A DNA stretch of 63,893 nucleotides, filler included, from Candidatus Desantisbacteria bacterium CG1_02_49_89 (GTDB taxonomy: Bacteria > Desantisbacteria > UBA1551): NCBI GenBank assembly GCA_001871075.1. It is 3 parts of 3 records of this genome, joined end to end, with 100 filler letters (N's around TTAATTAATTAA, not from the genome) between each part and the next. Parts side by side here need not be neighbours in the genome. Positions count along the whole stretch, not along the records: positions 31,589 to 58,336 come from MNUP01000010.1; 2 more parts are not named here. One strand, written 5' to 3'. The first letter of the stretch is position 1. Every line of letters starts with the position of its first letter. The translations under genes were made by a program, and so were the position numbers. This document shows, piece after piece, positions 1-63,893 of the stretch. A model generated the notes under the pieces. That model searched no databases. It was not told where the DNA came from and saw only the letters and a program-made list of their open reading frames with translations.

Positions 1-130
1 AACGAACGAAGTGAGTGTGGCAATCTCGTCGTTAAAACCGAGATTGCTTCGTCGTTTCACTCCTCGCAACGACAAATTACTTAATGCGTTTGTATTAGAC
101 TACAAAATCTTACCAGGAAGTATAAGAAAT

Positions 131-1051
131 ATGACGCAAGTTGAAGTTATGAATTTAAGGAAAACCCATAATTTTATCTATTATTTCACAGGCCTTTTTT
201 TCCTGTTCCTCAGCAAATTGAAGAATTTAATGCAGGGTTACAGGAGCCCGCGCCCGTTCGGCATCCTTGATTTTAAAAAAGCAATTGAATACGATTTCAG
301 GGTTGTTGATGGCTGGCTGCATTTTTTGAAAGAATATTCCGGCGATGATTCCCTGAAAGGAAAAACGATCCTGGAGCTGGGGCCCGGCGCGGACCTGGGC
401 GTGGGCATCATAACACTTATGAAAGGCGCGGAAAAATATAATGCGATAGACGTAAATGATCTGGTAAAATTTGTGCCCGATGAATTTTACCGGGAATTAT
501 TCGGGTATATAGATAAAATTAACGGAATAAAGCCGGACATAGATTTTTTAAGAACACAGCTTGAATTGGCGTGTGGCGGCAAAACCGGTAAACTGAATTA
601 TCTATGCCGCAGCGATTTTGACATATCTGTTTTCAGCGGAGAACAAATAGACCTGGTTTTAAGCCAGGCTGCGTTTGAGCATTTCGACGATATTGAAAAG
701 ACCATAATGCAGCTCAGCGCGGTTGCAAAGCCGGGAACAATGCTGATAGCTGAGATTGACCTGAAAACGCATTCCAGGTGGATACGCGATGCCGACCCGC
801 TTAACATATACAGGTACCCTGATTTTATATATAATATTTTTAAATTTAGGAGTTCGCCTAACAGGGTCAGGCAGTTTGAATATGAAAAGATATTGAAAAA
901 ATTTAAATGGGTCAACATAAAAATATTTCCTATTATTGTCCTTGACAATAAATACTTATTGGCTGTGCGGGATTTTTTGAGCAAGCGTTTCAGGGGCGGG
1001 GATAGCCGGATGGAAGAGCTTACTGTTGTTTTGTGCGCAACAAAAGAATGA
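131..1051 (+). CDS. Class I SAM-dependent methyltransferase
   Basis: ILELGPGADLG motif I and DLVLSQAAFEH motif. Start placed at ATG 131 (149 also possible) because bases 1-75 are a palindromic repeat. Confidence 0.8.
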   Translation: MTQVEVMNLRKTHNFIYYFTGLFFLFLSKLKNLMQGYRSPRPFGILDFKKAIEYDFRVVDGWLHFLKEYSGDDSLKGKTILELGPGADLGVGIITLMKGAEKYNAIDVNDLVKFVPDEFYRELFGYIDKINGIKPDIDFLRTQLELACGGKTGKLNYLCRSDFDISVFSGEQIDLVLSQAAFEHFDDIEKTIMQLSAVAKPGTMLIAEIDLKTHSRWIRDADPLNIYRYPDFIYNIFKFRSSPNRVRQFEYEKILKKFKWVNIKIFPIIVLDNKYLLAVRDFLSKRFRGGDSRMEELTVVLCATKE

Positions 1052-1198
1052 GCGCAGAGATCTATAAAAAGGAACGCAGCCAAAAGACTATGGAATTACG
1101 GAAAGACAAGTATGGCCGGGGCGCGGCATCGGAAAAGACCCTGGATATTTTTTCAGGCCTTGCCGTAAACCAAAGATAATATGAAGATGGAGTAAATT

Positions 1199-2575
1199 AT
1201 GTGGCGGAGAAACTGGGTTTACTGGATGGCGGTGGACGGGTGCATAATACTGGCGTCTTTCCTGTTTTTTTATTGGCTAAGGTTTTATACGCCGCTGAGC
1301 TATTTATTCAAGTTTAGGGGATATCCGGGTTTTTTAATTTACCTGAAGGGCGGTGTAGTCACTGCCATGGTATGGTTGTTTTTCTTCAAGGCGCTGGGCG
1401 TGTACAGCGAAAAAAGCTTCCGTTCTTTTGTGAGCGATTTGCAGGTGATAATGGAAGGTTCCTTCTTCGGCATGCTTTTTATGGCGGGATTAATTGTTTT
1501 GCTAAGGCAGTTTTCATATTCAAGGACGGTGGCATTATACGGGGGGATACTTGCTTTCTTTCTGCTTTCATTACACCGTAAAATACAATATAATTTTGAA
1601 ATAAATTCTTCAAGCGGCGAAAGCCTTAAAAGGGTTATCATAGTCGGGTGCGGGAAAAACGGGGAAATAGTCCTTAAAAGGCTTAAAAGAAGTTCGGAAA
1701 AAGGGTTTATCCTCGTAGGTTTTTTGAGCACCGACCCCAAAATGGCGGGAAAGGAAATTAACGGCGTCAAAATTATCGGGGATCTGGGCGGCCTTGCCGG
1801 GTTTGTAAAGTATATGGAGAACCCGAAAGTCATAATCACCTTAGGTTATGACGAGTGGGACAAAATGAAAGATGCCGTGAGCCTTTGCCGCGAAAACAAG
1901 GTGAATTTCCTGATAATGCCTGACCTGCAGGAACCTCTTTTCGGCGGAACAAGGATTGAGATGATACACGGCCTGCCGCTGATAGGCATGAAAGAAAGCC
2001 AGCTGAAAAAGTCCGGGTACAGGTTCATTAAAAGGTGCGGCGACCTATTCCTTGGCGTTCTGATAGTCCTGATCCTTTCCCCGCTTCTGCTGTATATAAT
2101 CATAGCCATCAAGCTGACATCGCCGGGCCCGGTTTTTTTCAGGCAGAAAAGGATCGGCTTCAGGAGCAGGCCTTTTTCCATCATCAAATTCAGGACGATG
2201 CGCGCTGAGGAAGGCGGCTCTGCCTGGACTGACATAGACGACGCGCGGTGCACTGATTTCGGGAAATGGCTGAGGCGGCGTAATTTTGACGAGCTTCCCC
2301 AGTTGTTCAACGTCCTTAAGGGCGATATGAGCCTGATAGGGCCCAGGCCGCTCGCGGTTGATGACGTGGAATTCCAGAGTGTCTCTTTTTTCAATGACCG
2401 CCACGAGGTAAAACCGGGAATGACCGGCTGGGCGCAGATAAACGGATTAAGGGGAGGGCATGTGGAGCCTGAGGAGCGCATCCGTTACGACCTTTACTAC
2501 ATAGACAACTGGTCTATATGGCTTGACCTGACGATCCTGCTTATGACGCCGTTCTCTCTGGTGAATGCTTTTTAG
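1199..2575 (+). CDS. Undecaprenyl-phosphate sugar phosphotransferase (WcaJ/WbaP family priming glycosyltransferase)
   Basis: N-terminal TM helices, IIVGCG CoA-binding-like domain, KFRTM, DELPQLFNVLKGDMSLIGPRP, KPGMTGWAQING, DLYYIDNWS. Confidence 0.93.
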   Translation: MWRRNWVYWMAVDGCIILASFLFFYWLRFYTPLSYLFKFRGYPGFLIYLKGGVVTAMVWLFFFKALGVYSEKSFRSFVSDLQVIMEGSFFGMLFMAGLIVLLRQFSYSRTVALYGGILAFFLLSLHRKIQYNFEINSSSGESLKRVIIVGCGKNGEIVLKRLKRSSEKGFILVGFLSTDPKMAGKEINGVKIIGDLGGLAGFVKYMENPKVIITLGYDEWDKMKDAVSLCRENKVNFLIMPDLQEPLFGGTRIEMIHGLPLIGMKESQLKKSGYRFIKRCGDLFLGVLIVLILSPLLLYIIIAIKLTSPGPVFFRQKRIGFRSRPFSIIKFRTMRAEEGGSAWTDIDDARCTDFGKWLRRRNFDELPQLFNVLKGDMSLIGPRPLAVDDVEFQSVSFFNDRHEVKPGMTGWAQINGLRGGHVEPEERIRYDLYYIDNWSIWLDLTILLMTPFSLVNAF

Positions 2576-2843
2576 GTTGATATCCGTGGCTGAGACTTTT
2601 AAATCTCATTCGAAGATCCCTGTGAAGAATATTTTAAAGCCTTTTAAGTTCTCTCTAAAAAATTGTAACTCAGGGCTTTAGCCCTGATATCAGACCTCCC
2701 TCCTTAAAGATTGGCAGCTTGCCCGCCAGTCAGTTTGGCGGGGGTCTTCGAAAAGGTCTGAGTTACAAATTCTCAGTGAACTCAGTGGCAAAAGAAGTGG
2801 ATTGGTTTTAAAAAATGCAGGATTCCTGCAAAGGGGAGGTAGA

Positions 2844-3581
2844 ATGAAGAAAGTATTAGCAGCTGTATCATTATTGTTCTGGGCGGGATGCGCGTCAGCG
2901 ATAACCTTTGTGGAGCCCGGGCTTTACACGACCGACCTGTTCGCTGAAAGGCCGTATCTTACTGAAAAGGCCATGGTCCTTGATCAGGGAAAGTTTGAGG
3001 TGCAGGGGGGGTACGCCGCGTTCCTGACCCGGTCAAACACGATGACGCAGAGCGTGCGCATACACCTTAACTACGGCGTGACAAAGGACATGACCCTGGG
3101 TATCTGTTTTCCATTCGGGGGAGACGTGCCAGGCGTAAACAACTCGCAGTTGGGCATAAAATATTCGTTCAACCCGCTGTTGTCAACCATGTTCCCAAAC
3201 AAGGACCTGATGGACGTGTCGTTTAGCTATTCCTGCGCGCTGGGCAGCATGGGCTACTCGGTCAAGCTTATCATGGGCAAGGACTGGGGCAATTTCCGCC
3301 TGTATGGTAATCTCGGTTACCTGAAGCACGAAACCTCAAAAACCGGTATTATTTATGGCCTTGCCACGAATTTCCTGGTCGGAAGGAAATTGGATCTGGG
3401 CTGTGAAGTGATGGGAACCATTGAAAGAGATACAGGCGCAGTCGCCAATGTAAATGTCACGGCAGGCATGAAGTATTGGATCTCGGATTATGTTGCTATT
3501 GATCTGGGCGTAGGCACGTGTTTGACATCTGACCCCATGCTCTTCGCGACCACGGGTTTTTCCTGGATAATAGGACAATAA
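2844..3581 (+). CDS. Secreted, probable outer-membrane beta-barrel protein
   Basis: GGAGG RBS, signal peptide MKKVLAAVSLLFWAGCASA, alternating amphipathic strands, aromatic residues near the C-terminus. Confidence 0.55.
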   Translation: MKKVLAAVSLLFWAGCASAITFVEPGLYTTDLFAERPYLTEKAMVLDQGKFEVQGGYAAFLTRSNTMTQSVRIHLNYGVTKDMTLGICFPFGGDVPGVNNSQLGIKYSFNPLLSTMFPNKDLMDVSFSYSCALGSMGYSVKLIMGKDWGNFRLYGNLGYLKHETSKTGIIYGLATNFLVGRKLDLGCEVMGTIERDTGAVANVNVTAGMKYWISDYVAIDLGVGTCLTSDPMLFATTGFSWIIGQ

Positions 3582-3751
3582 GCAGCCAGTTTTTACAGTT
3601 TACAGAGTTTACAAAGTTTATGTAGTTTACAGAGTTAAATCCGTGGACATCCGTGGCTGAGCTTATTAAATCTCTTTAAATCCCTGTTAAAAGCTTTTAC
3701 AGGGATCTTGCGAACGGGATTTAAGATACCGTCGTGCGTCATGCGTCGAGC

Positions 3752-3872
3752 GTCTTACGTAAATACCGTCGTATGTCGTAGGTCATACGTTTAAAAGATT
3801 CATGCGCACGACGCAAGACGTACGACGTTCGACGTGAAACGCACGACGTACGACTTACGACGTAAGACGGAA
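3752..3872 (+). repeat. 121-bp heptamer-rich repeat, copy 1
   Basis: Identical by eye to the reverse complement of 30219-30339. Confidence 0.9.
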
Positions 3873-3883
3873 GCGAGTTTGAT

Positions 3884-4816
3884 ATGAAAGTCCTGGTGAC
3901 AGGCGGGGCGGGTTTTATCGGAAGCCATATCGCGGAGGAGCTGGCAAAGCGCGGCTTTGACGTGATAGTGCTGGATAATTTCGATACCGGGAACAGGGAA
4001 AACACAGCGCGCCTGCCCGGCAGAGTTGAAGTTATTGAGGGGGATGTAAGGGATCTTGCGGCAGTAAAAAAGGCGGCCCGCGGGGCCGGATGTGTTTTCC
4101 ACTTCGCGGCGATCGCTTCTGTCCAGCGCTCGATAACCGACCCTGTTGAAACCAACGGGGTGAACATAACCGGGACCCTCAACGTTCTTTTGGCTTCAAG
4201 GGATGAAGGCATAAAGCGCGTTGTGTTCGCTTCTTCGTGCGCGGTTTACGGAGACCCGGGGGAAGGCAAAAAAAAGGAAGATCTGGCCCCGGATCCGATG
4301 TCGCCTTACGCGGTTTCCAAACTGGCAGGCGAATATTACTGCAAAATTTTCCATTCGGTTTTCGGCCTGGAAACGGTCATATTGCGGTATTTCAACGTTT
4401 TTGGGCCCAGGCAAAGCCCTTTCTCGGATTATGCCGCCGCAATACCGAAGTTCATCTCGCTCATGCTTGAGGGCAGGCAGCCCGTGATATTCGGCGACGG
4501 AAAGCAGTCGCGGGATTTCGTGTTTATCAGGAACGTCGTGCAGGCAAACCTGCTGGCAATGAGCGCCCAGGGCGCGTTCGGGCGGGCGTATAATATAGGA
4601 TGCGGGATGAGCGTGGACATGAACAGGCTGGTTGAAAAGCTTAACGCGGTCATGGGCAAGGACCTTCGGCCTGTTTACACCGACCCCCGCCCGGGGGATA
4701 TAAGGCAGTCGCTTGCTGATATTTCAGACGCTGAAAAACTGCTGGGATACAGCCCGGAGATAAGCCTTGAAGAAGGATTAAAGGAAACGGTTGAATACTT
4801 CCTTAAAAAAAAGTAA
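3884..4816 (+). CDS. NAD-dependent nucleotide-sugar epimerase/dehydratase (extended SDR)
   Basis: VTGGAGFIGSH, YAVSK (YxxxK), LRYFNVFGPRQ, GDGKQSRDF. Confidence 0.93.
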   Translation: MKVLVTGGAGFIGSHIAEELAKRGFDVIVLDNFDTGNRENTARLPGRVEVIEGDVRDLAAVKKAARGAGCVFHFAAIASVQRSITDPVETNGVNITGTLNVLLASRDEGIKRVVFASSCAVYGDPGEGKKKEDLAPDPMSPYAVSKLAGEYYCKIFHSVFGLETVILRYFNVFGPRQSPFSDYAAAIPKFISLMLEGRQPVIFGDGKQSRDFVFIRNVVQANLLAMSAQGAFGRAYNIGCGMSVDMNRLVEKLNAVMGKDLRPVYTDPRPGDIRQSLADISDAEKLLGYSPEISLEEGLKETVEYFLKKK

Positions 4817-4903
4817 ACGACCCTAAAGGGTCTACTCCTTAAATAAAGGGGAGGTGTTCATTTAAAATAAAGATTGTTCAAAGCAAAAGATTGTTCAATT
4901 TAG

Positions 4904-4931
4904 TTGACTTTTCGTAAATAAAATATATAAT
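4904..4931 (+). promoter_or_regulatory. Sigma70-like promoter upstream of tRNA-Lys
   Basis: TTGACT-16 bp-TATAAT, preceded by two direct copies of AAAGATTGTTCAA (4869-4898). Confidence 0.55.
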
Positions 4932-4984
4932 ATGATAATGCTAACTAAAATTATGAATTATGGATCAACAGCAAGGATCTTGTT

Positions 4985-5037
4985 GTAACTCAGACCTTTA
5001 GGTCTGATGAATCATCAGGGCTGAAGCCCTGAGTTAC
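4985..5037. repeat. REP-like doublet GTAACTCAG-hairpin. Family also at 2665-2766, 18901, 24460-24541, 29449, 30404, 50614, 60715.
   Basis: GTAACTCAGACCTTTAGGTCTGA ... TCAGGGCTGAAGCCCTGAGTTAC inverted pair. Confidence 0.8.
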
Positions 5038-5235
5038 AGTTTATAACTTGTCACTTGATACTTGTTACTTGTCACTGTAGTTTATGGTGGGCCGTAAGAA
5101 CCTGTCCCGCCTTATCGGCGGGCCAGAACCTTGTTACTTGGCAACTAAACGTCGGGGGCGTGGCGTAATATGCTCAGCTTGAACTTTTGACCTTTGCATT
5201 TTGACTTTTGACCTTTGACTTGTTTTTAATGATAT

Positions 5236-5308
5236 GGGCCAGTAGCTCAGTTGGTAGAGCACCGCCCTTTTAAGGCGGGTGTCGAGCGTTCGAGCCGCTC
5301 CTGGCTCA
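5236..5308 (+). tRNA. tRNA-Lys (anticodon TTT), CCA not encoded
   Basis: Acceptor GGGCCAG/CTGGCTC, D arm GCTC/GAGC, anticodon stem CCGCC/GGCGG with loop CTTTTAA, T arm GAGCG-TTCGAGC-CGCTC. Confidence 0.95.
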
Positions 5309-5468
5309 TTTCTTCTTCACTTTAACACTTCAACGGCACTTGCTCCGAAGGAGTTCCTTCGGGACATCCCATCCGATCCCTTACCCCTTAATTTTAAAGC
5401 CAGCATCCACTAACCTGATCTCTTACTACAGACACGGATCCTTTTATTTATATAAGAGACTTAAATAT

Positions 5469-8400
5469 ATGAAAAAATCTCTCTCTTTCTTTATTCTTGG
5501 GCTTTTACTTGTCACTTGTGACTTGTTACTTGTTACTGTAGTTCGCGCCGGCGGCCCCGGTTTTGCTTCCTTATATAAGGACCCAAAATAACAGAGGATA
5601 CTTCAACACCGACGGAACAGACTACGCCACTGTCACCGTCATCGTGATCTCGGAAACAACCACTAAGATATCCGGCCAATACGTAACCATTTATACGAAC
5701 CGCGGAGCCGCGTTCGATACGGGCTCAGGCGCTTCAAAGGTTACGAATGCCAACGGCGCGGCTACTTTTACGATCAGGTCCACGACCCCGGGAGAGGCCA
5801 ATTTTTACGCGGTGTGCATGGGAGAGACCCTGTACCCGAACCTGCTCAACAACGCGTCCATGGAGAGCGCGGGGACAGGCAACACCTACGCTCTTTACTG
5901 GACAGGCGTTGGCGCTGCTATACCGCCGTATAACTATACGCGGACAAGCACTGTAAGGTATGAAGGCATATACTCGGTCAGGCACGAGTCAGGCCGCGCA
6001 GGCAATCCTTACCAGGACGTTTCTATCATAGAGCGCAGTTCTTTATATGAACTTTCCGCGTACCAGTACGGACCGCTCAGGCAGCCCTACCTGGACCTTA
6101 ATAACACAGGTTACGACAAGAACATATACGCAGCCACCCCGAATACCTGGTGCTATTCCTCGGATATCTGGTCCAGCACAACAAATACAACGGCGAGGGT
6201 AAGGTTCCAGGTTGACGGATCGCCCGCGAACCTTGACTGGTGGGATAATATCCGGTTCCAGAGGATCCCGACAGTCACATTCATGAGGATAGTTGAGTTT
6301 CCCATAGCGATAGAAGCAGAGCATGACGATGTCTGGCATCTGGGCGGTGTTTCCATAGTAAACCCATGGGTAAACGGGTCTATCAGCGGAGTATTCTGGA
6401 GATTTAATAATAACAACGACAGGGTCCTTCTTTACGGCAGGGTGCCCCAGGTATGGAATGAATTTGAAACACAGATATTCAAGGTTTCATTCAGGGCTTT
6501 CGGTTTAAACGGGGGGGCCTGGCCTATCGCCGGCGTCGCGGTGGACGACGCGAACACAAAGAACATAAGCGTTGAGACTTCCGCGGTGCAGGTTTTTTAT
6601 TCCGGGACCTTTACCCTGGGCGTCGGCCTGCACAAGGTCGCGATCGTGCTCACAAACGGCGCCGCTTCAGACCTGTTCATTGACTGGTTCGGCATAGGGC
6701 CTGTGAAGAGCGCGGCGGATTCTCCGGCGCTTTCCAGGGAGGAGATCAAGGTCAGGCAGGACGATACCTACGTGATACCGATGTGGGAGTTCGACGAAGC
6801 CGGGAACACGGAAGGATGGGAGGGCTATAACGGCGCGAGCGTCACGGGAGTTTCAGGCGGAAGCCTGAACCTTACCACCACGAACACAGAGCCGGTGCTT
6901 TTATCCCCGCGCGTATTTGTGGACCAGAACCAGAACAAATACGTTTCCTTCAAGATGAAGGTTGACAGGGGAACAAGCGGAAAACTGCAGTGGGTCAGGC
7001 AGGATATCCCGGGGCCTTTGGGAGAAATGAGCTTTGACATAGAGGCGGACGGCCAGTTCCACGTTTACAACATTGACCTGAGTTCCGGTTCCAATTACGC
7101 GTTCTGGGGAAATACCTGGAACTACTATTTGACAGGGTTCATGTTGTTGCCGACTAACGCGTCCGGAGCAAGCGTCCAGATCGACTGGATAAGGATTTCG
7201 AACGTAAAGCAGGGCGAGGCAGAGATCAATATCACGTATTTCGGGATCGAGGAAGGCGGCAGGGCGGGAGAAAGCATACCCCTGTGGCTGAAAGTTGAGA
7301 ACGCGGGCGGGGAAGCGGCTGAATACGTTGCCGCGACTTTGAGCCTGCCCCCGGGCCTGGTGATAGCGAACGGCGGAAATACCTTCGGGGTCATAACCCT
7401 TTACAATAACACGACATTCGCCTGCACTGTCATAAGCTCAACCGCGATGTCCAGCACAGCGTACGTGACCGTGAGCGGGCGGAACTTCCTTTCCGAGACC
7501 GCTTCCTGTTCGATAACCATAACCGCAAAGCTGGCGTCAGACACCGACTACCCTCCTGTGCCCGAAACCGTGACCACCCCTTACGATGTCGGGGTTTATT
7601 ACTTCCCCGGATGGAAGCAGGGAGAGCACTGGGGCTGGGACGTGATAAGGCCCGAGTACCCGCAGAGAAAGCCGCTCCTGGGATGGTATAACGAGGGAGA
7701 ACCGCCCATCGCTGACTGGCATATTAAGTGGATGGCTGAGCACGGGGTGAAGTTCATTATCTACGACTGGTACATGTGGACTGACTATAATGTCGGCCTT
7801 GAACACGCGCTCAACGCCTACCTTGATTCCAGATACAGGTCCTATATCAAGTTTTGCCTGCTCTGGGCGAACCATTTTGCCGGCCACACGCGCGACCTGA
7901 TACTTTACACCACGCAGTACTGGATCGACCACTATTTCAACCAGCCCGAGCATTACACGATAGACAACAAGCCTGTGGTAATAATTTTCTCTCCTTTTCA
8001 GTTCAGCGAAGACCTTGGAAGCTACGCGGCTGTCGCAAGCGTGTTCGCCGAGATGAGGCAGATGTGCGTTGACGCGGGGTACGCGGGCCTTTATCTGATC
8101 GCCGGCAACGGCACCAGCCAGTCAGAGATCCAGGCGATCCAGACCATGGGTTATGACGCGTGCACCGGTTACAATTATGCCGGGTCAGGCATGAGCCCCG
8201 AGGAAGCAGTTCTGAACAGGTCCCCGTATTACAAGTGCATAAACGGGCACCGCGCGATCTGGGAGGCGATACAGGGATACGGATACCTTCCGTACATTGC
8301 GCTGACAGAGCCCGGGTGGGATAACGGCCCATGGGCCGGTTCTGCCGCTCTCGTGCGGACCAACAGGAACAAGGCTGATTACAAGTCCATGCTCATAAAT

Positions 8401-11400
8401 TCCAAAGCGTTCGCTGACAGCTACCCTATCCTCGGCAAAAAGATAGTCATATCCGAGTGCTGGAACGAGTTCGGGGAGGGCGCGGTTGTCGAGCCCTGCG
8501 TGGAATTCGGCTTCGACATGCTGGACGCGATCAGGGAAGTTTTTGTGGATACCAACCCGCACACGGACCTGGTTCCGGCTGACATAGGCCAGTCCGTGCC
8601 CCAGTGGTTCTTCAGCTACGGGGACGGCCCGTGGTACTCGGCGATGAGAAGGGCAGCGGTCCGGCTTTCCAGCGCCGCGGCAGGTGATCTGCCTGTTACG
8701 GATACGATAACTTTCACGACTTCGCGGTCTGACACGGTAACAAGACTGACGCTTTTTTACCCGAAAGGCTGCGTGCTTACAGGCGCAAGCCTTGTTTCAG
8801 TGAAGATCGACGCTATTACCGCGGGCACGATCTCGGTAAGCACTGAGACCATAACGTTCATCGCTTCAGCGCCTGATTCGGTAAGCGCCGGGACCGGGTG
8901 CACTATTGTTATTTCCGGACTGCAGAACCCCATTAAAACAGGAGGGTATGAAGTTGTGGTTACCACTTATGATTCGAAGGCCCAGCCGGTTGACGGCTTC
9001 ACTCCCGCGACATTCACGATAACAGCCGCTCCGTTCTCTCCAAGCTCTTCCTGGCTTTTCCTTTCAAGGTCGGTTTCGGCTGACAGGACGGCTAAATGCA
9101 CGATAACCGTTGTAGTGACAGACCAGTTCAGGAACCCGATCCCCGGTAAAACCGTCCTGATAACTTCAAGCAGGGGAGCGGGTATTGATACCATAACCCA
9201 GCCTTTGTCCGTAACCGACGCAAGCGGCATGTGCACGGGTTATCTGGTTTCTTCACAGCCCGGGAAGGACACAGTAACAGCGTCCGTTAACGGGGAGATG
9301 GGCACAATACAGAACGTTGTTTTCAGGGACATATCTTTCGGCATCTGGGATTTTGAGGACACGAAAAATTATACGGCCTATGATTATTCCCAGAGCCACA
9401 ACAACGGCATTATATACGGCAACACCGCGGAAACCATCGGTTACCGGGGCGCCGCGAAATATTTTGACGGGAACGCGGACTATATAACAGTTCCTGACAA
9501 CGATTCCCTGGACCCGTTCGAGGAAATAACGGTTGAGCTGTGGTATATGACCGGCGTTACCCAGACCGACAAGTGGATGTTTAACAAGGTGCCAGGCTCA
9601 GGCAATATGGGATACAGGCTCGGGATCTCAAGCGCAAACGTCGGATGGCAGGTTGCGGGCGCATCCGCCTGGAGCTATCACCTTTACGATCCGTCTCCGG
9701 CTCCGCTGAACGCCTGGACGCATGTTGCAGCGACCTATGAAGGCAATACAATGCTGCTCTACGTGAACGGCGTAAAGGTCAGTTCGCTTTCAAGGCCTGA
9801 ATACGGGATATATCCGTCCAGCATTCCTTTATACCTGGGAACATGGGCGCCGGGTAACGCATTCTACACAGGATGCCTTGACGAAATAAGGTTCTACAAC
9901 AAGGCGCTGACAGCCGACGAGATACTGCTCAGCTATCAGGGAAAGGCAAAACCGGTCATTTTCACCGGCGTTGAATCAAAGATAAAGATAACATCCCCGC
10001 CCAGGTCGGTGAAGCAGGGCAATATTTCGGATGTAATACTGTTCGAGGTCCAGGACAACATAGGGCAGAAGGTGAGTTATTTTACCAATACCGTCACACT
10101 CTCCGTTTCCTCGTCCACCGGAAGGTTCTCCCAGGACGGTTCAAGCTGGAGTTCCTCGAATACTTCGGTCATCTACGCGAATGAAGGTTCCGGGTATTTC
10201 TACTTCCGGGACACAAGCGCGGGCAGCCCCGCTGTCACGGTCTCAAGGTCCGGGCTTTCGCCCGACACGCAGGTTGAAAGCGTCAGCGCCGCATCAGTTT
10301 CAGAGACCCTGTCCTTCCTCAGGCTTAACGATGCAAAGATACCTGCCAACGGCACAACGGTCAGCACTATAACGATCTATGTAAAGGACATAGCGGGGTC
10401 CGCGTTATACGGAAGGCAGGTCACGGTTTACACAAGCCGCGGCCCTGTTATTGACACGGTAACACAGCCGTCCCTGACCAATGCGTCAGGCATATGCTAT
10501 GCGGCGATAAGATCGTCAACCGCAGGCCAGGATACGATAACCGCGAGATGCGAAGGCGTGACTATTACTGAAAATATCCTTAACAACCCGTCTTTTGAGG
10601 ACGGGACATCGGCACCAAGCAGCTGGGCGCTGAACATTTTATCAGGCGCATCGTGGGGATGGGACACAACAACGGTTTACAGCGGCGCGAGGAGCGTGCG
10701 CATTTCCGAGACTGCTACAGCCCAGGACAATTACGCGGAGGCAAACTGGGCCGGAACAACATACAACAACAGGTGGGACATAGACCCCGGATCTTCGTTC
10801 ACCGTGTCGCAATACCTGAGAACAGACCTGGCCTCGGATTACGCAGGCATGCGGATCGTATGGTGGAACGGGGGGACATACGCGGGCGAGGTGAACGCCG
10901 ACACCAGGACAGGGGTAAATCCCTGGACCCTGCTGCAAAAAACAGTTACCGCGCCCTCGAACGCGAACGGGCTGATGTTCCGCTGCGACAACAAAGGGGT
11001 GGGCACTGCGTGGTTTGACGCGGTCCGGGTTAAAAGGACCCCGACCATGGAATTTCTTGCCGCCGAGAAACTCGCAATAATCACTCCGGTCCGCGCGACC
11101 ATCGCCAATTCGGCTTCCGAGTCGATCTGCATCCAGGCGCAGTGGGGCACAGGGACAAAAGCGGGTTCATACAGCGGGTTCTGCGCTCTTTCTTCCTCGT
11201 CAGGCCTGGGGAAATTCAGCGTTTCAAAATACGCGCCCGCGAACAGCTGGACTTCCGCGATCACGGTAAAGATAATAAGCGGAGAGACCTTTGTGTACTA
11301 CAGGGACACGCTTAAAGGTTCGCCCGCGATATACGTTACGAGCACGGAGCTTTCAGGCACAAACCAGCCCGGCCATTCCGTAGGCGTCGGTCCGTTCTCG

Positions 11401-14400
11401 GAGACAAGGTCTTACGTGGTGATGCCGAGAACAGGGTACGCGAACGGCACCCAGTATACGGTGAGCGTTTACGTGACCGATTACTGGAGGAACCCGCGGT
11501 CCGGGGAGAGCGTGGCCATTACAACGTCCCGAAAGGGAACAGCCGAGAGCGGGTATGACACTGTGCAGCAGCCCGCGACAAAGACGTTCGATAACGGCAA
11601 ATGCACGGGAAAAATATGGTCCACACTGGTCGGCATAGACACGGTAACCGCGTATGTATCGGGGCAGCCCTTAAAAAGGATCACGAATACGATCTTCTCC
11701 GACCTGGGCGGGGGCGCGTGGAACTTTGACGAGGGCACAGGTTCTTCCGCGGCTGACGTTACCGGGAACGCGAACAACGGAACTTTCTACAATTCCCTGT
11801 GGGAGGACGGGGTTATCGGCAAGGCAGCGCGCACGGTTGACGGTTCAAGATATGTTTCCGTGCCTGACGACAGCACGCTTGATTTTTCAAAGGCCCTGAC
11901 AATGGAGGTGTGGGCCAAGATATACGACGGGAACGGCGGGCAGACCATAATGAGGAAAGAGCTCGCGTATTATTTGCGCAGGGACGAGATCGCGGAAGGC
12001 CCTGACTTCACCGCTTTTGTGTATACGACCGGGTGGGAACCAAGGGTGCCCAGCAACTTCATGCCGGATTCAGGCACTAACGCGTCATGGTACCACGTAA
12101 CTGCTACCTATGATAACGACACTCCGGCAAACCAGCTTAAGATATACGTCAACGGCGTGCTGCAGAACCAGATATCCAAGTCGGGAAACGTGAACATCAC
12201 CTCCAATGAGCTCTTTATGGGGATGAGCGGCTGCATGGACGAGGCGCGCGTCTACGGCGCGGCGCTGACCCCGGAGGAGATCTACGCGAGCTACACGGGG
12301 GCTTCCAAACCTATAACATTCTCGCTTCCCGCAAAACTGACGATCACCACTCCGCAGAGGGAGGTGAAACAGAACAATCCCTCGGATTACATCACGGTTG
12401 AGGCGCAGGACGACACCGGGAACATTGTAGCCGTATTCAATGAAAGCATCACGCTTGCCTGTTCTTCCACGACAGGAAGGTTCTCGCTTGACAGGGTCAG
12501 CTGGTCCGCTTCAAACAACACATTTATATACCTCGTGAACGGCACAAGGGATTTTTATTTCAAGGACACTGTTATAAACAGCCCGGTCATCACGGTTTCG
12601 CGTTCCGGCCTGCAATTCGATACTCAGGTGGTGATCGTTACCCAGTCATCCGTGTCCGGAACGCTCTCCTATATCCGCGTGGATGTCAACAACGTGAAGA
12701 TCCCAAGGGACGGCGTAACCCTTTGTACCTTTACCATTTCCGTCAGGGACATGGACGGCGGGACCCCGCTCTCTGGCAAACAGGTTACGGTCTACACCGC
12801 GCGCGGCCTTGGCATAGACACGGTCACGCAGCCGCAGCTCACTGATCTTAACGGGTTATGCACTGCCGCCGTCGTTTCCACGACCGCCGGCGGCGATACA
12901 ATATTCGCGGTGTGCGACGGGGTAACGATCACTGAGAACATAATCAACAATATGTCTTTTGAACAGGGCACGGGGGCATATCCTGACGGGTGGGGCGTTA
13001 ACGCGAATACCTGGACATGGGTCACCGATGTGGTTTACAGCGGCGCGAAAGCAATGAGAAATTTTTCCGACGCTGTAACCGACCAGTTTGTTGAGGCGCA
13101 GTGGACAGGGACTCCTTATTTTAACCGATGGCCCGTGCATCCGAGCACTGTTTTTGTTGCCAATCAGTGGACAAGATCCGATCTTTCAAGCGGGGACGCG
13201 CGTATAAGGATAATATGGTTTAACGGCGGGTCTGTGATAGGAGAGGTAGCCGCGGCTCAGATATGGGGCACCCAGCCCTGGACACTGCTTTCCGGGACCC
13301 TGACTTCCCCTGCAAATGCGGACGGGCTTATGTACCGCGCTCATAACGCCGGCCTGGGGACAGCGTGGTTTGACTGCATACGCCTGCAAAGATACCCGAT
13401 GGTGGAATTCACGGCTGCGGGAAAGCTTGCCATAATAACTCAGCCCAGGCAGGTTAATGCGGGCAGCGTTTCCGAATCAATAGTGATACAGGCGCAGTAT
13501 CTGGGTGGCACAAAAGACTCGTCTTACAACGGGACCTGCACCCTTGTGTCTTCGTCAGGCATGGGATTTTTCAGTACCAGCTCAACAGGATGGGGAGAAA
13601 CATCCACGATCATACTGGACATTGTGAACGGCGAAACGTATTTCTATTACAGGGACACCAAAGCCGGTTCACCGGTCATCACTGTCACAAGTCCCGACCT
13701 TAACTCCTGCACACAGGCGCAGTCCGTGTACCCGGGCCAGTTCTCCGAGACAGCTTCGTTTATAATGCTGCCCAGGGAAGCGATCGCCGTGGACACATCC
13801 GTGTGCACGGTCACCATCTACGTTATGGACTGTTACAGGAACACGATCAGCGGACAGCAGATAATAATAACCACAAGCAGGATGGGCACACCGCAGGGGA
13901 TCTATGACACAATAACGCAGCCGTCCTCAGTATCCGATACATTTGGGACCTGCACCGGAACGCTTGTCTCGACCCTTTCCGGTTACGACACCGTGACCGC
14001 TTATATACCGGGCTACAGTTCAAGGCGCGTTAAAAATAATATATTCAGGGACATAGCCACGTGGGTTACGAATTTCGACGAGGGGTCGGGGAGCTCCGCG
14101 AACAGCATTTCGCCGTACGGCGGCACAGCTTCCGTTGCGGGCGGCGCGCAGTGGACCCCTGACTGTAAATTCGGTTCGTCTATCTATTTTAACGGTTCTT
14201 CCGCTTACGCGCAGTCAGCTGATCAGGACATATACGACACCACGCCCATGTCCTTTGAAATGTGGATAAAGACCGACGTAGTGCAGGGCGACAAGCAGCT
14301 CATAAACCGCATTACGAGCGGAGATCAAGGGTGGAGGACCACTGTTTCGGGCCAGAATGTCAATTTTCAGATGCCTGTGACCAGCTGGTCGCATTCGCTC

Positions 14401-17400
14401 GGAAGCTCCATAACTTTCAATTACGGTGAATGGTCCCACGTGTGCGGCACATACGACGGTGCGAATATGTGCCTTTACATAAACGGCAGCCCTGCCGGGC
14501 AGCTCGCCAGGACAGGCGGGTGCACGAATTCGGGACAGCAGCTGAACATTGCCTGCTACAGCCCGGGCGGAGCCGCGTTCAACGGCTGGATTGACGAGAT
14601 CAGGATCTACCGCGATGCGCTGACCGCTGTTGAGGCGCAGCAGAGCTGGATGGGCGAGGCAAAACCAATTTATTTTGTCAGCTATGCCTCAAAACTGGAA
14701 TTCATAACTCCTCCCAGGACGACCAGCGCGTGCGTAAAGTCAGAGTCGATAGCCGTGGAGGCGCAGGACGGTTCCGGCAATAAAACTAATTTTTCCGAGA
14801 TGATAGACATAGCGTCTTCTTCTTCATCCGGAAAGTTCTCTCCTGACGGGGTCAGCTGGAGCAGTTCGAATAACACCTCGATAATGATGGCGGACGGCTC
14901 AATGTTTTTCTACTACATTGACACGACCGCAGGCAACCCTGTAATTACCGTTTCGCGCGTTGAACTTGCTTCTGACACGCAGGTTGAGACGATCACGCTG
15001 TCTCCGGCTGTCGCTGAAACGAACTCCTACCTGCGAACGAACACCGCCACCATCCCCGCGAACGGCGCCGCGCCCTGCTCTGTGAACATAGTGATCAAGG
15101 ACATTTACGGCAACGGGCTGTTCGGCAAGCAGGCCACGGTCTATACGTCGAGGGGATCTTCGTTTGACACGATAACCCAGCCGTCCCTGACGGATATTAA
15201 CGGCTTATGCACAGCGCTTATAGTTTCCTGCACACAGGGCAGCGATACGATCACAGCGTTGTGCGACGGAGTTACGATCACCGAAAACATAGCGAACAAC
15301 CCGTCTATGGAGAACGGATCAGGAGATCCTTCTGACTGGTACTACAATACCGCTTCAGGAGTTTTCTCCTGGGTGGCGGACGACGCTGCTTCAGGGATAA
15401 GGTCCATAAGGCATTACTGCCCCACCAATGCGGATAATTTCGCTTATATAAACTGGCCGGGAGCCCCGATATGGGGCAGGTACCCGGTAACCCCCAATAC
15501 TCCTTACATCTTCAGCCAGTATTCGAAAATAAGTTCTGCAAGCGATACCATGGTCATCAGGCTTATCTGGTGGAACAATTCAAATTATATCACCGAGGGT
15601 TATTACGCTAGCCTCGGGAACGGACCAGCCGGATGGACAAAGATATCCGGCACAACTAACGTTCCAGCCGGCGCGAACATGGTTGAATACAGGGCAATGC
15701 ACAACGGCACTGAAACTGCCTGGTTTGACTGTGTGCGCATCCAGAGGGTTCCCACAATTGATTTCTACGGGGCCACACAGATCGCTTTCGCCACGCCGGC
15801 CAGGGCTTTTTCAGCTGGCAGCGTGTCAGATTCCATCTGCATCCAGGCGCAGTTCCCTGACGGAACAAAAGACTTAAGCTACAACGGCGCCTGTTCCCTT
15901 GTTTCGACTTCCGGACTCGGAACTATTTCGGATACGAACGCGGGCGGCGGCACATGGTATTCCGGAGCTGTCACGCTGAACCTGAAGAACGGAGAAACCG
16001 TTGTTTTTTACAGGGACATAAAAGCAGGTTCGCCGATCCTGGCCCTTTCAGCTGCAGGGCTTACAGGCAATACCCAGGCGCAGTCTGTTTCTGCGCTTGG
16101 TTTTTCCGAGACAGTCTCTTACCTTGTCATAAAACAGAGGCTGATACCTGCGGATAATTCATCTGCCTGCACAATTACGGTTACGGTTACCGATTACTAC
16201 CGCAACCCGCTTTCAGGCCAGGCAGTGATAATTACGACAAGCAGGAAGGGCACAGGGCTGGACGCTTATGACTTCATAACCCAGCCCGGCATTACCGATC
16301 CAAGCGGCGTGTGCACAGGCGCAGTGGTTTCCAGTTACGGCGGCCTGGATACGATCACAGCGTATATTGAGGGGAATTCCGTAAAACGCGTGGAAAATAC
16401 CGTGCTGGCGGACGGCCTTATAGGGATGTGGAACTTTGACGATGGATCAGGAGATGTTGCTTACGACCTTTCGATCAACAATAACACCGGCACGATAACC
16501 AGCCCTTCCTGGACAAACGGGTTGCTGGGCCCCTGCCTTTCGGTTAACGGCACTACCGGATATGTAAGCGTGGAGAATAACGCGACGCTGAACCCCGGAG
16601 CCGCGATCTCAGTGGAAGCGTGGGTAAAAATGAACGCGAATGACAACTATGCCGAAATCGTGCGTAAAGAACCCTGCTATTTTATGCGCAAGACCAGCAT
16701 AGGTGAAGGCAACAATTTCAATTTCTTTATCTGCACCGGCGGCGGCTGGGAACCCAGGGCTGCTTCAAGCCTTATTCCGGATTCAGGGCCCAATGCTCCC
16801 TGGTACCATATTGTCGGGACTTATGACAGCAGTATTGGCGGGAATAACAACAAATTATATATTGACGGAGCCGTTGACGGTTCATCCGCGAAAACAGGTC
16901 CTATTGATTCAAGCGCGAATCCTCTGAGGATCGGAGGCCTGGGAGCGATCTGGAACGGTGTGATGGACGAAGTGAGGATGTATAGCCGCGCGCTTCCCCT
17001 GGACGAGATCAAGGCGGGTTATGAGCGCAAGCCCAAGCCCGTAACGTTTACCGGTATGAATTTAAAGATCCTGACGCCGCAAAGGACCGCGGCGCAGGGC
17101 GCAGCCACTGATTCAATAACGGTAGAGGTCCAGGGTCTGGGCGGAGGCAGGGATGTAAGCTTCTATGATACGGTCATCCTCTCAAGCAGTTCGCCGGGCG
17201 GCAGCTTCTCAATAGACAATATTGTATGGGCTGATACCACGAACATATACCTTTCATCCGGCTACGGGGTATTCTACTACAAAGACACCAATATAGGCAA
17301 TCCCGTGATAACCGCTTATCGCGAATCGCTTATCGCAGATACTCAAGGCGAAACAATAACAGCAGGGGGAGCGGGATACTTCAGTTTCATCAGCCCAGAA

Positions 17401-18369
17401 TTCAGAATACGGGCTGCTGATACATCACCGCTCGTAACAGCGGTCGCTTATGATTCAGGCGGGAACACTGACGTTTCGTTCAGCAGCACGGTAAGTTTAT
17501 TCACAAGCTCCAGTTCCGGGTCCTTCTCAGTGTCAACAACTCCATGGGCAGATACAAGCACGATCACGTTCCTTAATGGCTTCGGCTATTTCTACTACCG
17601 CGACAACGCTGTCGGTAATCCTGTGCTATCAGCTATGAGCTATGAGCTATCAGCTGACACACAGGTAGAAACAATAACTATACGGTACCTGCGATTCTCA
17701 AACACAACACCGTTCACCATAACAAGCATAAGTACCGCTCCGGTGTTCTTAAAAGCAGTAGATGGTTCTGGGAATACAGCGGTTCTCTTTAATGATACGG
17801 TCCAACTGCTTACCACATCAACAAAAGGTTATTTCTCCGTGTCAGGCACTACCTGGGTAAACACAAGCATCGTGTACCTCGTATCCGGCGGAAAGACCGT
17901 ATACTACAAAGACAAGATAGGCGGTAACCCTGTCATAACCGTGACCAGGACAGATTCCTGGACATGGACAGACACTCAACAGGAGACGGTTACAAAGCCA
18001 ACCGTTCTAACTTCTAAGGTTCAAATGAACGTTCGTTCAGGAGAAACAGGTTCAATGCCTATGAAATTCTGGGTTTCTGACACTGTTGAATACACTGTTT
18101 ACATTTCAAACACAGGCACAGAAACCGCGACAAACAACCTTATCGTTGACACAAGGTCTTTTGATACCAGCGTCAATAATCCTGTTGACTACATTTATAT
18201 GGACACTTCAGGTTTTGCTGACACCTGGGCATACACAACAGACCTTGTTTCCTGGACAACAGGCAATCCTGCTTCAGGCACTTCCAATGTCAAAGGCCTG
18301 CGCTGGAGAATAGATAGTCTTGGCATAAATCAAACCAAAGCCATAAGGTTCAGAGTAAGAGTGAAATAA
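5469..18369 (+). CDS. Giant (~4,300 aa) secreted modular protein: GH99-like/WbsX-type catalytic domain, 4 LamG domains, 4 CBM4/9-like domains, many Ig/invasin-like repeats, DUF11-like C-terminus. Apparent +1 frameshift at ~5571.
   Basis: ORF 5563-18369. GH99-like motifs VGVYYFPGW, PLLGWY, FCLLWANH, PGWDN, WNEFGEG (~7580-8545). LamG motifs W.FDEG...W.HV..TYD...LYVNG...DE.R.Y..AL. NPSFE..WFD.V modules. The signal peptide MKKSLSFFILGLL.. starts at 5469 in another frame. Confidence 0.8.
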
Positions 18370-18415
18370 ATCCCCCTTCTTCCCCCTTTATCAAAGGGGG
18401 AGTGAGGGGGATTTA

Positions 18416-18600
18416 GGAGTAGGGGCTTTAGCCCCGTTATTTAAACGACCCTAAAGGGTCTACTCCTGAAAAAGCAGTTTAAGTTCTCCGCTAAAAGTTT
18501 TAACACCGTAATCTCTTTTAATAATTTACCCTTCGACGTGTTCTACGAAGCTTTAGCGTAGTAGAAAGCTCGAAGAGCATAGTAGGGTCACTGTAATCGT
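18416..18600 (+). repeat. Composite leader repeat, copy 1 (with an extra 30-bp insert)
   Basis: Direct near-copy of 20746-20900. Confidence 0.85.
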
Positions 18601-18614
18601 TTACAGGAGAAAAC

Positions 18615-18842
18615 ATGGAATGTAAATATTATAATAAGGAACACAGGGCGATAACTACCATAGGAAGGCTGGACAGCAGCACCGAGACCAGCGGTATGTG
18701 CGCGCTTAAGCAGAAAAACGAGAAAAAGCTCGCGGAGGTTTTCGGGGCGCTGGCAAAGAAAGGTCTTGAGAAGAATTTTGAAAATGAGGAATGCCCTGTG
18801 GCTGAAGACGGCAGGTGGGACGAATGCCCGTTCTTTAAATAA
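18615..18842 (+). CDS. Small hypothetical protein with four cysteines
   Basis: AGGAGA RBS, 75-aa ORF with plausible codon usage. Confidence 0.6.
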   Translation: MECKYYNKEHRAITTIGRLDSSTETSGMCALKQKNEKKLAEVFGALAKKGLEKNFENEECPVAEDGRWDECPFFK

Positions 18843-19017
18843 AAAGCGTGTCAACGTATCAGCGTGTCAACGTATCAGCGCAGTAACAAGGATTTTTATT
18901 GTAACTCAGGGCTTCAGCCCTGATAAGCAGTTTAAATCCCGCTCGAAGATCCCTGTTGAAAATTATTTATCCATGGTAATCCGTGGCTAAAATATTTTAC
19001 AAAAAGGAGCATATGTT

Positions 19018-19872
19018 ATGGCAGATAAATTTCCCAGAACCAAGGTAGGCGGGTTGCCGCTTTCAAGGATGATAATCGGAACAAACTGGTTCCTTGGATA
19101 CAGCCATACTACAAGAGCCAAGGATGAATACATAACGGAAAACGTGATGGACAGGAAGAAGATCGCGGATATCATCGAGGTTTTCCTCCGCTCCGGGGTT
19201 GACGCGCTGATGGGCCCCCTTAACAACCCGATCATGACAGACGCGATGAAAGACGCGGAGGACCGCACCGGCGCCGGGATAATCCGTATCTCAACTCCCT
19301 CTATTCCCGTCAACCCGAGGACTGTTATAGACGGACTCGATATCGGGGCGGTCGAAAAGATCCTTGACGCGGAAGCAAGGCTGGGCGTGCATATCGTAAT
19401 GCCTCATACCACATCGACAGATATGCTCGTTGACAACTGCACGGGCGAGCTGCGCCAGGTGGATAAGTTCTGCAGGCTAGCAAGGGAAAGGAAGATGATC
19501 CCGGGACTGAGCACGCATTTGCCGCAGTCCATTACTTTTGCCGATAAAACCGGATTGGACATCGAAACATATATTTCTATATTCAATGCGATGGGGTTCC
19601 TGATGCAGGTTGAGGTTGACTGGACGGCGAGCATTATAAGGAACGCGAAAAAACCCGTAATGACAATAAAACCTATGGCAGCCGGCCAGATACGGCCGCT
19701 GCAGGCTTTTACTTTTGTATGGAATGCGATAAGGGACTGCGATATGGTGACAGTGGGCACGATGTCCCCGAAGGAAGCCGCGGAATGCATAGAACTGTCA
19801 CTGAGCATCCTTGAGCACAGGACCGCGGATATAAAACTGCAGGAAACCCGCTCCAAATCCATATTGAAGTAA
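19018..19872 (+). CDS. Aldo/keto-reductase-like conserved hypothetical protein
   Basis: LSRMIIGTN start, GLSTH, KPVMTIKPMAAG. AAGGAG RBS. Confidence 0.65.
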   Translation: MADKFPRTKVGGLPLSRMIIGTNWFLGYSHTTRAKDEYITENVMDRKKIADIIEVFLRSGVDALMGPLNNPIMTDAMKDAEDRTGAGIIRISTPSIPVNPRTVIDGLDIGAVEKILDAEARLGVHIVMPHTTSTDMLVDNCTGELRQVDKFCRLARERKMIPGLSTHLPQSITFADKTGLDIETYISIFNAMGFLMQVEVDWTASIIRNAKKPVMTIKPMAAGQIRPLQAFTFVWNAIRDCDMVTVGTMSPKEAAECIELSLSILEHRTADIKLQETRSKSILK

Positions 19873-19957
19873 TCGTTCTTCGTGCTTCGTGCATCGTTCA
19901 TCGCAAAAGATATGTAGCCGCAGGCTTAAGCCTGCGTTGACAATCAGAGGAGGGGAA

Positions 19958-20632
19958 ATGAGAAAATATGTTATTTCAGTAACGCTTATTTTTATTTTTA
20001 TTTTAGTATTCGTCTACAATCAGAAGAAAGCAGGTTCAGTATCCGCAGATACTGTCCCTCAGGTCACAAAGCTTCCGCAGCCTGCTAAAAAAGGCGCGAT
20101 GTCGCTTGAGGAAGCGATACAGAAACGCCGTTCAATGAGGGCGTATAAGAACCAGGCGCTTACGAAAGAGCAGGTGTCTCAGATCCTGTGGGCAGCCCAG
20201 GGCATAACCGACCCGGACGGCAAAAAGCGCGCGGCCCCTTCGGCGATGGCAATGTATCCCCTGGAGATCTACGCGGTCTGCCCTGAAGCGGCATACCATT
20301 ACATTCCGAAAGATCACGCCGTTGAAAAAGTCGGCGACGGGGATCTGAGGAAAAGCCTGGGCGGGCAAAAAACCTCATCAGAAGCCGCGATGGTTATCGT
20401 GATAACCGCCGTACCCACGCTTTTTTCATCCAGGGTTGATGAGAACAATAAAATGAAGTTCATATACCTTGAAGCCGGGCATTGCGCCCAGAACATACTT
20501 TTACAGGCAGTCGCGCTAGGGCTGGCCGGGGTCCCTATGGCAGGTTATTCGGAAGAAAGCATTTCAAAGGCGTTGTCCCTGCCTGCGGACCGCAAACCGA
20601 TCTATATCATATCCGTCGGTTATCCGCAGTAA
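19958..20632 (+). CDS. SagB/ThcOx-family nitroreductase with N-terminal signal/anchor
   Basis: RRSMR, ILWAAQG, RAAPSA.A.YPLEIY, EAGHCAQNILLQA. GGAGG RBS before ATG 19958. Confidence 0.88.
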   Translation: MRKYVISVTLIFIFILVFVYNQKKAGSVSADTVPQVTKLPQPAKKGAMSLEEAIQKRRSMRAYKNQALTKEQVSQILWAAQGITDPDGKKRAAPSAMAMYPLEIYAVCPEAAYHYIPKDHAVEKVGDGDLRKSLGGQKTSSEAAMVIVITAVPTLFSSRVDENNKMKFIYLEAGHCAQNILLQAVALGLAGVPMAGYSEESISKALSLPADRKPIYIISVGYPQ

Positions 20633-20745
20633 GCTAACGCGTAGGGGCGACCTTGGTCGCCCTTTGTAGGGGCTCAATTTACCTGTCCGCCAATTTTATT
20701 AGGAGGGAGGCTTGCGATTAGTTGATAAGTGTATAAGGGGATTTT

Positions 20746-20900
20746 GGAGTAGGGCCTTTAGGCCCATTATTTTAAAGACCCTAAAGGGTCTACTCCTGAA
20801 AAAACAGTTTAAGTTCTCTGCTAAAAGTTTTTACACCGTAATCTCTTTTAATAATTTACCCTTCGAAGCTCGAAGAGCGTAGTAGGGTCACCGTAATCAT
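20746..20900 (+). repeat. Composite leader repeat, copy 2
   Basis: Direct near-copy of 18416-18600. Confidence 0.85.
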
Positions 20901-20916
20901 TTTTGGAGGAGAAATT

Positions 20917-21282
20917 ATGGAAAATAAAAATGAAGTTAAGGGATTGTGGGGCGGGGATCTGAGGATACCGACTTTCATCCAGATCAATTTTAAAAAAATG
21001 AGCGACCCGGCAGAAGGTTTCATGCTTATTGGAAGTATCCTGGACCTGGGCATAGTCGGAGTTAAGCTGGAAACGGAAGTGCAGATAGTGCAGGGAGAAA
21101 ACCTGCTTTTGAGGATACCGCTGTCTTTTCTTCCCCGGGACTACAGTTTTACCGGGACAGTGCGGTGGGTTAATAAGACCGCGACGGAATTTGTCGCTGG
21201 CGTGGAGCTGCTGATGAACGATAAAAAGATCCATGAAATAATGAAAAAGAATATTAAGAAGATGATGAAGTCAATGCTTTAG
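20917..21282 (+). CDS. PilZ-like beta-barrel protein (atypical)
   Basis: ILDLGIVGVKL and GTVRWV...AGVE resemble the PilZ core. The RxxxR motif is absent. Confidence 0.5.
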   Translation: MENKNEVKGLWGGDLRIPTFIQINFKKMSDPAEGFMLIGSILDLGIVGVKLETEVQIVQGENLLLRIPLSFLPRDYSFTGTVRWVNKTATEFVAGVELLMNDKKIHEIMKKNIKKMMKSML

Positions 21283-21418
21283 GCGCAGCAAAATATGATT
21301 ACGCCGATTTCGTAAAGATGATTACACAGATTGATTTCATAATTAATTATTGTGTCTCCGGGATTCCTGGTAGGATGATAGATCCCGTGTGCCATTCTAA
21401 CTATTTAGAGGAGAAAAA

Positions 21419-21883
21419 ATGAGATACAAGCTCTTTTTTATCTCGATGATCGGGTTGATATTATCCGGGTGCGCTTCAGAAACTCTCGTTATAAGATTTG
21501 AGCAAAGTTCTGATACGATAAAATGCAACGCGGACGCCATAAAAGAGGGGATTGTCATAAATAACGAGGACATCCCGATCATTCAGTGCAGGATCGATAC
21601 AGCGGCACTGGAAAAAATAAAAAGCACTGAAGGTAAGGATATGAAGAACATTGTTTTGATCTGCCATAAAGGGACATATTATCTTGCGGCGGAAGGATTT
21701 AAGAATGTCTGGACGATAAAACCCCGTAAAGACGGTTCCACGGCAGACTGCGGTTTCATCCCGCTTCCGAACGCGGTAAAAAGACCGGAGTTTGAAAATA
21801 CAGATACGGGTGTTTTGATCATTTCAAAATCAAAGGACAGATATTTCATAGGTCCAAAAGGAAAGATCGAGGAGTGGAGATGA
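21419..21883 (+). CDS. Hypothetical lipoprotein
   Basis: Lipobox ILSG-C after a hydrophobic leader. Confidence 0.65.
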   Translation: MRYKLFFISMIGLILSGCASETLVIRFEQSSDTIKCNADAIKEGIVINNEDIPIIQCRIDTAALEKIKSTEGKDMKNIVLICHKGTYYLAAEGFKNVWTIKPRKDGSTADCGFIPLPNAVKRPEFENTDTGVLIISKSKDRYFIGPKGKIEEWR

Positions 21884-22917
21884 AAAAGAAAATCATTTTT
21901 TTTACTGTTTTAACTTTCTTTTTAATAGTTTCCGTTTCGGGCGCGCAGCGCGCGGGAACAATGCGGGAGGAGCGCGATTCCATACTTAACAGGCTTTCTG
22001 CCATTGAGGCAACCCTTAACGGCTCAGGGACAATGGTCAACACGGACACGCGCCTGGTCTTTGCGAAAGTAGACGGCCTACTCGGGAGTTTCAGGGTCAA
22101 ATGGAGCGGGAACCCGGCCGGAAAGGTCACTTACAGCGTTTTAAAGAACAGAAGGGATAAAATATTCAGGATCTACAACCAGGCTTCGAAAAAGGTGGGA
22201 GAGATCCTAAGCCTTTGCGGCAGGATCAGGGACCTTGAGGAAACAATAACGTACCTGACCCAGCGGATGCAGGAATCCGACTCCGAAATCCAAAATTTAA
22301 GGAACGAGCTGTATGCGAAGGAGAAAGAGGCCGGAAATTTAAAGAAAGAAAATCAGCGCCTGCAGGCCCGGCTTGAAAATTACAAAAAGAAGCTCGATAA
22401 TGTCTATGAACAGGCCCGGGACCTGCTGGGATATATATTTAACGAGATCTCGGCCACAAATACTTCGGATAAGAATATAATAAACCGGTTTACGGCAGGC
22501 ATAGAATCGATCAAAAATACTTTTGTGGGTTACCACAGGATATTTAACGACCTGAGCGAAGAAGAAATAAATACCAAAGAAAAAAGGGAAAACTGGTTGT
22601 CGCGCTACCGGATCGAATCTGAAGCGTACGGCAAGATCCTGAAGCTTTGGTCGGACAGCAGGGATAGGATCGTCGGGTTATTCCAGAAAAACGAAGATAT
22701 AGCGAATATCAGCCGGATAGATGAGGCCATCGGCAGGATTTCAAATTTATTGCCAAAGCTGGAGGCCAGGAAAGAGATATTGATCAAAAGGCAAAAGCAG
22801 GAAAAATTAACAGCTTTAATCATACTGGCCGTTTTGGTCTTGGCCGCGGCAGCGGCATGCCTGGTCATCAGAAATCTTTCAAGAAAAAGGACCGGTTCAC
22901 GAAAAATGCCCGGATAG
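21880..22917 (+). CDS. Hypothetical coiled-coil protein with signal peptide and C-terminal membrane anchor
   Basis: ATGA overlap with the upstream gene, heptad-rich middle, hydrophobic C-terminal helix followed by basic residues. Confidence 0.65.
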   Translation: MKKKIIFFTVLTFFLIVSVSGAQRAGTMREERDSILNRLSAIEATLNGSGTMVNTDTRLVFAKVDGLLGSFRVKWSGNPAGKVTYSVLKNRRDKIFRIYNQASKKVGEILSLCGRIRDLEETITYLTQRMQESDSEIQNLRNELYAKEKEAGNLKKENQRLQARLENYKKKLDNVYEQARDLLGYIFNEISATNTSDKNIINRFTAGIESIKNTFVGYHRIFNDLSEEEINTKEKRENWLSRYRIESEAYGKILKLWSDSRDRIVGLFQKNEDIANISRIDEAIGRISNLLPKLEARKEILIKRQKQEKLTALIILAVLVLAAAAACLVIRNLSRKRTGSRKMPG

Positions 22918-23161
22918 CCGCTCTTTTCAACGGTATCCATTACATCACGAGATAAAAAAAAGAGGGTCAGACCTTGAATAAAGGAATTATTCTATTTACT
23001 CCCCGCTAACTGCTGGAGTCTTCGTCTCCGGGTGTGAACGAGTGTTTTTTCTCCCCAAGGGGACTTCGTCTGCGCCTCATCTTGACCCCATGCTGTCCCG
23101 ATAGAACATCGGGACAAGACGCCGGGGTCTGCGTCAGAAAGTACCAAAGTGGGGTTTTTCC

Positions 23162-23210
23162 TTGACAAATATAAAAAAATAAGTATAATAGTAGTTGCAA
23201 GTGTGACTAC
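23162..23210 (+). promoter_or_regulatory. Promoter and probable autorepression operator of the TA operon
   Basis: TTGACA-16 bp-TATAAT (23162-23189) followed by the imperfect palindrome GTAGT..ACTAC (23191-23210). Confidence 0.65.
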
Positions 23211-23250
23211 AATATAAGGAGTTCCAGGAATAAACCTGGAGGAGCAAAAA

Positions 23251-23541
23251 ATGAGCGTTGCCACGGCAATATTAAAAGCTGACCATATCGGTGTCAGGGA
23301 TCTAAAGGAGCATCTGTCTACAAAAATTCTGGGGAAAACCCTGGTTATCACGGAAAGGGGCGTTCCGGTAAGCGTTAATTTGCCATATGAAGATGTGCTG
23401 GAATTGACGGATTTACTTGATGAACTTGCAGATCCGGAAACCCTTGCAGCCGTGGCCGAAGGCAGGAAAGCAATAAACAAAGGAACCAAGGGTAGGGCAG
23501 TTTCTTTTCTTTTTGAAAGAATACAGGCAAAACGCAAATGA
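23251..23541 (+). CDS. Type II antitoxin (Phd/YefM-like)
   Basis: IGVRDLKEHLS..LVITERGVP, acidic C-terminal half, ATGA overlap with the toxin. Confidence 0.8.
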   Translation: MSVATAILKADHIGVRDLKEHLSTKILGKTLVITERGVPVSVNLPYEDVLELTDLLDELADPETLAAVAEGRKAINKGTKGRAVSFLFERIQAKRK

Positions 23542-23843
23542 CGTATGGAGTTAGATTTCCGAGTCATTCGACTGAAAATAAGTTTGAAAAAATCCTTTCC
23601 AGAATTTCTAAAAAAAACATTCAAGACGAAATTATGGATGCCGTAAAGAGTTTGGCGGGCAATCCTTTTCCTTATGGTGAAAAGCCGTTCAAGAAACTTG
23701 ATCCTCCCGTAATTTTTTACCAATTTACGGCTCAATACCGGATAAGGGTCAGAGATTACAGAATACTTTATGATGTGGACAAAGACAGAAAAATCGTGTG
23801 GGTTTTGGCTTTAAGAATACGCTCTGAAAAAACTTATAAATAA
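23538..23843 (+). CDS. relE: Type II toxin, RelE/ParE family
   Basis: Basic 101-aa protein with YRIRVRDYRILYDVD...R.EKTY. Confidence 0.88.
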   Translation: MTYGVRFPSHSTENKFEKILSRISKKNIQDEIMDAVKSLAGNPFPYGEKPFKKLDPPVIFYQFTAQYRIRVRDYRILYDVDKDRKIVWVLALRIRSEKTYK

Positions 23844-23946
23844 CCATATATTTTACAGGAAGCACGCCTGTTTCGCTACTGCTGATCTCAGATACGGCAG
23901 TAGTTTTTATTTTTAAAGCTTTCAGCTTGTTTTAATCCCTTATTTC

Positions 23947-23975
23947 TTGACTTTTTTCAATATATAAGGTATAAT
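23947..23975 (+). promoter_or_regulatory. Sigma70-like promoter upstream of tRNA-Glu
   Basis: TTGACT-17 bp-TATAAT. Confidence 0.6.
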
Positions 23976-24128
23976 ATATTATACTTTATACTTTATATAT
24001 TAAATGGTTCCGTAGTTCCCGCCTCATCGGCGGGTCGCTGTAGTGGCGACTGTGGTTCAAGGAATTTATTTTAGAATTTTATTTAACTTGCTACTTGTCA
24101 CTTGTTACTTGTCACTGTATTTGAGGAT

Positions 24129-24200
24129 GGCCCCATCGTCTATTGGTTAGGACACCGCCCTTTCAAGGCGGCGGGAGGGGTTCGACTCCCCTTGGGGCCG
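24129..24200 (+). tRNA. tRNA-Glu (anticodon TTC), CCA not encoded
   Basis: Acceptor GGCCCCA/TGGGGCC, anticodon stem CCGCC/GGCGG with loop CTTTCAA, T arm AGGGG-TTCGACT-CCCCT. Confidence 0.95.
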
Positions 24201-24498
24201 ATTTTTCCGCACAGCGGAAAATTCAGAGCAATGGAGCAATAGAGCAATAGAGAATAGAGCAATGGATAAATACAAGGCGATATTGCGGTCCATTCTCAAT
24301 TTTCTATTTTCGAAATTCTTATTTTAACCGGGAGAAAGGGGAGTCGAAAGATAACGAGCGCCACTGGTAAAGACTTTTTCACAGGGAACCCTCCACCAAG
24401 ATTGGCGGGCAGGCTTAAGAGAACTTAAAAAACTAAAAGATATCAACAATTTAGATTACGTAACTCAGGGCTTTAGCCCTGATAAAAATAGCAAACCT

Positions 24499-24526
24499 CC
24501 CTCCTTAAAGATTGGCGGGTCTACGA
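24499..24526 (+). mobile_element. Micro-element family B inserted in a REP loop. Other copies: 2698-2751, 60723-60751; relatives at 24389 and 20682-20712.
   Basis: CCCTCC..AAGATTGGCGGGTCT.CGA lying between the two arms of a REP hairpin. Confidence 0.75.
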
Positions 24527-24690
24527 AAAGGTTTGCGTTACGTAAAATATAAGAAAAAAATTATAGCAGTTTAAATTCCCATAAGGTCCCTGTAAAAGTT
24601 GTATTCAGATTGTTTCCCCGCCACGAATACTTCCACCATAAGAATTGGCGGACAAGGGCGGGTCGCAATGACAGTAAAAAAGGAGGATTT

Positions 24691-25233
24691 ATGCGTAAAG
24701 TATTAGCGATGTTGATTGTCGGGGGTTTGGTGGCGGGGCTGGTGTCCGCAGGTTTCGCGGCTGAAGCGGCGAAGCCGAAGGTAAAGATATACAAGGAATG
24801 GGATTTTACGAAATCCGGCGTGGTTGACGAGTGGGCTGAGGTCATGAAGAACAACCTGGAAGCGCAGGATTCCGCGAAGTCGCTGAAACTGGAAACAACA
24901 GGGCCGGACCCGTATATTTTCTTCCCGGAGGCGGGATTCGCCGCCGAAGAATTCCCGTTCATTGTCATAAAGATGAAAGGATCGAAGGCCTCGGCCGAAA
25001 TGACCCATCAGATCTATTTCGCCACAGAGGACATGCCTGATCTTGGCGAGGACAAAGTGGTTATAGTCAAAATTAAAAAGGATCAGGCCCTTTTTAACAT
25101 CGATATGAAAAAATGCAAGAACTGGACAGGTAACTTAACCGTCCTGCGCCTTGACCCGTTCAGCGGAGTAGAAGAAGTCGGCAACATTACGGAGATCGAA
25201 TCCATAAAGATAGCGAGCGGGCCCATTGAATAA
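24691..25233 (+). CDS. Secreted single-domain galactose-binding-like (CBM-like) protein
   Basis: AGGAGG RBS, signal peptide, W.F...W...L.L.TT..DP...I.MK...IDM....W.G....LRLDP pattern shared with a domain of the giant protein. Confidence 0.65.
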   Translation: MRKVLAMLIVGGLVAGLVSAGFAAEAAKPKVKIYKEWDFTKSGVVDEWAEVMKNNLEAQDSAKSLKLETTGPDPYIFFPEAGFAAEEFPFIVIKMKGSKASAEMTHQIYFATEDMPDLGEDKVVIVKIKKDQALFNIDMKKCKNWTGNLTVLRLDPFSGVEEVGNITEIESIKIASGPIE

Positions 25234-25451
25234 CAGTTAAAGGTTAAAAGTTAAAGGTCAGTTAAATGTTGAAAGCTAAGAAATAATCAATACATACAGC
25301 TTCCCAATTTCAAGTTCAAAAGCTTTCAAGCTTAATAACCTATAATCCATTGTTTGAAGATTATAGTTTATATGTATTTTATTTAACCGCGAAACCATTA
25401 AGCCATTAATCCTTAATCTATTAATCTAATATATTCAATTGAAGGGGACTG

Positions 25452-28322
25452 ATGGATATAATAGACTATATCAAGTATATTGAGAGGAACGATGAGAATG
25501 CGGTCTATATAGACTCCATCAAGGGCAACGAGGCGAAATACGGTGATGTTAAGCTGCACCCATCAATAAAAAAAGCCCTTGCATCCAAAGGCATAGAAAA
25601 GCTGTATTCGCACCAGGCAGAAGCCATAAGGCTCATAAGGGACGGCAGGAGCGTCGCTATTACAACTCCTTCGGCAAGCGGTAAAACGTATTGTTTTAAT
25701 ATCCCAATCCTGGAAACAATAATATCAGACCCGCAGGCAAAAGCGCTTTATATCTATCCCCTTAAGGCGCTCGCGCAGGACCAGCTTAAAAATCTTAATG
25801 AATTGGTTAAAAGTTTAAGGTTAAAGGTTGAAGGTTCAAACCAAGACTATGAGATAGCGAAGATATATGACGGGGATACGAATTCCTATCAGAGGACCAA
25901 GATAAAGAACGACCCGCCTAACATAATAATGACCAACCCCGACATGCTGCACCTGGGATTACTTCCTTTCCACGAACAGTGGTCCGGATTCTTCAGCAAC
26001 CTGAAATACGTAGTTATCGACGAAGCGCATTACTATTACGGAGTGCTTGGCAGCCACGTTGCCAACGTTATCAGGCGGCTGCGCAGGGTGCTGAAGCATT
26101 ACGGCGCCAACCCGCAGTTCATCGCGTGCTCAGCCACTCTTGCCAATCCGGAAGAATTCATCGAACGCCTTGCAGGCGTCCCTTTTTCCGCGGTGAAGGA
26201 AAGCGGATACCCCAATTACACCAAACACCTGGTTTTCTGGAAGACGACCGGAAGCGCCTACGCGGACGCCGAATCCCTGTTCAGCGAAAGCGTGAAAAGA
26301 GGGCTGAAAACGATCCTTTTCGCTAAGTCGCGCCTTGTCACCGAGCTCATACACACCTGGGTTAAGATGGGCGCCAGGACAGGCAAGGAAAAAGTAAGCG
26401 CTTACAGGGCGGGATACCTCGCGGACGAAAGAAGGGAAATAGAAAGCGAGCTGTTCGGCGGCAATATATCAGGCGTTATTTCCACAAGCGCTCTTGAGCT
26501 GGGCGTTGACATCGGGAAACTCGACGTGTGCATACTGCTGGGTTATCCCGGGAGCATGATGTCCTTCTTCCAGCGCATAGGCAGGGTGGGCAGGAGGGAT
26601 AAGGAATCGCTGGCGGTCATGATAGCCCTTGAAGAGCCGCTGAACCAGTACCTGATAGCGCACGCTGAGGATTTCCTCAAAAGAGAGGTTGAAGCGATAG
26701 TCGTCGATCCTTATAACAGGGAGATCTTCAAAAAGCATTTGCAGTGCGCGGCAAGCGAGGTTCCGCTGGAGGACGGCGATGACTGCTACGGGCAGAAAAT
26801 GCTCCCGGCGCTCAAGGAACTATGCAGAGACGGGCTTGTTGCCCAGTCAGACACCGGGACAAAATGGTTCAACCAGGGCAAGCGCCATCCGCAAAGGGAT
26901 ATAAGCCTGCGCAGCGTGGACGAGCAATACAGCATAATAGACGAGGGAACGGGAAAGACCATCGGGACCGCGGAGACGTCGCGGGTTTTTTACGAGTGCT
27001 ATGAAGGCGCGATATACCTGCACCGGGCGGAGCAATACCTTGTCAGGAAACTGGACTTCGCCAATAAGAACGTTTTGGCCGGGAAAGTCATTGTGGATTA
27101 TTACACGGGCGACCTCGGCAGGGAGGACATCGCGGTCCTCAGCAGGATAGGGTCAAGGCAGGCAGGCGGCCTGTCGCTGAACTACGGGGAGGTTATCGTT
27201 ACCAAACAGGTAACCGGATACGCGAAGAAGCAGTTAAGGACCGGAAGGCTCATAAGCAAACACGCGCTCGATATGCCCCCGCTGAAATTCACCACCAAGG
27301 CGCTGTGGCTTGAGATACCAAGCAGGTACAGCGAAGAACCCGATTTTCCCGGAGGCCTGCACGCGATAGAGCACGCGGTGATATCGCTCTTCCCGCTGTT
27401 CGTCCTGTGCGACAGGAACGACATAGGCGGGATGTCCACTCCCCTGGACACGGACACGGGTAAGCCGTGCATTTTCGTATACGACGCTTACCCCGGGGGC
27501 GTTGGGCTTGCGGAAACTGCCTATCACAGGATAGAGAACATACTGCGCGAGGCGTACAGGTTCATCGCGGGCTGCGAGTGCGATGACGGGTGCCCGTCCT
27601 GCATACAGGACCCCAGATGCGGCAACAACAACAAACCGCTGAGCAAGGATATGGCTTTGCGGCTCCTGGAAGGATGGACGCAGAACCTGGACGTGATGGA
27701 CCCGGCGTCAATGGATGACCGGGAAATAAAGGTCAGCCCGGTCAGGGCCGGAAAAATCAAGGCCGTGGAGGAAATAAAGATACCCGTAGACGAGATCCTG
27801 TTCTACGACCTTGAAACCCAGAAAAGCGCGGAGCAGGTAGGGGGATGGGATAACAAGCACCTTATGAAAATGTCGGTAAGTGTTGCGTGCTGCGGTTCCT
27901 GGAAGGAGAAATTCAGGGTTTACCGAGAAGAAGATATAAGGAAGCTCATGAAGGATCTGCGAGCCGCAAAACTGATAGTCGGCTTCAATATAATAAATTT
28001 TGATCTGGAAGTTCTGAGGCCCTATATGAATAACGGAGACCTGGACAGCCTCCCGGTATTTGACATACTTAAAACGGTTTATGAAAAGCTGAGGCGGCGC
28101 ATCAGCCTGAACAGCCTCGCGATGGCGACTCTTGAGAAGGGCAAGATGGCTGACGGCCTTCAGGCGATAACTTGGTTTGAGCAGGGCGATTTTGATAACC
28201 TTATAACTTACTGCAGGGCTGACGTGGAGCTTACCCGCGACCTGTTCAAGTTCGGCCGCGATAATGGGTACATAAAGTTCGAATACCAGTCTGAAAGGGT
28301 GAGATTGCCGGTGGAGTGGTGA
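25452..28322 (+). CDS. DEAH-box helicase with DUF1998 Zn domain fused to a C-terminal RNase H-like/DEDD exonuclease (MrfA/YprA + MrfB/YprB-like)
   Basis: SASGKT, TNPDMLH, DEAH, SAT, ALELGVDIG, QRIGRVGR, CECDDGCPSC..C, then FYDLETQ, GFNIINFD and YCRADV. Confidence 0.92.
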   Translation: MDIIDYIKYIERNDENAVYIDSIKGNEAKYGDVKLHPSIKKALASKGIEKLYSHQAEAIRLIRDGRSVAITTPSASGKTYCFNIPILETIISDPQAKALYIYPLKALAQDQLKNLNELVKSLRLKVEGSNQDYEIAKIYDGDTNSYQRTKIKNDPPNIIMTNPDMLHLGLLPFHEQWSGFFSNLKYVVIDEAHYYYGVLGSHVANVIRRLRRVLKHYGANPQFIACSATLANPEEFIERLAGVPFSAVKESGYPNYTKHLVFWKTTGSAYADAESLFSESVKRGLKTILFAKSRLVTELIHTWVKMGARTGKEKVSAYRAGYLADERREIESELFGGNISGVISTSALELGVDIGKLDVCILLGYPGSMMSFFQRIGRVGRRDKESLAVMIALEEPLNQYLIAHAEDFLKREVEAIVVDPYNREIFKKHLQCAASEVPLEDGDDCYGQKMLPALKELCRDGLVAQSDTGTKWFNQGKRHPQRDISLRSVDEQYSIIDEGTGKTIGTAETSRVFYECYEGAIYLHRAEQYLVRKLDFANKNVLAGKVIVDYYTGDLGREDIAVLSRIGSRQAGGLSLNYGEVIVTKQVTGYAKKQLRTGRLISKHALDMPPLKFTTKALWLEIPSRYSEEPDFPGGLHAIEHAVISLFPLFVLCDRNDIGGMSTPLDTDTGKPCIFVYDAYPGGVGLAETAYHRIENILREAYRFIAGCECDDGCPSCIQDPRCGNNNKPLSKDMALRLLEGWTQNLDVMDPASMDDREIKVSPVRAGKIKAVEEIKIPVDEILFYDLETQKSAEQVGGWDNKHLMKMSVSVACCGSWKEKFRVYREEDIRKLMKDLRAAKLIVGFNIINFDLEVLRPYMNNGDLDSLPVFDILKTVYEKLRRRISLNSLAMATLEKGKMADGLQAITWFEQGDFDNLITYCRADVELTRDLFKFGRDNGYIKFEYQSERVRLPVEW

Positions 28323-28505
28323 TTACTTTAATTATGAATTATGAGTTATGAATTATGAGTGAAGGAATCACAACGATTACAAACTGCAATTTTAAAGTTA
28401 TTCCAAAAGATCTCTACGAAATAGATACTAATTTTAAAATAAACATCCTCACAGTTGATTCATAATTCATCATTCATAACTCATAATTAATTCTGGGAGG
28501 GAAAT

Positions 28506-29354
28506 ATGGATACTCGGGCTCCCGCTGTGGCGGGGCAGTTTTATGACGGGACCGCGGAAGGGCTGAAGTTACAGCTGGATAAATGTTTCATGCACAGAGT
28601 AGGGGTGAAGAAGATCCCTGTGCTGAACCCGGACGGCGAAAGGAAGATCCTGGGTATCGTAAGCCCTCACGCCGGATACACGTATTCCGGCCCTGTTGCA
28701 GGCCACGGTTTCAGCGCCCTTGCTCAGGATGGTCCCTTAGGGACCATCATAATGATCGGGCCCAACCATCACGGCGTGGGCAAGCCGGCGGCTGTTTCAA
28801 TGGCTGATTCCTGGGAGACTCCTTTGGGAACAGTCCGGATAGACAAGGAAACAGGCGAAGCCCTGAGGGGATCCTGCCGTTTTCTTGAGGCTGACGAAAG
28901 CGCGCACAGGTTCGAGCATTCCCTTGAGGTCCAGATCCCGTTCCTGCAGTATATCTACGGGGACGCCTTTTCCATAGTGCCGGTGGCCATGATGAGCCAG
29001 GATATAAAACTCTGCAAAGAGCTGGGGAAGGGCATAGCGAAGGCGGCAGGCAAAAAAAACACGGTTATAATAGCGAGCTCTGACTTTACTCATTATGAAA
29101 TAAATGAAGTAGCGGAGCGCAAAGACGGGCAGGCAATAGAGCGCATACTTAAATTCGACATCGAGGGGCTTTTTGCAGTTATAAAGGAGATGGATATTAC
29201 CATGTGCGGGCCGGGCCCGGTCGCGGCGATGCTTTACGCCGCGAAAGAAATGGGCGCGGCAGACGCGAAACTGCTCAAATACGCCACTTCCGGGGACGTA
29301 AGCGGGGATAAATCCGCGGTTGTCGGCTACGCCTCCATCATTGTGAAAAAATAA
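28506..29354 (+). CDS. amrB: AmmeMemoRadiSam system protein B (MEMO1 family)
   Basis: RAPAVAGQFY, PHAGYTYSG, GPNH, EHSLEVQIPFLQ, SSDFTHY, MCGPGP, VVGYAS. Confidence 0.93.
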   Translation: MDTRAPAVAGQFYDGTAEGLKLQLDKCFMHRVGVKKIPVLNPDGERKILGIVSPHAGYTYSGPVAGHGFSALAQDGPLGTIIMIGPNHHGVGKPAAVSMADSWETPLGTVRIDKETGEALRGSCRFLEADESAHRFEHSLEVQIPFLQYIYGDAFSIVPVAMMSQDIKLCKELGKGIAKAAGKKNTVIIASSDFTHYEINEVAERKDGQAIERILKFDIEGLFAVIKEMDITMCGPGPVAAMLYAAKEMGAADAKLLKYATSGDVSGDKSAVVGYASIIVKK

Positions 29355-29578
29355 TTATGAATTATGAGTTATGAGTTATGAATCAACGGCATGGAATTAA
29401 TTGTCCCAAAGGGACTCCGTATCCCCGACGGTATGTCGGGGCATCGGAGTAACTCAGAGCTTTAGCTCTGATTCATAACTTTGCCCTTCGGGCAACATTC
29501 TCGTGCGGTTTTGCAGAATGTTTTCGAATTCCATAATTCATAATTCATAATTCATAACTCATAATTAAGGAGTTGGAT

Positions 29579-30103
29579 ATGCGACGATTATGGGCGCCGT
29601 GGAGGGCGAAATACATCCTGGGTTCCAAGGGTTGTAAAGGGTGTTTCCTGTGCAGGCACGCGAAAGAAAAGAAAAAAGACAGGAAGAACTACGTGATACT
29701 GCGAAGCAGGTACTGCTTTGCAATCCTAAATCTTTTTCCGTATAACAACGGCCATACGATGGTTACACCGTACAGGCATATAAGAGAAATGGAATATTTA
29801 AGTGACGCGGAAATGCTGGACTTGATAAAGACCACGTCAAGAGTGATCTCAATGCTCAAGAAAACGTTAAAGCCGCACGCCTTCAACGTGGGAATGAACC
29901 TGGGCCGCGTCGCGGGGGCGGGGCTTGAGGGCCACTTCCACATCCACATCGTCCCCAGGTGGAACGGGGATACGAACTTTATGCCGGTGATCGCGGGCAC
30001 CAAGGTCATATCGATGTCGCTCGAAGACACTTATAAAAAATTGAAAACAAAGATTTCCACCATGCAGTCCCGATATAAAACCGGGACTAAACGCAGGGGC
30101 TAA
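29579..30103 (+). CDS. HIT family hydrolase (Ap4A phosphorylase-like)
   Basis: LWAPWR, CFLC, NLFPYNNGH, HFHIHIVPRWNGDTNFM. Confidence 0.92.
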   Translation: MRRLWAPWRAKYILGSKGCKGCFLCRHAKEKKKDRKNYVILRSRYCFAILNLFPYNNGHTMVTPYRHIREMEYLSDAEMLDLIKTTSRVISMLKKTLKPHAFNVGMNLGRVAGAGLEGHFHIHIVPRWNGDTNFMPVIAGTKVISMSLEDTYKKLKTKISTMQSRYKTGTKRRG

Positions 30104-30218
30104 TGCACGAAAGCACTCCGCCCGTCTTTAAGCGGGCGAGACTTCGCCCATCTAAAAGGATGGGCGAGGAAAGCACGAAAAAAGACTTTTTCACAGGGAA
30201 CTTCGAAAGAGATTTAGA

Positions 30219-30339
30219 TTCCGTCTTACGTCGTAAGTCGTACGTCGTGCGTTTCACGTCGAACGTCGTACGTCTTGCGTCGTGCGCATGAATCTTTTAA
30301 ACGTATGACCTACGACATACGACGGTATTTACGTAAGAC
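30219..30339 (-). repeat. 121-bp heptamer-rich repeat, copy 2
   Basis: Inverted copy of 3752-3872. Confidence 0.9.
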
Positions 30340-30570
30340 ACTCGACACTAGACAAACGACTGTATTTTAAATCCCGCTCGAAGATCCCTGTAAAAGATTT
30401 TTTCAGGGCTAAAGCCCTGAGTTACCTTCTGTGTATTCAGTGATCTCAGTGGCAAAACCGTGTTAACCTGCCTGCCCGCCGCAGCTGGTCGTGCTTACAG
30501 GAGAACCCACAAATGGCGTAGGAGGGTGTTCACCTGTGGTTAAAAATGTTTTTTAGAGGAGGAATTCTTT

Positions 30571-31488
30571 ATGAAAAAAACAATGATATTTATTTTCATA
30601 TTTTCAGTGGTTGTTTTGTATTCTACGGTATGCGGGGCGGCGAAAGTTCTGGACGTGCCGGGCATAGCGGAGGCGGAGGACCCCGAATACGTCGAGCATC
30701 TTAACGGGCTGGGCAATGTTTCGGGCTGGTGGGCTTTCTGGAGCAACGGCTCCATCAGCGTCAAGTTCAGCGTAAAGGAAAACGGCCTTTACAAGCTCGC
30801 GGTGCAGGCCGCGGGGACGGCCGCGTTAAACCCCGACACGCAGGAGAAATGGCCTAAAATGCTGGTCGAGATGGAAGGCGCAAACGGCAGTTCAGAGTGG
30901 GAAGTGAAAGAGAGCATGGGAAGCCCCAAGGTTTATTACACGGACGCGCTGGTGTTTGAGAAGGGCGAATATTCAGCCCGTATTTCATTCATAAACGATT
31001 ACGGAAGAGCGGGGGAAGACAGGAATCTTTTTATTGACTGGGTGGGAATAGGCCCTGTGGCGGACCGGGACGCGAAGCCGGCGCTGACCCTGGGCGAGAA
31101 ACTGCTCCAGGAAGACAAGCAGGCAGTCGTGCCGGACTGGGTTTTTGACAGGGAAAAAACCGCAAAATCATGGAAGGTGTGGAAGGACTGCAAGCTGGAG
31201 CCGGGAAAGGAGACCCTTAAGGTTAATGCCCTGGAAAAGGAGCCGCTTGCAATGGCTCCGCGCACGGAATTCAAAGCGGAGGACCTGAGCTGGATCACGT
31301 TGGTCATGAAGGCTGACAAGGGCACAGCAGGCGAAATACTGTGGTTCGTAAAAGGAAAGTCCGGCGTCGCAAGGCATGAGTTCCCGGTCATAGCGGACAA
31401 CCAGTTCCATACATACGTGATAGATATGTTCTCAGATCCCGGGTGGGAAGGCACGGTTGAGGGGATCGCGGTGCGCCCTTCAAACGCA
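30571..31488 (+). CDS. Secreted carbohydrate-binding-module protein, truncated by the contig end; paralog of an N-terminal part of the giant protein
   Basis: Signal peptide, FINDY...DRNLFIDW (CBM60-like), shares LFIDW.GIGPV..PAL..W.FD..ADxQFH.Y.ID with the giant ORF. Confidence 0.75.
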
Positions 31489-31588
31489 NNNNNNNNNNNN
31501 NNNNNNNNNNNNNNNNNNNNNNNNNNNNNNNNTTAATTAATTAANNNNNNNNNNNNNNNNNNNNNNNNNNNNNNNNNNNNNNNNNNNN
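31489..31588. other. Artificial contig linker
   Basis: N-run + TTAATTAATTAA (stops in six frames) + N-run. Confidence 0.97.
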
Positions 31589-32327
31589 TATCTACCAGTT
31601 CCCTTATCTTTACGGTCATGTCGGAAACGACTGCCTCAACTTCGTCTGTCTGGCACCACGCCCTTGCCGAAACAGTCAGCTTATCCCCTGTCGCGCTGCT
31701 CACCACAACGCCTGTAGGCGGCTCCTTCAGGATCCTTGCGTCGGATCTGAAAACAGCCAGGATGCTGTCCGAGATCTTCGCGAAGTCTTTCCCGGAGTTG
31801 ACCTGGACAGGAATGCTTATCCTGCGTATCTTGTGGGTGCTCAAGTTCTTGATCTCGCCTGCAAGCAGCTTCGCGTTGGGGAAGATTATCCTGACGTTAT
31901 CCGGCGTATCTATGATGGTTGAGGTTATCTTTATCTCCTTGACCTCCCCTGTTTCGCCGTATACCTCAACCTGGTCCCCGGTCTGGAACGGCCGCTGTGC
32001 GAGTATCATCATTCCGGCAACGAAATTCGAAAGAGCCCCCTGGGTCGCAAGCCCGACAACAAAACCTATTATCGCCAGTCCCACGACAAGCGGAATTATA
32101 TCTATCTCGAACCTTGTCAGCGCCATTATGACAGCTATGATGATTATAACGAAAGATATGGACCCTGCGAGGAAACCGCGCGTGGCAGGCGGCATATCAG
32201 TGCGTTTCAGTATGTTGTTTATGAACACCGAAAGCAGTCTGGCAATCACCACTCCCACCAGCACGATCACTATTGCGGTGATCACGCGCCAGGTATACTG
32301 GCTCAGCGCGCTTGTCATTTCTTCCAT
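31589..32327 (-). CDS. mscS: Small-conductance mechanosensitive channel, 3' end at the gap
   Basis: GLATQGALSNFVAG, RPFQTGD, GEVKEI, PN. Three TM helices. Confidence 0.9.
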
Positions 32328-32429
32328 TGTATTATTACCTCCTTGATTATGATTACAGTGATTATTAACTAATGATTACGGTGATATTAAAATAATCACT
32401 GAAATCATCTTTAAAAAATCACTGTAATC

Positions 32430-32906
32430 TTATCTTCTCTGCATGGCGATCTTGCCGGTGCGCGCCAGCTCCTTTATGCCGAACGGCCGCAAAAGGTCCA
32501 GGAGCGTCTGCACCTTCTTCGCGTCCCCGGTGATCTCCATGATCAGGGTTTTGGGCGCAACGTCAACGACTTTGGCGCGGAAGATCTCCGCTATCTGCAT
32601 TATCTCTGACTTGGCGGCGGCATCAGCCGTGTTCACCTTCACAAGCGCCAGCTCCCTTTCAACGGAATCCGCTCCGGTAAGGTCAATAACCTTTATTATG
32701 TCAATTAATTTGTGCAGCTGTTTTATCACCTGCTCCAGCATCTTTTCGTCCACATTCACCACTATGGTCATCCGCGAAATGGACGGGTCTTCGGTTTCCC
32801 CGACGGCAAGGCTGTCTATGTTGAACCCCCTTGCGCTGAACAGGGTTGATATGCGGGCCAGGACCCCGAACTTATTTTCCACAAGGCAGCAGATCGTATG
32901 TTTCAT
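32430..32906 (-). CDS. ilvN: Acetolactate synthase small subunit
   Basis: LVENKFGVLARI, FNIDSLAVGETE, ERELALVKV, ELARTG. Confidence 0.96.
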   Translation of the reverse strand: MKHTICCLVENKFGVLARISTLFSARGFNIDSLAVGETEDPSISRMTIVVNVDEKMLEQVIKQLHKLIDIIKVIDLTGADSVERELALVKVNTADAAAKSEIMQIAEIFRAKVVDVAPKTLIMEITGDAKKVQTLLDLLRPFGIKELARTGKIAMQRR

Positions 32907-33095
32907 GTCGTTCCTCCAATTAAATTGCCCCCGCAGGTTTTTACCCCTATAGATTTTTTATGAAATCTACACACAGGGGTTCTTTGGGAATAAAACCTAT
33001 ACGCGGGGATTCTTTATGAACAAAATTAAAAATGCAAAATTACACAAACTTGAATTTTTTCCTAAATTTTTAAAACTGGATGTTGCCACTACTTT

Positions 33096-33695
33096 CTATC
33101 TAATTCCTTTTATTTGCTTTTTTAAATCTGCTCTAATTTCATTTATAATTTGTTTATATTTTTCCTTTTTTTCTTTGTTACATTCGATTAAACAATTAAT
33201 ATCCTGAACATCTTGACTATATACTTCACTGTCTTGCCTATAAAGCTCGATAAGCTTTGTTTTACCAAATTCATATTCTCCAAATTGCTTTAATAAACTC
33301 ATTAATTTTTGATAATGCTCTTCTTCGATAAATAGATAGCTTTTTTCTATTTCATTTATTGTTGTTTCCAATTGCCTAGAAAATTCCTTAAGATTTTTCA
33401 TATTTGCTTTCTCCCAAAGAATATCTGCAGACAATTTTAAACTATATAGGGAATGCCAAAGATCGTTATATAATTCAAATTGACGATTCGAATATCGTAA
33501 AGACGTTTCTTTTAAAATATCTAACTCTAATTTATAATTTTCTATTTCTTTTTGATATTCTTTTTTAATTGATTCTAAATATTTTACTGCCCATATTTTT
33601 CCAATATAGGTTGACAATTTCCAAAAAATAAATCCTGCTCCCCCTACCGATATAGTCACACTTGAAATAACTTTAAAAATTTCTACAAAACTCAT
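33096..33695 (-). CDS. AT-rich hypothetical protein with N-terminal TM helix and helical bundle
   Basis: 199-aa ORF, visibly more AT-rich than the flanking genes. Confidence 0.7.
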   Translation of the reverse strand: MSFVEIFKVISSVTISVGGAGFIFWKLSTYIGKIWAVKYLESIKKEYQKEIENYKLELDILKETSLRYSNRQFELYNDLWHSLYSLKLSADILWEKANMKNLKEFSRQLETTINEIEKSYLFIEEEHYQKLMSLLKQFGEYEFGKTKLIELYRQDSEVYSQDVQDINCLIECNKEKKEKYKQIINEIRADLKKQIKGIR

Positions 33696-33750
33696 ACTAA
33701 TTACCTCGATTACAAATTATTATATATAATAACATAAGATAACTTAAAAT

Positions 33751-35376
33751 TCACTTTAATTTTGACATTTTCAAAGAAGACCTGACACGTTTGCTTTTAT
33801 TATTTATTTTTTTAGCTGCTTCTTTAGCTACGATTCTTACACATTCATCCGAATCATTTTTTATAGTATAATTTAAATGTTTTAACACAGATTTATCGCC
33901 AATATTGCCAAGAACCTCTGCAACAACCAACCTGGTAGAATCCTTCCAATCCTTTAATGCTTTAATTAGAAATGGGATTGCTGCTGGACCGATATTGTAT
34001 ATAGCTGTGGATATACTGATCTCGACTGATACATCTTTATGATTTAAGGCATTAATTAGCGCCGGGACGGCATCTTTTGCTTCTGGGCCAATTTTACCTA
34101 AGGCTTCAGCAGCGTACATTTTGTTTGTTCTTTCTTCATCCTGTAATAGCTCGACTAATTCTGGGACTGCGTCTTTTGCGGCAGAGCCAATTTTACCTAA
34201 GGCGAAAGCGGCATCACTTCTAACATCACCAACATCTTCGTATTCAGGCTTATGTTTTAATGCTTCAATTAACATTGGAACTGCGTCTTTTGCGGCAGGA
34301 CCAATATACCCTAATGCTATAATATAATCTTTACAATCTCTTATATCCTTATTCTCATACTCGTTTTTTAATGCTTCAACTAATACCGGGACTGCGTCTT
34401 TTGCTGTTGGACCAATTTTGCCTAATGCTCTTGCAGCGCTTTTTCTGACATCAGAATCTTCATATTCGTTTTTTAATACTTTGATTAACGCTGGGATTGT
34501 ACCTTTTACCTCAGAACCAATGTTACCTAATGCTTCAGCAGCATATTGTTTAACATTCCCATACTCATAATTTAATACGTTTATTAACGCCGGGACGGCA
34601 TCTTTTGCTTCTGGGCCAATTTTACCTAAAGCCTTAGCAGCTTCACTTATGACTTCTTCATCACTGTCATCTTCATTTTTCAATGCTTCAATCAACACAG
34701 GAATCACGGATTTGTCGCGCATTTTTCCAAGGGCTTCGGCAGCGCTGGATCTGACCCACTCTTCCTCATCCTTTAATGCTTCAATCAGCGCAGGGATTGC
34801 AGATGGATCGCCGATTTCACCCAAAGCATATACTACCATCCGCCTAAAATTTTCCTTATCTTTCAATAACTCGATCAACGCTGGAACTGCATCTTTTGCG
34901 CCAATGTCGGCCAAGGCTTCTGCGGCACATCCTATAACAAAATGATCTTTATCCTTTAATGCCTCTATCAACACTAGCTTTGCATCACTTGCTCTAATTT
35001 TACCTAAAGTTTTAGCAGCAAATCCTCTGGCATCCCCGCTCTCCTGTTCATCTTTTAATATTTTAATAAATGATGAAGTTATATCATTTGGTACAGACCA
35101 AATATTTCTTAAAGCAATAGCGGCAACCATCCTGACAATATAATTTTTATCTTTACATGCTTCAAGCAACACTGGGCGTGCGTAAAAACCAATACGACTC
35201 AAAGCTCGGGTAATACTATCTATAACATCTTCGTTATAATTATCTTTCCTTAATACTTCTTGCAAAATAGGAATAATGGAAGTATTACCCCATTCTTTTA
35301 AAGAATCAGCAGCTTCAATTACAATCTCAGGTACCTCGCTATTAAGTGCTTTTATAATATCTTCTTTTTGTTTCAT
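33751..35376 (-). CDS. HEAT/PBS-lyase repeat protein
   Basis: About 14 repeats of AA.ALGKIGP.AKDAVP.LI..L. AT-rich. Confidence 0.92.
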   Translation of the reverse strand: MKQKEDIIKALNSEVPEIVIEAADSLKEWGNTSIIPILQEVLRKDNYNEDVIDSITRALSRIGFYARPVLLEACKDKNYIVRMVAAIALRNIWSVPNDITSSFIKILKDEQESGDARGFAAKTLGKIRASDAKLVLIEALKDKDHFVIGCAAEALADIGAKDAVPALIELLKDKENFRRMVVYALGEIGDPSAIPALIEALKDEEEWVRSSAAEALGKMRDKSVIPVLIEALKNEDDSDEEVISEAAKALGKIGPEAKDAVPALINVLNYEYGNVKQYAAEALGNIGSEVKGTIPALIKVLKNEYEDSDVRKSAARALGKIGPTAKDAVPVLVEALKNEYENKDIRDCKDYIIALGYIGPAAKDAVPMLIEALKHKPEYEDVGDVRSDAAFALGKIGSAAKDAVPELVELLQDEERTNKMYAAEALGKIGPEAKDAVPALINALNHKDVSVEISISTAIYNIGPAAIPFLIKALKDWKDSTRLVVAEVLGNIGDKSVLKHLNYTIKNDSDECVRIVAKEAAKKINNKSKRVRSSLKMSKLK

Positions 35377-35439
35377 AAGATTACCTTAATAGTCTGAATA
35401 ATTAAAAAAATCTCGATTTTAAAATTTGAATTGTTTTAA

Positions 35440-35772
35440 AATTTTTGGTTCTTCTACAAATGTTGTTATATAATACAATAAATGCCACGAGTATATAATA
35501 AGGGCCTTTGCGGAACAGACCTAAGCGCAGGCGCAGAAGCAAATTCCCGATTGCGATAAGGAGGAAAGCCGAAACTGACCGACGAAGCTTGTTTCAGCGC
35601 ACCCCGATAAGAGAATTTCGGAAGGAGTATCCCCTTAGAGCAATCGTGTGGCTCTCAAACCGAACTTTCAGAATTTGCCTGCGCCAAAGCGTAGTCGTGG
35701 AGCAAAACCCTTATTCCATATATGAGTATATATTACATTGGCCGACAACATTTGGAGAAGAACCGAATTTTT
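35440..35772. repeat. ~330-bp imperfect fold-back element with terminal inverted repeats
   Basis: GGTTCTTCTACAAATGTTG (35448) pairs with CAACATTTGGAGAAGAACC (35746-35764). Inner arms ATAAGGG..TTTGC/GCAAAACCCTTAT and GCGCAGGC..GCAAATTC/GAATTTGCCTGCGC. Confidence 0.7.
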
Positions 35773-35801
35773 TTACATTTTTAATTAAAACCAACTCTCA
35801 T

Positions 35802-37472
35802 TTAAGCTAAGCCGCCCATCATTTCCGAAAGCGGGGAACCCGCGGGCACTATCGGAAAAACGTTTTCCTCGGGTGCCACGTGAAAATCAATGACCGCCGG
35901 CAGCGGCGATTTAATGGCTTTTTCGATGGCAGGGGCGACTTCTTCGGGCTTTGTGACGTTGACACCCAGCGCTCCGTATGCCTCGGCTATCTTCACAAAA
36001 TCAGGATTCATCATGCGCGACTCTGAATAACGTTTCTCGAAGAACAGCTCCTGCCACTGGCGCACCAGCCCCAGGAAACCGTTGTTCAGCACCGCGACCT
36101 TGACCGCGATCTTGTACTGCACCGCAGTGGCAAGCTGCTGCAGGTTCATCTGAAAACTGCCGTCGCCCGCGATGTCAAAAACCGTCATATCCGGGCAGCC
36201 AACCTTGGCCCCTATCGCCGCTGGGAACCCGTAACCCATTGTGCCAAGGCCCCCGGAAGAAAGCAGGGTCCGCGGTTTTGTGAACTTGTAGAACTGCGCC
36301 GTCCACATCTGGTTCTGGCCGACCTCCGTGGCGATTATCGCCTTCCCCTTCGTGATCCTGGAGATCTCCTCAATAACGAACTGGGGCTTTATTATTTTCT
36401 TGTCCTGCTTATACGTGAGAGGATATTCCTTTTTCCATTTTTCAATTTTTTCCACCCACCCGCTGATATTCCCCTTCTTCACGATCTTGTTCAGCTCTTT
36501 CAACACGTTCTTAACGTCCCCGACGATCGGGATGTGCACCTGCACGCTCTTGCTGATGCTTGTGGGGTCGATGTCAATGTGCGCGATCGTCGCCTTGGGA
36601 GCGAAATGGCTGATCTTTCCGGTCACCCTGTCGTCAAACCTTGCCCCGATGCCTATAAGCAGGTCGCATTCTATAACAGCGTAATTCGCGTACCTCGTCC
36701 CGTGCATACCGAGCATCCCCAGGGAAAGCGGCGAAGTCTCGGGAAAACCACCCAGGCCCAGGAGCGTTGTTGTCACGGGAATCCCTGTTTTTTCCGCCAG
36801 CTCTTTAAGCTCGTCCGCGGCATTCGAGATTATGACTCCGCCGCCCGCGTAGATCAACGGGTGCTCGGCTTTTTGGATCGCCTCGGCAAGTTTTTTTATC
36901 TGGCCCTGATGACCGGTATAAGTCGGGTTGTAACTGCGCAGGCTGATCTTTTCCGGATAATGGAACTCTGCCGCTGCCATCTGCACGTCTTTTGGAATGT
37001 CGACAAGGACAGGCCCCGGCCTTCCTGAGGAAGCAATGTAGAAAGCCTCCTTTATTGTGTATGCCAGGTCCTTGACGTCTTTCACGAGGTAATTGTGCTT
37101 GGTGATCGGGCGCGTAATCCCCGTTATATCCGCCTCCTGGAAGGCATCATTGCCTATCAGGGGGGTAGCAACCTGCCCTGTAATTGCGATAATCGGGATG
37201 GAATCCATATAGGCGGTAGCAATACCGGTAACAAGGTTGGTGGCGCCCGGGCCCGACGTGGCAAGGCAGACGCCGGTTTTGCCTGTTGCGCGGTAGTAAC
37301 CGTCAGCCATGTGGGCTGCGCCCTGCTCATGGCGCACGAGGATATGTTTTAACGGCGCGCCGTAGAGAGCGTCGTAAATGGGAAGGGACGCGCCTCCGGG
37401 ATACCCGAATATCACATCAACTCCTTCCTTGATCAAACTTTCGATAAGTATCTGTGCTCCGTTTTTTTTCAT
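35802..37472 (-). CDS. ilvB: Acetolactate synthase large subunit, biosynthetic type
   Basis: [43 protein letters not shown]. Confidence 0.97.
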
Positions 37473-37516
37473 TATGACTCCTCGATTACGGTGATTTTTA
37501 AAAATGATTACAGTGA

Positions 37517-37960
37517 TTATTTTAAATAAATTTTCAAATCGCTGAATCCGCCTTTTGCCGCACCTTCGTATGATACGGGCGCAGGATTATTTTTGTTGTC
37601 CCTGTCTGTTTCATAAGTTCTGGCAACGGATTCTCCCCTTTTTATCTCGCACTTCGCATCTATTGATACTCTGCCGCGCGGGAACGAGGGGGTTATCCTC
37701 GCGTTGTAAAATTTTATTTCCCTGTCACCTTCCATGCCTTTGAACACAACTTCCTCGATGATCTCCCTTCCTGTACCGCCGGCGGACGCTTCCAGGTCTT
37801 TCCAGATAAGTTTGACAGTAAGAACGGGTATTGAGCCTGCGGGGCATTCTTCAGGCAGGCATACCTTCCCGCCTGAGCTTATTGTCTGCGCCTGCTGGGC
37901 CCCGGCTGCGACAGAAAATACCATTAGAAACATTACAGACATTAAAAACATTTTATTCAT
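37517..37960 (-). CDS. Hypothetical secreted protein
   Basis: Signal peptide ending AGA, GGAGG RBS. Confidence 0.65.
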
Positions 37961-38120
37961 TTTTTCCTCCGGAAACGTTTAACCTCTTTAACTCTTTGAG
38001 TATTTCTTTAAGCAGGGCGAGCACAAGCCTGCGAAACTGTATAGTGCTGGAAAGCTTCGCCCACTTTCGCGGATTCTCCTCGGATATATATTCCTCAAGC
38101 ACTTCAATTATGTCTTTCAT
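37953..38120 (-). CDS. Small 55-aa hypothetical protein (below the ORF-track cutoff)
   Basis: [62 protein letters not shown]; its stop overlaps the next start. Confidence 0.6.
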   Translation of the reverse strand: MKDIIEVLEEYISEENPRKWAKLSSTIQFRRLVLALLKEILKELKRLNVSGGKNE

Positions 38121-38289
38121 TAAAAGCTCCGTTTAACCACAGGTGAACACTGCAATACTTTCTTTTACAGGGATTCAGCGGGATTTAAACTACAATATTC
38201 TCAGTTTTTTGAATCTCTTTCGTAAGATCCCTGCAAAAAGCCTTTTTCGTGCTTTCGTGGCACTTTCGTGATTTCGTGGAAATCTGTGG

Positions 38290-40038
38290 TTAAAATACTA
38301 TTTCGGTGATGGCATTCGGCGGCACTTTCGCCTTGACCTTCCTGCCGTCAGGAAGCATTATCTTTTTCTTCACGGGATCGTTAGTAGTATTAAGGTACAG
38401 GACTCTGTTCTTGTCAAGCACGGTCGCGTATACCCCGTCCGCTTCGCCGTCCGGGTTTATCAGGCCTTCCTTTTCAATAAGCCTTGAAAGCTTGTCAAAG
38501 AACTCCTGCCTGTTTTCCCACTTCACCGGCACGTAAAGGGTTTTACCTTCCCCAATGGATTTTGTTCCGCCCGAAATCTTGAACGTCCTTTTGTGGTATT
38601 TCTTATCCCCGCCGACCGTTTCAAGCTGGCCGAAATCAAGGGCGGCAAGCGCTCCCCCATCCTTTACCCATTCCCTTATGGTCCTGATATCCGCATCTTC
38701 AAGCACGGCGCCGTGCAGCATGATCAGTATGCTGTACTTTTTCAGCGCCCCGTCCCTCAGCATAGTTTCGTCCACATAGTCGTAATCCAGTACATCCCTC
38801 AGCGCGGACGCCTTTTCGAAAAAGCCCTGCCAGTCCAGCGTGAGCGAAACGTTTGGATACCACAGTGCCGCGTCCACGGTAGGTTTCGCCGCGAATATAT
38901 ATTTGAAATTTGCCTTCTGCGCGCTGATCGTCTGCTCTGACTTGATCACGTTGGGGTTGTAATCGTGCAGCTGCCTGGCGCCTGAGGCTGTGGCGTTGTA
39001 GATCCTCACGGCTATCCCCTTCTCGTCCTCTGCGCCTGCCGGCTCAAACCCGTAATACGCGTTGTAAAATTTACCCGCTGAACCCACCCATCTTGTTATT
39101 ACGAAATTGGCTGCGTAATTGGAGCCCTCGTTGGTAATGCGCACTCCGGCGCCGTGCTTCGCGGCCACCCTGCACTGCTGCGCGAAATCAGAGCCGTGCT
39201 CAGGTATCGCGTCACCCCCCGTGCAGAGATAGATCTCCGTGTCAGGAAAATATTTCCGCGTAAGCCCTATCCACCAGTCTGACCACCTTGTCATAGAGCC
39301 CCGGTACCACTCGACGAAATCCAGCCAGCGCCTCCTGCCTTCAGGTCCCAGGCTTGCGGTCTTTTTGCGGTACTCTATGAACGCCTCTCCCCTTGCCGGA
39401 AAATCTATCTCGTCAAACGCTTTGAACGCCGCGCCCCACGCCTTGTTAAGGCTGCTTATCCTCCTGTATTTCCCGCTGAAGTATTTCCTGAAATCCGCGA
39501 GGGCGTAATCGTCGTTGCACCAGAATCCCTGGTGGTTATGATATTCGCCGGGGCCCTTGAAAGTCCACCCGCCCCCGGTCACCGAATAAATCGCCTCGCC
39601 GTAATCACCCTGGATCCCGAGGAGCACGGACTCTATGACATTCTCTCCCCTGTATTTCTTCGCGAATTCAGCGATAAAACGCTCTATCCATTTCGGGAGG
39701 TTCGGGTTCCACAGCGATTCAACCTTGCTCTGAGTGCCGTGTTCCAGGCATATGCAGCCGAAATGGTCAGGTGTCTGCCTGAACCAGTTCGGGATCGAGT
39801 ATGCAGGGCCTACTATAAGGAAAGGGACCCATTTCAGGTTGTTCCTTTTAAGTATGTCCACCTGCTTGTCCCATACCGACCAGTCCCACTGGTCCTTCCC
39901 CTTATCCTCAACGGTCTGCCAGGTAACATAGGATTCGATGCTCGTGACGCCAAGAGACCTGTAAAGCTTCGCCTTTTCCTCGTCCGCGTCATTTCCGAAA
40001 GTGTATTCCATCCCGCCGGGCCACAGTTCTTCAGCCAT
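38290..40038 (-). CDS. TIM-barrel glycoside hydrolase (GH14/GH42-like) with a C-terminal trimerisation-like domain
   Basis: LGVTSIESYVTWQTVE..WDWS..D, PNWF, SLWNP, GDYGE, GFEP, DYVDE. Confidence 0.75.
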   Translation of the reverse strand: MAEELWPGGMEYTFGNDADEEKAKLYRSLGVTSIESYVTWQTVEDKGKDQWDWSVWDKQVDILKRNNLKWVPFLIVGPAYSIPNWFRQTPDHFGCICLEHGTQSKVESLWNPNLPKWIERFIAEFAKKYRGENVIESVLLGIQGDYGEAIYSVTGGGWTFKGPGEYHNHQGFWCNDDYALADFRKYFSGKYRRISSLNKAWGAAFKAFDEIDFPARGEAFIEYRKKTASLGPEGRRRWLDFVEWYRGSMTRWSDWWIGLTRKYFPDTEIYLCTGGDAIPEHGSDFAQQCRVAAKHGAGVRITNEGSNYAANFVITRWVGSAGKFYNAYYGFEPAGAEDEKGIAVRIYNATASGARQLHDYNPNVIKSEQTISAQKANFKYIFAAKPTVDAALWYPNVSLTLDWQGFFEKASALRDVLDYDYVDETMLRDGALKKYSILIMLHGAVLEDADIRTIREWVKDGGALAALDFGQLETVGGDKKYHKRTFKISGGTKSIGEGKTLYVPVKWENRQEFFDKLSRLIEKEGLINPDGEADGVYATVLDKNRVLYLNTTNDPVKKKIMLPDGRKVKAKVPPNAITEIVF

Positions 40039-40149
40039 CTGTTCCTCCTTAAATACAGTATCAAAGTGTCAGAGTATCAAAGTATCAGAGTTTTAACACG
40101 CCAACACGACAGTTCTTCTGTTTTTCCGTTACACGTTACACGTGACACG

Positions 40150-40803
40150 TTACACGATGAACACAATGCCGACCGAGACCGCGCATTTGATGGAATCCGG
40201 GTCAACGCCGCGCGCCCCAACGGAATAAATATCCCATCCTGCTTTTGTCGCGGTGCGGAAAACGTCTATGCCAGCGCCTTCCATTGAAGGGCGGGATTTC
40301 AGCGGGAACCTGCACCTGCCGCTGTCAAGGGACTGGCAGTACTGGCCGCCGCACAGCGCTGTCTTGCACCCGCCCGCTCCGAAAGCTGTGGCGAAATAAT
40401 ACCCGTCGCTGAAAGCAAGCGATTCAACGCTGCTTCCGATCTCGTGGATCTTTCCCTGGTGGCGCATATGCCCCGCAAGCCACTGCTTGTCGCCAACGAA
40501 GTCCTCTTTGGGCTCAACTTCCGTTTTGAAAAGCACCGCGTATTTGAACTTCCGCAAGGTCCTTCTCATCTCTGAAACAGGCGGAACGTGGGGCGGGCAA
40601 TTCGCGCTTTCCCCGTAAAGGTGGCACCTTGGCACAGCGCACTTAAGCCGCACCCTGTCGTCGAAAGCGACAAAATAAGCAGGCACGACCTTCGCGGCCT
40701 TCGCGCCCAGGTCAATAGCCGCTTTCCTGTATTTCTCAAGGTCTTTTTTCAGCTGTTCTTTTGAAACCTTAAGAGTGATCTTCCTCGCCTTTATCTTTTC
40801 CAT
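40150..40803 (-). CDS. DUF2284 predicted metal-binding protein
   Basis: C..P.C..YG....CPP, GGC...C....C, CRFP..SRPSMEGAGIDV. Confidence 0.85.
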   Translation of the reverse strand: MEKIKARKITLKVSKEQLKKDLEKYRKAAIDLGAKAAKVVPAYFVAFDDRVRLKCAVPRCHLYGESANCPPHVPPVSEMRRTLRKFKYAVLFKTEVEPKEDFVGDKQWLAGHMRHQGKIHEIGSSVESLAFSDGYYFATAFGAGGCKTALCGGQYCQSLDSGRCRFPLKSRPSMEGAGIDVFRTATKAGWDIYSVGARGVDPDSIKCAVSVGIVFIV

Positions 40804-40936
40804 TTAGTACCTTTTCACCACAGAAGATATTGTAACCACGAATTTCCACTAATTTCCACGGATTTTTATATTATTTAATATCAAGCTTTTAGCATTTTAA
40901 ACTTAGTGAAAATTCGAGTTAATTCGTGGTTAAAAA

Positions 40937-41926
40937 TTAGTTTTGTCCTAGTTTTATTCCTTTTATAAGCGGGTGGCCGGCAAGGTATTCCTTCGCTGTC
41001 ATTACCCGCTTGCCTTCCGGCTGCAGTTCCAGGATCGAAAGAATGCCTTTGCCTGTGGAAATAAGGATCTCATCTGCTTTTATATCAATGATCTCTCCCG
41101 ATGGTTTTGCAAGGCTGAAGCCTTGCCCTACGTAAACCGATGATCTAAAGATCTTAAGGCGTTTGCCTTCTAAAAAAGTAAACGCGGAAGGTTCTGGATC
41201 CAGGCCCCTGATAAGGTTGTGTATTTCCTGCGCCGGCTTTGACCAGTCTATCCTGCAGTCCTCTTTCTTTATCACGGGCGCGAGGGAAAAACTGCCTTCT
41301 CCGAAGCTTTCGTTCGGAGTCCGTATTCCCCCGATGGACATCGGGGGACATCGGACCTGCTTCCTATAGGAAGCGCTGCCGGATTCAACCATCTTCAGGG
41401 TTTCGCACAGGAGCTGCACCCCTTCTAAAGACATCTTCTGCTCAAGGCTTCCCTTTGTATCGCCAGGCAGTATCTCCATTTCTTTCTGCAGGATCATGTC
41501 GCCGGTGTCTATGCCCTCGTCCATCCGCATCGTTGTCAGGCCTGTTTTTTTCATTCCCCTGATAACGCTCCAAGCGATCGGCTCAGGTCCCCGCAGCTCG
41601 GGGAGCAAAGACGCGTGCAGGTTAACACAGCCCTTTGCCGGGATTTTCAATATTTCCTTCGTTAGTATGTGGCCGCTCGCAACCACAACTATCAGGTCCG
41701 GCTTCAGTTCTTTCAGCCTGTCCGTGGCCTCGGAGATCTTTTCCGGCTGCAGGACAGGAATGCCCAGCTGTCCTGCCGCGAATTTCACGGGGGGCGCGGA
41801 GACCTTCATGCCCCTGCCCTTCGGTTTGTCGGGCTGGGTCACGACGCAGGCCACCCCATACGCCTTTGCTATCATGTTCAGGGACGGCAGGGCAAACTGC
41901 GGCGTCCCCATGAAAATAATCCGCAT
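40937..41926 (-). CDS. fmt: Methionyl-tRNA formyltransferase, with two repeat-derived in-frame inserts
   Basis: IFMGTP.FA, VTQPDKPKGRG, NLHASLLP..RG..PI, GIDTGD, LQPEGKR. Confidence 0.96.
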   Translation of the reverse strand: MRIIFMGTPQFALPSLNMIAKAYGVACVVTQPDKPKGRGMKVSAPPVKFAAGQLGIPVLQPEKISEATDRLKELKPDLIVVVASGHILTKEILKIPAKGCVNLHASLLPELRGPEPIAWSVIRGMKKTGLTTMRMDEGIDTGDMILQKEMEILPGDTKGSLEQKMSLEGVQLLCETLKMVESGSASYRKQVRCPPMSIGGIRTPNESFGEGSFSLAPVIKKEDCRIDWSKPAQEIHNLIRGLDPEPSAFTFLEGKRLKIFRSSVYVGQGFSLAKPSGEIIDIKADEILISTGKGILSILELQPEGKRVMTAKEYLAGHPLIKGIKLGQN

Positions 41927-42102
41927 CCAACCTCCGGAAGATGCTAGATCCTAGATCCTGGATCCTAGATCCTGGATGAAGGAGTTTATTTTAATAATTC
42001 CTTAATCTAGGATCTAACATCCCCGCCCTGAAACCTTAGGGCGAGGCTCGCCCAGGCATAGGCCATGGGCGGCAGCATCCAGGATCTGCATTTAGCGATA
42101 AG

Positions 42103-42708
42103 CTATTTCAGGGGAGTAATTTTTACTTCAGAAAACTTGGCTTCGGTGTTTTCGCCTTCAACGTGGCTTGTCACGGCAAGGCCTGCGAGCACGCTCTTGC
42201 CCATGCTTATCTCGATCTCTCCCGCCTCGTTCCACTTCTTGCCGTCGCTTGACCAGGATCCGGCGAACTTGCCGCCTGTCTTTTTCATCTTCAGGTATAT
42301 CGGATATGAAAACTCGCCTGCTTCAACGTGCTGGCTCATATCGTTTTCTTCGGGCCTGTACTGGAACGCAAGGCCGTGCTGGGGAGTTGCGACCAGCATC
42401 GCGTGCTTTGAGCCCGGTTCTGCGCTCTCTCGTATCATAACACCTGCTTTTGACCATTCAAAAACTTCTTTCAGACTGCTTATCTTCGCGGACACCTCGA
42501 AATTGCCGCTCATCTTCTGGTAAACGAACCTGAAGCCGTCTGCCAGGTCCCAGATGTCAAGGCCGCCCGCTTCCACGACAATGGAATCCTTTCCCATTAT
42601 GGTCTTGCCGCCGCTTGTCCCTATGTCCTTGCTTTCCCAGTTCTCCGCGGCTGTCAGAACACCTGCCGCGCAAACCAGCACCGCCAGTAACAATACGCTC
42701 TTTTTCAT
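42103..42708 (-). CDS. Secreted concanavalin-like (DUF1349-type) domain protein
   Basis: Signal peptide, GLDIW...D.F.FVY, WSKAGVMIRES, GLAVTSH. Confidence 0.75.
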   Translation of the reverse strand: MKKSVLLLAVLVCAAGVLTAAENWESKDIGTSGGKTIMGKDSIVVEAGGLDIWDLADGFRFVYQKMSGNFEVSAKISSLKEVFEWSKAGVMIRESAEPGSKHAMLVATPQHGLAFQYRPEENDMSQHVEAGEFSYPIYLKMKKTGGKFAGSWSSDGKKWNEAGEIEISMGKSVLAGLAVTSHVEGENTEAKFSEVKITPLK

Positions 42709-42823
42709 GCTACCCCCTGTTCTCGTGCGTCGTGCTTCGTTCTTCGCACATCGTTAAAATCTCAGTGTTTTCAGTGCCTTCAGTGGCAAAACTGTGTTAA
42801 CCTGTGTTCACCTGTGGTTAATA

Positions 42824-44134
42824 TTACTTCGTAGTGGCGATCTTCAGGGTCCTGCGCGCAAGGTCCGAGATCTTCGCCCTGAAAAGGGATTCATTGCCGC
42901 TCACCACAGTGCTGGAAAGCGTGTCGTTCAGGGGCGCGATCCATTTCTGCGGAAGGTTTTTCGCCCCAAGCATTGCTCCGGCGACGGAACCTGTTGTCGC
43001 GCCGTTGCAGTCCGTGTCAAGCCCGCACATTACGGCAATCGATATGGTCTTTTCAAAATCCCCTTTTCCGTAAAGCAGGCCCAGCAGCACGATGCACGCG
43101 TTATTTATCGTATGCACCGGGTGGTAATGCCCGTATTTCTCCATCATTTTTTTAAACGCGCCTTCCCATGAAGTTATTTCCGCGCTCCACTTTACCATGT
43201 CCTGCACTGCTTCGTAAAGCCTTGAAGTGCGGGGGATCTGGCTTGAGCCTATCCTTATTATCTCTTCCAAGCTTGAAACCGAAAAAGCCGCCGCTATCAT
43301 TGCCGCTACGAACATTTCACCGTATATGCCGTTTTTCACGTGCGAGAGCGAGGCTTCCCTGAAAGCGAGTTCTGCCGCCTGCAGGGGTTTCCCGGGAGAC
43401 GCATAACCCCAGAAATCCGCCCTGATCTGCGCGCCTATCCATTCCCTGTAGGGATTATGGAAGAGCGGGACCTCGTCAATATGCAAGCCGTTCGCAAGGT
43501 TCAGGTACGCCTGCCTTTCCGCGGTGCAGACGTGGAAGAACGGAAGCGAATACAGCCAGAAATTGCCCACGTCCGATGTGGTAAAATTCAATCCCTTTGA
43601 CTCGGCTATCAGAAGGCCCGCGGTAGTGTAATTAATATCGTCGTCAGGCTCCATGTACTGGATATGCTCCCTGGTAGACGCGGGGCACATTCCTTTTACC
43701 TCGGTTCCCTCTTTGTCCAGCGATTTCTCGGGGAAGTAGTTGTCAAGCGGGTATGCCGCCGCGTTTTTCAGGTATATCCTGATATTTTCCTCTGTCCATC
43801 CCTCGACCGGTTTGCCCAGGGCGCATCCGGCGCACCTGCCCAGCCACGCGCCGTAGATCCTGTCATAGAGCTCCTCTTCAGAAAACCTCATCGGGAGGAT
43901 ATCCCTTCTCAAAGCAGGCCTTTTCCTCAGGATACGGTTAAAATCTGAAGGTTCCTTATAGGGGAAATCCTTTTTAGGCTTGAGGCGCATTAACTTCCTG
44001 TAAACGCCCGCCCTTGCCTTGTCATCCTTTGCCCTTGCAGCCATTTCTGAAAAACCCGATATATCGCAGCCCTCTTCCTGGCGCTGCTTCAGCTCTTCTT
44101 TTAAAAGATTCTGCACGTTCGTCCATCCGGCCAA
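42824..44134 (-). CDS. ADP-ribosylglycohydrolase family protein
   Basis: GAWLGR.AG.ALG.PVE, DDDINY, IGAQIRAD, CGLDTDCNGAT.G. Confidence 0.9.
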   Translation of the reverse strand: MAGWTNVQNLLKEELKQRQEEGCDISGFSEMAARAKDDKARAGVYRKLMRLKPKKDFPYKEPSDFNRILRKRPALRRDILPMRFSEEELYDRIYGAWLGRCAGCALGKPVEGWTEENIRIYLKNAAAYPLDNYFPEKSLDKEGTEVKGMCPASTREHIQYMEPDDDINYTTAGLLIAESKGLNFTTSDVGNFWLYSLPFFHVCTAERQAYLNLANGLHIDEVPLFHNPYREWIGAQIRADFWGYASPGKPLQAAELAFREASLSHVKNGIYGEMFVAAMIAAAFSVSSLEEIIRIGSSQIPRTSRLYEAVQDMVKWSAEITSWEGAFKKMMEKYGHYHPVHTINNACIVLLGLLYGKGDFEKTISIAVMCGLDTDCNGATTGSVAGAMLGAKNLPQKWIAPLNDTLSSTVVSGNESLFRAKISDLARRTLKIATTK

Positions 44135-44160
44135 TTTTCCTCCTATCTTTTTTAAATAAA

Positions 44161-44263
44161 ATTATGAGTTACGAGTTATGAATTATGAATCAACTGCATG
44201 GTATTAAATTTAAATAGAACTCCTTGTTTTTGACTCATAATTCATCATTCATAATTCATAATT
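44161..44263. repeat. TTATGA(A/G) heptamer-armed fold-back element. Copies at 28331-28488, 29355-29567, 46942-47036, 52131-52225; partial at 60685 and 62044.
   Basis: Tandem TTATGAA/G arm, conserved AT-rich core, inverted (T/C)TCATAA arm. Confidence 0.85.
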
Positions 44264-45209
44264 AATCTTTGATATGCAAAACATAGTCTTTTAAAAGATC
44301 CTGGGCGCTGTTGCTGACCCCGGATCTGTCAAGGTCATATAAAGCTTTGCGCAGATATTCCGTGCCGATCGCTTCTGAATGGCGCAACGCGCCTGTTTTT
44401 TCTATGAGAACGCGCATACCGGACGCTCCTTTTTTCCCCGCGCCAAGGGCAAGGACGAAAGGAAGCGTCTTCTTGTTCTTTTTAAGGTCGCTCTGTATAT
44501 GAAGGGAACGGCTGCCTTTATCGCCGAAGCCCGAGATATCGTTAAAAATCTGGAACGCCATTCCCGCGTTAGCCCCGAAACTTCTGTAGCATTTAATTAT
44601 CCCGCAGTTTTGGGTTGAAACAAGAGCGCCTGAAACAGGGGCGGATTCAATAAGCGCGGCTGTTTTCTCCCTTATCATCCGCAGGTATTCGCCTATTCCT
44701 ACCCGGGCTCTTTTTTCAAAGGACAAATCGAGCATCTGGCCTTCACACATACGGTAGCAGGCAGAATTAACCGCAGAGGATACAGAGTTGATAACAGCCG
44801 GCTTCAGGCCTGAATCAAAAAGACCTGAAAGGGCAAGGCCTACCAGCGCATGCATCGCGTCCCCGGCGTTGATAGCCTGGTTCGCGCCCCACTTCCTCCA
44901 GACCGTCTGCCTGCCGCGCCTGAATTCGTCCCCGTCCTGTATGTCGTCGTGGATAAGCGAAAAATTATGTATCAGTTCTATCGCGACTGCCGCGGGAAGC
45001 GCTTTTTTATAGCTGCCGCTGATCGCTTTTGCGGTTAGCAGACACAGAACGGGTCTGAATCTTTTACCCTGAGCTCCAGTGGATTGGTTTTTCAGCAAAC
45101 CCAACTGGTATCCAAGCATCTCCCCGGCAATAGGGATATCGCAGAATTTCTTCAGCGTTATGGTAATTTCCCTGTTTATCTCATCCCTTAATTCATTTAT
45201 AAGTTTCAT
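44262..45209 (-). CDS. Polyprenyl diphosphate synthase family protein
   Basis: GKRFRP, LIHDDIQDGDEFRRG, GQMLD, KTAAL, K.TLP. The second Asp-rich motif is degenerate. Confidence 0.9.
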   Translation of the reverse strand: MKLINELRDEINREITITLKKFCDIPIAGEMLGYQLGLLKNQSTGAQGKRFRPVLCLLTAKAISGSYKKALPAAVAIELIHNFSLIHDDIQDGDEFRRGRQTVWRKWGANQAINAGDAMHALVGLALSGLFDSGLKPAVINSVSSAVNSACYRMCEGQMLDLSFEKRARVGIGEYLRMIREKTAALIESAPVSGALVSTQNCGIIKCYRSFGANAGMAFQIFNDISGFGDKGSRSLHIQSDLKKNKKTLPFVLALGAGKKGASGMRVLIEKTGALRHSEAIGTEYLRKALYDLDRSGVSNSAQDLLKDYVLHIKD

Positions 45210-45263
45210 ATTTTGGTATTTTTTCGTGATTTCGTGGTACTTTCGTGTTTTCGTGGAAATCAG

Positions 45264-46892
45264 TTAAATCAGTTTCGCGTATTTCGCCAGATACCCGGTT
45301 TTTACCTTCGGCGCGGGAGCCTTCCATTTCGCGAGCCTTGCCCTGATCTCCTTTTCACTTAAGACAAGGTCGAGTTTACGGTTTTTGATATCGATGTTTA
45401 TCCTGTCCCCGTTCCTGACAACCGCGATCGGTCCGCCGACCGCTGCTTCCGGCGCCACATGGCCGATGCAGGGGCCCTGCGTGCCTCCGGAGAACCTTCC
45501 GTCCGTAATGAGCGCGACGCTTTCCCCCATCCCCATTCCCGTAAGCACGGCAGTAACCGAAAGCGTTTCCGGCATTCCGGGAGCGCCCTTATCGCCTTCG
45601 TAACGTATAATGACAACGTCCCCTTTTTTGATCTTCCTGCCCATGACAGCTTTCATCGCTTTTTCTTCCCCGTCAAAAACCCGGGCGCGGCCCGTGAATT
45701 TCCACATTTTAGAGCTAACGGCTATCTGCTTGACAACCGCTCCTTCAGGCGCAAGGCTCCCGAAAAGAATAGCTATCCCGCCCTCTTTATGGTACGGGTT
45801 TGATCTATTGTGTATGACCGCGGAATTCAGCACCCTGCCTTTCCGCGCGACCTCCAGTATGCCCCTTCGGCCGTTCACCGTAGGCGAAGGCTTAAGCCCG
45901 TCTTTCAGGACATTTAAAATCGCCGGTATGCCTCCCGCATATTCCAGGTCCTCAAGAAAATATTCGCCGCTGGGGCGCAGGTTTATGATATGGGGCGTGG
46001 ACCTGCTGACCTTGTTGAAAACTTCAAGTGGCAGGTCTATATCCAGCTCTTTCGCGATGCGCGTAAGATGGAGGACAGTGTTTGACGAACCTCCCAGAGC
46101 CATATCAACTTTAATCGCGTTAAGGAGCGCGTTTTTTGTCATTACGCTCCTGGGCAGTATATTTTTCCTGACCATCTCCACGACTCTTTCGCCGCTTTCC
46201 TTGGCGATCCTTTTCTTTCTGGCTGAAACCGCAAGCGCGGTGGCGCATCCCGTGAGTGACATTCCCATTGTTTCCGTGATGCAGGACATAGTGTTGGCGG
46301 TGTAAAGGCCCTGGCAGGAACCGAAACCCGGGCATGCTTCCATCTCAAGTTCATCCAGCTCTTCCCCGGAGATCTTACCGGCTTTCGCCCTTCCCACTGC
46401 CTCAAACGTGTCGTGAACAAGGTCAAGCCTGATCGTGCCTTTGTACCTGCCGCAAAGCATGGGCCCTGCGGTGACGACAACGGTCGGTATGTTCAGGCGC
46501 GCGGCTGCAATAAGACAGCCGGGCGTGATCTTATCGCAGTTTGTGAGCAGCACAAGGCCGTCGAAACAGTGCGCCCCTGCGACAGATTCGATAGTATCCG
46601 CGACTATTTCCCTTAAAGGGAGCGAATACCTCATTCCCTTGTGGCCCATGGCGATGCCGTCGCAGATGCCCGGGATCCCGAAGATGAACGGCACGCCGCC
46701 GCCGGAGCATACTCCCCGCTCTATGAACCTTTCAAGCTCGCGCATCCCAACATGCCCGGGGATAATATCAGTGAAGCTTGACGCTATGCCGATGAACGGC
46801 TTTTTCATGTCCGATTTCGAAATGCCCGTTGCGTAAAGCAGCCCGCGGTTCGGGACCCTTTCTATTCCTTTTTTAACTGTATCTGACCGCAT
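45264..46892 (-). CDS. ilvD: Dihydroxy-acid dehydratase
   Basis: [48 protein letters not shown]. Confidence 0.97.
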
Positions 46893-47029
46893 TTATTTCC
46901 TCCTTAGTCCGTTGGATTAATAATCGTCGGAAAAGTTATAAATTATGAGTTATGAATTATGAATTAACTTCATGGTATTAAATTTAAATAAAGATCCTTG
47001 TTTTTGACTCATAACTCATCATTCATAAT

Positions 47030-47893
47030 TCATAATTGGGGTTGAATCGATGAGTGTATGTCCGGTTCCCTGACATAAACCGGCTTTAATCTAAAAAGAT
47101 CGTCGCCCTTCCTGTTCTTCTGCAATTTCCTGTAACCTTCAAAAGCAATAGTGCCTGCTTTCGGGCGCCACAGTTCTTCAGGCGCGAATATTGCCTTACC
47201 GCCGAGTTTTTCTTTTATCGCGTCCCCGTATATCCTTACTGCATTGCCGATAAATACCGTCGGACGTCGGACGTCGGACGTCGTAAGTAAATTCAGTAAA
47301 TCCTCAATGCTTAATACTGAATCTTTCATTACTTTTCTTAACTTTGAGCTTCTGTCCTGTATACTTATACACTTATCCACTTGTCCACTTATCAACTTGT
47401 TCCCTTGTAAACTTGTAAACTTGTAAACTTGTAAACTGTATAAGGAAGTATAGACCTGCTGTTTCCTCGCGTCCGTTATCACGCATATTTTAAATCCCCC
47501 GCCATCCCCCCTTTCATAAAGGGGGGTAAGAGGGGATTTTTCATTTTTTTTGCTGGATACCGCATTTAAAGCAATCACATCCAGCGTTCCCACGGCTACT
47601 ATCGGAACATCCAACGCCTGCGCGAGCGCTTTCGCTGAAGCCACTCCAACGCGCAGGCCCGTGTAACTGCCCGGGCCAATGGATACGGCAACAGCATTGA
47701 TGTCCCGGATCTTCAGCTTGTTTTTTTTCAGGATCCTGTCAATGAAGAATACCAGCTTGGAGGAATGCTCCCGGGGAGTTCTTTCGCTTGTTTCATCAAG
47801 TAATCTACCGCGGTCAGCCAGGCCAACGCTGCAGTATTCCCCGCTTGTATCGATCCCAAGAACTACGAAGCATTTTTTGACGCTGATTTTCAC
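47030..47893 (-). CDS. tsaB: tRNA t6A biosynthesis protein TsaB, with three repeat-derived inserts
   Basis: LGIDTS, HS..L, GPGSYTGLRVG, DARK..VY, P.YVR. Start uncertain. Confidence 0.93.
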   Translation of the reverse strand: MKISVKKCFVVLGIDTSGEYCSVGLADRGRLLDETSERTPREHSSKLVFFIDRILKKNKLKIRDINAVAVSIGPGSYTGLRVGVASAKALAQALDVPIVAVGTLDVIALNAVSSKKNEKSPLTPLYERGDGGGFKICVITDARKQQVYTSLYSLQVYKFTSLQGNKLISGQVDKCISIQDRSSKLRKVMKDSVLSIEDLLNLLTTSDVRRPTVFIGNAVRIYGDAIKEKLGGKAIFAPEELWRPKAGTIAFEGYRKLQKNRKGDDLFRLKPVYVREPDIHSSIQPQL

Positions 47894-48007
47894 TGATTTT
47901 CTCTGTGCCCTTGGTAATAGTATTAAAAGACAGTTTACTGAGTTTATAGAGTTTACATAGTTTACAAAGTGTAAACCGTGATAATCTGTGACAATCTGCG
48001 TCTAAAG

Positions 48008-48490
48008 TTATTTCGTACTTTCCTCGCCCATCCTTTCCAGGTGGGCGAAGTCTCGCCCGCTGTAAGACGGACGGAGTGATTTCGTGGAAATCAGTAATTC
48101 TCTTTTATTTTTGCCTAAGATCTCAATTTTTATTCTAACGCATTCCGCCGGCAGCAGTTCTTTCAGCCTTTCCGCCCATTCGATGACCGCTGCGCCGTCA
48201 CCGTAAAAAAATTCTTCATATCCCAGCGCGCGGACATCATCCGTGCTGTTAAGGCGGTACAGGTCAAAGTGGTAAAGAGGTATCCTGCCCTTGTATATGC
48301 TCATGAGCACGAACGTGGGACTTATTACCTTGCCTTTGACACCCAGGCCTTTTGCCAGGCCCTGGATGAACGTGGTCTTGCCGCTTCCGAGGCTCCCTGT
48401 CAGGCAGAGTATATCGCCGGCTTTCAGTTTTTTAGCAAAGCCCTTAGCAAATTTTTGTGTTTCTTTCGCACTGTTTGTTATTATTTTCAT
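48008..48490 (-). CDS. tsaE: tRNA t6A biosynthesis ATPase TsaE, with a repeat-derived C-terminal tail
   Basis: G.LGSGKTTF, SPTF, HFDLYRL, IEW. Confidence 0.96.
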   Translation of the reverse strand: MKIITNSAKETQKFAKGFAKKLKAGDILCLTGSLGSGKTTFIQGLAKGLGVKGKVISPTFVLMSIYKGRIPLYHFDLYRLNSTDDVRALGYEEFFYGDGAAVIEWAERLKELLPAECVRIKIEILGKNKRELLISTKSLRPSYSGRDFAHLERMGEESTK

Positions 48491-48549
48491 TTTTTATGAT
48501 TGCAATGATTTCTTTAACTTTCAACCTTCAACCTTTAACCTTTAACTTT

Positions 48550-49338
48550 TTAGCCTGCCGCTGCGCGCTTCCCTTCTTCCGATAAAAGGAAACAAGGGTC
48601 TTCTTCAAGCTTTCTAAGGGTAAAATCCATCATTTCTCTTGCCTTGATAAGCTTTAAAGATGCGTTACCGGACAGGCCGGCTTTCATTATTCCCCGGCTG
48701 AGCAACAACGGTTCCATCTTCGGAAAATCCCGCACGATCCCGTAACGGTGTATTTTTGTCCTGGCAATGATCTTCCTGCCGCTTCTATCTATTATAACGG
48801 CATCCACAGGTTCCGGCTGTAACTGGTAATCAACCCCGGCAAGCTCTTCCGCGCAGTGGAACGTGGTAAAACAAGCCAGCCCGATGCCTATCATAAGCAC
48901 GTAACCGTTATCCGCTGAACATAATTTGTCGTAAGGGCTGCCCTTGCCGCACGGCGTGCTGCAGAGCTGGTGGCCTTCTGTCAGAAATTCCGCCTGCCTG
49001 CCTATTGCCGCGACAGAATGCGTGGGGCCCAGGCTCCTGACCGCGTTTTTCCTTTTCCTGAAGGTCTCGGGGATCGTCCCTGTCCAGCAGGGAGTATTCA
49101 GAACATCGAACACAGGCGGGCTGGCAGCTGTCAGCTGCGCAGAACCTGTCAGGGTCGGCACCAAAACGGTTCCGCTCGCGCCAACCGTTTCTATTAAAGA
49201 GTCTATGACGGCATCCGCCCCGCCTTCCACCCAGCCGAAGCTTTTCAAAGAACTGTGGACGAGAACATTTGATCCTTCTTTTAGCCCGGTATTTTCAACA
49301 AGATCCCTTTTTATTTCCTGCTTTGTTATTATATTCAT
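48550..49338 (-). CDS. AAC(3)/Antibiotic_NAT family N-acetyltransferase
   Basis: VLVHSSL..FG.V.GGA, GT.LVPT, G.IPE.FR, RS..PTHS, T.FH.AE. Confidence 0.88.
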   Translation of the reverse strand: MNIITKQEIKRDLVENTGLKEGSNVLVHSSLKSFGWVEGGADAVIDSLIETVGASGTVLVPTLTGSAQLTAASPPVFDVLNTPCWTGTIPETFRKRKNAVRSLGPTHSVAAIGRQAEFLTEGHQLCSTPCGKGSPYDKLCSADNGYVLMIGIGLACFTTFHCAEELAGVDYQLQPEPVDAVIIDRSGRKIIARTKIHRYGIVRDFPKMEPLLLSRGIMKAGLSGNASLKLIKAREMMDFTLRKLEEDPCFLLSEEGKRAAAG

Positions 49339-49421
49339 AACGGGATTACGGTGATTATTAACTACTGATTACGGTGATTTTAGAATAGATTACGGTGATT
49401 ATAAATAAAAAATTGCGGTGA

Positions 49422-50567
49422 TTAAAAGTGCGAGAAGCCTAAATTTTTAGCGGTTCTCTTTCTGCCCTTATTGTCAATGATAAAAAGACTTTTGTCTTTT
49501 ATGATCTCGCCGACTGCCGTAACAGGAGTGCCGGTCAATCTTGGCACCAATGCCAGGACCTTCTTTAATTTAGCCGGCGGGACAGTGAAAACAAGCTCGT
49601 AATCCTCACCGCCTGTCAGTACTAACTTACGACTTACGACGTACGACGTACGACGGATAAGTTGCTCTGAAACAGGGATCATGTCTTCATGGATCTTGGC
49701 GCCTGTGCCGGATTCCTGGCAGATGAACCCAACCGAAGCAAGAAGCCCGTCGCTTGAATCTATCATTGCGGTTGCCAGCTTGTTCTTAGCGATTATCCCC
49801 GCCTCTTTTACTCTTGGGCTTGGCATTAAATGCCTTTTTATAAGATATTCGTGGTTTTGGCGATGCACGATGCACGATGCACGATGAACGGTTTTTTTAA
49901 GGAGCTCAAAGCCAGCCGCGGAGTCGCCGCAGGACCCTGTTACGCAGATCATATCTCCGGGCCTGGCACCCTTGCGCAGAAGAAGGTTCTTCTTTTCAAC
50001 TTCGCCGATCACGGTCGTATCTATTATTAAAGAATCCGATTTGCTGATATCACCGCCGATAACCTGAACGCCTTTACTGCAATGGGACAGTCCCTCCCGA
50101 TGACCATCGGGATGGGACAGTCCCTGACCTGCGGCGTTCATCCCGCGGTATAGATCATCTATGAATCCAACGTCTTCTTTACCTGTCAATCCCAGCGTTA
50201 CAAGCGCGTATTTTGGCTTCCCGCCCATTGAAGCGATGTCGCTCATGTTTACAGCCATCACCTTCCATCCTAACATGAACCCGTACGACGTACGACCCGC
50301 AAGGGCGACGTACGACGGCAAACGGGCAAGGAAATGCACGCCCTCAATAAGGATATCGGTAGTCCAAAGTAAACATTTACCGCGGGAAATTGGAATAACG
50401 GCAGTATCATCGCCAATTCCGATCAAACCACGTGTAACGTGCCCGCTCCGATTTATATCGGGGCGAGGTCTCGCCCCGACTGACGTCGGGGCGGATAACG
50501 TGTTACGTGTAACGCGGCTACGGATGCGGTCAATGAGCCCAAATTCCCCTAAATCCTTGATTTTCAT
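49422..50567 (-). CDS. thiL: Thiamine-monophosphate kinase, with five repeat-derived inserts
   Basis: GEFGLI, GIGDD.A, TTD.L.EGVHF, N.SDIA.MGG.P, IGGD, DSSDGL, GGEDYEL.FT. Confidence 0.96.
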   Translation of the reverse strand: MKIKDLGEFGLIDRIRSRVTRNTLSAPTSVGARPRPDINRSGHVTRGLIGIGDDTAVIPISRGKCLLWTTDILIEGVHFLARLPSYVALAGRTSYGFMLGWKVMAVNMSDIASMGGKPKYALVTLGLTGKEDVGFIDDLYRGMNAAGQGLSHPDGHREGLSHCSKGVQVIGGDISKSDSLIIDTTVIGEVEKKNLLLRKGARPGDMICVTGSCGDSAAGFELLKKTVHRASCIVHRQNHEYLIKRHLMPSPRVKEAGIIAKNKLATAMIDSSDGLLASVGFICQESGTGAKIHEDMIPVSEQLIRRTSYVVSRKLVLTGGEDYELVFTVPPAKLKKVLALVPRLTGTPVTAVGEIIKDKSLFIIDNKGRKRTAKNLGFSHF

Positions 50568-50635
50568 ACGAGTTTAACCACAGGTTAACACAGTTTAACA
50601 CAGTTTAGATACATCAGGGCTGAAGCCCTGAGTTA

Positions 50636-50689
50636 TCCGCCCCGATGTCAGTCGGGGCGAGACCTCGCCCCGATATAAATCGGGGCGGG
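50636..50689 (+). mobile_element. Double-hairpin micro-element, family A. Other copies: 30117-30168, 42022-42072, 48023-48075, 50442-50495, 56973-57024, 60766-60812.
   Basis: Consensus TCCGCCC-x-GGGCGAGACYTCGCCC-y-GGGCGRG. Empty target visible at 18845-18925 (reverse). Confidence 0.8.
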
Positions 50690-50748
50690 CAATAAAATTC
50701 CTTGTTGTTGCGTTGACACGTTGATACGTTGACACGCTGACACTGCAT

Positions 50749-51393
50749 TTAAAGAAGGCCGCGCAGTTCTTCGACTTTCGGAAGATCCGAAAGGTCTTTA
50801 AGCCCGAAATAAACAAGGAATTCGTCGGTGGTCCGGTAAAGGAGCGGCCGACCGAGTACTTTCTTACGGCCCGCTATTTTTACCAGCTTCTTCTCAAGCA
50901 GGCCGTGCAGGACTCCGGACGTATCAAGGCCCCTGAGCGCCTCTATCTCCGCCCTTGTGATCGGCTGTCTGTAGGCTATGATGGCAAGGGTCTCAAGGGA
51001 CTGCTTGCTCAATTTAGCAAGGTTCTTGGAAGCGTAAAGCATTTTTATCCAGGGCGCGTATTCGTGTCGCGTGCACATCTGGTAGCCCTCTGCGATCTCA
51101 ACTATCTTGAAGCTGTGCCCCCTGCTGTCGTATTCCTGTATCAGTTCGGAAGCGAGCTTTCTTGCTTCTTCCGGGGTTATGCCTATAAGCTTTCCTATCC
51201 TTTCGGGAGTAAGGGGGCTGTCCGATACGAAAAGAAGGCTTTCTATGACGGATTTCAGGGGCAGTTCCTGCGGCGATTCGGCGGCCTGCGCCTCTTCCTT
51301 CTTCTCCATTCCGACCCCGGGAGTCGGAACGGTTTGTTTTTCCTGGTCCTGCGCGTCTTCAGTTATGTTGTCATCTGTTTTATTCTCTTCCAT
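50749..51393 (-). CDS. scpB: Segregation and condensation protein B
   Basis: IESLLF, LSKQSLETLAIIAYRQPITRAEIE..RG, GRP.LY.TT..FL..FGL..L.DLP. Confidence 0.96.
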   Translation of the reverse strand: MEENKTDDNITEDAQDQEKQTVPTPGVGMEKKEEAQAAESPQELPLKSVIESLLFVSDSPLTPERIGKLIGITPEEARKLASELIQEYDSRGHSFKIVEIAEGYQMCTRHEYAPWIKMLYASKNLAKLSKQSLETLAIIAYRQPITRAEIEALRGLDTSGVLHGLLEKKLVKIAGRKKVLGRPLLYRTTDEFLVYFGLKDLSDLPKVEELRGLL

Positions 51394-51410
51394 TATCTCC
51401 GCCTTTTGAT

Positions 51411-52112
51411 CTAAACTTGTATTTTTATCAGTTCAATGTCCGCGAACATTTTTTTCTGCACGGCCCTGATGATCTTCTCGAGTATCAGCTCAAGCAGCGC
51501 GAGGAATGAAACTATTATTTCGATCCTTGAATGCGAGGTCTTGAAAATATCGGTGAATTTTATCACCGGGTTTACCGCAAGCATTCTGGATATTTCCTCC
51601 ATCTTCTGTTCCACGGTCACGGTGTCCCGCGCGATCTCGGTGAATTCCTGTCTTTTTGCCACGTCGGTAAGCACGGTCTTGAAAGCCGCGACAAGGTCAA
51701 ACAGGCTTGCCTCAACGTATTCTTCCTCTTTCAGGCCTTCCGGGACCGGCCGGGGGAACATCTGGCTGGCTATGACCGCTTTTTCTTTTAATCCCTCCGC
51801 GACCTGCTTGTATTTTTCGTATTCCTGCACCTGCTTTTCAAGGGATTCCTGCAGCTGCTGTTCCTCCGCCTCCAGCACGGGCTCCTTGGGGAGCAGCGCC
51901 TTGGATTTCAGGTACACCAGGCTTGCCGCGATAACCATGAACTCGAGCGCCTCTTCCACGTCAAGTGTATTTACCGCCGAAAGGTGTTCGAGGTACTGGG
52001 ATGTGATCTTCGCGATCCATACCTCGTAAATATCCACTTCGTTCTTCTTGACGAGCTCGAAAAGCAGCTCTATCGGCCCTTCAAATCCGTTCGCTTTTAC
52101 GTTCAGTGCCAT
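51411..52112 (-). CDS. scpA: Segregation and condensation protein A
   Basis: FEGP..LL, I..IT.QY, A..L..LKS..LLP, FLALLEL. Confidence 0.95.
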   Translation of the reverse strand: MALNVKANGFEGPIELLFELVKKNEVDIYEVWIAKITSQYLEHLSAVNTLDVEEALEFMVIAASLVYLKSKALLPKEPVLEAEEQQLQESLEKQVQEYEKYKQVAEGLKEKAVIASQMFPRPVPEGLKEEEYVEASLFDLVAAFKTVLTDVAKRQEFTEIARDTVTVEQKMEEISRMLAVNPVIKFTDIFKTSHSRIEIIVSFLALLELILEKIIRAVQKKMFADIELIKIQV

Positions 52113-52231
52113 CTTTTCTCCAGAAAATCAATTATGAATTATGAATGCTGAGTTATGAATCAACAGCAAGGATTTTAATTTAAATTAACTCCTTGATTCA
52201 TAATTCATAACTCATAATTCATAACTATCTG

Positions 52232-53227
52232 TTACGCTATTTTCATTGCCTGCCGCACTTCGTCCATTGTCGCGCGCGCCATTTTGCCGGCCTTTACAGC
52301 CCCTTCGTTAAGTATATCCCTGACCTTGTCCCTTGTCCAGTGCTTCTGTTTTTCCTGTATGGGAGCGAGGAATTTTTCAACGTAACCCGCGAGCCTTTTC
52401 TTGCAGTCCGTGCAGCCTATCCTGCTTGCCGCGCAATCGCCCCGCAGCGCCGCGGGCGCATCCTTCGGCCCGAAAAGTGTGCAATAAGTAAAAACGTTGC
52501 ACAAATGCGGATGCCCCGGGTCGCTGAGCTTTATCCTTGCGGGGTCAGTGAACATTCCCTGCACCTTCTTCGCTGTTTCCTGCGGAGTTTCGTCAAGGCT
52601 GATGTAGTTATCGTATGATTTACCCATTTTTTTCTGGCCGTCAAGCCCAAGCAGCTTTGAGGTCGGGGCTAGCAGGCCCTGGGGTTCGGGAAAAACTTCC
52701 CCGTAAAAATAATTGAACCGCCTGGCGATCTCGCGCGTGAGCTCAAGGTGGGGAAGCTGGTCCTCACCCACGGGCACCGCGTTGGCCTTGTACATCATTA
52801 TGTCCGCTGCCTGCAGCACCGGGTACCCGAGCAGGCCGTAGGAAATGTCCGCCTTGCCTATGTGCATGTCCCTGACCTTTTCCTTGAATGTGGTGCACCT
52901 TTCAAGCCACGGAACAGGCACAAGCATTGACAGAAGCAGGTAAAGCTCGCTGTGCTCGCGCAGCTCCGACTGCACGAAAACCGTGCTCTTCGCGGGGTCT
53001 ATGCCGGCAGCGAGCCAGTCCCTTACTATGTAATAAATATTGTCCTGGTAATCCTTTGTGTCAAGGTGGTCTGTGAGAGCGTGCCAGTTCGCGACCATAT
53101 AATAGCACTCATATTCGTCCTGCAGTTTAACCCAGTTCTCAAGCGCACCCAGAAGGTGGCCGAGATGCAGCCTGCCTGTAGGCCTCATACCGCTCAATAT
53201 CCTTTTTTTACCTGTTTCTTGCTTCAT
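52232..53227 (-). CDS. trpS: Tryptophanyl-tRNA synthetase
   Basis: SGMRPTG.LHLGH, YPVLQAADI, VPVGEDQ, KMGKS. Confidence 0.97.
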   Translation of the reverse strand: MKQETGKKRILSGMRPTGRLHLGHLLGALENWVKLQDEYECYYMVANWHALTDHLDTKDYQDNIYYIVRDWLAAGIDPAKSTVFVQSELREHSELYLLLSMLVPVPWLERCTTFKEKVRDMHIGKADISYGLLGYPVLQAADIMMYKANAVPVGEDQLPHLELTREIARRFNYFYGEVFPEPQGLLAPTSKLLGLDGQKKMGKSYDNYISLDETPQETAKKVQGMFTDPARIKLSDPGHPHLCNVFTYCTLFGPKDAPAALRGDCAASRIGCTDCKKRLAGYVEKFLAPIQEKQKHWTRDKVRDILNEGAVKAGKMARATMDEVRQAMKIA

Positions 53228-53835
53228 AAAGGGACTCCTATCAGCCTGGCAAGAATTGTTATTATCGGCACGATCAACATGGAAAAAAATCCGCTCATTA
53301 GCAGCAGCAGTATAAAGAACATCCCGAATGGCTCAAGCCTGCTGTAAAGAACAGCGAGCGGCATCGGAAGCAGGCCTATGAGTATCTTGGAACCGTCCAG
53401 CGGTGGTATCGGTATAAGGTTAAACACGGCAAGCACAAGGTTTATCCCTGCCAGGTTTATGAGAAAAATGTAAAGCAGCGAATCCGGGTTTATGATCCCG
53501 ATCCTCAGCAGGAGAACCGAGATCAGGGCGAGAATGATATTCACGCCCGGCCCTGCCAGAGAAACCCATATCATATCCCTTTTCGGGTGGCGCAATGCCT
53601 GGAAGTTGACGGGAACGGGCTTTGCCCAGCCGATAATGAACCTGGATTTGAAAAAAAGCAGGGCAAGCGGAAGTATCACAGACCCGATAGGGTCAATGTG
53701 CGCGAGAGGATTGAGTGTTATCCTTCCCATAAGCCTTGCAGTGGGGTCACCGCACTTCTCAGCGACCCAGCCGTGCGCGACTTCGTGCAGGATCACCGCT
53801 ATCCCAAGAGCGATCAGCTGAAGAACTATAGTCAC
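53224..53835 (-). CDS. Site-2 protease family (M50) peptidase
   Basis: HEVAH, GR.TLNPLAHIDP, AGP, FNLIPIPPLDG. Confidence 0.94.
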   Translation of the reverse strand: MTIVLQLIALGIAVILHEVAHGWVAEKCGDPTARLMGRITLNPLAHIDPIGSVILPLALLFFKSRFIIGWAKPVPVNFQALRHPKRDMIWVSLAGPGVNIILALISVLLLRIGIINPDSLLYIFLINLAGINLVLAVFNLIPIPPLDGSKILIGLLPMPLAVLYSRLEPFGMFFILLLLMSGFFSMLIVPIITILARLIGVPL

Positions 53836-54014
53836 AATACCTCCCCATAACTACAGTGACAAGTGATCCCCCTGCTTTTTCATGAAAGCAAGAAGGGGGA
53901 CTCACTTTAAGTGGCAAGTAACAAGTGACAAGTTTATTTGCTGGATGCTAAATGCTGGATACTGAAAGATAAATGTAATAATCTGTGTGAATCTGTGTGA
54001 ATCTGTGTCTAAGT

Positions 54015-54779
54015 TTACGGGATTGTCGGGAGAGAACGCTTGAAGGCGTTCTTTTTTATCCTGTCCCTGATATTCTTTATGAAATCCCGGCTGAAACCCA
54101 TAGCTTTAAGCTGGCCCGGCATTTTCTTACGGTCGATCATATTGAAAAGCAGTCTGTCTGCGTCTTTATACCTGAACCCCAGCTCTCCCTCATCTGTCTG
54201 GCCCTGCCACAGGTCCGCTGTCGGCGGTTTTTTAATGATCTCTTCCGGGACTCCCAGGTATTTTGCGACCTGCCAGACCTGGGTTTTGTATAAGCAGCCA
54301 AGCGGCATTATCGCGCACGCGAGATCCCCGTGCGCCGTACCGTAACCAAGAAGCAGCTCTGTCCTGTTGCTGGAACCGATTACAAGCGCCCTGTATTTCG
54401 CGGAAAGGTCATAAAGAACAGACATCCTTTCACGCGCCATTTTATTCCCGACACGCACCCTTGACGCATCCTTGAATTTTCTAAAATACGCGTCTATCTG
54501 CGCGGTTATGTCAACATTCAGAGCGTTGATGCCCAGTTTTCTAATAACAAGTCCCGCGTGCTTTATAGATTCTTTTGAATTTGACCTGTGCGGTATGGTC
54601 ACTCCCCACACGTTTTTAGGACTCAGGGCTTTTGCCGCGAGGAATGCAACTACGGCAGAATCCACGCCGCCTGAGATCCCCAGTATCGCGCGGCTGAACC
54701 CCCTTTCACGCGCCTCTTGCTTTATGAATCCCGCAAGGCGCCTGCTTGCTTTCCCCGGATCGATCTTCAAATCCTTCAT
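54015..54779 (-). CDS. nadE: NH3-dependent NAD+ synthetase
   Basis: GISGGVDS, GNKMARERM, GY.T.HGD, PTADLW.GQTDE. Confidence 0.95.
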   Translation of the reverse strand: MKDLKIDPGKASRRLAGFIKQEARERGFSRAILGISGGVDSAVVAFLAAKALSPKNVWGVTIPHRSNSKESIKHAGLVIRKLGINALNVDITAQIDAYFRKFKDASRVRVGNKMARERMSVLYDLSAKYRALVIGSSNRTELLLGYGTAHGDLACAIMPLGCLYKTQVWQVAKYLGVPEEIIKKPPTADLWQGQTDEGELGFRYKDADRLLFNMIDRKKMPGQLKAMGFSRDFIKNIRDRIKKNAFKRSLPTIP

Positions 54780-54816
54780 TTTACCTCATTGCGTATTAAT
54801 TCAGCCACGGATGCCC

Positions 54817-54892
54817 CCCTGCAGCTCCGATGAAACTGGAGCTATAACTCAGGGACCTTCGGGTCAGGACCAAGTTAATGACCCTACGGCAC
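54817..54892 (+). repeat. 76-bp multi-hairpin element, family D (inverted copy at 59364-59438)
   Basis: Near-identical copies with a compensatory stem change. Confidence 0.8.
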
Positions 54893-54963
54893 GGATTAAT
54901 CCTAAGAATTATTCCTTGCTTTTGCTCTGACACGTTGATACGCTGATACGTTGACACGTTTAT

Positions 54964-56142
54964 TTAAGCCACTCTTCTTTTCAGGACAAGCGAACCCAGC
55001 AGCATCATGAGAAAAGCGAAAAGTATAAGCATAACGAATTCAAAACCTATCTGCCCCAGCCCGAAACCCTTTATCATCACCCCTTCTATCGCAGAACTGG
55101 CGTAAGTAAGGGGCATAATATATGATAAAGGTTTTAAGTATCCCGGCAGGTCCCTTATCGGCCATATCAAGCCGGACAGAAAAACCTGGGGCACAATGAC
55201 GATCGGTATGAACTGCACTGCCTGTAGTTCGTTCTTCGCGAAGAAAGAAAGAAGTATGCCCATATTGACCGCGCCAACTGCGAAAATCGCGTTAAGGGCA
55301 AAAAGCAGGTAGATGCTTCCCATATAATTGATCTTCAGGACGTAAAGCGTGAAAAACAGGACCAGGGCTGACTGGGCAAGCGCGAAGATGCTGAATCCCA
55401 GCGAATAACCCAGGATGAGCTCCATCTTTGTCAGCGGCGAGGCAAACAGCCGCTCCATCGTGCCGTACGCCCTCTCCCTTAAAAAGGAGATTATGGTCAG
55501 CAGGAAAGTAAGAAAGAACACGAAGAACGCGATGAACACCGGCGAAAAGTAATCTATATTCGTGAATTTTTTTCCGCCGTAAACGTACCTTGTGTCGATC
55601 TCAACCTTCAGGTTCGTTTCAAGCGGGGTGCCCTGTATCAGCAGGCCCGGTATTGTTTTAGAGAAGAATTTTTCAAACTGGTTCTCAAGGACGACTTTCT
55701 TGGAATAGCTGGTGCCTTCTATGACAAGGCCGAACCTTATTCCCTTTCCGTCAATGATGTTCCCGGAAAAATCCTCAGCGAACAGGAGCAGGCCGTCAAG
55801 CCTGTTTTCCCTGATGACCTTTTCCGTGTCCCCGCCCGCAAGCTCGATGATATCAAAACCGCCGTTCTCCTTCAATCCCTCAACGAATTTCTGGCCCACG
55901 TTTATTTTTACTTTCTTTATGACAGGTATGGGCGGAAAGGTCCTGGGCGGTTCCACAATGGTTCTTTCCGCTCCTTTGTCGCTGTTAATGACCCCTACTC
56001 TGATATTGGCTGATTCTGTCTTGAAAAGTATCCCGAATAGCGTGAAGACGACTATCGGGACAATAAAAACAAGCGCGAGCGTGCGCTTGTCCCGCAGGAA
56101 CTGCCGTATTATCCTTAAAGCCATTGCAGCGATCCTGTTCAC
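54964..56142 (-). CDS. ABC-2 type transporter permease
   Basis: RD.RTL, RER..GT.ERL..SP, PQ.FLSG, six TM segments. Confidence 0.92.
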   Translation of the reverse strand: MNRIAAMALRIIRQFLRDKRTLALVFIVPIVVFTLFGILFKTESANIRVGVINSDKGAERTIVEPPRTFPPIPVIKKVKINVGQKFVEGLKENGGFDIIELAGGDTEKVIRENRLDGLLLFAEDFSGNIIDGKGIRFGLVIEGTSYSKKVVLENQFEKFFSKTIPGLLIQGTPLETNLKVEIDTRYVYGGKKFTNIDYFSPVFIAFFVFFLTFLLTIISFLRERAYGTMERLFASPLTKMELILGYSLGFSIFALAQSALVLFFTLYVLKINYMGSIYLLFALNAIFAVGAVNMGILLSFFAKNELQAVQFIPIVIVPQVFLSGLIWPIRDLPGYLKPLSYIMPLTYASSAIEGVMIKGFGLGQIGFEFVMLILFAFLMMLLGSLVLKRRVA

Positions 56143-56234
56143 TTGTATGCTTCTCTCTTTTTCCCTATTCTTCTTCCCCCCTTAAAATTTCCTTGTTCTC
56201 CTCCCCCCTTGTGGGGGAGGATTAAGGTGAGGGG

Positions 56235-56951
56235 TTATTTTCCCGATGTCCTTATCAGCTCCAAAAACGCCTCTTCCAGGGTCTCTTTTCCTGTCATTGA
56301 CCTTATCTCGCCTGGCCTGCCCTCCGTGAGCAGCTTGCCTTCCCTGAGGAAACCAAGCCTCGCGCACTTCTCCGCCTCGTCCATCTGGTGGCTGGATATA
56401 AGTATTGTCACGCCTTCTTTTGCCAGGCGGTTGAAGTAATCCCAGAATGAAACCCTTAAAGCCGGGTCAATCCCGACAGTGGGCTCGTCCAGCAAAAGCA
56501 GCTTCGGGCTGTGCGCCAGGGCGCACGCGAGAGACACCCTTTTCTTCGTGCCGCCGCTAAGGTTCCCGACAAGCTCGTCCGCTTTATCAGACAGCTCAAG
56601 CAGGTCAAGAAGCTCTGTTATTTTCTTTTTCAGTGCGTTCCTCTCAACGCCGTAAAGCGCGCCGAAAAACGATATGTTCTCCCTTACTGTAAGATCTATA
56701 TACAGGGACTCGCTCTGGTTCATGTACCCGATCTGAGCGGCTTTCTTGAAGGGATTAGCGCTTCCCATAACACTGATCGTTCCCGATGTAGGAAGGAGCA
56801 CACCGACTATAATGCGGATAAGGGTTGTCTTGCCTGAACCGTTAGGCCCCAGCAGTCCGTAGAGCTCACCCTCTTTTATCTCAAGGTTCAGCCCGTCCAG
56901 CGCCTTCACGCCGCCAAAATTCTTTTTAAGGTTCTCAGTTTTTATAACCAT
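56235..56951 (-). CDS. ABC transporter ATP-binding protein
   Basis: GPNGSGKTT, LSGG, LLLDEPT.G.DP, SH. ATG 56951 preferred because the upstream sequence is repeat. Confidence 0.95.
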   Translation of the reverse strand: MVIKTENLKKNFGGVKALDGLNLEIKEGELYGLLGPNGSGKTTLIRIIVGVLLPTSGTISVMGSANPFKKAAQIGYMNQSESLYIDLTVRENISFFGALYGVERNALKKKITELLDLLELSDKADELVGNLSGGTKKRVSLACALAHSPKLLLLDEPTVGIDPALRVSFWDYFNRLAKEGVTILISSHQMDEAEKCARLGFLREGKLLTEGRPGEIRSMTGKETLEEAFLELIRTSGK

Positions 56952-57157
56952 ACAAGATTTCCACGAAATCACTCCGCCCGTCTTTCAGCGGGCGAGACTT
57001 CGCCCACCTGAAAGGATGGGCGAGGAAAGCACGAAAAGATTCAGCCACGGATTTCCACGGATTTCAACTTTGTATATAAACTTGTGTACTTGTAAGCTAT
57101 ATTTAAATTTCAACTTTTAAAATTTACAATTTGAAATTTGCAATTTGCAATGTTTTC

Positions 57158-58336
57158 TTATAACCACAAATTCCTATCAAGGCTGCGGTACTGTATCGCC
57201 TCGGAAATGTGCTGCTCTTCTATGCCGCTCTTGCCTTCCAGGTCCGCTATCGTGCGGCTCACCTTCAGGATCCTGTCATAAGCGCGCGCGCTCAGCCCCA
57301 GCTGCTGTATCGCTGATTTGAGAAGCTCCATGCCTGCTGCTTCAAGCCTGCAGAATTCCCTGACGTCTTTCGTGCCCATCCGCGCGTTGCAGTAGATCTT
57401 CCTTCCCTTAAATCGCTCTTCCTGGATCCTGCGCGCCTTCTCCACCCTTGCCCTTATGTCCTTTGAACTTTCTGAGGAAGTATTGTCAGCCATATCCCTG
57501 TATTCAAGCGAAGGCGCTTCTATGTGGATGTCGATCCTGTCCAGCAAGGGACCGGATATCCTTGAAAGATATTTCTGGATCTGGTGGGGCGTGCATGAAC
57601 ACTCCCTTGACGGGTGCGTGAAATAACCGCACGGGCAGGGATTCATCGCCGCGACCAGCATGAACCTTGCCGGATACGTCAGGGAGGTAAGCGCCCTTGA
57701 TATCGTGACATTGCCGTCTTCAAGCGGCTGGCGCAAAGCTTCAAGCACGTTCCTGTGGAATTCAGGAAGCTCGTCAAGGAACAGCACCCCGTTATGCGCA
57801 AGGCTCACCTCGCCGGGCTTCGGGATCCTTCCTCCCCCGACCAGGGCAACGTCCGAGACCGTGTGGTGCGGAGCCCTGAAAGGCCGGGTCGCGATCATAG
57901 CTTTTTCTGAAGGCACAAGCCCCACTATGCTGTGCAGCTTTGTCGTTTCGATCGCCTCGTCAAGCACCATAGAAGGAAGGATAGTGGAAAGCCTGCGGGC
58001 AAGCATTGTTTTGCCTGAACCCGGCGGCCCTACCATAATACAGTTGTGCCCGCCTGCTGCCGCGACCTCAAGGGCGCGCTTTACGTGATACTGGCCTTTC
58101 ACGTCGCTGAAATCCACTTCGTATTCGGAAGCTTCCTTCCACGCCTCCTTTATGTTATATGAATAAGGCTGTATCGTTGACTTCGCGCTGAGGAATTCGC
58201 ATGTTTTATTCAGGTTGTCAACCGCGAACACGTCAAGATCTTCCACAATGGCCGCTTCTTTCGCGTTCTCCGAAGGTATTACAAGCGACTTTTTGGCTTT
58301 CTTGCCTGCGATGGCTATGGGCAGGGTTCCGTTTAT
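57158..58336 (-). CDS. comM: YifB/ComM family Mg-chelatase-like AAA+ ATPase, 5'-truncated by the gap
   Basis: [42 protein letters not shown]. The frame stays open up to the gap ([10 protein letters not shown]..). Confidence 0.93.
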
Positions 58337-58436
58337 NNNNNNNNNNNNNNNNNNNNNNNNNNNNNNNNNNNNNNNNNNNNTTAATTAATTAANNNNNNNN
58401 NNNNNNNNNNNNNNNNNNNNNNNNNNNNNNNNNNNN
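58337..58436. other. Artificial contig linker
   Basis: N-run + TTAATTAATTAA + N-run. Confidence 0.97.
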
Positions 58437-58625
58437 GGGGGGTGGGTACTCTCGAAGGCAGAATCTGGAAGGTAGGTCGATTTCCGGAGCAAGAAGTAAC
58501 CGTGTGTCTTATCCCCAACAAAAAGATTATTGTGTTAAAAGATGAGCAGAAAATCGGGGAATATCATTTATGAGAAAGTATACTTTTAAGGTTCCCAAAA
58601 GTATACTTTTGAATGTTGCGGAACA
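58437..58625 (+). mobile_element. Probable right end of an IS (IS481/ISNCY-like): transposase C-terminus plus terminal repeat
   Basis: ORF tail ..WKVGRFPEQEVTVCLIPNKKIIVLKDEQKIGEYHL* (58439-58573), then two copies of AAAGTATACTTTT and an end reading ..GAACA. Lies at a contig edge. Confidence 0.5.
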
Positions 58626-58713
58626 GGAAAAAACATACCTTTAAACTTAGAGACGCAGACCCCGGCAGCTTAATCCCGATTTATCGGGATTAGCAGGGGT
58701 CAAGTATCATAAT

Positions 58714-58751
58714 AAAAAAAAGCCCGGCTGCACTTCGCGCAAACGGGCTTT
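58714..58751 (-). terminator. Probable intrinsic terminator
   Basis: AAGCCCG...CGGGCTT stem with a T-run on the minus strand, downstream of the 58803-59312 gene. Confidence 0.5.
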
Positions 58752-58802
58752 GTTTATGTTTACATGCCTGGTAGCCGGCTCTCCTGCAGGATTTCGTGTT
58801 AC

Positions 58803-59312
58803 TCAATTATGCTTTTTCATGGAAGGCGTTTCTCCGAACGTGTTTTTCATCTTTTTGCCGGGCGCCGGGCCCTTGCCCATCATTTCTTCTCTCATTTTCT
58901 TCATCTCTTCCTGCGCTTTCTTCATAGCTTCCATGTCTATTTTGATCTCGGCTTCGCCCTTGAGCTTCAGGTCCTTGTCATATTTATACATTTTGTTTCC
59001 TATTATAAGGACCACGCCGGCGTCAGAGGTGGCGACCATTTCCCTGCCCCCCATCATAGGCCCTGCGGCGCTCATGCGGTTCTGCTGCATTCCCTGCGCC
59101 ATCCTGCCCTGCATCATCTGTTTTTGCATCTGGCCCATCTTCTGGCCCTGCATCTCCGCGCCCTGCATTCCCATCCTGGGATGCATCATTCCCTTTTCCA
59201 CCATTCCTCTGCCTTTGCACATCGGGCAGGTGTCCATATCGCCCATCTGCGCGTAAGCGCCTGCGCCTAACATTATTGCCGCGCCGATCACAAGAATCAA
59301 AATCTTCTTCAT
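58803..59312 (-). CDS. Secreted Met/Gln/Gly-rich hypothetical protein
   Basis: Signal peptide, CPMC motif, very high Met content. Confidence 0.75.
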   Translation of the reverse strand: MKKILILVIGAAIMLGAGAYAQMGDMDTCPMCKGRGMVEKGMMHPRMGMQGAEMQGQKMGQMQKQMMQGRMAQGMQQNRMSAAGPMMGGREMVATSDAGVVLIIGNKMYKYDKDLKLKGEAEIKIDMEAMKKAQEEMKKMREEMMGKGPAPGKKMKNTFGETPSMKKHN

Positions 59313-59568
59313 ATAACCCCCCTTTAGATTCAGAGAGTCAGAGAGTCAAAGTGGTTACTCTCTGTGCCGTAGGGTCATTAACTTGGTTCTGACCCGTAGG
59401 TCCCTGTGTTGAGTTCCAGTTTTATCGGAACTACAGGGAACTCCGTGCCTCTGTGGTTAATTTTTACGCTTCTATATAATTAGACAGGGTATTCTGCGAA
59501 AAACTTGCTGTATATACGCTATTTTAGACAGCCATATATACCGGAAGGTTTAAAGCGGGCAAAGCCGG

Positions 59569-60666
59569 CTATTTTATTTCCTCGATATTATATTTAATTG
59601 AACAGGGGTAGGCCTCGGAAAGGTAATTAAGCATCAGGTAGGGGTCTTTGCCGTGGATCTTCTCAAACAGGTGTTTTCCCTTTTCAACCAGTTTCCTGCC
59701 TGGCGGCAGGCCTTTGGGCAGGACCTTTTCCTTGTCGATCAGGTCAAGGCTGGCCGTGTCGATCGCCGCGATGTCCGATGAGCCCAATATCCCTATATCC
59801 GGCACAAGGCTTGCCGTGGAGAACCCCCAGCAGTCGCAAAACACCGTGATGTTCATAAGGAAATTAATGAAAAGCAGGTTCTCGGGCTTGTATTTTTTCA
59901 GGAACGCGGCGGTCACAAGCGCCATCCCTTTCGAAAAATCCTCGAATCTCCTGCCTTCCATTTTTATAGCGCCTTCCGGGCATATCATTTCGCAGTGCTG
60001 GCAGTACGTGCAGTTGTGCAGGAAGAAGTTGATAATCTTCTTTTCTTTGTCCGGCTGTATCGCGTCAGTCCTGCAGCTTTCCTTGCATTTCAGGCAGAAC
60101 TTGCATTTTGACTTGTCATACTTAAGGCCGCCTTCAAGCGAGTGGAGCTTACCCCGCGTTTCCCCGGGAACAGTGCCCATCGCAATATTTTTCAAAGCCC
60201 CGCCAAACCCGCAGTCACCGTGCCCCTTCACGTGCGAAAGGTCTATGAAGAAATCGCAGTCAACCGCTTCGCCTCCGAATATCGCCTCATCCAGGTGCTT
60301 GAAACCGATCTTTTCCCTGTAGGTATATCTGCCTGATTCCCCGAAGCACGATACGATCGGGCATCCCAGGGTCTGCGGTGTATAGCCGCGCACAACCCCC
60401 GGGCCCGGGTCCCCGTCCATTACCTTTATCTGCTTTGCTCCGGATTCCCGCAGCTCGTCCACAAGCATCCTCACGAAAAAAGGATGGACCGTGGTGTAAC
60501 CAATGCCCCCGCCCAGGTGCATCTTTATACCCACGCTTTTATCCTTCACCCTTTCCGCAAGCGCGAATTTCTTCAGCATACGCTTGAACTTAGCGGGCAG
60601 GGTCTTGTTCCCCTCAAGGGCCTCTATAGCTATATCCGCGAAATAAACTATCGGCGCGTCCGGCAT
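59569..60666 (-). CDS. DUF362 domain iron-sulfur protein
   Basis: IKMHLG, SHVKGH..CGFGGALKN, two CxxCxxCxxxC motifs, CDC, DIGI. Confidence 0.9.
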   Translation of the reverse strand: MPDAPIVYFADIAIEALEGNKTLPAKFKRMLKKFALAERVKDKSVGIKMHLGGGIGYTTVHPFFVRMLVDELRESGAKQIKVMDGDPGPGVVRGYTPQTLGCPIVSCFGESGRYTYREKIGFKHLDEAIFGGEAVDCDFFIDLSHVKGHGDCGFGGALKNIAMGTVPGETRGKLHSLEGGLKYDKSKCKFCLKCKESCRTDAIQPDKEKKIINFFLHNCTYCQHCEMICPEGAIKMEGRRFEDFSKGMALVTAAFLKKYKPENLLFINFLMNITVFCDCWGFSTASLVPDIGILGSSDIAAIDTASLDLIDKEKVLPKGLPPGRKLVEKGKHLFEKIHGKDPYLMLNYLSEAYPCSIKYNIEEIK

Positions 60667-60853
60667 AATTTCTCCATATATTCAATTATGAATTATGAGT
60701 TATGAATGAAGGAATCAGGGCTCCCTCCCAACAAGATTGGCGGGTCTTCGAGAAGCCCTGAGTTATCCGCCCCGATGTCCATCGGGGCGAGACCTCGCCC
60801 CAAAGGGGCGGGCAATAGATTCCTTGCAGTTGCGTTGATACATTGACACGCAT

Positions 60854-61969
60854 TTACGCTGTTTCTTTCAAGGTCAACGCCACTTCTTTCAGCTGTTCTG
60901 AGATCTTTATTTTCTGCGGGCACTTCTCCTCGCATTTTTTGCATTCCTTGCAGAACTCGGCGCTCGCCTTCCTTTCCGTAAGGTGCTTGTAAACGTGCTT
61001 CGCGTGTTCCTTAAGCCCGTACAGCCGGAAAGAGTTCATGGCGGAGAAATTCGCAGGTATGTTCACGCGGTTCGGGCAGGGCATGCAGTATTTGCAGTCC
61101 GTGCAGTAAAGGTCGGCGAGCTTTTTCTTTTCGTCCAGCGCGGCCTGTATGCCTTTAAGTTCTTTTTCAGAAAGCGGCTTTTCGCTTGACGCGACCGCGC
61201 AGTTCTCCTCGACCATTTTGACCGTGTTCATACCCGACATCGCGGTTGAAACGCCCTGGTTCGAAAGCACGAACCTCAGCGCGAGCTCAGCGGTGCTTTT
61301 TGAGCCGCCTGGTATAAGGCCCTGGATCTCGGGTGACGGCGAGCCGAGTTTACCGCCTGCGACAGGGCCCATGACCGCGATGCCAAGCCCGTTATTATGC
61401 GCGTATTCTATAACCTTCTCGTTGACCCTGTCCAGCAGGTTGTACTGCAGGATCATTCCCTCAAGATATCCTTCCTCAAAAAGTTTTATCATATTCTCCG
61501 GGGTGTCATGGCAGGAGATGATCAGGTGCTTCAGGATACCTTCTTTTTTCGCTTTCAGGGCTTCTTTCAGCCAGTTGTTCTCAACCTTTTTGCTCTCTAA
61601 ATACGCGTCCATGCGCACGTCATGCCAGACCGCGTATATGTCAAAATAGCTTAACTGCATCCTTTTAAGCGAAAGCTCCAGTTTCCTGCGCCAGTGGGTA
61701 TCCGTGTAGTTTTTGTCCCACATCGGATTTTTGCTGGACACGATGATCTTGTCCCTGGGGTATTTTTTGAGCGCCTTGCCGCACACGAGCTCGCTTTCCC
61801 CGTATACGAACGCGGTGTCCAGGAAATTCACTCCAAGGTCAAAGGCGCGCTGTATCACCGCGATCGCCTCGTCCTCCAGTATCACGTTCATTATATTCGG
61901 AAGCCTCATCGCCCCGAACCCCAGCGCCGAAATCTTCAAGCCGGTTTTCCCGAAATCCCTGTATTGCAT
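60854..61969 (-). CDS. Aldo/keto reductase with C-terminal 4Fe-4S dicluster
   Basis: SALGFGAMRLP, DTA..YG.SE, CT.C.YCMPCP, C..C..CE.KCPQ. Confidence 0.93.
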   Translation of the reverse strand: MQYRDFGKTGLKISALGFGAMRLPNIMNVILEDEAIAVIQRAFDLGVNFLDTAFVYGESELVCGKALKKYPRDKIIVSSKNPMWDKNYTDTHWRRKLELSLKRMQLSYFDIYAVWHDVRMDAYLESKKVENNWLKEALKAKKEGILKHLIISCHDTPENMIKLFEEGYLEGMILQYNLLDRVNEKVIEYAHNNGLGIAVMGPVAGGKLGSPSPEIQGLIPGGSKSTAELALRFVLSNQGVSTAMSGMNTVKMVEENCAVASSEKPLSEKELKGIQAALDEKKKLADLYCTDCKYCMPCPNRVNIPANFSAMNSFRLYGLKEHAKHVYKHLTERKASAEFCKECKKCEEKCPQKIKISEQLKEVALTLKETA

Positions 61970-62143
61970 CCCGCTCCTTTATTAACTTGACTTGAATGGA
62001 TTTAATATATCATATACCGGATAAAAAGTCAAGTTAAATAATAGTTATGAATTATGAGTCAACGGCAAGGCCTTTGATTTAAATTAAAACTATTGTTTAA
62101 CCATGAGCAATGAGCCGCGTTCAGCTATGAGCTATGAGCATTT

Positions 62144-63076
62144 TTATTCTATACTGTCTATTTCCAGTATGCCGGCCAGCGCCAGCTTTGTTGCCAGGAA
62201 CACATTTTCAATGTCAACCCTGTCAGCAGAGTCACCTTCTTTGTGGTATTCGGGGTCAGCGTAGGGATAGGAACCGAACAGGGCGATAGCCGCGGTATAT
62301 CCCGCCTTAACAAACGAGCCGTCATCGTCCCCGGGCGCCTGCCTCTTGTATTCCGTGTGCTTCAGGCCTATGCCGTAGTCGGTGTTGGCTTTTGTCACGA
62401 TCTCCGCGAGCCTTTTTCCGTCCGGCTCGGTGGTGTAAAGCACGGCGCTTGTTTTGTTTCCCGCGTCAATGTCCGCCTGGGATTTCCCGCCGATAGTGTC
62501 AATGTTAAAAACGGTTGTGATATTATCGCCGCGCGCCTTCGCCCTTTCTGCCGCGGCAACACTTGTCCAGGGCACGTGTTCCTCGTTGCAGAAGACAAAC
62601 CATATCGAATGCCTTGCCCGGTAATCTTGCAGGACGCGGCTTATTTCAAGGCTTGCGACTGTCCCGGTGGCGTTGTCATAAGCCGCGGGAGAATCAACCC
62701 AGCTCTGGGAATCCTTGTGGGAAATGACAACCATGATCTTTTCAGGGAACTCAACCCCTTTCTTTCTGGCGTAAATGTTATAAGCGGTATGCCAGGGTGA
62801 TTCAGCGGGGGGGAATGAATACTGGTGGGATTTTGGCTTGGATTCGTCCCTTGAGAACGCCTTTACCTTTAATTCTTCTTTTTCAACCGTGTACCCGTAT
62901 TCCTCAAGCCTTGCCTGCAGGAAATCGTCTGCTTCATCCAGGGTGTTCTTGCTGTGGCCCGGAACCGTATAGTTCACCTTGCGGAAAGGCAGGGGGTCTT
63001 TCGCGATATAGTATAAGTGTTTTTTGAGATTTTCTGAGCTTACTTTTTTTAGCATTTCCGAAATTGCTTCATTCAT
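62144..63076 (-). CDS. M28 family metallopeptidase
   Basis: SH.DS, A.DNATG, NEE, N.D.IG, DD.SF, YH..D. Start at ATG 63076 after a G-rich RBS. Confidence 0.87.
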   Translation of the reverse strand: MNEAISEMLKKVSSENLKKHLYYIAKDPLPFRKVNYTVPGHSKNTLDEADDFLQARLEEYGYTVEKEELKVKAFSRDESKPKSHQYSFPPAESPWHTAYNIYARKKGVEFPEKIMVVISHKDSQSWVDSPAAYDNATGTVASLEISRVLQDYRARHSIWFVFCNEEHVPWTSVAAAERAKARGDNITTVFNIDTIGGKSQADIDAGNKTSAVLYTTEPDGKRLAEIVTKANTDYGIGLKHTEYKRQAPGDDDGSFVKAGYTAAIALFGSYPYADPEYHKEGDSADRVDIENVFLATKLALAGILEIDSIE

Positions 63077-63219
63077 ATTCCCCCCTTTGATATACGGCCG
63101 CAAATGTATTTGTTTCGCGGTTTCGAAGCTTAAAGGTTTCGCGTTTAAAAAATTTCAGTACCTTCACCGGCAAAATCCGTGTTTACCCGTGTGCATCCGT
63201 GGTTATTCGTTTGGCCTGC

Positions 63220-63552
63220 TCACGCCCATTTGCGGAACATAAAGAACGCGGCGGCAACCATAAAAAGGAACCCGACTACGTAGTTCCACCTGAAAGGTTC
63301 TTTGAGATATGTAACCGAAAAAACGGCGAACACGATAAGCGTGATGATCTCCTGTATGGTTTTCAGCTGAGCGGCTGAGAACTGGTAGTGCCCGATGCGG
63401 TTCGCAGGCACCTGGAAGCAGTATTCGACGAACGCGATAAGCCAGCTTACCAGGATTGCTATCCACAAAGGCGAGTCCTTGTATTTCAGGTGCCCGTACC
63501 ACGCTATCGTCATAAATATATTTGAGATCAAAAGCAGTATGACCGTCTTCAT
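63220..63552 (-). CDS. DMT family membrane protein (DUF486)
   Basis: SN.FMT.AWYGHL, EYC.QVPANRIG, QLK.IQE.ITL. Confidence 0.92.
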   Translation of the reverse strand: MKTVILLLISNIFMTIAWYGHLKYKDSPLWIAILVSWLIAFVEYCFQVPANRIGHYQFSAAQLKTIQEIITLIVFAVFSVTYLKEPFRWNYVVGFLFMVAAAFFMFRKWA

Positions 63553-63693
63553 TTCTCCTCCATTGTATTTGCTGGATGCTGAAAGCTGAATGCTGAATGT
63601 AATAATCCGTGGTTGAAATATATTTGTTTCGGGTTTCGTGGAAAAATCTCCGTGCCTCCGTGTCTCCGTGGTTTATCGTGTGTAATCGCGTGG

Positions 63694-63893
63694 TTACGAT
63701 AAGCTTTTAAGGAAATCCGGGTCAACGCCTGCCGCGTACACCTGCGGAACGCCTGTCCTGTCAGAATTGAATATTACCCGCTTGTTGTCAGAGGTCAGGT
63801 AGGGGTGGACATGCGACCAGTCAGCGAAATTAAGAGAAACCGAAGTTTTTGAGTCGCACAGCACCTTGTACCTGCCTGTTTTTATGCTGCCTA
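63694..63893 (-). CDS. C-terminus of an oligogalacturonate-lyase/TolB-like beta-propeller protein (partial)
   Basis: Manual translation: ..SHVHPYLTSDNKRVIFNSDRTGVPQVYAA..LS*. Confidence 0.7.
   Translation of the reverse strand, partial: GSIKTGRYKVLCDSKTSVSLNFADWSHVHPYLTSDNKRVIFNSDRTGVPQVYAAGVDPDFLKSLS

Follow-up and report, generated by a model that had tools for sequence, protein, structure and literature searches.

Small dispersed repeats (SDRs) of cyanobacteria appear, by their behaviour, to be the closest known parallel of the element described here. The SDR1–8 of Nostocaceae, reportedly described by Elhai et al. in 2008, are said to be hairpin-forming units of 21–27 nt that nest in their own copies and also occur within heptamer tandem repeats and mini-transposons. 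We know of no enzyme for SDRs, and to our knowledge they are the only comparable case described, left without a mechanism since 2008. The available portions of three later papers place SDR5, 21 nt long, precisely between nucleotides 3 and 4 of HIP1, report SDRs only from Nostocaceae, and still describe SDR function as unknown in 2026 (PMC5861425, PMC4390886, PMC13756078).

REP and REPIN elements are the second point of comparison. RAYT enzymes work on single-stranded hairpin DNA and make no target duplication, according to the accessible parts of PMC3116915, PMC3333891 and PMC3733652. The E. coli enzyme TnpA-REP is described in part of PMC3333891 as binding REP, cleaving single-stranded DNA of iREP plus linker, performing strand transfer and needing little more than CT. 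The same text portion describes the 'peel and paste' of IS200/IS605 elements, which is strand- and orientation-specific, proceeds 3' of a short single-stranded motif with recognised hairpins and makes no duplication. Some GTAG-3 and GTAG-14 REPs have self-complementary stretches as long as 27 bp in their loops, and REPs also lie inside palindromes, according to excerpts of Di Nocera et al. 2013 (PMC3733652). Some insertion sequences, among them IS1397, use REPs as targets, and PMC3116915 cites work on them (Clement 1999; Tobes and Pareja 2006).

The genome studied here carries a 28–30-nt unit, B, in the loops of REP hairpins, together with units C (26–27 nt) and D (25–26 nt). Like SDRs, which are reportedly of roughly similar size, these are dispersed hairpin units with precise insertion; unlike SDRs, they have host phyla that are not Nostocaceae, and the likeness is one of behaviour. 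The feature is real, and the sequence-only reading of B as a parasite of REPs, targeted by hairpin structure plus a few bases, is supported. We class B as an SDR-like mini-element that here parasitises REPs in candidate phyla.

Genomes and searches

The window is the whole stretch of DNA analysed, 63,893 bases long, and consists of contigs C21 (1–31488), C22 (31589–58336) and C32 (58437–63893). N runs at 31489–31588 and 58337–58436 join the contigs, and no feature is readable across the joints. The contigs belong to a Desantisbacteria-type groundwater MAG, G000 (2.48 Mb, 150 contigs, 48.9% G+C, 93.5% complete), in which only 85 HIP1 sites occur. Among the genomes compared, its sole same-order relative is the Candidatus Desantisbacteria MAG G001; the other 'relatives' are related at domain level only. 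A cyanobacterial origin, which the heptamer repeats could suggest, was rejected on genome size and completeness, the few HIP1 sites and the Desantisbacteria relative. Comparisons also included an Omnitrophota MAG (G032) and an Auribacterota MAG (G033).

Window sequence was found in 24 public runs, all groundwater or aquifer metagenomes in contig form. Four of the 24 were followed over window 4750–24700, where contigs break at repeats and no B-less form is among them, a result that speaks neither for nor against polymorphism. At 18380–18930 and 24017–24060, the public contigs of all four runs pile up, end or jump; depth there reaches ten times that of the flanks, with many loose ends, marking other high-copy repeats in the window.

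B was counted by scanning for its 3' end and taking the best-pairing 8-nt arm at the standard geometry, which reduced 87 candidate tails to 59 strict copies. The strict census is a lower bound because the filter loses copies with offset geometry or degenerate tails, such as those in CTCCCCCG..GGGGGAG hosts, C111:20335 and C143:9242.

Host REPs and RAYT genes

In its basic form the host is an inverted doublet of 48 bp, made up of GTAAC, a hairpin with an 8-bp stem and a 2-nt loop, TA, a second hairpin, and GTTAC. A simple genome search found 31 GTAAC..GTTAC doublets, 14 of them exactly 48 bp. On the strand that reads B forward, the host hairpin is followed by GTTAC, CCTAC or GCTAC, the complements of GTAAC, GTAGG and GTAGC tags. 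The host hairpins thus have, as REPs do, a GTAG-like tag at one end of a short palindrome, and they share with REPs and REPINs a high copy number and inverted doublets. G000 contains 211 empty stem-CT-RA-AG-stem hairpins with stems of 7 or more; loops such as RG or RC gave 1–9. Empty GTTAY-type REPs number 129, against 0 for the reversed-pattern control. The window has an empty REP doublet at 4985–5037 (plus strand), in which neither hairpin loop is occupied.

Ten Y1_Tnp matches were found in G000. Two are 160-aa ORFs on contig C23 that score 94.7 and 99.7 bits against NCBIfam NF047646 (REP-associated tyrosine transposase, cut-off 80), and both genes are bracketed by GTTAC REP arrays, the association with RAYT genes that is expected of REPs. 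At this locus (L088, C23:1500–4700) the two genes are 86% identical and lie either side of a malic-enzyme gene, and each has on both sides head-to-tail GTTAC REPs in tandem arrays of up to seven. Six further Y1_Tnp-family ORFs of 181–332 aa lie on C13, C100, C38, C114, C80 and C111; no B or C units occur within 1.5 kb of them, and REPs of the families examined are almost absent there, with one tag near the C80 ORF and one near the C114 ORF. The 332-aa form has counterparts 39–43% identical in G001, G032 and G033. Across the four genomes, the Y1 proteins of about 330 aa are 38–50% identical, with no sign of co-transfer with B.

The GTAAC hairpins that host B are true RAYT-associated REP/REPIN elements. 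Like the REPs and REPINs described in the accessible parts of PMC3116915, PMC3333891 and PMC3733652, they are tagged 18-nt hairpins, often in inverted doublets, with more than 200 copies and flanking RAYT genes. B itself is unlike a REP: it has no GTAG-type tag, it does not flank a RAYT gene by itself (near the ten Y1 genes it is present only within the GTTAC REPs around one C23 gene), and it sits inside REP loops. B is a passenger or parasite of REPs, not itself a REP.

Structure and target of B

B consists of an imperfect hairpin, CCCTCC-N9-GGCGGG, and a 3' tail, TCTTCGA. The strict set comprises 41 simple copies (31 of 28 nt, six of 29 nt and four of 30 nt) and 18 invaded ones (53–105 nt). 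All 59 lie 3' of CT at the tip of a REP hairpin, and their orientation with respect to the REP tag is fixed. The 5' arm ends in CT in 59/59 copies, and the 3' arm starts with AG, after a 2-nt loop (AA 44, GA 15), in 58/59. Pairing between the arms is 8/8 in 44 copies, 7/8 in nine, 6/8 in four and 5/8 in two. Arms with at least 7/8 pairs occur in 53 of the 59 copies versus 132 of 200,000 random positions (0.066%). Had B lain mostly outside REP loops, the sequence-only reading would have been refuted; instead, every strict copy (59/59) occupies a single junction within REP-type arms. CT, AG and the RA loop are kept across variable stems, in agreement with the proposal that targeting depends on hairpin structure plus a few bases.

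Comparison of empty with filled hairpins left zero shift ambiguity at both junctions, so no target duplication is made. The ends of B (CCCTCC.. and ..TCTTCGA) are not inverted repeats. Classification as a MITE was rejected, as B has neither terminal inverted repeats nor a target-site duplication. Oriented, duplication-free insertion 3' of a short motif, seen in all 59 copies, is shared with IS200/IS605-derived elements. Those elements have subterminal hairpins at both ends and need one at each, in the available part of PMC3333891, whereas B has only one. Around the sole IS200-like gene of G000, no IS200-type end resembling B was found.

In the window, B occupies three REPs. The first is a REPIN-like doublet at 2665–2766 (plus strand) consisting of GTAAC, hairpin 1 (TCAGGGCT-TT-AGCCCTGA), TA, hairpin 2 and GTTAC, with B in hairpin 2 and C in B. 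The 5' arm of the invaded hairpin, TCAGACCT (2690–2697, plus), forms 8/8 pairs with its partner AGGTCTGA at 2754–2761. Between the arms lie the 5' part of B, CCCTCCTTAAAGATTGGC (2698–2715, plus), a 26-nt C element on the minus strand (2716–2741, CCGCC-N9-GGCGG-GCAAGCT) inserted between GGC and GGG of B, the 3' part of B, GGGTCTTCGA (2742–2751, plus), and AA; the 3' arm and GTTAC follow. As single-stranded DNA, 2665–2766 is predicted to fold into nested hairpins (-20.2 kcal/mol, z = -3.8). The second, at 24460–24541 (plus), comprises GTAAC, an empty hairpin, a B-bearing hairpin and GTTAC, with a simple 28-nt B at 24499–24526 between arms GCAAACCT and AGGTTTGC (predicted DNA fold, z = -3.5). The third is a single TCAGGGCT/AGCCCTGA REP with a GTTAT tag at 60715–60766 (plus), with a 29-nt B at 60723–60751. 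The window contains two copies of the B 15-mer AAGATTGGCGGGTCT, versus 0.12 expected.

These positions (2665–2766, 24499 and 60723), and that of the empty doublet at 4985–5037, are those of the sequence-only reading, which had also placed B at the same position in three REPs with different stems (TCAGACCT, GCAAACCT and TCAGGGCT); the rule holds genome-wide. Its assignment of both B and an 'A' element to the REP at 60715 stands for B only. 'A', a nested palindrome (CCGCCCC .. GGGGCGAGACCTCGCCCC .. GGGGCGG) at 60767–60811 (plus), is separate and adjoins the REP from outside, directly 3' of the GTTAT tag. The 'A' family has 32 places in the genome, with an outer hairpin CCGCCC(C)..(G)GGGCGG around the palindrome GGCGAGACCTCGCC plus one or two variable hairpins. 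It is another nested-palindrome family and often lies directly 3' of a GTTAT- or CCTAT-tagged REP.

A further family uses the same stem words. The conserved tandem hairpin pair GGAGTGTT-CCCGCC..GGCGGG-TCCGCC..GGCGGA-AACCTGTG recurs at least five times (C30:12055–12096, C75:16649, C131:3880–3914, C131:6141–6175 and C5:3803–3844). Reverse-complemented B includes a strong Shine-Dalgarno-like word, TAAGGAGGG, with no start codon at a suitable distance after it because the REP arm follows. B is antisense to flanking long ORFs in 30 of 36 co-directional contexts, its reverse complement being on the sense strand. Empty REPs show the same bias (106/145), which makes it a property of REPs and not of B.

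The fixed orientation of B, and its close parallel to SDRs in size, nesting and heptamer hosts, would suit spread through an RNA intermediate by reverse transcription of a small hairpin RNA, a route reportedly suggested for cyanobacterial SDRs. The middle of the B stem argues otherwise: it has a conserved T-C mismatch (G-A on the other strand) and no G-U wobble. No matching Rfam RNA family was found; the window gave two tRNAs only at the gathering threshold, and eleven foreign B loci gave nothing below E = 0.1. Reverse transcriptase (RVT_1) is present in three of the four genomes, with one partial match at a contig end in G000, and is absent from G033 (0/6 candidates). We consider an RNA intermediate quite improbable.

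Units nested in B and in other repeats

The C element has the consensus CCGCC-N9/10-GGCGG-GCA[AG]GC(T), is 26–27 nt long and was found in 67 copies. Fifteen of these lie in B, where they share one insertion site, CCC^GCC of reverse-complemented B, and one orientation; their hosts vary in stem and in B variant. The flanks are ..GA[CT]CC before and TGCC.. after, and the boundaries are unambiguous against intact B. The inner 26-nt insert that had been noticed in the 2698 copy of B (2716–2741) proved to be the reverse complement of C, at the site common to all 15. About 30 of the 67 copies lie within 7–8-nt tandem arrays, for example of the GTGTCAAC type, where the array resumes exactly (e.g., GTGTC^AAC) with no duplication. 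Some of the remaining copies are in other hairpin loops. Tandem arrays of 7–8-nt words (TTATGAA/G, GTGTCAAC, GTGCGTC, ATCACCGTA) are extremely common genome-wide, resemble cyanobacterial STRR repeats and serve as hosts of C. A C-type unit in the window (24390–24414, plus; CCTCC-N9-GGCGGGCAGGC) lies inside a recurrent ACAGGGAAC..TTAAGAGAACT repeat, with ten same-flank copies.

The D element, TCCNCC-N9-GGCGGACAAG/A, is 25–26 nt long and has 29 copies. Fifteen occupy the site ATT^GGCGGG in B, C or a CCCCGCCACGAATATT hairpin, and twelve, of the ACAGG subtype, are in loops of other GTAG-type REPs. In the window, a D-type unit (24633–24656, plus; CCACC-N9-GGCGGACAAG) lies at the loop/3'-stem junction of a CCCCGCCACGAATA..GGCGGGTCGCAATGAC hairpin. 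The core CCNCC-N9-GGCGGR has 262 matches in G000 (control 9), 217 in G032 (control 5) and 15 in G001, and none in the Nostoc punctiforme plasmid pNPUN01 (354 kb).

B, C, D and the ACAGG type belong to one superfamily of units built from a hairpin and a tail, which is also present in other phyla; every type has a fixed target of its own. C enters after a C in heptamer or octamer arrays, or at CCC^GCC of reverse-complemented B; D enters at ATT^GGCGGG of B, C and other hairpins. The nesting is the product of these target rules. The description of the window locus as Russian-doll nesting is literally correct, each layer having its own fixed site. Nesting and heptamer embedding, both reportedly SDR traits, are also found in B, C and D (C in B in 15/67; D nested in 15/29).

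Repeated insertion into several REP families

The hosts of B are GTTAC REPs in 26 copies, CCTAC in 24, TACTCC in five, GCTAC in three and another type in one. Occupancy is roughly 26/155 for GTTAC, 24/59 for CCTAC and 3/~25 for GCTAC, and each family has many empty members. The commonest B 28-mer is identical in two GCTAC and three GTTAC hosts, and another is common to one GTTAC and one CCTAC host. Copies differ by 3.70 within a host family versus 4.11 between families (permutation p = 0.13, n = 31); B sequence is unstructured by host family. A single clade of B-bearing REPs, the pattern of one ancient insertion, is not what these data give: at least four REP families are occupied independently, with identical B across families. 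One 12-copy composite family (REP, GTTAT and 'A' palindrome) has near-identical right halves. Its REP loop is empty in ten copies, holds B in one (window 60723) and holds a 70-nt B composite in one.

Some REPs were copied whole with their B, for example three GCAAACCT hosts in which B and its flanks are nearly the same, and the pair C110 and C138. Such composites would be expected if REP plus B were an ancestral functional unit, a protein-binding or RNA structure of which empty REPs are deletion derivatives, or if one insertion had been copied. Recurrent precise deletion, however, would lack flanking direct repeats to act on, and empty hairpins outnumber filled ones (129 to 26 for GTTAC, 250 to 3 in G001). 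Identical B in different REP families, and B-like units in other phyla without these REPs, also count against it. The host-family and empty-REP counts already largely refute an ancestral REP-plus-B unit, which we regard as very improbable indeed.

Six B copies are chimeric, with mismatched arms that derive from two different REPs, so recombination between copies also reshuffles B. Chimeric units were seen at window 20682–20707 (minus), C18:979, C100:8322, C100:12410, C87:9037, C17:856 and C73:11893. They combine the 5' arm and head of one REP family with the tail or 3' arm of another, which points to recombination between elements through the shared core. In the window example, the B-type head sits in a GCAAGCCT REP arm; the tail joined to it is of the ACAGG type and leads into TAAATTGAGCCCCTAC, the 3' arm of a different REP. 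Composite, already invaded B, including the 70-nt form, is found in several different hosts; if composite B moved as units, the insertion determinants would be at B's ends.

Exchange of this kind raises the question of whether an enzyme is needed. Template switching or gene conversion at stalled hairpins, with the apical CT/RAAG and the stems as microhomology, could draw on the CT-RA-AG apex common to all host families. The two-REP arms of the six copies (e.g., C18:979, C100:8322, C87:9037 and C17:856) would then be exchange within B, and the 70-nt composite in several hosts would fit as well. Yet two plus four bases are very little homology for 59 perfectly placed junctions, C and D follow different, equally precise target rules, and G001, with twice the REPs, has only three B tails. 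Nearly the same B-like units are moreover abundant in two other phyla, without these REPs and in other contexts. Template switching is unlikely as the explanation of B, though as a contributor to its spread between REPs it may have had a part.

Occurrence in other genomes

B tails matching GGCGGRTCTTCGA number 42 in G000, alongside its 129 empty GTTAY REPs. G001 has 250 empty GTTAY REPs and three B tails, every one of them in a REP loop at the junction seen in G000. Neither G032 nor G033 has empty GTTAY REPs (0 each), and they carry 52 and 25 B tails, respectively. Reversed-pattern controls for REPs and B tails gave 0 in all four genomes. B and REPs are thus dissociated between genomes, which argues that B is a separate insertion module, neither a REP variant nor one ancient insertion.

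In 150 other Omnitrophota genomes sampled, 0–4 B tails were found in each, and a 27-nt degenerate B pattern gave 12 loci in 185,579 species genomes. Desulfobacteraceae, Bacteroidales, Desulfonema and Pseudomonadota MAGs from that scan, with 1–3 B tails each, and Paraburkholderia, with two, were not counted as carriers. A plasmid blastn search with 2660–2770 gave no match. Viral contig matches (18) were set aside as chance-like, being GC-rich loops in apparent coding sequence. The patchy, high-copy, cross-phylum distribution argues for an independent, horizontally transferred element.

The G033 unit is nearly identical to the window 60723 variant and, in 15 of 20 loci fetched, abuts TAGG of a GTAG-type REP. 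In G032, the unit is found in the loops of other hairpins, in an intergenic repeat of about 150 nt or in an interleaved arrangement. At G032 loci L016, L017, L031 and L033, the order is stem 1 5', stem 2 5', stem 1 3', TCTTCGA and stem 2 3'. This arrangement resembles an H-type pseudoknot, and simple nested insertion cannot produce such an order. At L023, L024 and L028–L030, the loop of a GCGAAATTG..CAATTTCGC hairpin holds a B-like hairpin with TCTTCG(A) on both sides; the pair may be a short direct repeat, which differs from the arrangement in G000.

Proposed mechanism

B is very probably a separate, site-specific insertion module. It would be a non-autonomous mini insertion element of 28–30 nt, distinct from its host REPs, that integrates between ...CT and RA-AG... 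at the REP hairpin apex in one orientation and with no target duplication. Integration may take place on extruded single-stranded hairpins through HUH/Y1 (RAYT-type) cut-and-join activity supplied in trans. The combination of a separate mini-element, REP-apex targeting and single-strand integration of this kind is, on balance, probably the best explanation overall.

Insertion of B by a RAYT-type enzyme in particular is the leading possibility, though one that we put forward with low confidence. It is favoured because the targets of B are the binding sites of RAYTs encoded in G000, and because B is always on the iREP strand, 3' of CT. The action of E. coli TnpA-REP on iREP and linker DNA, with CT as almost its sole need, and the G033 units that abut TAGG of GTAG-type REPs point the same way. 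Several observations oppose it. No gene physically linked to B was found, the ends of B are unlike REP, and targets differ between phyla, one G032 family having TCTTCG(A) on both sides. The E. coli RAYT, moreover, cuts between C and T and not in loops, according to the accessible part of PMC3333891.

Empty/filled polymorphism at an orthologous site was not seen in the public contigs, which break at repeats, and a metagenome scan for alleles of the 24499 site gave one match, in the filled form. We therefore infer the mobility of B from paralogues only.

Relation to described systems and significance

A search of openly available main texts found no report of a REP-loop-specific element of about 28 nt, or of SDR-like elements outside cyanobacteria; B-tail 13-mers matched two unrelated papers only. 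Complex-loop REPs have the same palindrome within a palindrome as B in REP. In the available portion of PMC3733652, they are treated as family loop variants, not as insertions or as an independent element that has a distribution, a target rule and invaders of its own. IS1397-type elements have the REP hairpin as a specific target, like B. They are of kilobase size and encode a transposase, whereas B is 28 nt and encodes nothing. The 28-nt NTS hairpin of Ssn nucleases, in the portion of PMC11893778 available, is unrelated to B in sequence.

A wider and more tentative reading would make B, C and D cross-phylum 'nano-transposons' of 25–30 nt, hyperparasites of REPINs, of heptamer arrays and of each other, inserted by a single-strand DNA enzyme (HUH/RAYT-type or unknown) and spread horizontally. 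If true, they would have no terminal repeats, make no duplications and enter extruded single-stranded hairpins at the tip. Their spread would have taken place among uncultivated groundwater Desantisbacteria, Omnitrophota and Auribacterota, and the same process would also account for the SDRs of cyanobacteria and for the 'complex loops' seen in some REPs of Proteobacteria. Mobile DNA of 25–30 nt, non-coding and with neither terminal repeats nor duplications, would be about the lower size limit of a transposable unit.

As a system, G000 is cleaner than the SDRs. It has one exact target (CT^RA at the REP apex), a candidate enzyme class encoded beside the targets and dozens of empty and filled paralogous sites, together with a REP-rich, B-poor sister genome and related units in two other phyla. 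Taken together, these features open the mechanism to direct tests on oligonucleotides with purified RAYT. For annotators, 'structured repeats with compensatory stem changes' can be nested insertions, not RNA genes. REPINs, genomic parasites or domesticated elements themselves, carry parasites of their own.

Follow-up and report, generated by a model that had tools for sequence, protein, structure and literature searches.

In-Frame Short Repeats Shared Between Spacers and Housekeeping Genes of a Candidatus Desantisbacteria Bacterium

Repeats in Genes and Spacers

Housekeeping genes of an uncultured groundwater bacterium, whose best named protein matches are Candidatus Desantisbacteria, carry in frame members of the short repeat families that fill its intergenic spaces. 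The DNA analysed here (the window) is 63,893 nucleotides long and consists of three contigs joined via N linkers. Its repeats fall into two groups, GC-rich palindromes of 16–54 nt and tandem arrays of 7–10-nt units. All gene sites listed in the initial annotation were recovered (five in thiL, three in tsaB, two in fmt, three in a giant gene, one each in scpB and a helicase gene, and the tail of tsaE; Table 1). We consider it probable that these short dispersed repeats multiply between genes and land or grow in frame inside them, with a 54-nt hairpin behaving as a mobile, non-autonomous element.

The window contains 63 tandem arrays with units of 7–10 nt, which make up 14% of intergenic bases versus 0.8% of coding bases. 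These comprise 44 different units, most commonly of 7 nt and often locus-specific, although some recur at positions separated by tens of kb. Among the canonical units, ACGACGT, ACGATGC, AACGTGT and AAAGGTT were each found in genic as well as spacer sequence. AATTATG, the commonest intergenic unit, encodes stops on both strands and was not seen in any gene of the window.

Both repeat groups exceeded chance expectation. Perfect arrays (period 7–10, at least three copies) occurred four times in coding sequence and not once in any of 20 dinucleotide shuffles. Hairpins with a stem of at least 8 and a loop of at most 8 numbered 16 in coding sequence (shuffle mean 5.8, maximum 10) and 23 in intergenic sequence (mean 2.0, maximum 5), and the motif CCCGA-N(1-9)-TCGGG had 10 matches, half of them in coding sequence, where 0.88 were expected and 100 shuffles gave at most 3. 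A blastn comparison of intergenic against coding sequence returned 23 HSPs, versus 1–5 in five shuffles. Together with the shared units, the dispersed copies of the tsaE tail and the near-identical thiL element described below, these matches bear out the earlier proposal that the repeats inside genes belong to the intergenic families.

Table 1. Positions of repeat-derived features and related sites in the window.
Feature	Position	Strand	Remarks
thiL site 1, 54-nt palindromic (REPIN-like) element in frame	50442..50495	-	about aa 25-42; between GTTA and CA of CGTTACA heptamer array
CGTTACA/CGTAACA heptamer units, 5' side of thiL 54-nt element	50496..50519	-	TRF array 50496-50514; 3' continuation 50425-50441
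thiL site 2, GTCGTAC heptamers around small GC hairpin	50283..50316	-	aa 83-96
thiL site 3, three-tier nested palindrome	50084..50124	-	aa 147-162; 13-nt direct repeats around CCCGATG..CATCGGG
thiL site 4, CATCGTG x3.7-4.3	49861..49890	-	aa 227-235; unit shared with array 19872-19903
thiL site 5, CGTCGTA x4	49628..49655	-	aa 304-313; unit shared with intergenic array 3808-3869; no net insertion
Intergenic reference copy of 54-nt element	50636..50689	+	inserted in arm of TCAGGGCT palindrome
47-nt variant of 54-nt element	60766..60812	+	GTTA|CA site of paralogous module
Empty paralogous site	18890..18912	-	module of 60766-60812 reads GTTA directly then CAAT; right-flank homology
tsaB insert 1, nested palindrome	47492..47539	-	aa 117-133; fold z -3.6
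tsaB insert 2, arrays of 8-nt units (sense TTTACAAG and variants)	47358..47443	-	aa 158-183
tsaB insert 3, perfect array of CGTCGGA heptamers (+ strand sequence)	47258..47283	-	aa 203-211; aa 206-209 in low-occupancy columns
tsaE C-terminal tail from dispersed element of ~80 nt	48011..48094	-	about aa 133-160 and stop codon; blastn E 9e-21
Intergenic copy of tsaE-tail element	56987..57064	+	aligned within 56950-57070
Second intergenic copy of tsaE-tail element	30131-30181		aligned within 30095-30190
fmt interdomain linker, three adjacent hairpins	41299..41374	-	about aa 185-210; fold z -4.7
fmt C-domain 18-nt palindrome	41109..41126	-	aa 267-272; PDB 4iqf has 4-residue gap there
scpB N-terminal extension, near-perfect 21-nt palindrome	51309..51329	-	aa 22-28; Pfam ScpB match from aa 49; candidate family member
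MrfA/YprA-type helicase, imperfect GGTTAAA heptamer array	25805..25840	+	aa 119-130
Giant gene, AGCTATG-type heptamer array	17625..17655	+	matches intergenic 62112-62139, E 3e-5
Giant gene, weaker sites	17313-17336 and 16175-16190		array search

A 54-nt Hairpin With a Fixed Target

The palindrome at thiL site 1 is identical to the intergenic reference copy at 52 of 54 positions. The intergenic copy folds as a single long hairpin (-24.8 kcal/mol, z -6.5), and the thiL copy (-21 kcal/mol, z -4.8) has substitutions that weaken the outer stem relative to it. The GTTA|CA junction has identical boundaries in all three copies, including one on another contig segment, and shows no target duplication; two of the three sit in paralogous modules and may therefore not be independent events. 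Another such module holds the corresponding empty site. When the element is taken out of thiL, a seamless CGTTACA array remains, its canonical unit common to the intergenic array at 40127-40156. Here the heptamer array probably supplied the target, so that one repeat was built on another, in keeping with the nesting of families (palindrome within array within gene) claimed initially. Contigs from four runs join the same flanks with 2–5 other letters in place of the element, the matching sides being just 22 nt long.

This discrete palindrome with its GTTA|CA target and empty site is newly described here. The mobile-element signature (fixed target, no duplication, filled and empty paralogous sites) was seen for the 54-nt hairpin family only. 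The broader idea of a non-autonomous micro-element system is supported for this family; the heptamer arrays may grow by slippage. A general search for direct repeats flanking hairpins found them at 1 of 63 hairpins in the window versus 1.1 at random positions, a result that is compatible with a mechanism without duplication but lends no positive support to the other hairpin families.

Inserts in ThiL, TsaB and Other Proteins

The repeats had been proposed to add new peptide loops to conserved enzymes, and alignment with orthologs and mapping on predicted structures upheld this for three sites in ThiL and all three in TsaB. Residues 24-44, 82-91 and 150-164 of ThiL occupy columns that are filled in <20% of 109 outside orthologs, and the same is true of TsaB residues 117-133, 158-183 and 206-209 among 68 outside orthologs. 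Both proteins are long (381 aa versus a median of 339 for ThiL, 287 versus 230 for TsaB). The 26 residues of TsaB insert 2 have no counterpart in the outside orthologs, and 13 of these residues are not shared by any of 11 close relatives either. In the AlphaFold2 models (mean pLDDT 87.5 for ThiL and 88.3 for TsaB) values of <50 or 50-75 occur only at inserts: ThiL falls below 50 at residues 27-34 and 36-45 (site 1) and 161-163 (site 3), and the TsaB blocks within 161-180 (insert 2) score 55 and 49. At the DNA level, thiL site 3 has a predicted fold of -18.1 kcal/mol (z -5.3), and tsaB insert 1 weakly matches the intergenic hairpin at 18381-18401. As the initial annotation had stated, all reading frames are open and conserved residues are intact: 36 ThiL columns are invariant over 115 sequences and 8 TsaB columns over 80, this organism's proteins being included in those counts.

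The description as insertion into loops does not fit every site. At thiL site 4 just two residues lie in low-occupancy columns, giving no net insertion, and site 5 coincides with predicted helices 301-306 and 309-318 in blocks of pLDDT 91-93. The likeness of TsaE to its Bacillus subtilis homolog stops at residue 135, and the repeat there is a replacement of the C-terminal tail rather than a loop.

In Fmt, the Pfam N domain extends to residue 176 and the C domain begins at 219; the linker is about 17 residues longer than in PDB 4iqf, and its inner hairpin has an intergenic counterpart (E 1e-4). The helicase array matches intergenic arrays (E 3e-8), its unit is also present at 25236 and 48512, and PDB 6znp has an 8-residue gap beside it. 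Unit variants in the helicase and giant-gene arrays fall exactly where a perfect unit would create an in-frame stop: those in the helicase avoid TAA, and a G-to-C variant in the giant gene gives TCA where TGA would arise. The giant-gene site at 16175-16190, with a 6-nt period, may be ordinary coding repetition.

Inserts of different sequence and length, known as peptides only, were found in the same loops of close relatives (5 ThiL and 11 TsaB). One relative has a 17-aa repeat unit in single copy in TsaB P0132 and twice in TsaB P0133; this peptide also occurs in ThiL P0007 and in three tandem copies at the N-terminus of GTP cyclohydrolase I.

Comparison With Known Repeat Systems

Comparable systems have already been described, and the idea of repeats populating genes is thus less unprecedented than first implied. 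Rickettsia palindromic elements (RPEs) are described as about 150 bp long, each with a conserved peptide, and as lying in frame within unrelated metabolic genes in a fold-compatible manner (PMC10969869). The repeats described here share the palindromic character, the in-frame position within unrelated metabolic genes and the tolerance of the added peptide by the fold. Unlike RPEs as portrayed in that review, they consist of 16-54-nt units and 7-10-nt arrays from several nested families, reach five sites in one 381-aa enzyme, and give peptides that vary between relatives.

The 7-nt TAACTGA repeats of Beggiatoaceae and cyanobacteria, a kind of long simple sequence repeat, are reported to be mostly intergenic, often near start codons, and dominated by one unit, with rare in-ORF copies that are stop-filtered and lie chiefly at protein termini or within hypothetical proteins (PMC4679880). 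Dominance of 7-nt units, a mainly intergenic location, frequent proximity to start codons, scarcity in ORFs and filtering by stop codons are common to both systems; relative to that account, the window differs in its diversity of units and in having arrays within the cores of ThiL, TsaB and the helicase. TAACTGA arrays themselves were absent from the window, where one match at two mismatches represents chance level. Short selfish palindromes also swell the spacers of Volvox organelle genomes, with reported intergenic and intronic placement (PMC2670323). Bloating of spacers by such elements, as also in sponges and yeast (GC clusters), is a shared feature, whereas copies here lie inside coding sequence as well, unlike those described for Volvox.

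The pattern of the 54-nt element resembles IS200/IS605 or REP-type single-strand transposition. IS608 is described as inserting beside the fixed tetranucleotide TTAC and as leaving a sealed, duplication-free empty site (PMC5027513; for REP/REPIN-RAYT and IS200/IS605 "peel and paste" see also PMC3116915 and PMC8266576), which on that description parallels the fixed short target and empty site found here. As with REPs and REPINs, the palindromes are short, imperfect, present in many copies and mostly intergenic, and an inverted doublet makes up the 54-nt element, which forms one long hairpin. The likeness is one of architecture; REPs are extragenic by name, whereas copies here lie in frame within essential genes, and unlike in REP/RAYT and IS200/IS605 systems none of the 42 ORFs in the window is a RAYT or TnpA or contains any transposase or HUH domain. 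The SDR repeats of Nostoc and other cyanobacteria, reportedly described by Elhai et al. in 2008, are said to form hairpins, to measure 21-27 nt and to be found inserted within one another and now and then within genes. Compared with that description, the present repeats belong to another phylum and have other sequences, and their combination with in-frame heptamer arrays seems more marked, as does their density within single enzymes.

Origin of the Repeats in Genes

Mis-assembly of repeats into genes of a metagenome bin, or decay of these genes to pseudogenes, is very improbable and already close to refuted. The window does consist of concatenated contigs of an uncultured organism, and some repeats, such as those at 47410-47432 and 50477, interrupt Logan contigs. 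However, the stretch was found in 24 runs from 23 studies, and contigs from four other runs carry the inserts without any gap and with 0-2 differences (thiL 48520-50477, fmt 40900-41952, tsaB 47009-48543), which provides the assembly support that had been called for; no indels at in-gene arrays appeared among the matches listed for these four runs, in contigs that drop rare variants. Homology resumes in the same frame on either side of each insert, invariant residues are retained, and relatives assembled elsewhere show inserts likewise. It is also quite improbable that the repeats are functional sites tolerated in genes (for binding of nucleoid or regulatory proteins, or for mRNA structure or processing) or peptide loops selected for function. 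Many genes have arrays beside their start and stop codons, as reported for TAACTGA repeats (PMC4679880), and every close relative keeps some insert in these ThiL and TsaB loops. Yet the sequences of the inserts differ between relatives, their peptides are predicted to be disordered, substitutions weaken the outer stem of the thiL copy relative to its intergenic counterpart, and element orientation relative to transcription is inconstant.

Replication errors alone, with no mobile element, seem unlikely, though less so than the two readings above. Under weak repeat suppression, slippage would make the arrays, intrastrand or interstrand template switching and ectopic gene conversion would make the hairpins, and genic copies would be local by-products. 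The diversity of often locus-specific units agrees with local slippage, nested palindromes look as if they had grown outward, and the window is without a transposase. The thiL element is moreover inverted relative to the copy 141 nt away, a template-switch geometry, and could stem from such a local event. Against this stand the identical GTTA|CA boundaries of three copies across contig segments, the clean empty site, the recurrence of array units tens of kb apart and the 17-aa unit of a relative in three unrelated genes.

These observations favor the spread of dispersed repeats into genes, led in one family by a mobile hairpin. The repeats would multiply chiefly between genes, and some copies would land or grow within them; the 54-nt element would insert after GTTA and before CA without target duplication, most likely driven by a single-strand HUH enzyme (IS200/IS605 TnpA or RAYT-type) encoded elsewhere in the genome, and arrays most likely expand via replication slippage once seeded. 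Copies surviving in genes would be those that preserve the reading frame, contain no stop codon and occupy permissive places such as surface loops, interdomain linkers and termini, where their translation would yield additional stretches of peptide, probably disordered. As only tolerated copies would survive, the effect may be mostly neutral. Housekeeping enzymes with surface loops derived from tiny repeats would then be a small-scale counterpart to the selfish genic DNA described in Rickettsia.

Repeats Between and Within Genes

The minus strand of the stretch at 40937-51393 encodes fmt, a DUF1349 protein, an ADP-ribosylglycohydrolase, a polyprenyl synthase, ilvD, tsaB, tsaE, an aminoglycoside 3-N-acetyltransferase-like gene, thiL and scpB. 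The initial annotation had described palindromes and heptamer repeats lying in frame within housekeeping genes, and all of the repeat sites that it listed were present at the genes named. The window itself is made of three contigs joined by N linkers, each run of N's flanking a TTAATTAATTAA spacer, so gene adjacency across these linkers is not real. The coordinates of the repeat elements and of other features are collected in the table.

Coordinates of repeat elements and other features in the window
Feature	Positions	Remarks
thiL sites 1-5 (minus strand)	50442-50495, 50283-50316, 50084-50124, 49861-49890, 49628-49655	site 1 is the 54-nt element
54-nt element, intergenic copy	50636-50689	inverted, 52/54 identical to the thiL copy
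47-nt variant of the 54-nt element	60766-60812	
Empty paralogous module	18890-18912	GTTA then CAAT; right flank shared, no insert
TCAGGGCT..AGCCCTGA module arm	2666, 5026, 18902, 24461, 29450, 30414, 50625, 54845, 60755	arm ends in GAGTTA
~80-nt element of the tsaE tail, intergenic copies	30095-30190, 56950-57070	
~105-nt composite element	28330-28488, 29353-29566, 44160-44274, 46936-47037, 52130-52226, 60684-60707, 62043-62087	between tandem genes
22-23-nt unit arrays (GATTACGGTGATTATT type)	32349-32396, 37484-37526, 49344-49424	just upstream of three minus-strand genes, one the acetyltransferase-like gene
Array of the commonest heptamer family	29365-29378	TAACTCA on the opposite strand
N runs	31489-31588, 58337-58436	
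Low-GC region	32001-36000	GC down to 37-40% vs about 50% elsewhere
HEAT-repeat protein, 541 aa	33751-35376	within the low-GC region; internal DNA repeats
4268-aa protein	5563-18369	Big_1, Invasin_D3, Laminin_G_3 and WbsX glycosyltransferase domains; many internal 11-25-nt repeats arising from its domain repeats

Tandem Repeats Finder identified 63 arrays with a period of 7-10 nt and at least 2.5 copies, built from 44 distinct units. Most of these were intergenic (47/63), with 13 in coding sequence and 3 at gene edges, and they covered 14.0% of the 10,957 intergenic bases compared to 0.81% of the 52,760 coding bases. Perfect arrays of at least three copies occurred four times in coding sequence, all in tsaB and thiL, and never in 20 dinucleotide shuffles. 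An excess was also seen for hairpins with stems of 8 or longer: 16 lay in coding sequence (shuffle mean 5.8, maximum 10) and 23 between genes (shuffle mean 2.0, maximum 5). CCCGA..TCGGG motifs were found 10 times where 0.88 were expected. Rfam recognized only two tRNAs in the window.

The most repeated spacer family, with 11 of the arrays, is a composite element of ~105 nt in which a conserved ~45-nt core separates an AATTATG array from the inverted CATAATT array; it folds weakly (z −1.8) and coincides with the highest depth spikes (~30-fold). Many contigs from sequencing runs stop or diverge at the GATTACGGTGATTATT-type arrays.

When spacers were compared to coding sequences by blastn, 23 HSPs were recovered, while shuffled spacers gave 1-5. 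The strongest matches were to thiL (50440-50499, 6e-25) and the tsaE tail (9e-21), followed by the helicase array (3e-8), the giant-gene array (3e-5) and the fmt hairpin (1e-4). Four array units are common to a gene and a spacer, and past aa 135 the C-terminus of TsaE is encoded by an ~80-nt element with further copies in two spacers. Genic and intergenic repeats thus belong to common families, as initially proposed. In the helicase and giant-gene arrays, variant units stand exactly where the perfect unit would give an in-frame stop, and the commonest spacer unit, which has stops on both strands, is absent from genes in the window. In tsaE, the tail element has one more G than either intergenic copy (position 48037), which alters the frame in which it is read; the extra G was missing from most multi-copy contigs in four runs.

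Genic Copies as Insertions

Comparison with orthologs indicated that the genic copies are mostly insertions. ThiL is 381 aa in length here, against a median of 339 aa in 109 sequences from outside the lineage, and its residues 24-44, 82-91 and 150-164 fall in columns occupied in fewer than 20% of these sequences. TsaB (287 aa, vs a median of 230 aa in 68 outside sequences) has extra segments at aa 117-133, 158-183 and 206-209. Compared with PDB 4iqf, the interdomain linker of Fmt is ~17 residues longer and its C domain has 4 additional residues, and the helicase array adjoins an 8-residue gap in PDB 6znp. In-frame insertion was therefore seen in unrelated housekeeping genes (thiL, tsaB, fmt, tsaE and the helicase), the reading frames are open, and the inserts would be translated as extra peptide segments. 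The proposal that peptide loops are added to conserved enzymes stands for three sites each in ThiL and TsaB and for Fmt; it fails for the ThiL arrays at aa 227-235 and 304-313, where there is no net insertion. AlphaFold2 models of ThiL and TsaB had mean confidences of 87.5 and 88.3, dropping to <50-75 at the inserts, whereas thiL site 5 was modeled as well-predicted helices. Alignment-invariant columns are kept in both proteins, in line with the earlier view that catalytic positions are untouched.

Misassembly of repetitive DNA could in principle produce such inserts. In four other runs, contigs cover thiL (48520-50477), fmt (40900-41952) and tsaB (47009-48543) with no gaps and 0-2 differing letters, which all but rules out an assembly artifact at these genes and bears on the read support that the initial annotation asked for. 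Summed depth increased 10-30-fold in repeat-containing bins, indicating that the repeats are present in many copies in the samples; other organisms may contribute to this depth. Across 23 studies, 24 runs from groundwater or aquifers contained DNA of the window; none of the runs listed as carrying the stretch was an RNA dataset.

Inserts in Related Genomes

Among named relatives, those closest to ThiL and TsaB belong to Candidatus Desantisbacteria (46-53% identity). A search of genome contigs with ThiL recovered 7 loci, the best at 38% identity and none from the lineage, and a search of metagenome contigs with a six-sequence ThiL alignment recovered at least 80 loci, with identities of no more than 41% among the matches listed. 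Comparison of the peptides in five ThiL (366-415 aa) and eleven TsaB (247-315 aa) sequences of the lineage showed the same loops filled with inserts that differ in sequence and length. One relative has two TsaB variants that share a 17-aa unit, with a single copy in P0132 and two copies in P0133, and its ThiL (P0007) contains a nearly identical peptide. Three tandem copies of this peptide also precede the likely true start of a GTP cyclohydrolase I, where they are probably an upstream spacer array misread as protein by the gene caller. A search with the repeat peptide of P0133, which covered same-frame proteins 173-552 aa long, gave 9 candidates and 4 matches. Together, the differing inserts and the 17-aa unit indicate that the phenomenon is lineage-wide and still changing.

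In the TsaB proteins P0134 and P0130 of relatives, a motif S-T-x-Y-R-V-Q appears at two insert sites of the same TsaB, a pattern which suggests that one repeat family may have entered two loops of a single protein. The 31-aa insert peptide of thiL matched three sequences in the whole protein library, all of them unrelated repetitive proteins.

A 54-nt Element With a Defined Target

At thiL site 1, the insert is a palindrome of 54 nt. Three copies of this element occur in the window, two of them in paralogous modules; GTTA precedes and CA follows each one, the 47-nt variant included. Both intergenic copies break the arm of a TCAGGGCT palindrome, itself present 9 times in the window compared to 0.92 expected, and in five of its copies the arm continues unbroken past GTTA. 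With one paralogous module empty, the site before insertion is precisely defined, and no target-site duplication surrounds the element. Removal of the element from thiL leaves an unbroken CGTTACA array, indicating that the array came first and the hairpin second, and bearing out the proposal that the repeat families nest. The element forms hairpins throughout its length, and the predicted fold of the intergenic copy is one extended hairpin, interrupted by an internal loop (−24.8 kcal/mol, z −6.5). Other hairpin blocks directly follow GTTA at 29450 and 54845, so two or more hairpin families may favor this junction. The central hairpin had no matches in viral contigs.

IS200/IS605 elements carry subterminal hairpins recognized by their transposase, the Y1 HUH enzyme TnpA. 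The fixed target, lack of duplication and sealed empty site of the 54-nt element match the single-strand transposition of this family as outlined in PMC5027513. On these sequence features, at least one hairpin family is probably moved by an HUH enzyme. None of the window's 42 ORFs encodes a Y1 HUH transposase or a RAYT, in agreement with the initial annotation. The arrays themselves probably grow by slippage; an origin as target duplications accumulated beside hairpins was rejected, with flanking direct repeats of at least 8 nt at only 1 of 63 hairpin clusters, vs 1.1 at random positions. The notion of a non-autonomous micro-element system is probable for the 54-nt family; the flanking-repeat search added nothing in favor of it for other hairpin families.

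Comparison With Known Repeat Systems

In REP/REPIN-RAYT systems, the RAYT gene is flanked by its own REPs. The repeats described here resemble these systems in having an excess of imperfect palindromes that are mainly extragenic, and the intergenic 54-nt copy resembles a REPIN in that two inverted units form one long hairpin. Cyanobacterial small dispersed repeats, of which Elhai and colleagues wrote in 2008, reportedly have 21-27-nt units, share a hairpin and nest in each other; nesting as such also occurs in the window.

In-frame “selfish DNA” within genes is best known from the Rickettsia palindromic elements (RPEs). The outcome is the same here, in-frame insertion into unrelated housekeeping genes, and RPEs serve as the precedent that had been cited for it; however, RPEs are ~150 bp with a conserved encoded peptide (PMC10969869), whereas the units here are 16-54 nt and the inserted peptides vary between relatives. 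Tandem 7-nt units that are longer than expected by chance and mostly intergenic recall the heptanucleotide LSSR, or TAACTGA, type (PMC4679880), the TAACTGA repeat being that of Beggiatoaceae and cyanobacteria. The TAACTGA unit itself is not present above chance, with one match in the window at 2 mismatches, equalled in 22 of 100 shuffles; the commonest heptamer family differs from it by one base per unit. Overall, the repeats are unlike known systems in unit sizes, in-frame microsatellites, nesting and density per enzyme. A literature search found no prior description of such repeats in the Desantisbacteria lineage.

Possible Origin and Implications

Most likely, short selfish repeats multiply between genes and are kept within genes only where frame and fold permit. 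A more speculative possibility, which we consider rather unlikely, is that heptamer arrays in permissive loops supply GTTA/CA sites for an HUH-moved 54-nt hairpin, with fast turnover making the loops differ between species and even sister strains, so that the repeats would be a continuing source of peptides and not an occasional accident. If so, the micro-repeats would be a self-reinforcing system remodeling protein loops in this candidate phylum.

Far smaller units give the RPE-like outcome here, as do microsatellites of 7 nt that would normally disrupt reading frames, with up to five sites in a single essential 381-aa kinase (ThiL). The lineage is free-living and uncultured, and the inserts differ in each relative at the same loops. 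For the annotation of metagenome bins, such inserts mean longer proteins, odd C-terminal tails and false N-terminal extensions. If confirmed genome-wide, the repeats would provide a natural map of insertion-tolerant positions in conserved enzymes, an example of repeat families building on each other within genes, and, in the 54-nt element and its defined target, a tractable handle for finding the corresponding enzyme.

What the first reader, a model, noticed from the sequence alone, without database searches (positions are those of the whole stretch)
49422..50567. thiL carries five separate repeat-derived in-frame insertions
(1) 50428-50515: ACGTTAC heptamers with a 54-bp (18-codon) family-A element inside, RVTRNTLSAPTSVGARPRPDINRSGHVTR. 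(2) 50282-50318: CGTACGA heptamers with a CCCGCAAGGG mini-hairpin. (3) 50082-50125: duplicated GLSH. (4) 49861-49890: TGCACGA repeats, VHRASCIVHR. (5) 49626-49655: (C/T)TACGAC-type repeats, RRTSYVVSRK. All ThiL motifs survive between them. Inference: these positions are insertion-tolerant surface loops and the gene is still under selection.
Basis: partly seen in the sequence, partly recalled or inferred. Interest (0 to 1): 0.85.

Follow-up and report, generated by a model that had tools for sequence, protein, structure and literature searches.

The report
Repeat-riddled but intact thiamine kinase gene
The only thiamine-phosphate kinase gene of this groundwater bacterium has about a fifth of its length made of the genome's own tiny repeats, all read in frame, which shows how much junk DNA an essential enzyme can absorb in its loops.

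Summary
The five repeat segments are real and lie at the stated places. The ORF (window 49422-50567, minus strand, 381 aa) is a true ThiL, the only one found in a 93.5%-complete genome. It keeps all 36 columns that are invariant in 116 ThiLs.

Only three segments are net insertions: +21, +10 and +15 aa, in loops whose length barely varies (15-17, 10 and 13 aa) in 110 other ThiLs. Segment 4 is within the normal range. Segment 5 is 2 aa shorter than the median and is predicted helical.

This is not a thiL peculiarity. The genome holds 1008 heptamer arrays, and 454 of 1974 proxy genes carry at least one short-period array. A ~50-nt double-hairpin element occurs at about 140 loci, and 38% of 129 tested copies split a tandem array in phase.

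The same-order relative (named Candidatus Desantisbacteria) has different inserts at the same five places, built from its own repeat families.

Best reading: small selfish repeats hit thiL repeatedly, and only in-frame, stop-free hits in permissive loops survived. This works like Rickettsia RPEs combined with cyanobacterial heptamer arrays that carry nested mini-elements, here in a new phylum. Enzyme activity and translation of the inserts are untested.

The parts
49422..50567 (-). thiL coding sequence, 381 aa, ATG start, intact frame
   Evidence: ORF list. Pfam AIRS and AIRS_C. TIGR01379 265 bits. PDB ThiL matches. AF2 mean pLDDT 86.7.
50430..50514 (-). Segment 1: heptamer array (31 nt in all, about 4.4 units) interrupted by the 54-nt element. 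Encodes aa 19-46. Net +21 aa against other ThiLs.
   Evidence: pLDDT is below 50 for aa 26-46.
50442..50495 (.). 54-nt GC-rich double-hairpin element ('family A'), 18 codons. It splits one heptamer unit exactly, with no target duplication.
   Evidence: ssDNA fold -22.4 kcal/mol, z -5.3, 0 of 200 shuffles as good. About 140 related loci in the genome.
50281..50318 (-). Segment 2: heptamer array with a 10-nt mini-hairpin at 50296-50305, flanked by the same 3 nt on both sides. Net +10 aa.
   Evidence: The same array-hairpin-array composite occurs at 9 other loci. A strain variant (P0127) has the peptide of an uninterrupted array.
50082..50124 (-). Segment 3: 13-nt direct repeat (50082-50094 and 50112-50124) flanking a 17-nt hairpin (50095-50111). 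Net +15 aa.
   Evidence: Fold -18.1 kcal/mol, z -6.3. The 11-nt repeat core occurs 23 times in the genome, in pairs around hairpins at 9 loci. A near-identical copy from another locus appears in run contigs (record 26).
49861..49890 (-). Segment 4: 4.3 heptamers encoding VHRASCIVHR (aa 227-236). It lies in a linker whose length varies in all ThiLs. Net +4 aa against the median.
   Evidence: No fold beyond chance (z -0.6).
49626..49655 (-). Segment 5: 4 heptamers encoding RRTSYVVSRK (aa 305-314). No net insertion (-2 aa against the median). Predicted helical.
50633..50690 (.). Sister copy of the family A element, 66 nt upstream of the thiL start codon (50567) and 137 nt from the in-gene copy, in inverted orientation. 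It is 96.6% identical over 58 nt to the in-gene copy and is its best match in the genome.
50571..50607 (.). 10-nt tandem array (3.6 copies) just upstream of the thiL start
49344..49424 (.). 23-nt tandem repeat (3.6 copies) that fills the spacer downstream of thiL and overlaps its stop codon

Best explanation
thiL has been hit repeatedly by the small repeats that flood this genome. These are tandem arrays of 7-10-nt units and tiny GC-rich hairpin elements that nest inside such arrays. Insertions that broke the frame, brought a stop codon or disturbed the fold were lost. What remains is in frame, stop-free and sits in four loops plus one poorly conserved helix. The inserts are translated as filler, and the enzyme still makes thiamine diphosphate.

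Shown here: the anatomy of the segments, the genome-wide families, the intact and conserved ThiL core, and the different inserts at the same places in relatives.

Inferred: that the elements are mobile, that the inserts are translated, and that the enzyme is active.
For: Gene identity and integrity
- ThiL by profile, sequence and fold.
- 36 of 36 invariant columns are kept.
- It is the only thiL. No TPK was found. ThiC is present at 609 bits.
- The same DNA is found in two metagenome contigs and in Logan contigs of 4 runs. One contig spans 49300-50477 with 0 differences.

Repeats are a genome-wide property
- After merging there are 1008 period-7, 503 period-8, 378 period-9 and 298 period-10 arrays in 2.48 Mb.
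- The density is 42 period-7 rows per 100 kb. Samples of three other genomes give 7.9, 3.0 and 4.8.
- The thiL heptamers belong to abundant families, with 41, 28 and 21 arrays.
- 454 of 1974 proxy genes hold at least one array. thiL holds 4 in 382 aa; the 5 ORFs with more arrays are all longer than 850 aa.
- 10 of 10 array-bearing ORFs scanned in the window have Pfam domains.

A selection filter is visible
- 24% of period-7 arrays lie in proxy ORFs, although these ORFs cover 87% of the genome.
- Units with stops on both strands make up 6 of 162 ORF arrays against 156 of 460 intergenic arrays.

Independent hits in different lineages
- Six clade ThiLs share no insert sequence.
- The family A core has 79 loci in G000 and 0 in G001.
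- The hairpin family in G001's thiL inserts has 16 copies in G001 and 2 in G000.
- The direct-repeat family at site 3 in G000 sits at site 5 in G001.

Signs of mobility
- The 54-nt element cuts a heptamer unit cleanly.
- Its closest copy lies 137 nt away (66 nt upstream of the thiL start codon), in inverted orientation.
- A hairpin-free allele of site 2 exists in the population.
Against: - There is no RNA, protein or activity data, and no RNA run was listed.
- Segment 5 adds no length and lies in a predicted helix, so simple insertion does not explain it. A deletion or a replacement must be added.
- Sites 1-3 barely vary or do not vary in length in 110 other ThiLs. Their tolerance is shown only within this clade.
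- Four members of the 90% protein cluster are called only from M98 or M104. This could mean frameshifted alleles at site 2. Their DNA was not obtainable.
- ThiE was found only weakly (23.5 bits), so the pathway context is incomplete.
- Proxy ORFs are not real gene calls. Many 'in-ORF' copies of the element lie near ORF ends.
Confidence: 0.72

Rival explanations
1. Targeting rather than tolerance fixes the positions. Once a tandem array exists at a site, it acts as a landing pad for further elements. The same five places then keep being hit and remodelled in every lineage. This complements the best explanation.
For: At a periodicity threshold of 0.80, the flanks of 49 of 129 family A loci join into one 7-10-nt periodic array. 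Controls give 131 of 2580 with shuffled partners and 19 of 2000 at random intergenic places. The mini-hairpin sits at the same phase of the same heptamer family at 10 loci including thiL. The hairpin-free array allele P0127 fits this. All six clade ThiLs are expanded at site 2.
Against: 62% of loci fail the periodicity test at that threshold. G001 has few heptamer arrays (7.9 per 100 kb), yet its thiL has inserts at the same five places. No enzyme has been linked to the elements.
Confidence: 0.3
2. The inserts are useful. They might be new protein surfaces, or DNA or RNA signals inside the gene, such as pause sites or binding sites for a protein that reads heptamers.
For: The extension at site 2 is kept in all six clade members. 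Segments 1 and 3 fold far better than shuffles.
Against: Orthologues show no sequence conservation in any insert. The same sequences are mostly intergenic. AF2 gives low confidence for inserts 1 and 3.
Confidence: 0.1
3. thiL is decaying. The organism takes up thiamine diphosphate or uses an unrecognised enzyme, and the inserts are early damage.
For: About 20% of the gene is repeat DNA. ThiE is found only weakly. Four cluster members are called as truncated proteins. The genome is 93.5% complete, so a second route could be unassembled.
Against: The frame is open over 381 codons despite five non-triplet repeats. 36 of 36 invariant residues are kept. All six clade orthologues are also intact. 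ThiC is present.
Confidence: 0.08
4. The inserts are removed or skipped before the mature protein is made, by RNA excision or translational bypass.
For: None was found. Stable hairpins in segments 1 and 3 resemble bypass or processing signals only in a general way.
Against: Skipped elements would not need to be in frame or stop-free. Here all five are, and genome-wide the ORF arrays are depleted of stop-bearing units. There are no Rfam matches in the window apart from two tRNAs.
Confidence: 0.03
5. The structure is an assembly artefact of a repeat-rich metagenome bin.
For: Logan contigs break at the repeats.
Against: Two long metagenome contigs (27 kb and 93 kb) carry the identical gene. A 1962-nt contig from another run spans segments 2-5 without any difference.
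Confidence: 0.02

Closest known systems
Rickettsia palindromic elements (RPE)
   Same: Families of palindromic repeats are inserted in frame into unrelated housekeeping genes and read as extra peptide, with the fold apparently kept (review PMC10969869, passages read). Here family A likewise gives recurrent peptides, such as SAPxxxGARPRPxxxGG, in several ORFs.
   Different: By that review RPEs are about 150 bp; the elements here are 10-54 nt. These are nested in tandem arrays, and five segments lie in one 381-aa enzyme. The phylum is different. No Rfam family matched in the window. Sequence relatedness to RPEs was not tested.
Cyanobacterial heptamer arrays (STRR) with nested small dispersed repeats (Elhai et al. 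2008, Genome Res 18:1484)
   Same: Tandem heptamers carry very small hairpin elements embedded in them. This is the anatomy of segments 1 and 2 and of many family A loci.
   Different: The paper is not held. I saw only its citation in PMC3116915, and its content is recalled. The organism here is not a cyanobacterium. About a quarter of the arrays lie in ORFs, including conserved enzymes. Sequence relatedness was not tested.
TAACTGA heptamer direct repeats of Beggiatoaceae, cyanobacteria and Bacteroidetes (MacGregor 2015, PMC4679880, passages read)
   Same: Heptamer direct repeats are unusually abundant in the genome.
   Different: Those arrays are built from one dominant unit and are almost all intergenic. 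Here there are 187 canonical units and 245 of 1008 arrays lie inside proxy ORFs.
REP / REPIN elements with RAYT (Y1) transposases
   Same: More than 100 copies of a paired GC-rich hairpin element exist. The genome has 10 Y1_Tnp matches, 9 of them moderate-scoring in open frames of 76-337 aa.
   Different: No family A copy lies within 1.5 kb of any of the 10 Y1 genes. 40 of 140 loci lie in proxy ORFs, so the element is not strictly extragenic.
Phase-variable simple-sequence-repeat (contingency) genes
   Same: A repeat unit that is not a multiple of three lies inside a coding region, so a change in copy number would shift the frame.
   Different: This is a housekeeping gene. No length variant of the arrays appears in the contigs of 4 runs. 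The one variant seen keeps the frame.
ThiL of Aquifex aeolicus and Acinetobacter baumannii (solved structures)
   Same: The two-domain fold and the IGDD loop are the same (PMC6416309, passages read).
   Different: The protein is 48 residues longer net. Insert 1 lies in the linker between helix alpha-1 and the IGDD loop. That paper describes this region as arranged differently (domain-swapped) in the two solved enzymes.

Membership tests
ThiL, thiamine-phosphate kinase (TIGR01379; PurM/AIR-synthase superfamily) | Score above the curated equivalog cut-off | tested here: met
   265 bits against 184.15.
ThiL, thiamine-phosphate kinase (TIGR01379; PurM/AIR-synthase superfamily) | AIRS N-terminal and C-terminal domains | tested here: met
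   PF00586 71.4 bits and PF02769 46.9 bits.
ThiL, thiamine-phosphate kinase (TIGR01379; PurM/AIR-synthase superfamily) | Conserved residues, including the GIGDD loop and the GGEDYE motif | tested here: met
   36 of 36 columns invariant in 116 sequences are kept.
ThiL, thiamine-phosphate kinase (TIGR01379; PurM/AIR-synthase superfamily) | ThiL fold | tested here: met
   AF2 pTM 0.86. Foldseek best hit 3c9u_A, E 1.7e-30, TM 0.91 by target.
ThiL, thiamine-phosphate kinase (TIGR01379; PurM/AIR-synthase superfamily) | [quoted passage not shown] | not testable with these tools
   This needs an assay or a complementation test.
Rickettsia palindromic elements | Palindromic repeat family inserted in frame in unrelated genes | tested here: met
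   Family A lies mid-ORF in at least 14 proxy ORFs, with recurrent peptide frames. It is 18 codons long in thiL.
Rickettsia palindromic elements | Sequence membership in an RPE family, size about 150 bp | tested here: not met
   The elements are 10-54 nt. Sequence similarity itself was not tested.
Cyanobacterial STRR/SDR system | Tandem heptamer arrays with small hairpin elements nested in phase | tested here: met
   49 of 129 loci pass the periodicity test against 5% and 1% in controls.
Cyanobacterial STRR/SDR system | Sequence identity with the described SDR families; confinement to cyanobacteria | not tested
   The paper is not held. A relative's protein is named Candidatus Desantisbacteria, so the host is not a cyanobacterium.
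REP/REPIN-RAYT | A Y1 transposase gene flanked by copies of the element it moves | tested here: not met
   0 of 10 Y1_Tnp sites have a family A copy within 1.5 kb. Some are flanked by other repeats.
Phase-variable SSR gene | Copy-number polymorphism that switches the frame | tested here: inconclusive
   No array length variants appear in the contigs of 4 runs, but contigs drop rare variants. Four cluster members are called only from M98 or M104, and the cause is unknown.

The most novel reading that the evidence does not exclude
Desantisbacteria carry an active machinery that builds short tandem arrays and drops hairpin mini-elements into them, perhaps using one of the nine RAYT-like Y1 transposases. 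It would act inside coding regions often enough that the loops of housekeeping enzymes are rewritten between species of one order. The five thiL sites would then be recurrent landing pads. The heptamer arrays themselves may be footprints or products of that machinery rather than of polymerase slippage.
Probability: 0.25. Interest if true: 0.8.

Novelty: new variant of a known kind. Interest (0 to 1): 0.62.

Why it matters
This is a natural experiment on how much foreign sequence a small essential enzyme can carry. About 20% of thiL is repeat DNA. Three loops that barely vary or do not vary in length in 110 other ThiLs are expanded by 10-21 residues. Relatives have filled the same places with other sequences.

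Two phenomena known separately appear together here, in a barely studied candidate phylum and at high density. One is in-frame selfish palindromes, as in Rickettsia. The other is heptamer arrays with nested mini-elements, as in cyanobacteria.

For annotation, it warns that long, oddly composed loops in proteins of such genomes are repeat-derived.

For mobile-DNA research, the clean in-phase junctions, the hairpin-free allele and the many Y1 transposase genes give concrete handles on how elements shorter than 60 nt move.

I found no paper describing this. Of the 27 papers that mention Desantisbacteria, I saw 15 titles and abstract openings, and none concerns repeats.

Tried and rejected
- Elhai et al. 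2008 could not be read by DOI or PMC id. Its content is cited from recall only.
- RNA evidence: no RNA holder was listed among 24 runs. Expression and retention of the inserts in mRNA remain untested.
- Strain variants: the metagenome scan returned only two loci identical to the window plus distant relatives.
- Reads: only Logan contigs were available. They show presence but not rare copy-number variants. The joints listed there have short sides (21-35 nt) in repeats, and I did not interpret them.
- The held collection contains only two genomes of the phylum, so no wider phylogenetic series could be built.
- Counting perfect hairpins in thiL genes did not separate this clade from controls: 4 and 6 against 0-3, with P0006 at 1.
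- Rfam gave no family for any repeat and no TPP riboswitch in the window.
- A RAYT link for family A was rejected: 0 of 10 Y1 genes have a copy nearby.
- An early literature search on heptanucleotide repeats in coding genes gave nothing specific, and so did a search for the title of the Elhai paper.
- Not run: dN/dS, a dimer prediction and a solvent-accessibility calculation. No model coordinates were available to me.
Full report
**What is there.**
The window is three contigs joined by runs of N. thiL lies on the second contig, G000:C22:17834-18979. The ORF at window 49422-50567 on the minus strand encodes 381 aa. It matches Pfam AIRS and AIRS_C. It matches the NCBIfam thiL equivalog at 265 bits against a cut-off of 184. 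Among solved structures its best sequence matches are ThiL proteins.

An AlphaFold model built on 116 sequences has mean pLDDT 86.7 and pTM 0.86. Its best fold match is Aquifex aeolicus ThiL 3c9u_A, with E 1.7e-30 and TM 0.91 by target.

**The five segments at DNA level.**
- Segment 1 is a heptamer array of about 4.4 units (50430-50441 plus 50496-50514). A 54-nt GC-rich double hairpin (50442-50495) cuts it inside one unit. When the hairpin is removed the flanks join in perfect heptamer phase, with no duplicated target.
- Segment 2 (50281-50318) is a heptamer array that holds a 10-nt mini-hairpin. The hairpin is flanked by the same three bases on each side.
- Segment 3 (50082-50124) is a 13-nt direct repeat around a 17-nt hairpin.
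- Segments 4 (49861-49890) and 5 (49628-49655) are plain arrays of 4.3 and 4.0 heptamers at 95% matches.

As single strands, segments 1 and 3 fold far better than shuffles (z -5.3 and -6.3, 0 of 200 shuffles as good). Segment 2 folds weakly better (z -2.3, 5 of 200). Segments 4 and 5 do not.

TRF finds three period-7 arrays in the CDS alone. Of 500 codon shuffles, none had two or more. Together the segments make up about 226 of 1146 nt.

**Are they insertions?**
I measured the length between invariant anchor residues in an alignment of 116 ThiLs. The 110 sequences outside the clade served as the reference.

| Site | G000 (aa) | Median of 110 others (range) |
|---|---|---|
| 1 | 37 | 16 (15-17) |
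| 2 | 20 | 10 (all 10) |
| 3 | 28 | 13 (all 13) |
| 4 | 29 | 25 (19-41) |
| 5 | 20 | 22 (12-28) |

Four control stretches between the sites have the same length in all six clade members (41, 47, 48 and 33 aa).

Three segments are therefore clear net insertions, into loops that are otherwise fixed or nearly fixed in length. Segment 4 lies in a naturally variable linker. At that site G000 is shorter than its five clade relatives (37-40 aa). Segment 5 adds nothing. Ten heptamer-coded codons stand where native sequence would be, and the model puts them in a confident helix (H309-318, pLDDT 90-92).

Inserts 1-4 lie between predicted secondary-structure elements. Their confidence is lowered: below 50 for aa 26-46 and 161-163, and block means of 72 and 75 at sites 2 and 4. 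I could not compute surface exposure.

Published structures describe the stretch that holds insert 1 as plastic. This is the linker between helix alpha-1 and the IGDD loop, and it is arranged differently (domain-swapped) in the Aquifex and Acinetobacter enzymes (PMC6416309, passages read).

**Is the gene alive?**
- All 36 columns invariant across the 116 sequences are kept, and none lies in a segment.
- It is the only thiL found in the 93.5%-complete genome. The two weaker hits are an ORF ending in PRIC, which I read as HypE, and a PurM-like ORF (these names are my reading).
- No thiamine pyrophosphokinase domain was found.
- ThiC is present at 609 bits. ThiE appears only as a weak 23.5-bit match.
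- The identical gene lies on two metagenome contigs of 27 and 93 kb.
- Logan contigs of four runs carry it. One contig covers 49300-50477 with no difference.

Activity, transcription and translation of the inserts were not testable. No RNA run was listed.

**The wider picture in this genome.**
TRF finds 1008 merged period-7 arrays, 503 of period 8, 378 of period 9 and 298 of period 10 in 2.48 Mb, with 187 canonical heptamer units. The density is 42 period-7 rows per 100 kb. Samples of 63-100 kb from the same-order relative and two unrelated genomes give 7.9, 3.0 and 4.8.

The thiL heptamers belong to families with 41, 28 and 21 arrays.

I used longest non-overlapping ORFs of at least 90 aa as proxy genes. 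There are 1974 of them, covering 87% of the genome.
- 245 of 1008 period-7 arrays lie inside a proxy gene.
- 454 of 1974 proxy genes carry at least one array of period 7, 8, 9, 10 or 14.
- thiL carries four arrays in 382 aa. The five ORFs with more arrays are all longer than 850 aa.

In the window, 12 of 47 proxy genes carry arrays. I scanned 10 of the other 11 (all but the 4269-aa ORF) against Pfam, and all 10 have domains. Among them are a TPP enzyme, a formyltransferase, a TsaD-family protein and a class I tRNA synthetase.

Heptamer units that give stops on both strands are rare inside ORFs. They make up 6 of 162 ORF arrays against 156 of 460 intergenic arrays (arrays of at least 3 copies; 181 edge cases set aside). 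This is the expected trace of a selection filter.

**The hairpin elements.**
Three rounds of nhmmer gave 260 hits for the 54-nt element. It is palindromic, so most loci hit on both strands. The hits merge into 140 loci, of which 40 lie in proxy ORFs. Many of those are near ORF ends, and about 14 are clearly mid-ORF.

The element is modular. Two hairpins with variable stems and loops are joined by a conserved palindromic core. In ORFs it is read in recurrent frames. The thiL frame (SAP...GARPRP...GG) recurs in about ten other ORFs, once with the same heptamer-coded flanking residues.

The flanks of 49 of 129 loci join into a single 7-10-nt periodic array at a threshold of 0.80. Controls give 131 of 2580 with shuffled partners and 19 of 2000 at random intergenic places. 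At 0.90 the counts are 15, 29 and 1. A large minority therefore sit inside arrays in phase, as in thiL, but not all do.

The closest copy of the thiL element lies 137 nt away, 66 nt upstream of the thiL start codon, in inverted orientation. The two are 96.6% identical over 58 nt and share both loops.

The mini-hairpin of segment 2 occurs in the same phase of the same heptamer family at nine other loci. The 11-nt direct-repeat core of segment 3 occurs 23 times, in pairs around hairpins at 9 loci.

**Relatives.**
The closest genome (G001, same order) encodes a 415-aa ThiL that is 61% identical. NCBI names the same protein Candidatus Desantisbacteria. The held collection has only these two genomes of the phylum.

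Four further metagenome ThiLs of the clade are 366-387 aa long. All six are expanded at site 2. Sites 1, 3 and 5 vary between none and 27 extra residues. No insert sequence is shared.

The G001 inserts are built from G001's own hairpin family, which has 16 copies there and 2 in G000. The family A core has 79 loci in G000 and none in G001, which is 87% complete. The direct-repeat family at site 3 in G000 is at site 5 in G001.

So the same places were filled independently, with lineage-specific elements.

**Population variation.**
The 90% protein cluster has 11 members. One of them, P0127 (379 aa), differs at site 2. No simple 6-nt deletion of the window's CDS gives its peptide (0 found). Replacing the 10-nt hairpin by four bases that continue the heptamer period gives it exactly. 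It is therefore a hairpin-free array allele, inferred from protein only.

Four members are called only from M98 or M104, just after site 2. Whether they reflect frameshifts or contig breaks is unknown.

**Mechanism.**
The best-supported reading has three parts:
1. This lineage has a high rate of array formation and mini-element insertion.
2. Frame-breaking, stop-bearing or fold-breaking events are removed by selection.
3. Neutral or nearly neutral filler persists in a few permissive places of ThiL.

A complementary reading is that arrays attract further elements, which would make these places hot spots.

The genome has 10 Y1 (IS200/RAYT-like) transposase matches. One gene abuts a 188-nt heptamer array, and others abut longer hairpin repeats. 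None has a family A copy within 1.5 kb. The clean, duplication-free junction in segment 1 would suit single-strand transposition. That link is my inference from general knowledge of such enzymes and is not shown here.

**Comparison with known systems.**
The phenomenon works like Rickettsia palindromic elements, which are in-frame palindromes in housekeeping genes (PMC10969869, passages read). It also works like the heptamer arrays with nested small dispersed repeats of cyanobacteria (Elhai 2008, recalled; the paper is not held).

It differs from the intergenic single-unit TAACTGA arrays of Beggiatoaceae (PMC4679880, passages read). That paper also relays an earlier survey's finding that repeats with units in multiples of three are the ones usually found in coding regions.

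It is not a member of any of these families by sequence or host.

I found no paper on repeats in Desantisbacteria. Of the 27 papers that mention the phylum, 15 titles and abstract openings were seen.

**Verdict.**
I rate this a new variant of a known kind, of moderate to high interest.

Noticed in passing
window 47030-47893 (minus strand): A TsaD-family ORF (PF00814, aa 38-258 of 287) holds two arrays inside the domain. One is 3.7 perfect heptamers at 47258-47283. The other is an 86-nt array of 8-nt units at 47358-47443. It is a second housekeeping gene with in-frame repeat DNA.
   Followed up: partly
window 50633-50690 and 50442-50495: The in-gene 54-nt element and its near-identical copy form an inverted pair. 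The pair brackets the thiL start codon, the first 24 codons and 65 nt of upstream DNA. Whether the pair recombines or folds was not examined.
   Followed up: no
G000:C23:1740-2418 and G000:C23:3766-4461: Two paralogous 161-aa Y1-transposase-like genes lie on this contig. One directly abuts a 188-nt heptamer array of about 27 units. The other abuts a 60-nt-period repeat that contains a hairpin also seen next to many family A copies.
   Followed up: partly
G000:C111:7463-8180: A 182-aa Y1-transposase-like gene is flanked on both sides by arrays of 27-28-nt hairpin repeats. This is the classic RAYT-like arrangement, but with a different repeat family.
   Followed up: no
window 49344-49424, 32349-32396, 37484-37526: A 22-23-nt tandem repeat with a GATTAC(G/A)GTGATTA core recurs in at least three intergenic spacers of the window. 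One of them overlaps the thiL stop codon.
   Followed up: no
window 28330-28488, 29353-29566, 44160-44274, 46936-47037, 52130-52226, 60684-60707: The commonest heptamer family of the genome (103 arrays) often occurs as two arrays in opposite orientation a few dozen bases apart, in intergenic spacers. Its unit has stops on both strands by my reading of the unit; I did not tabulate its arrays by location.
   Followed up: no
window 5563-18369 (plus strand): A 4269-aa open frame holds two heptamer arrays near its 3' end (17313-17336 and 17625-17655). It was not scanned against Pfam.
   Followed up: no
window 48550-49338 (minus strand): The gene downstream of thiL is an aminoglycoside 3-N-acetyltransferase-family ORF (PF02522, 199.7 bits).
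   Followed up: no

Follow-up and report, generated by a model that had tools for sequence, protein, structure and literature searches.

How did a 54-nt palindromic sequence come to lie in frame within thiL of Candidatus Desantisbacteria bacterium CG1_02_49_89 (GCA_001871075.1), with an inverted copy in the adjacent intergenic region? The window, i.e., the whole stretch of DNA analyzed here (63,893 nt), comprises three contigs of one metagenome-assembled genome (C21, 1–31488; C22, 31589–58336; C32, 58437–63893), joined via N/TTAATTAATTAA linkers. The genome, which originates from groundwater/aquifer samples, amounts to 2,481,651 bases on 150 contigs, with a G+C content of 48.9% and a completeness of 93.5%. 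An earlier note on the window had counted seven double-hairpin copies; we arrived at seven as well, namely the six it had located and a variant at 42022–42073. The copies, their surroundings, and the corresponding element-free sites are as follows:

49422–50567, minus strand: thiL ORF (381 aa), which reads through the element and has Pfam AIRS and AIRS_C downstream of it
50442–50495, minus strand: 54-nt A-type copy (18 codons) within the reading frame of thiL, inserted into a heptamer array at ACGTTA^CACGTT
50614–50635, plus strand: REP-like hairpin TCAGGGCTGAAGCCCTGAGTTA, whose foot serves as the A1 target, with the cut within G^TAAC on the other strand
50636–50689, plus strand: A-type copy, 54 nt, located between the start of thiL and the end of scpB, at GAGTTA^CAATAA
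60766–60812, plus strand: A-type copy, 47 nt, with the short second loop CAAAG, at GAGTTA^CAATAG
18845–18925, minus strand: paralogous A1 context without the element (empty site), with the junction at 18902/18901
30117–30168, plus strand: B-type copy, 52 nt, with centre GAGACTTC and right arm GGGCGAG, in a CACGAAAN octamer array
48023–48075, minus strand: B-type copy, 53 nt, in an octamer array
56973–57024, plus strand: B-type copy, 52 nt, in an octamer array
38245–38285, minus strand: element-free octamer array, GATTTCCACGAAATCAC followed by GAAAG, an empty B target
45222–45262, minus strand: element-free CACGAAAN octamer array, an empty B target
42022–42073, plus strand: double-hairpin variant whose linker is 1 nt long (CCCGCCC..GGGCGAG-G-CTCGCCC..GGGCGGC)

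The thiL copy and the intergenic copy at 50636 are inverse to each other and 140 nt apart. Their arms (50440–50499 and 50632–50691) are 60 nt long and 97% complementary, with the two mismatches already noticed in the earlier note, and their loop versions are absent from every other copy in the genome.

A pair of inverted hairpins with constant arms and variable loops

A pattern search for the skeleton TCCGCCC-x-GGGCGAGACYTCGCCC-y-GGGCGRG, tolerating one to two substitutions per arm, identified 129 loci in the 2.48-Mb genome. The exact skeleton, CCGCCC-N3-24-GGGCGAGACYTCGCCC-N3-24-GGGCG, occurs 91 times (43 + 48), and its reversed control pattern not at all (0 + 0). A covariance model was built from the seven window copies and applied to the whole genome, a search which the earlier note had suggested. 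It returned at least 150 matches, both strands counted, at approximately the same places as the pattern search, plus variants with a 1-nt linker (five copies in the genome). The commonest element lengths are 52 nt (38 copies), 54 nt (35 copies), and 47 nt (22 copies). The arms are near-invariant: the left arm is TCCGCCC in 115 of the 129 copies, the right arm is GGGCGGG in 73 and GGGCGAG in 35, and the centre reads GGGCGAGACCTCGCCC in 71 and GGGCGAGACTTCGCCC in 33.

The inner segments, i.e., the loops, are variable, with 59 distinct versions of x and 68 of y, and nevertheless keep their self-complementarity. Mean Watson–Crick stem extension reaches 2.58 (x) and 2.35 (y), compared to 0.39 and 0.35 in shuffled sequences (top shuffle 0.64), and the first pair of the extension may be C-G, G-C, A-T, or T-A, depending on the copy. 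These values bear out a consensus with variable loops and preserved pairing, as had been proposed, and the hairpin structure is under constraint. Single-stranded DNA folds of five window copies yielded energies between −17.6 and −24.8 kcal/mol and z-scores between −3.1 and −7.2 (−24.8 kcal/mol and −7.2 for the copy at 50636–50689). The minimum-energy fold consists of side-by-side hairpins for three copies and of one long hairpin for two (50636 and 56973), in which the outer arms are paired and the central palindrome forms the tip. From the folds and the layout of the arms, the element presents itself as a hairpin unit dimerized in inverted orientation: two G+C-rich units, T-CCGCCC-loop-GGGCGAG and CTCGCCC-loop-GGGCGRG, are joined via a 2-nt spacer. 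A scan of the element, its copies from other genomes, and tRNA-Ser-like fragments against Rfam gave no family match, as the only hit for the element was a spurious one to mir-1784 (28.5 bits vs. a gathering score of 98). The core 16-mer was not found in the literature searched.

The two hairpins can be exchanged as modules. One x loop is paired with differing y loops across copies, four copies in B-type flanks have an A-type first hairpin, and half and single-hairpin versions are present in the same contexts as the full element. Intergenic regions of this genome are, more generally, mosaics of short modules. All these features would suit a spread without any transposase, with the palindrome being copied or deleted by template switching during replication or by short-patch gene conversion among the many short repeats; the unique inverted pair at thiL, its partners only 140 nt apart, points in the same direction. 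Here, the hairpin or cruciform itself would set the element boundaries. We regard this explanation, boundaries included, as rather unlikely on balance, given the properties of the insertion sites.

Filled and empty sites

An empty paralogue was called where the left 14 nt and the right 14 nt of a copy, joined to each other, recur elsewhere with at most three mismatches, which applies to 51 of the 129 copies. Empty sites without any mismatch occur in three families (A1, F, and a B chimera), with the joints GAAGCCCTGAGTTA^CAATAAAATTCCTT, ACAAGTCAAAAGTC^AAATTGTAAAATGT, and TTCCACGAAATCAC^GAAAGTATCACGAA. Targets within this one genome are of several types, namely the foot of a REP, the loop of a REP, coding sequence, and tandem arrays. 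For the REP-like hairpin TCAGGGCTRAAGCCCTGAGTTA with C[AG]AT after it, there are 12 filled and 46 empty sites, and the outer sequence is diverse on both sides. The loop of the palindrome GCAAACCTT^TAGGTTTGC hosts two copies and has 12 empty paralogues. Arrays of at least two NACGAAAN units number 110, 11 of which adjoin an element. Within the window, the sequence of 18925–18845 on the minus strand (...CAGGGCTGAAGCCCTGAGTTA^CAATAAAAATCC) is the unfilled form of the contexts at 50614–50745 and 60752–60850.

We find the element to be a discrete unit: sites that are otherwise the same either contain it or lack it, its boundaries are exact, and no base is duplicated. The boundaries coincide with the feet of the hairpins, leaving no room for an internal guide or for IS608-like subterminal cleavage sites. 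Base duplication was not found at any non-array insertion site. Flanking direct repeats with at most two mismatches do occur (7 nt in 29 and 8 nt in 40 of the 129 copies) because any cut inside a tandem array of 7- or 8-mers yields them. A true target duplication of 7 or 8 bp was rejected, as these repeats are confined to tandem-array sites. Copies of the B type (n = 29, 52 nt) are mutually 96.9% identical, and the identity of their flanks drops from 92/87% at 1–8 nt to 66% at 9–16 nt and to ~27% further out. Hence, B-copy homology stops ~16 nt outside the element, and the element is not carried on larger duplicated segments.

For the window, these analyses support most of what the earlier note had claimed. 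Coordinates and junction agree for the empty form at 18845–18925 and its GTTA^CA site, and all positions agree for a second subfamily at CAC^GAAAG with empty arrays at 38245–38285 and 45222–45262. Outside arrays, target duplication is indeed absent; the flank repeats of 7 and 8 nt are a by-product of the arrays. Two outcomes had been named that would speak against insertion, i.e., random flanks or universal target duplications on the one hand and descent of all copies from duplicated larger segments on the other. The tabulated flanks show a weak preference and no universal duplication, and the ~27% identity of B flanks beyond 16 nt gives no sign of the latter.

Target preference is weak. Among 94 distinct flank pairs, the preferred sequence is YTW^CAA, with T at −2 in 57, C at +1 in 46, and A at +2 in 57 pairs. 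A^C forms the junction in 31 of these pairs, corresponding to G^TAR on the other strand. Counted over all 129 copies, TTA^CA occurs 18 times, CTA^CG eight times, and CAC^GA 36 times (B copies). The A1 and A2 junctions, read on the other strand, are located at the 5′ foot of a REP hairpin, within G^TAAC or G^TAGG. The element always faces its short target in one orientation, with TCCGCCC beside ..TTA and GGGCGGG beside CA.., and the flank common to the thiL site and the REP site is only ~6 nt long. That the loops encode the target was rejected: the mean longest common substring of loop and joined target was 4.44 compared to 4.46 in permuted pairs, and common substrings of at least 6 nt were found in eight cases compared to 12.8 expected.

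Several of these observations argue against a transposase-free spread. Filled and empty sites differ by the element without any direct repeat at its ends that could serve slippage; orientation towards a short target is fixed, with only ~6 nt in common between the thiL site and the REP site; and 29 B copies that are 96.9% identical and unrelated beyond 16 nt resemble a burst from one source. Repeat-to-repeat recombination stays a live rival all the same.

Presence or absence of copies was also followed in metagenomic data. A scan with ThiL led to the same strain (four mismatches in 11,143 nt, no gaps) and to one homologue with 52% identity, all others being more distant. The stretch is contained in 23 DNA runs, as contigs only, and in the four runs compared, contigs end at the repeats. 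None of the contigs from these four runs bridges an element, and apparent joints extend over at most 38 nt per side and match paralogues.

Copies in and around genes

By simple ORF calls, 37 copies lie inside ORFs, five across an ORF end, and 87 in intergenic regions. Lengths that are a multiple of three make up 27 of the 37 copies inside ORFs vs. 17 of the 87 intergenic ones. Copies of other lengths sit near ORF ends, so these ORF calls are probably over-extended. Comparison of 21 copy-carrying ORFs with Pfam gave family matches for 17. The domains flank, or are split by, the element in ThiL, an aconitase-family protein, a B12-binding radical-SAM protein, fumarate hydratase, D-Ala-D-Ala ligase (ddl), HisF, PurL, a pyridine-nucleotide disulphide oxidoreductase, and a cytidylyltransferase, and the copy in DnaE is located between the HHH_6 domain and the OB fold. 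In all, ten or more housekeeping genes, among them thiL, dnaE, hisF, purL, ddl, and fumarase, carry the element in frame, mostly as copies of 54 nt (18 aa).

Homologues lacking the insert are available for some of these proteins. Compared to solved homologues, ThiL has ~27 extra residues at the element (query 18–51 vs. chain 18–24), and HisF has 62 (query 147–210 vs. chain 135–136), the HisF insert being made up of heptamer arrays, the double hairpin, and a further small palindrome. The genome stands phylogenetically apart. G001, the only genome of the same order among the 30 genomes compared (the other 29 have only the domain in common), encodes a DnaE with 65% identity, in which the sole gap of at least 5 aa, at residues 924–938, corresponds to the element. 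Its HisF is ~80% identical on both sides and misses the whole insert; a purL orthologue was not found in G001 with the query used. The lack of the insert in dnaE and hisF of G001 confirms in-frame copies as insertions. In the metagenomic ThiL homologue with 52% identity (L075), a (CAACCAT)n array occupies the same N-terminal site without the double hairpin, and a (CTGTACC)n array is present at a second site common to both proteins. In-frame copies such as those in dnaE, thiL, hisF, purL, ddl, and others show the insertion tolerance of essential enzymes, and are easily misread in annotation as lineage-specific loops.

Outside of genes, copies mostly lie shortly 3′ of gene ends. Behind gene ends, B copies are sense in 20 and antisense in eight cases, and the A1 and A2 composites are mainly antisense. 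The combination fits an orientation inherited from the mosaic unit. Long-loop versions are found directly upstream of three tRNA-Ser genes, where they would be transcribed as a leader; none of five further genomes searched, G001 among them, has this arrangement. Position after gene ends, the sense excess of B copies, the tRNA-Ser genes, and the conserved pairing could together indicate a non-mobile structural motif, such as an RNA 3′ stabilizer, a terminator, or a protein-binding site, multiplied with its neighboring sequence. We consider this very unlikely, as homology stops 16 nt outside the element, filled and empty sites are otherwise identical, and in-frame copies in at least ten housekeeping genes are missing from orthologues. 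Moreover, copies related to co-directional genes are sense in 33 and antisense in 39 cases over the whole genome, and Rfam holds no matching family. With regard to replication, the orientation of 56 of 121 copies agrees with local GC skew (p = 0.47), a weak test because skew here follows the coding strand (r = 0.94).

Candidate mobilizing enzymes

A discrete insert raises the question of the enzyme that moves it. Matches to Y1_Tnp number ten in the genome. Eight of these are full-length proteins, comprising one IS200 transposase, three proteins above the NCBIfam cut-off for REP-associated tyrosine transposases (RAYTs), and four just below it. The three genes above the cut-off are located on contigs C23 (two genes) and C13 (one gene); the four just below it are encoded on C38, C80, C100, and C114, and the one from C80 is fused to a DnaA C-terminal-like domain. 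Every scanned Y1 gene is bordered by inverted repeats of its own, which are distinct from the element. The two RAYT genes on C23 sit in arrays of GTAACTCAGRCCTTYAGGYCTGA REP hairpins, i.e., the family whose foot is the A1 target, and the single IS200 copy (contig C83) has hairpins unlike the element.

None of the ten Y1 genes adjoins the element, the shortest distance to a copy being 2155 nt. A CGCCC..GGGCG hairpin within ~1.5 kb was found at none of 25 Y1 loci (eight here and 17 in four element-carrying genomes), and no left half and right half of the element separated by a gene were seen in the genome. The earlier note had suggested looking for a nuclease or transposase gene flanked by the copies of highest identity; none of the ten Y1 genes is so placed. 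Its broader reading holds as to the precise, duplication-free insertion, with the mechanism it proposed, single-strand and HUH-like or recombination between repeats, staying putative. The missing cognate enzyme also speaks for the transposase-free spread described above. Since the assembly is 93.5% complete, however, a cognate RAYT gene may be missing from it.

The explanation we tentatively favor, with a confidence that stops somewhat short of even, is that the folded single strand of a miniature REP-dimer (REPIN-like) element is mobilized in trans by a RAYT-class enzyme. The element behaves as a discrete non-coding insert. It enters the feet or loops of other palindromes, the unit borders of 7- and 8-mer arrays and, now and then, genes, in each case with no base duplicated; copies within genes survive only if they are free of stops and have a length that is a multiple of three. 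Its folded single strand would be cut and rejoined in trans by a RAYT-class HUH Y1 nuclease of the genome or, alternatively, by a cognate Y1 enzyme encoded outside the assembly, through the kind of strand transfer that has been invoked for the formation of REP/BIME mosaics. The single-stranded intermediate and the acting enzyme are the parts of this explanation that we infer. A precedent is the RAYT of E. coli, which, according to PMC3479197, binds the 5′ GTAG of REPs, cuts single-stranded DNA at CT, and transfers strands; the cut site given there is the CT dinucleotide and not a position within the GTAG tag. The Y1 enzyme class is present and unusually abundant in the genome, which favors RAYT-class mobilization, and because at least seven RAYT-like genes are present, an HUH mechanism is plausible, if unproven. 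Counting against it are the weak target, the element boundaries at the hairpin feet, the CT cut site of the E. coli enzyme, the lack of an element-flanked Y1 gene among the ten, the lack of population polymorphism in the four runs compared, and the lack of an orientation bias relative to GC skew, in a test that is itself weak. The set of RAYT-like genes can be tested one by one.

Distribution in other genomes

The exact skeleton is absent from all 30 other genomes compared, including G001, in which the covariance model gave no match either. A scan for the exact skeleton with one genome per species revealed 17 stretches in eight other genomes, i.e., two Elusimicrobia MAGs (six and five copies), three Omnitrophota, one Sedimentisphaerales, one Bacteroidota, and one unclassified genome. 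Copies in Elusimicrobia are minimal forms of 38 nt with tri- to tetranucleotide loops and adjoin octamer arrays. In Omnitrophota, some copies show co-variation of the arms (CCGCCA/TGGCG) and are located within long ORFs. In four skeleton-carrying genomes, the covariance model gave 11, 11, 7, and 9 matches, with both strands counted. A search of 2.9 million viral contigs gave no match to the element. That the same arms recur in other phyla suggests either horizontal spread or a conserved recognizing factor.

Two further explanations build on this distribution. Firstly, the four conserved arms may be recognized by an enzyme of another class, e.g., a tyrosine or serine recombinase, a Y2 rolling-circle enzyme, or others. 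This would account for identical arms across phyla (17 stretches in eight other genomes), for the 7 to 11 covariance-model matches in each of the four genomes, and for the fact that their Y1 genes never adjoin a copy. No candidate gene emerged from the classes searched, however: of TnpB, IS110, and reverse transcriptases, the first two were not found in the genome and the last gave a single match. We judge this explanation decidedly improbable. Secondly, the four-arm element, as a hairpin pair, long hairpin, or cloverleaf, might be moved by a structure-directed, non-transposon activity common to the phyla, which we likewise hold to be improbable, if a little less so. If true, the mover would be replication itself or a host enzyme of the HUH or repair type, acting alike in Elusimicrobia, Omnitrophota, and the present lineage. 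The same activity would assemble the intergenic mosaics and the 7- and 8-mer arrays at recurring gene positions in relatives, and would have run away in this genome, leading to ~130 copies and to 18-residue inserts in essential enzymes.

Comparison with known systems

Mobilization by a RAYT-class enzyme, our preferred reading, places the element next to REPINs. Like the element, REPINs consist of two inverted hairpin units able to form one long hairpin and occur in tens to hundreds of copies, mostly just 3′ of genes (PMC3116915 and PMC3733652). REP dimers with partners 1–2 bp apart, described for Opitutus terrae and Wolbachia, are on record as well, as are REP heterodimers with differing loops, intragenic REPs, and REPs inside other small palindromes (PMC3733652). 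The peptides encoded by the element (GARPRP, RGEVSP, and RGETSP) do not appear in the intragenic-REP table of PMC3733652. Unlike REPINs, the element has neither a GTAG nor a CGTC tag; its ends are T-CCGCCC and GGGCGRG, and its centre is GAGACYTC. A REPtron, i.e., a RAYT gene flanked by the same REP units, was not found for it among the ten Y1 genes checked. Inheritance of REPIN–RAYT systems is mainly vertical, according to 10.1101/2022.05.22.493013, whereas the same arms of the element occur in several phyla. CGTC-tagged REPs resemble the element as REP-like dimers for which PMC3733652 reports no dedicated transposase, but differ in tag and stem sequences.

IS200/IS605 elements and their ORF-less derivatives have hairpins at both ends and produce no target duplication, as is the case here, and Y1 HUH enzymes are present in the genome. 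They differ in that the element ends at the hairpin feet, without subterminal cleavage or guide segments, and in that no matching autonomous copy exists in the genome. In place of a fixed target of 4–5 nt, the weak preference YTW^CAA was seen, and no strand bias was detectable in a weak test (56/121 relative to a GC skew that follows the coding strand). A classical MITE mobilized by a DDE transposase was rejected, since a fixed-length target duplication is absent outside tandem arrays.

Two further systems are small palindromes without a dedicated enzyme. Rickettsia palindromic elements (RPEs) lie in frame in housekeeping genes, including dnaE, to which they add a short peptide, and no enzyme is known to mobilize them. 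The present element is likewise palindromic and in frame in conserved protein genes, dnaE included, but belongs to a probably unrelated sequence family and to an unrelated host lineage, and its copies are mostly intergenic and nested in repeats. The cyanobacterial SDRs of Elhai et al. 2008 are reportedly single hairpin units of 21–27 nt that are inserted precisely in short repeats, and are said to occur also within tandem heptamer arrays, with compensatory changes; no SDR transposase is known. The element is also a very small hairpin module inserted precisely inside short repeats, differing as a dimer of 45–68 nt from a non-cyanobacterial lineage. SDR5, for instance, sits between the third and fourth base of HIP1 (PMC4390886).

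Taken together, the element works like REP dimers/REPINs, RPEs, and SDRs, without being a demonstrated member of any of them; it fails the tests that define REPIN–RAYT systems and IS200/IS605. For the movement of very small palindromic repeats such as REPs without a RAYT, RPEs, and SDRs, this genome offers an unusually clean case: a full set of RAYT-like genes next to a high-copy element of about 50 nt with exact boundaries and many filled and empty pairs in several target types.

Double hairpins at tRNA-Ser genes

Of the four tRNA-Ser genes in the studied genome, three (GGA, GCT, and TGA) have a long-loop form of the double hairpin, the roughly 50-nt inverted-dimer repeat, lying directly against their first base. 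The fourth gene (CGA, contig C24) has a different hairpin pair. Two further copies precede a 5' part of a tRNA-Ser.

Double hairpins associated with tRNA-Ser sequences (contig: position)
C81: 19599-19662, long-loop double hairpin abutting tRNA-Ser
C109: 284-348, long-loop double hairpin abutting tRNA-Ser
C142: about 1170-1237, long-loop double hairpin abutting tRNA-Ser
C81: 19388-19600, double hairpin followed by a tRNA-Ser 5' part
C113: 3752-3950, double hairpin followed by a tRNA-Ser 5' part

At the last two loci, the tRNA-Ser part reads GGAGAG.TGGCCGAG.GG and is followed by about 80-100 nt of common sequence (..ACGGGTGGAAGA..CAGAGCAC.CAGGA..), after which the C113 locus carries a tRNA-Ser(TGA)-like anticodon arm. 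Neither fragment was called by ARAGORN or Rfam. Double hairpins abutting tRNA-Ser were also sought in a genome of the same order (G001) and four other genomes, and were not found there.

Repeats and arrays in the window

The window joins three separate contigs (C21, C22, and C32) artificially, with N runs surrounding TTAATTAATTAA at 31489-31588 and 58337-58436; spacing across these joints is therefore meaningless. The inverted repeat I1, which lies entirely on C21, includes (ACGACGT)n-type arrays, and its second arm lies shortly after the type B double hairpin at 30117.

Repeats in the window
3711-3872 and 30219-30380, arms of I1 (162 nt, 94% complementary)
49629-49655 and 50428-50520, tandem 7-mer arrays in the thiL coding sequence, read in frame
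Direct-repeat families D3-D5, D8, D12, D13, D15, and D20, arrays of 7-, 8-, or 9-mers

The intergenic regions are full of arrays built from many differing 7-, 8-, and 9-mers. A metagenomic ThiL homologue with 52% identity (L075, 900-1200) has arrays at both positions matching those in thiL, but its repeat units, (CAACCAT)n and (CTGTACC)n, are not the same. Comparable direct repeats of heptamer units have been reported from Beggiatoaceae and cyanobacteria (PMC4679880). Long internal repeats also occur in very large ORFs at 10000-18000 and 34000-35300, with unit spacings of about 1.1-1.3 kb (D9 and D18) or about 100 nt (D2 and D6).

The small palindrome GTCCCAAAGGGAC is often located near double hairpins. 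At 60716-60765, a REP hairpin (CAGGGC..GCCCTG) holds an insert of about 32 nt (CCCTCCCAACAAGATTGGCGGGTCTTCGAGAA) in its loop, and this nested form also flanks the RAYT genes of contig C23 and type A2 double hairpins, indicating several levels of nesting among the small elements.

RAYT-like genes

Genes for REP-associated tyrosine transposases (RAYTs) or RAYT-like proteins were found on six contigs of the studied genome.

RAYT and RAYT-like genes (contig: position)
C23: 1740-4257 (L116), two RAYT genes of 163 aa each (NF047646, 99.6 and 94.6 bits)
C80: 12739-13752 (L005), RAYT-like protein of 337 aa
C13, C100, C38, and C114 (L002, L003, L004, and L006), one RAYT-like gene on each, 222-239 aa long

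Each C23 gene sits within tandem hairpin arrays, GTAACTCA[GA]ACCTT[CT]AGGT[CT]TGA and GTAACTCAGGGCTTTAGCCCTGAGTTAC. The C-terminal part of the C80 protein matches the DNA-binding end of DnaA, and two Elusimicrobia genomes encode Y1 ORFs of similar size (335 and 337 aa). The four genes of 222-239 aa have their own inverted repeats on both sides (..GGGGACGG.. or ..GGGACAG..), and they resemble the TIR-associated tyrosine transposases described in PMC3733652.
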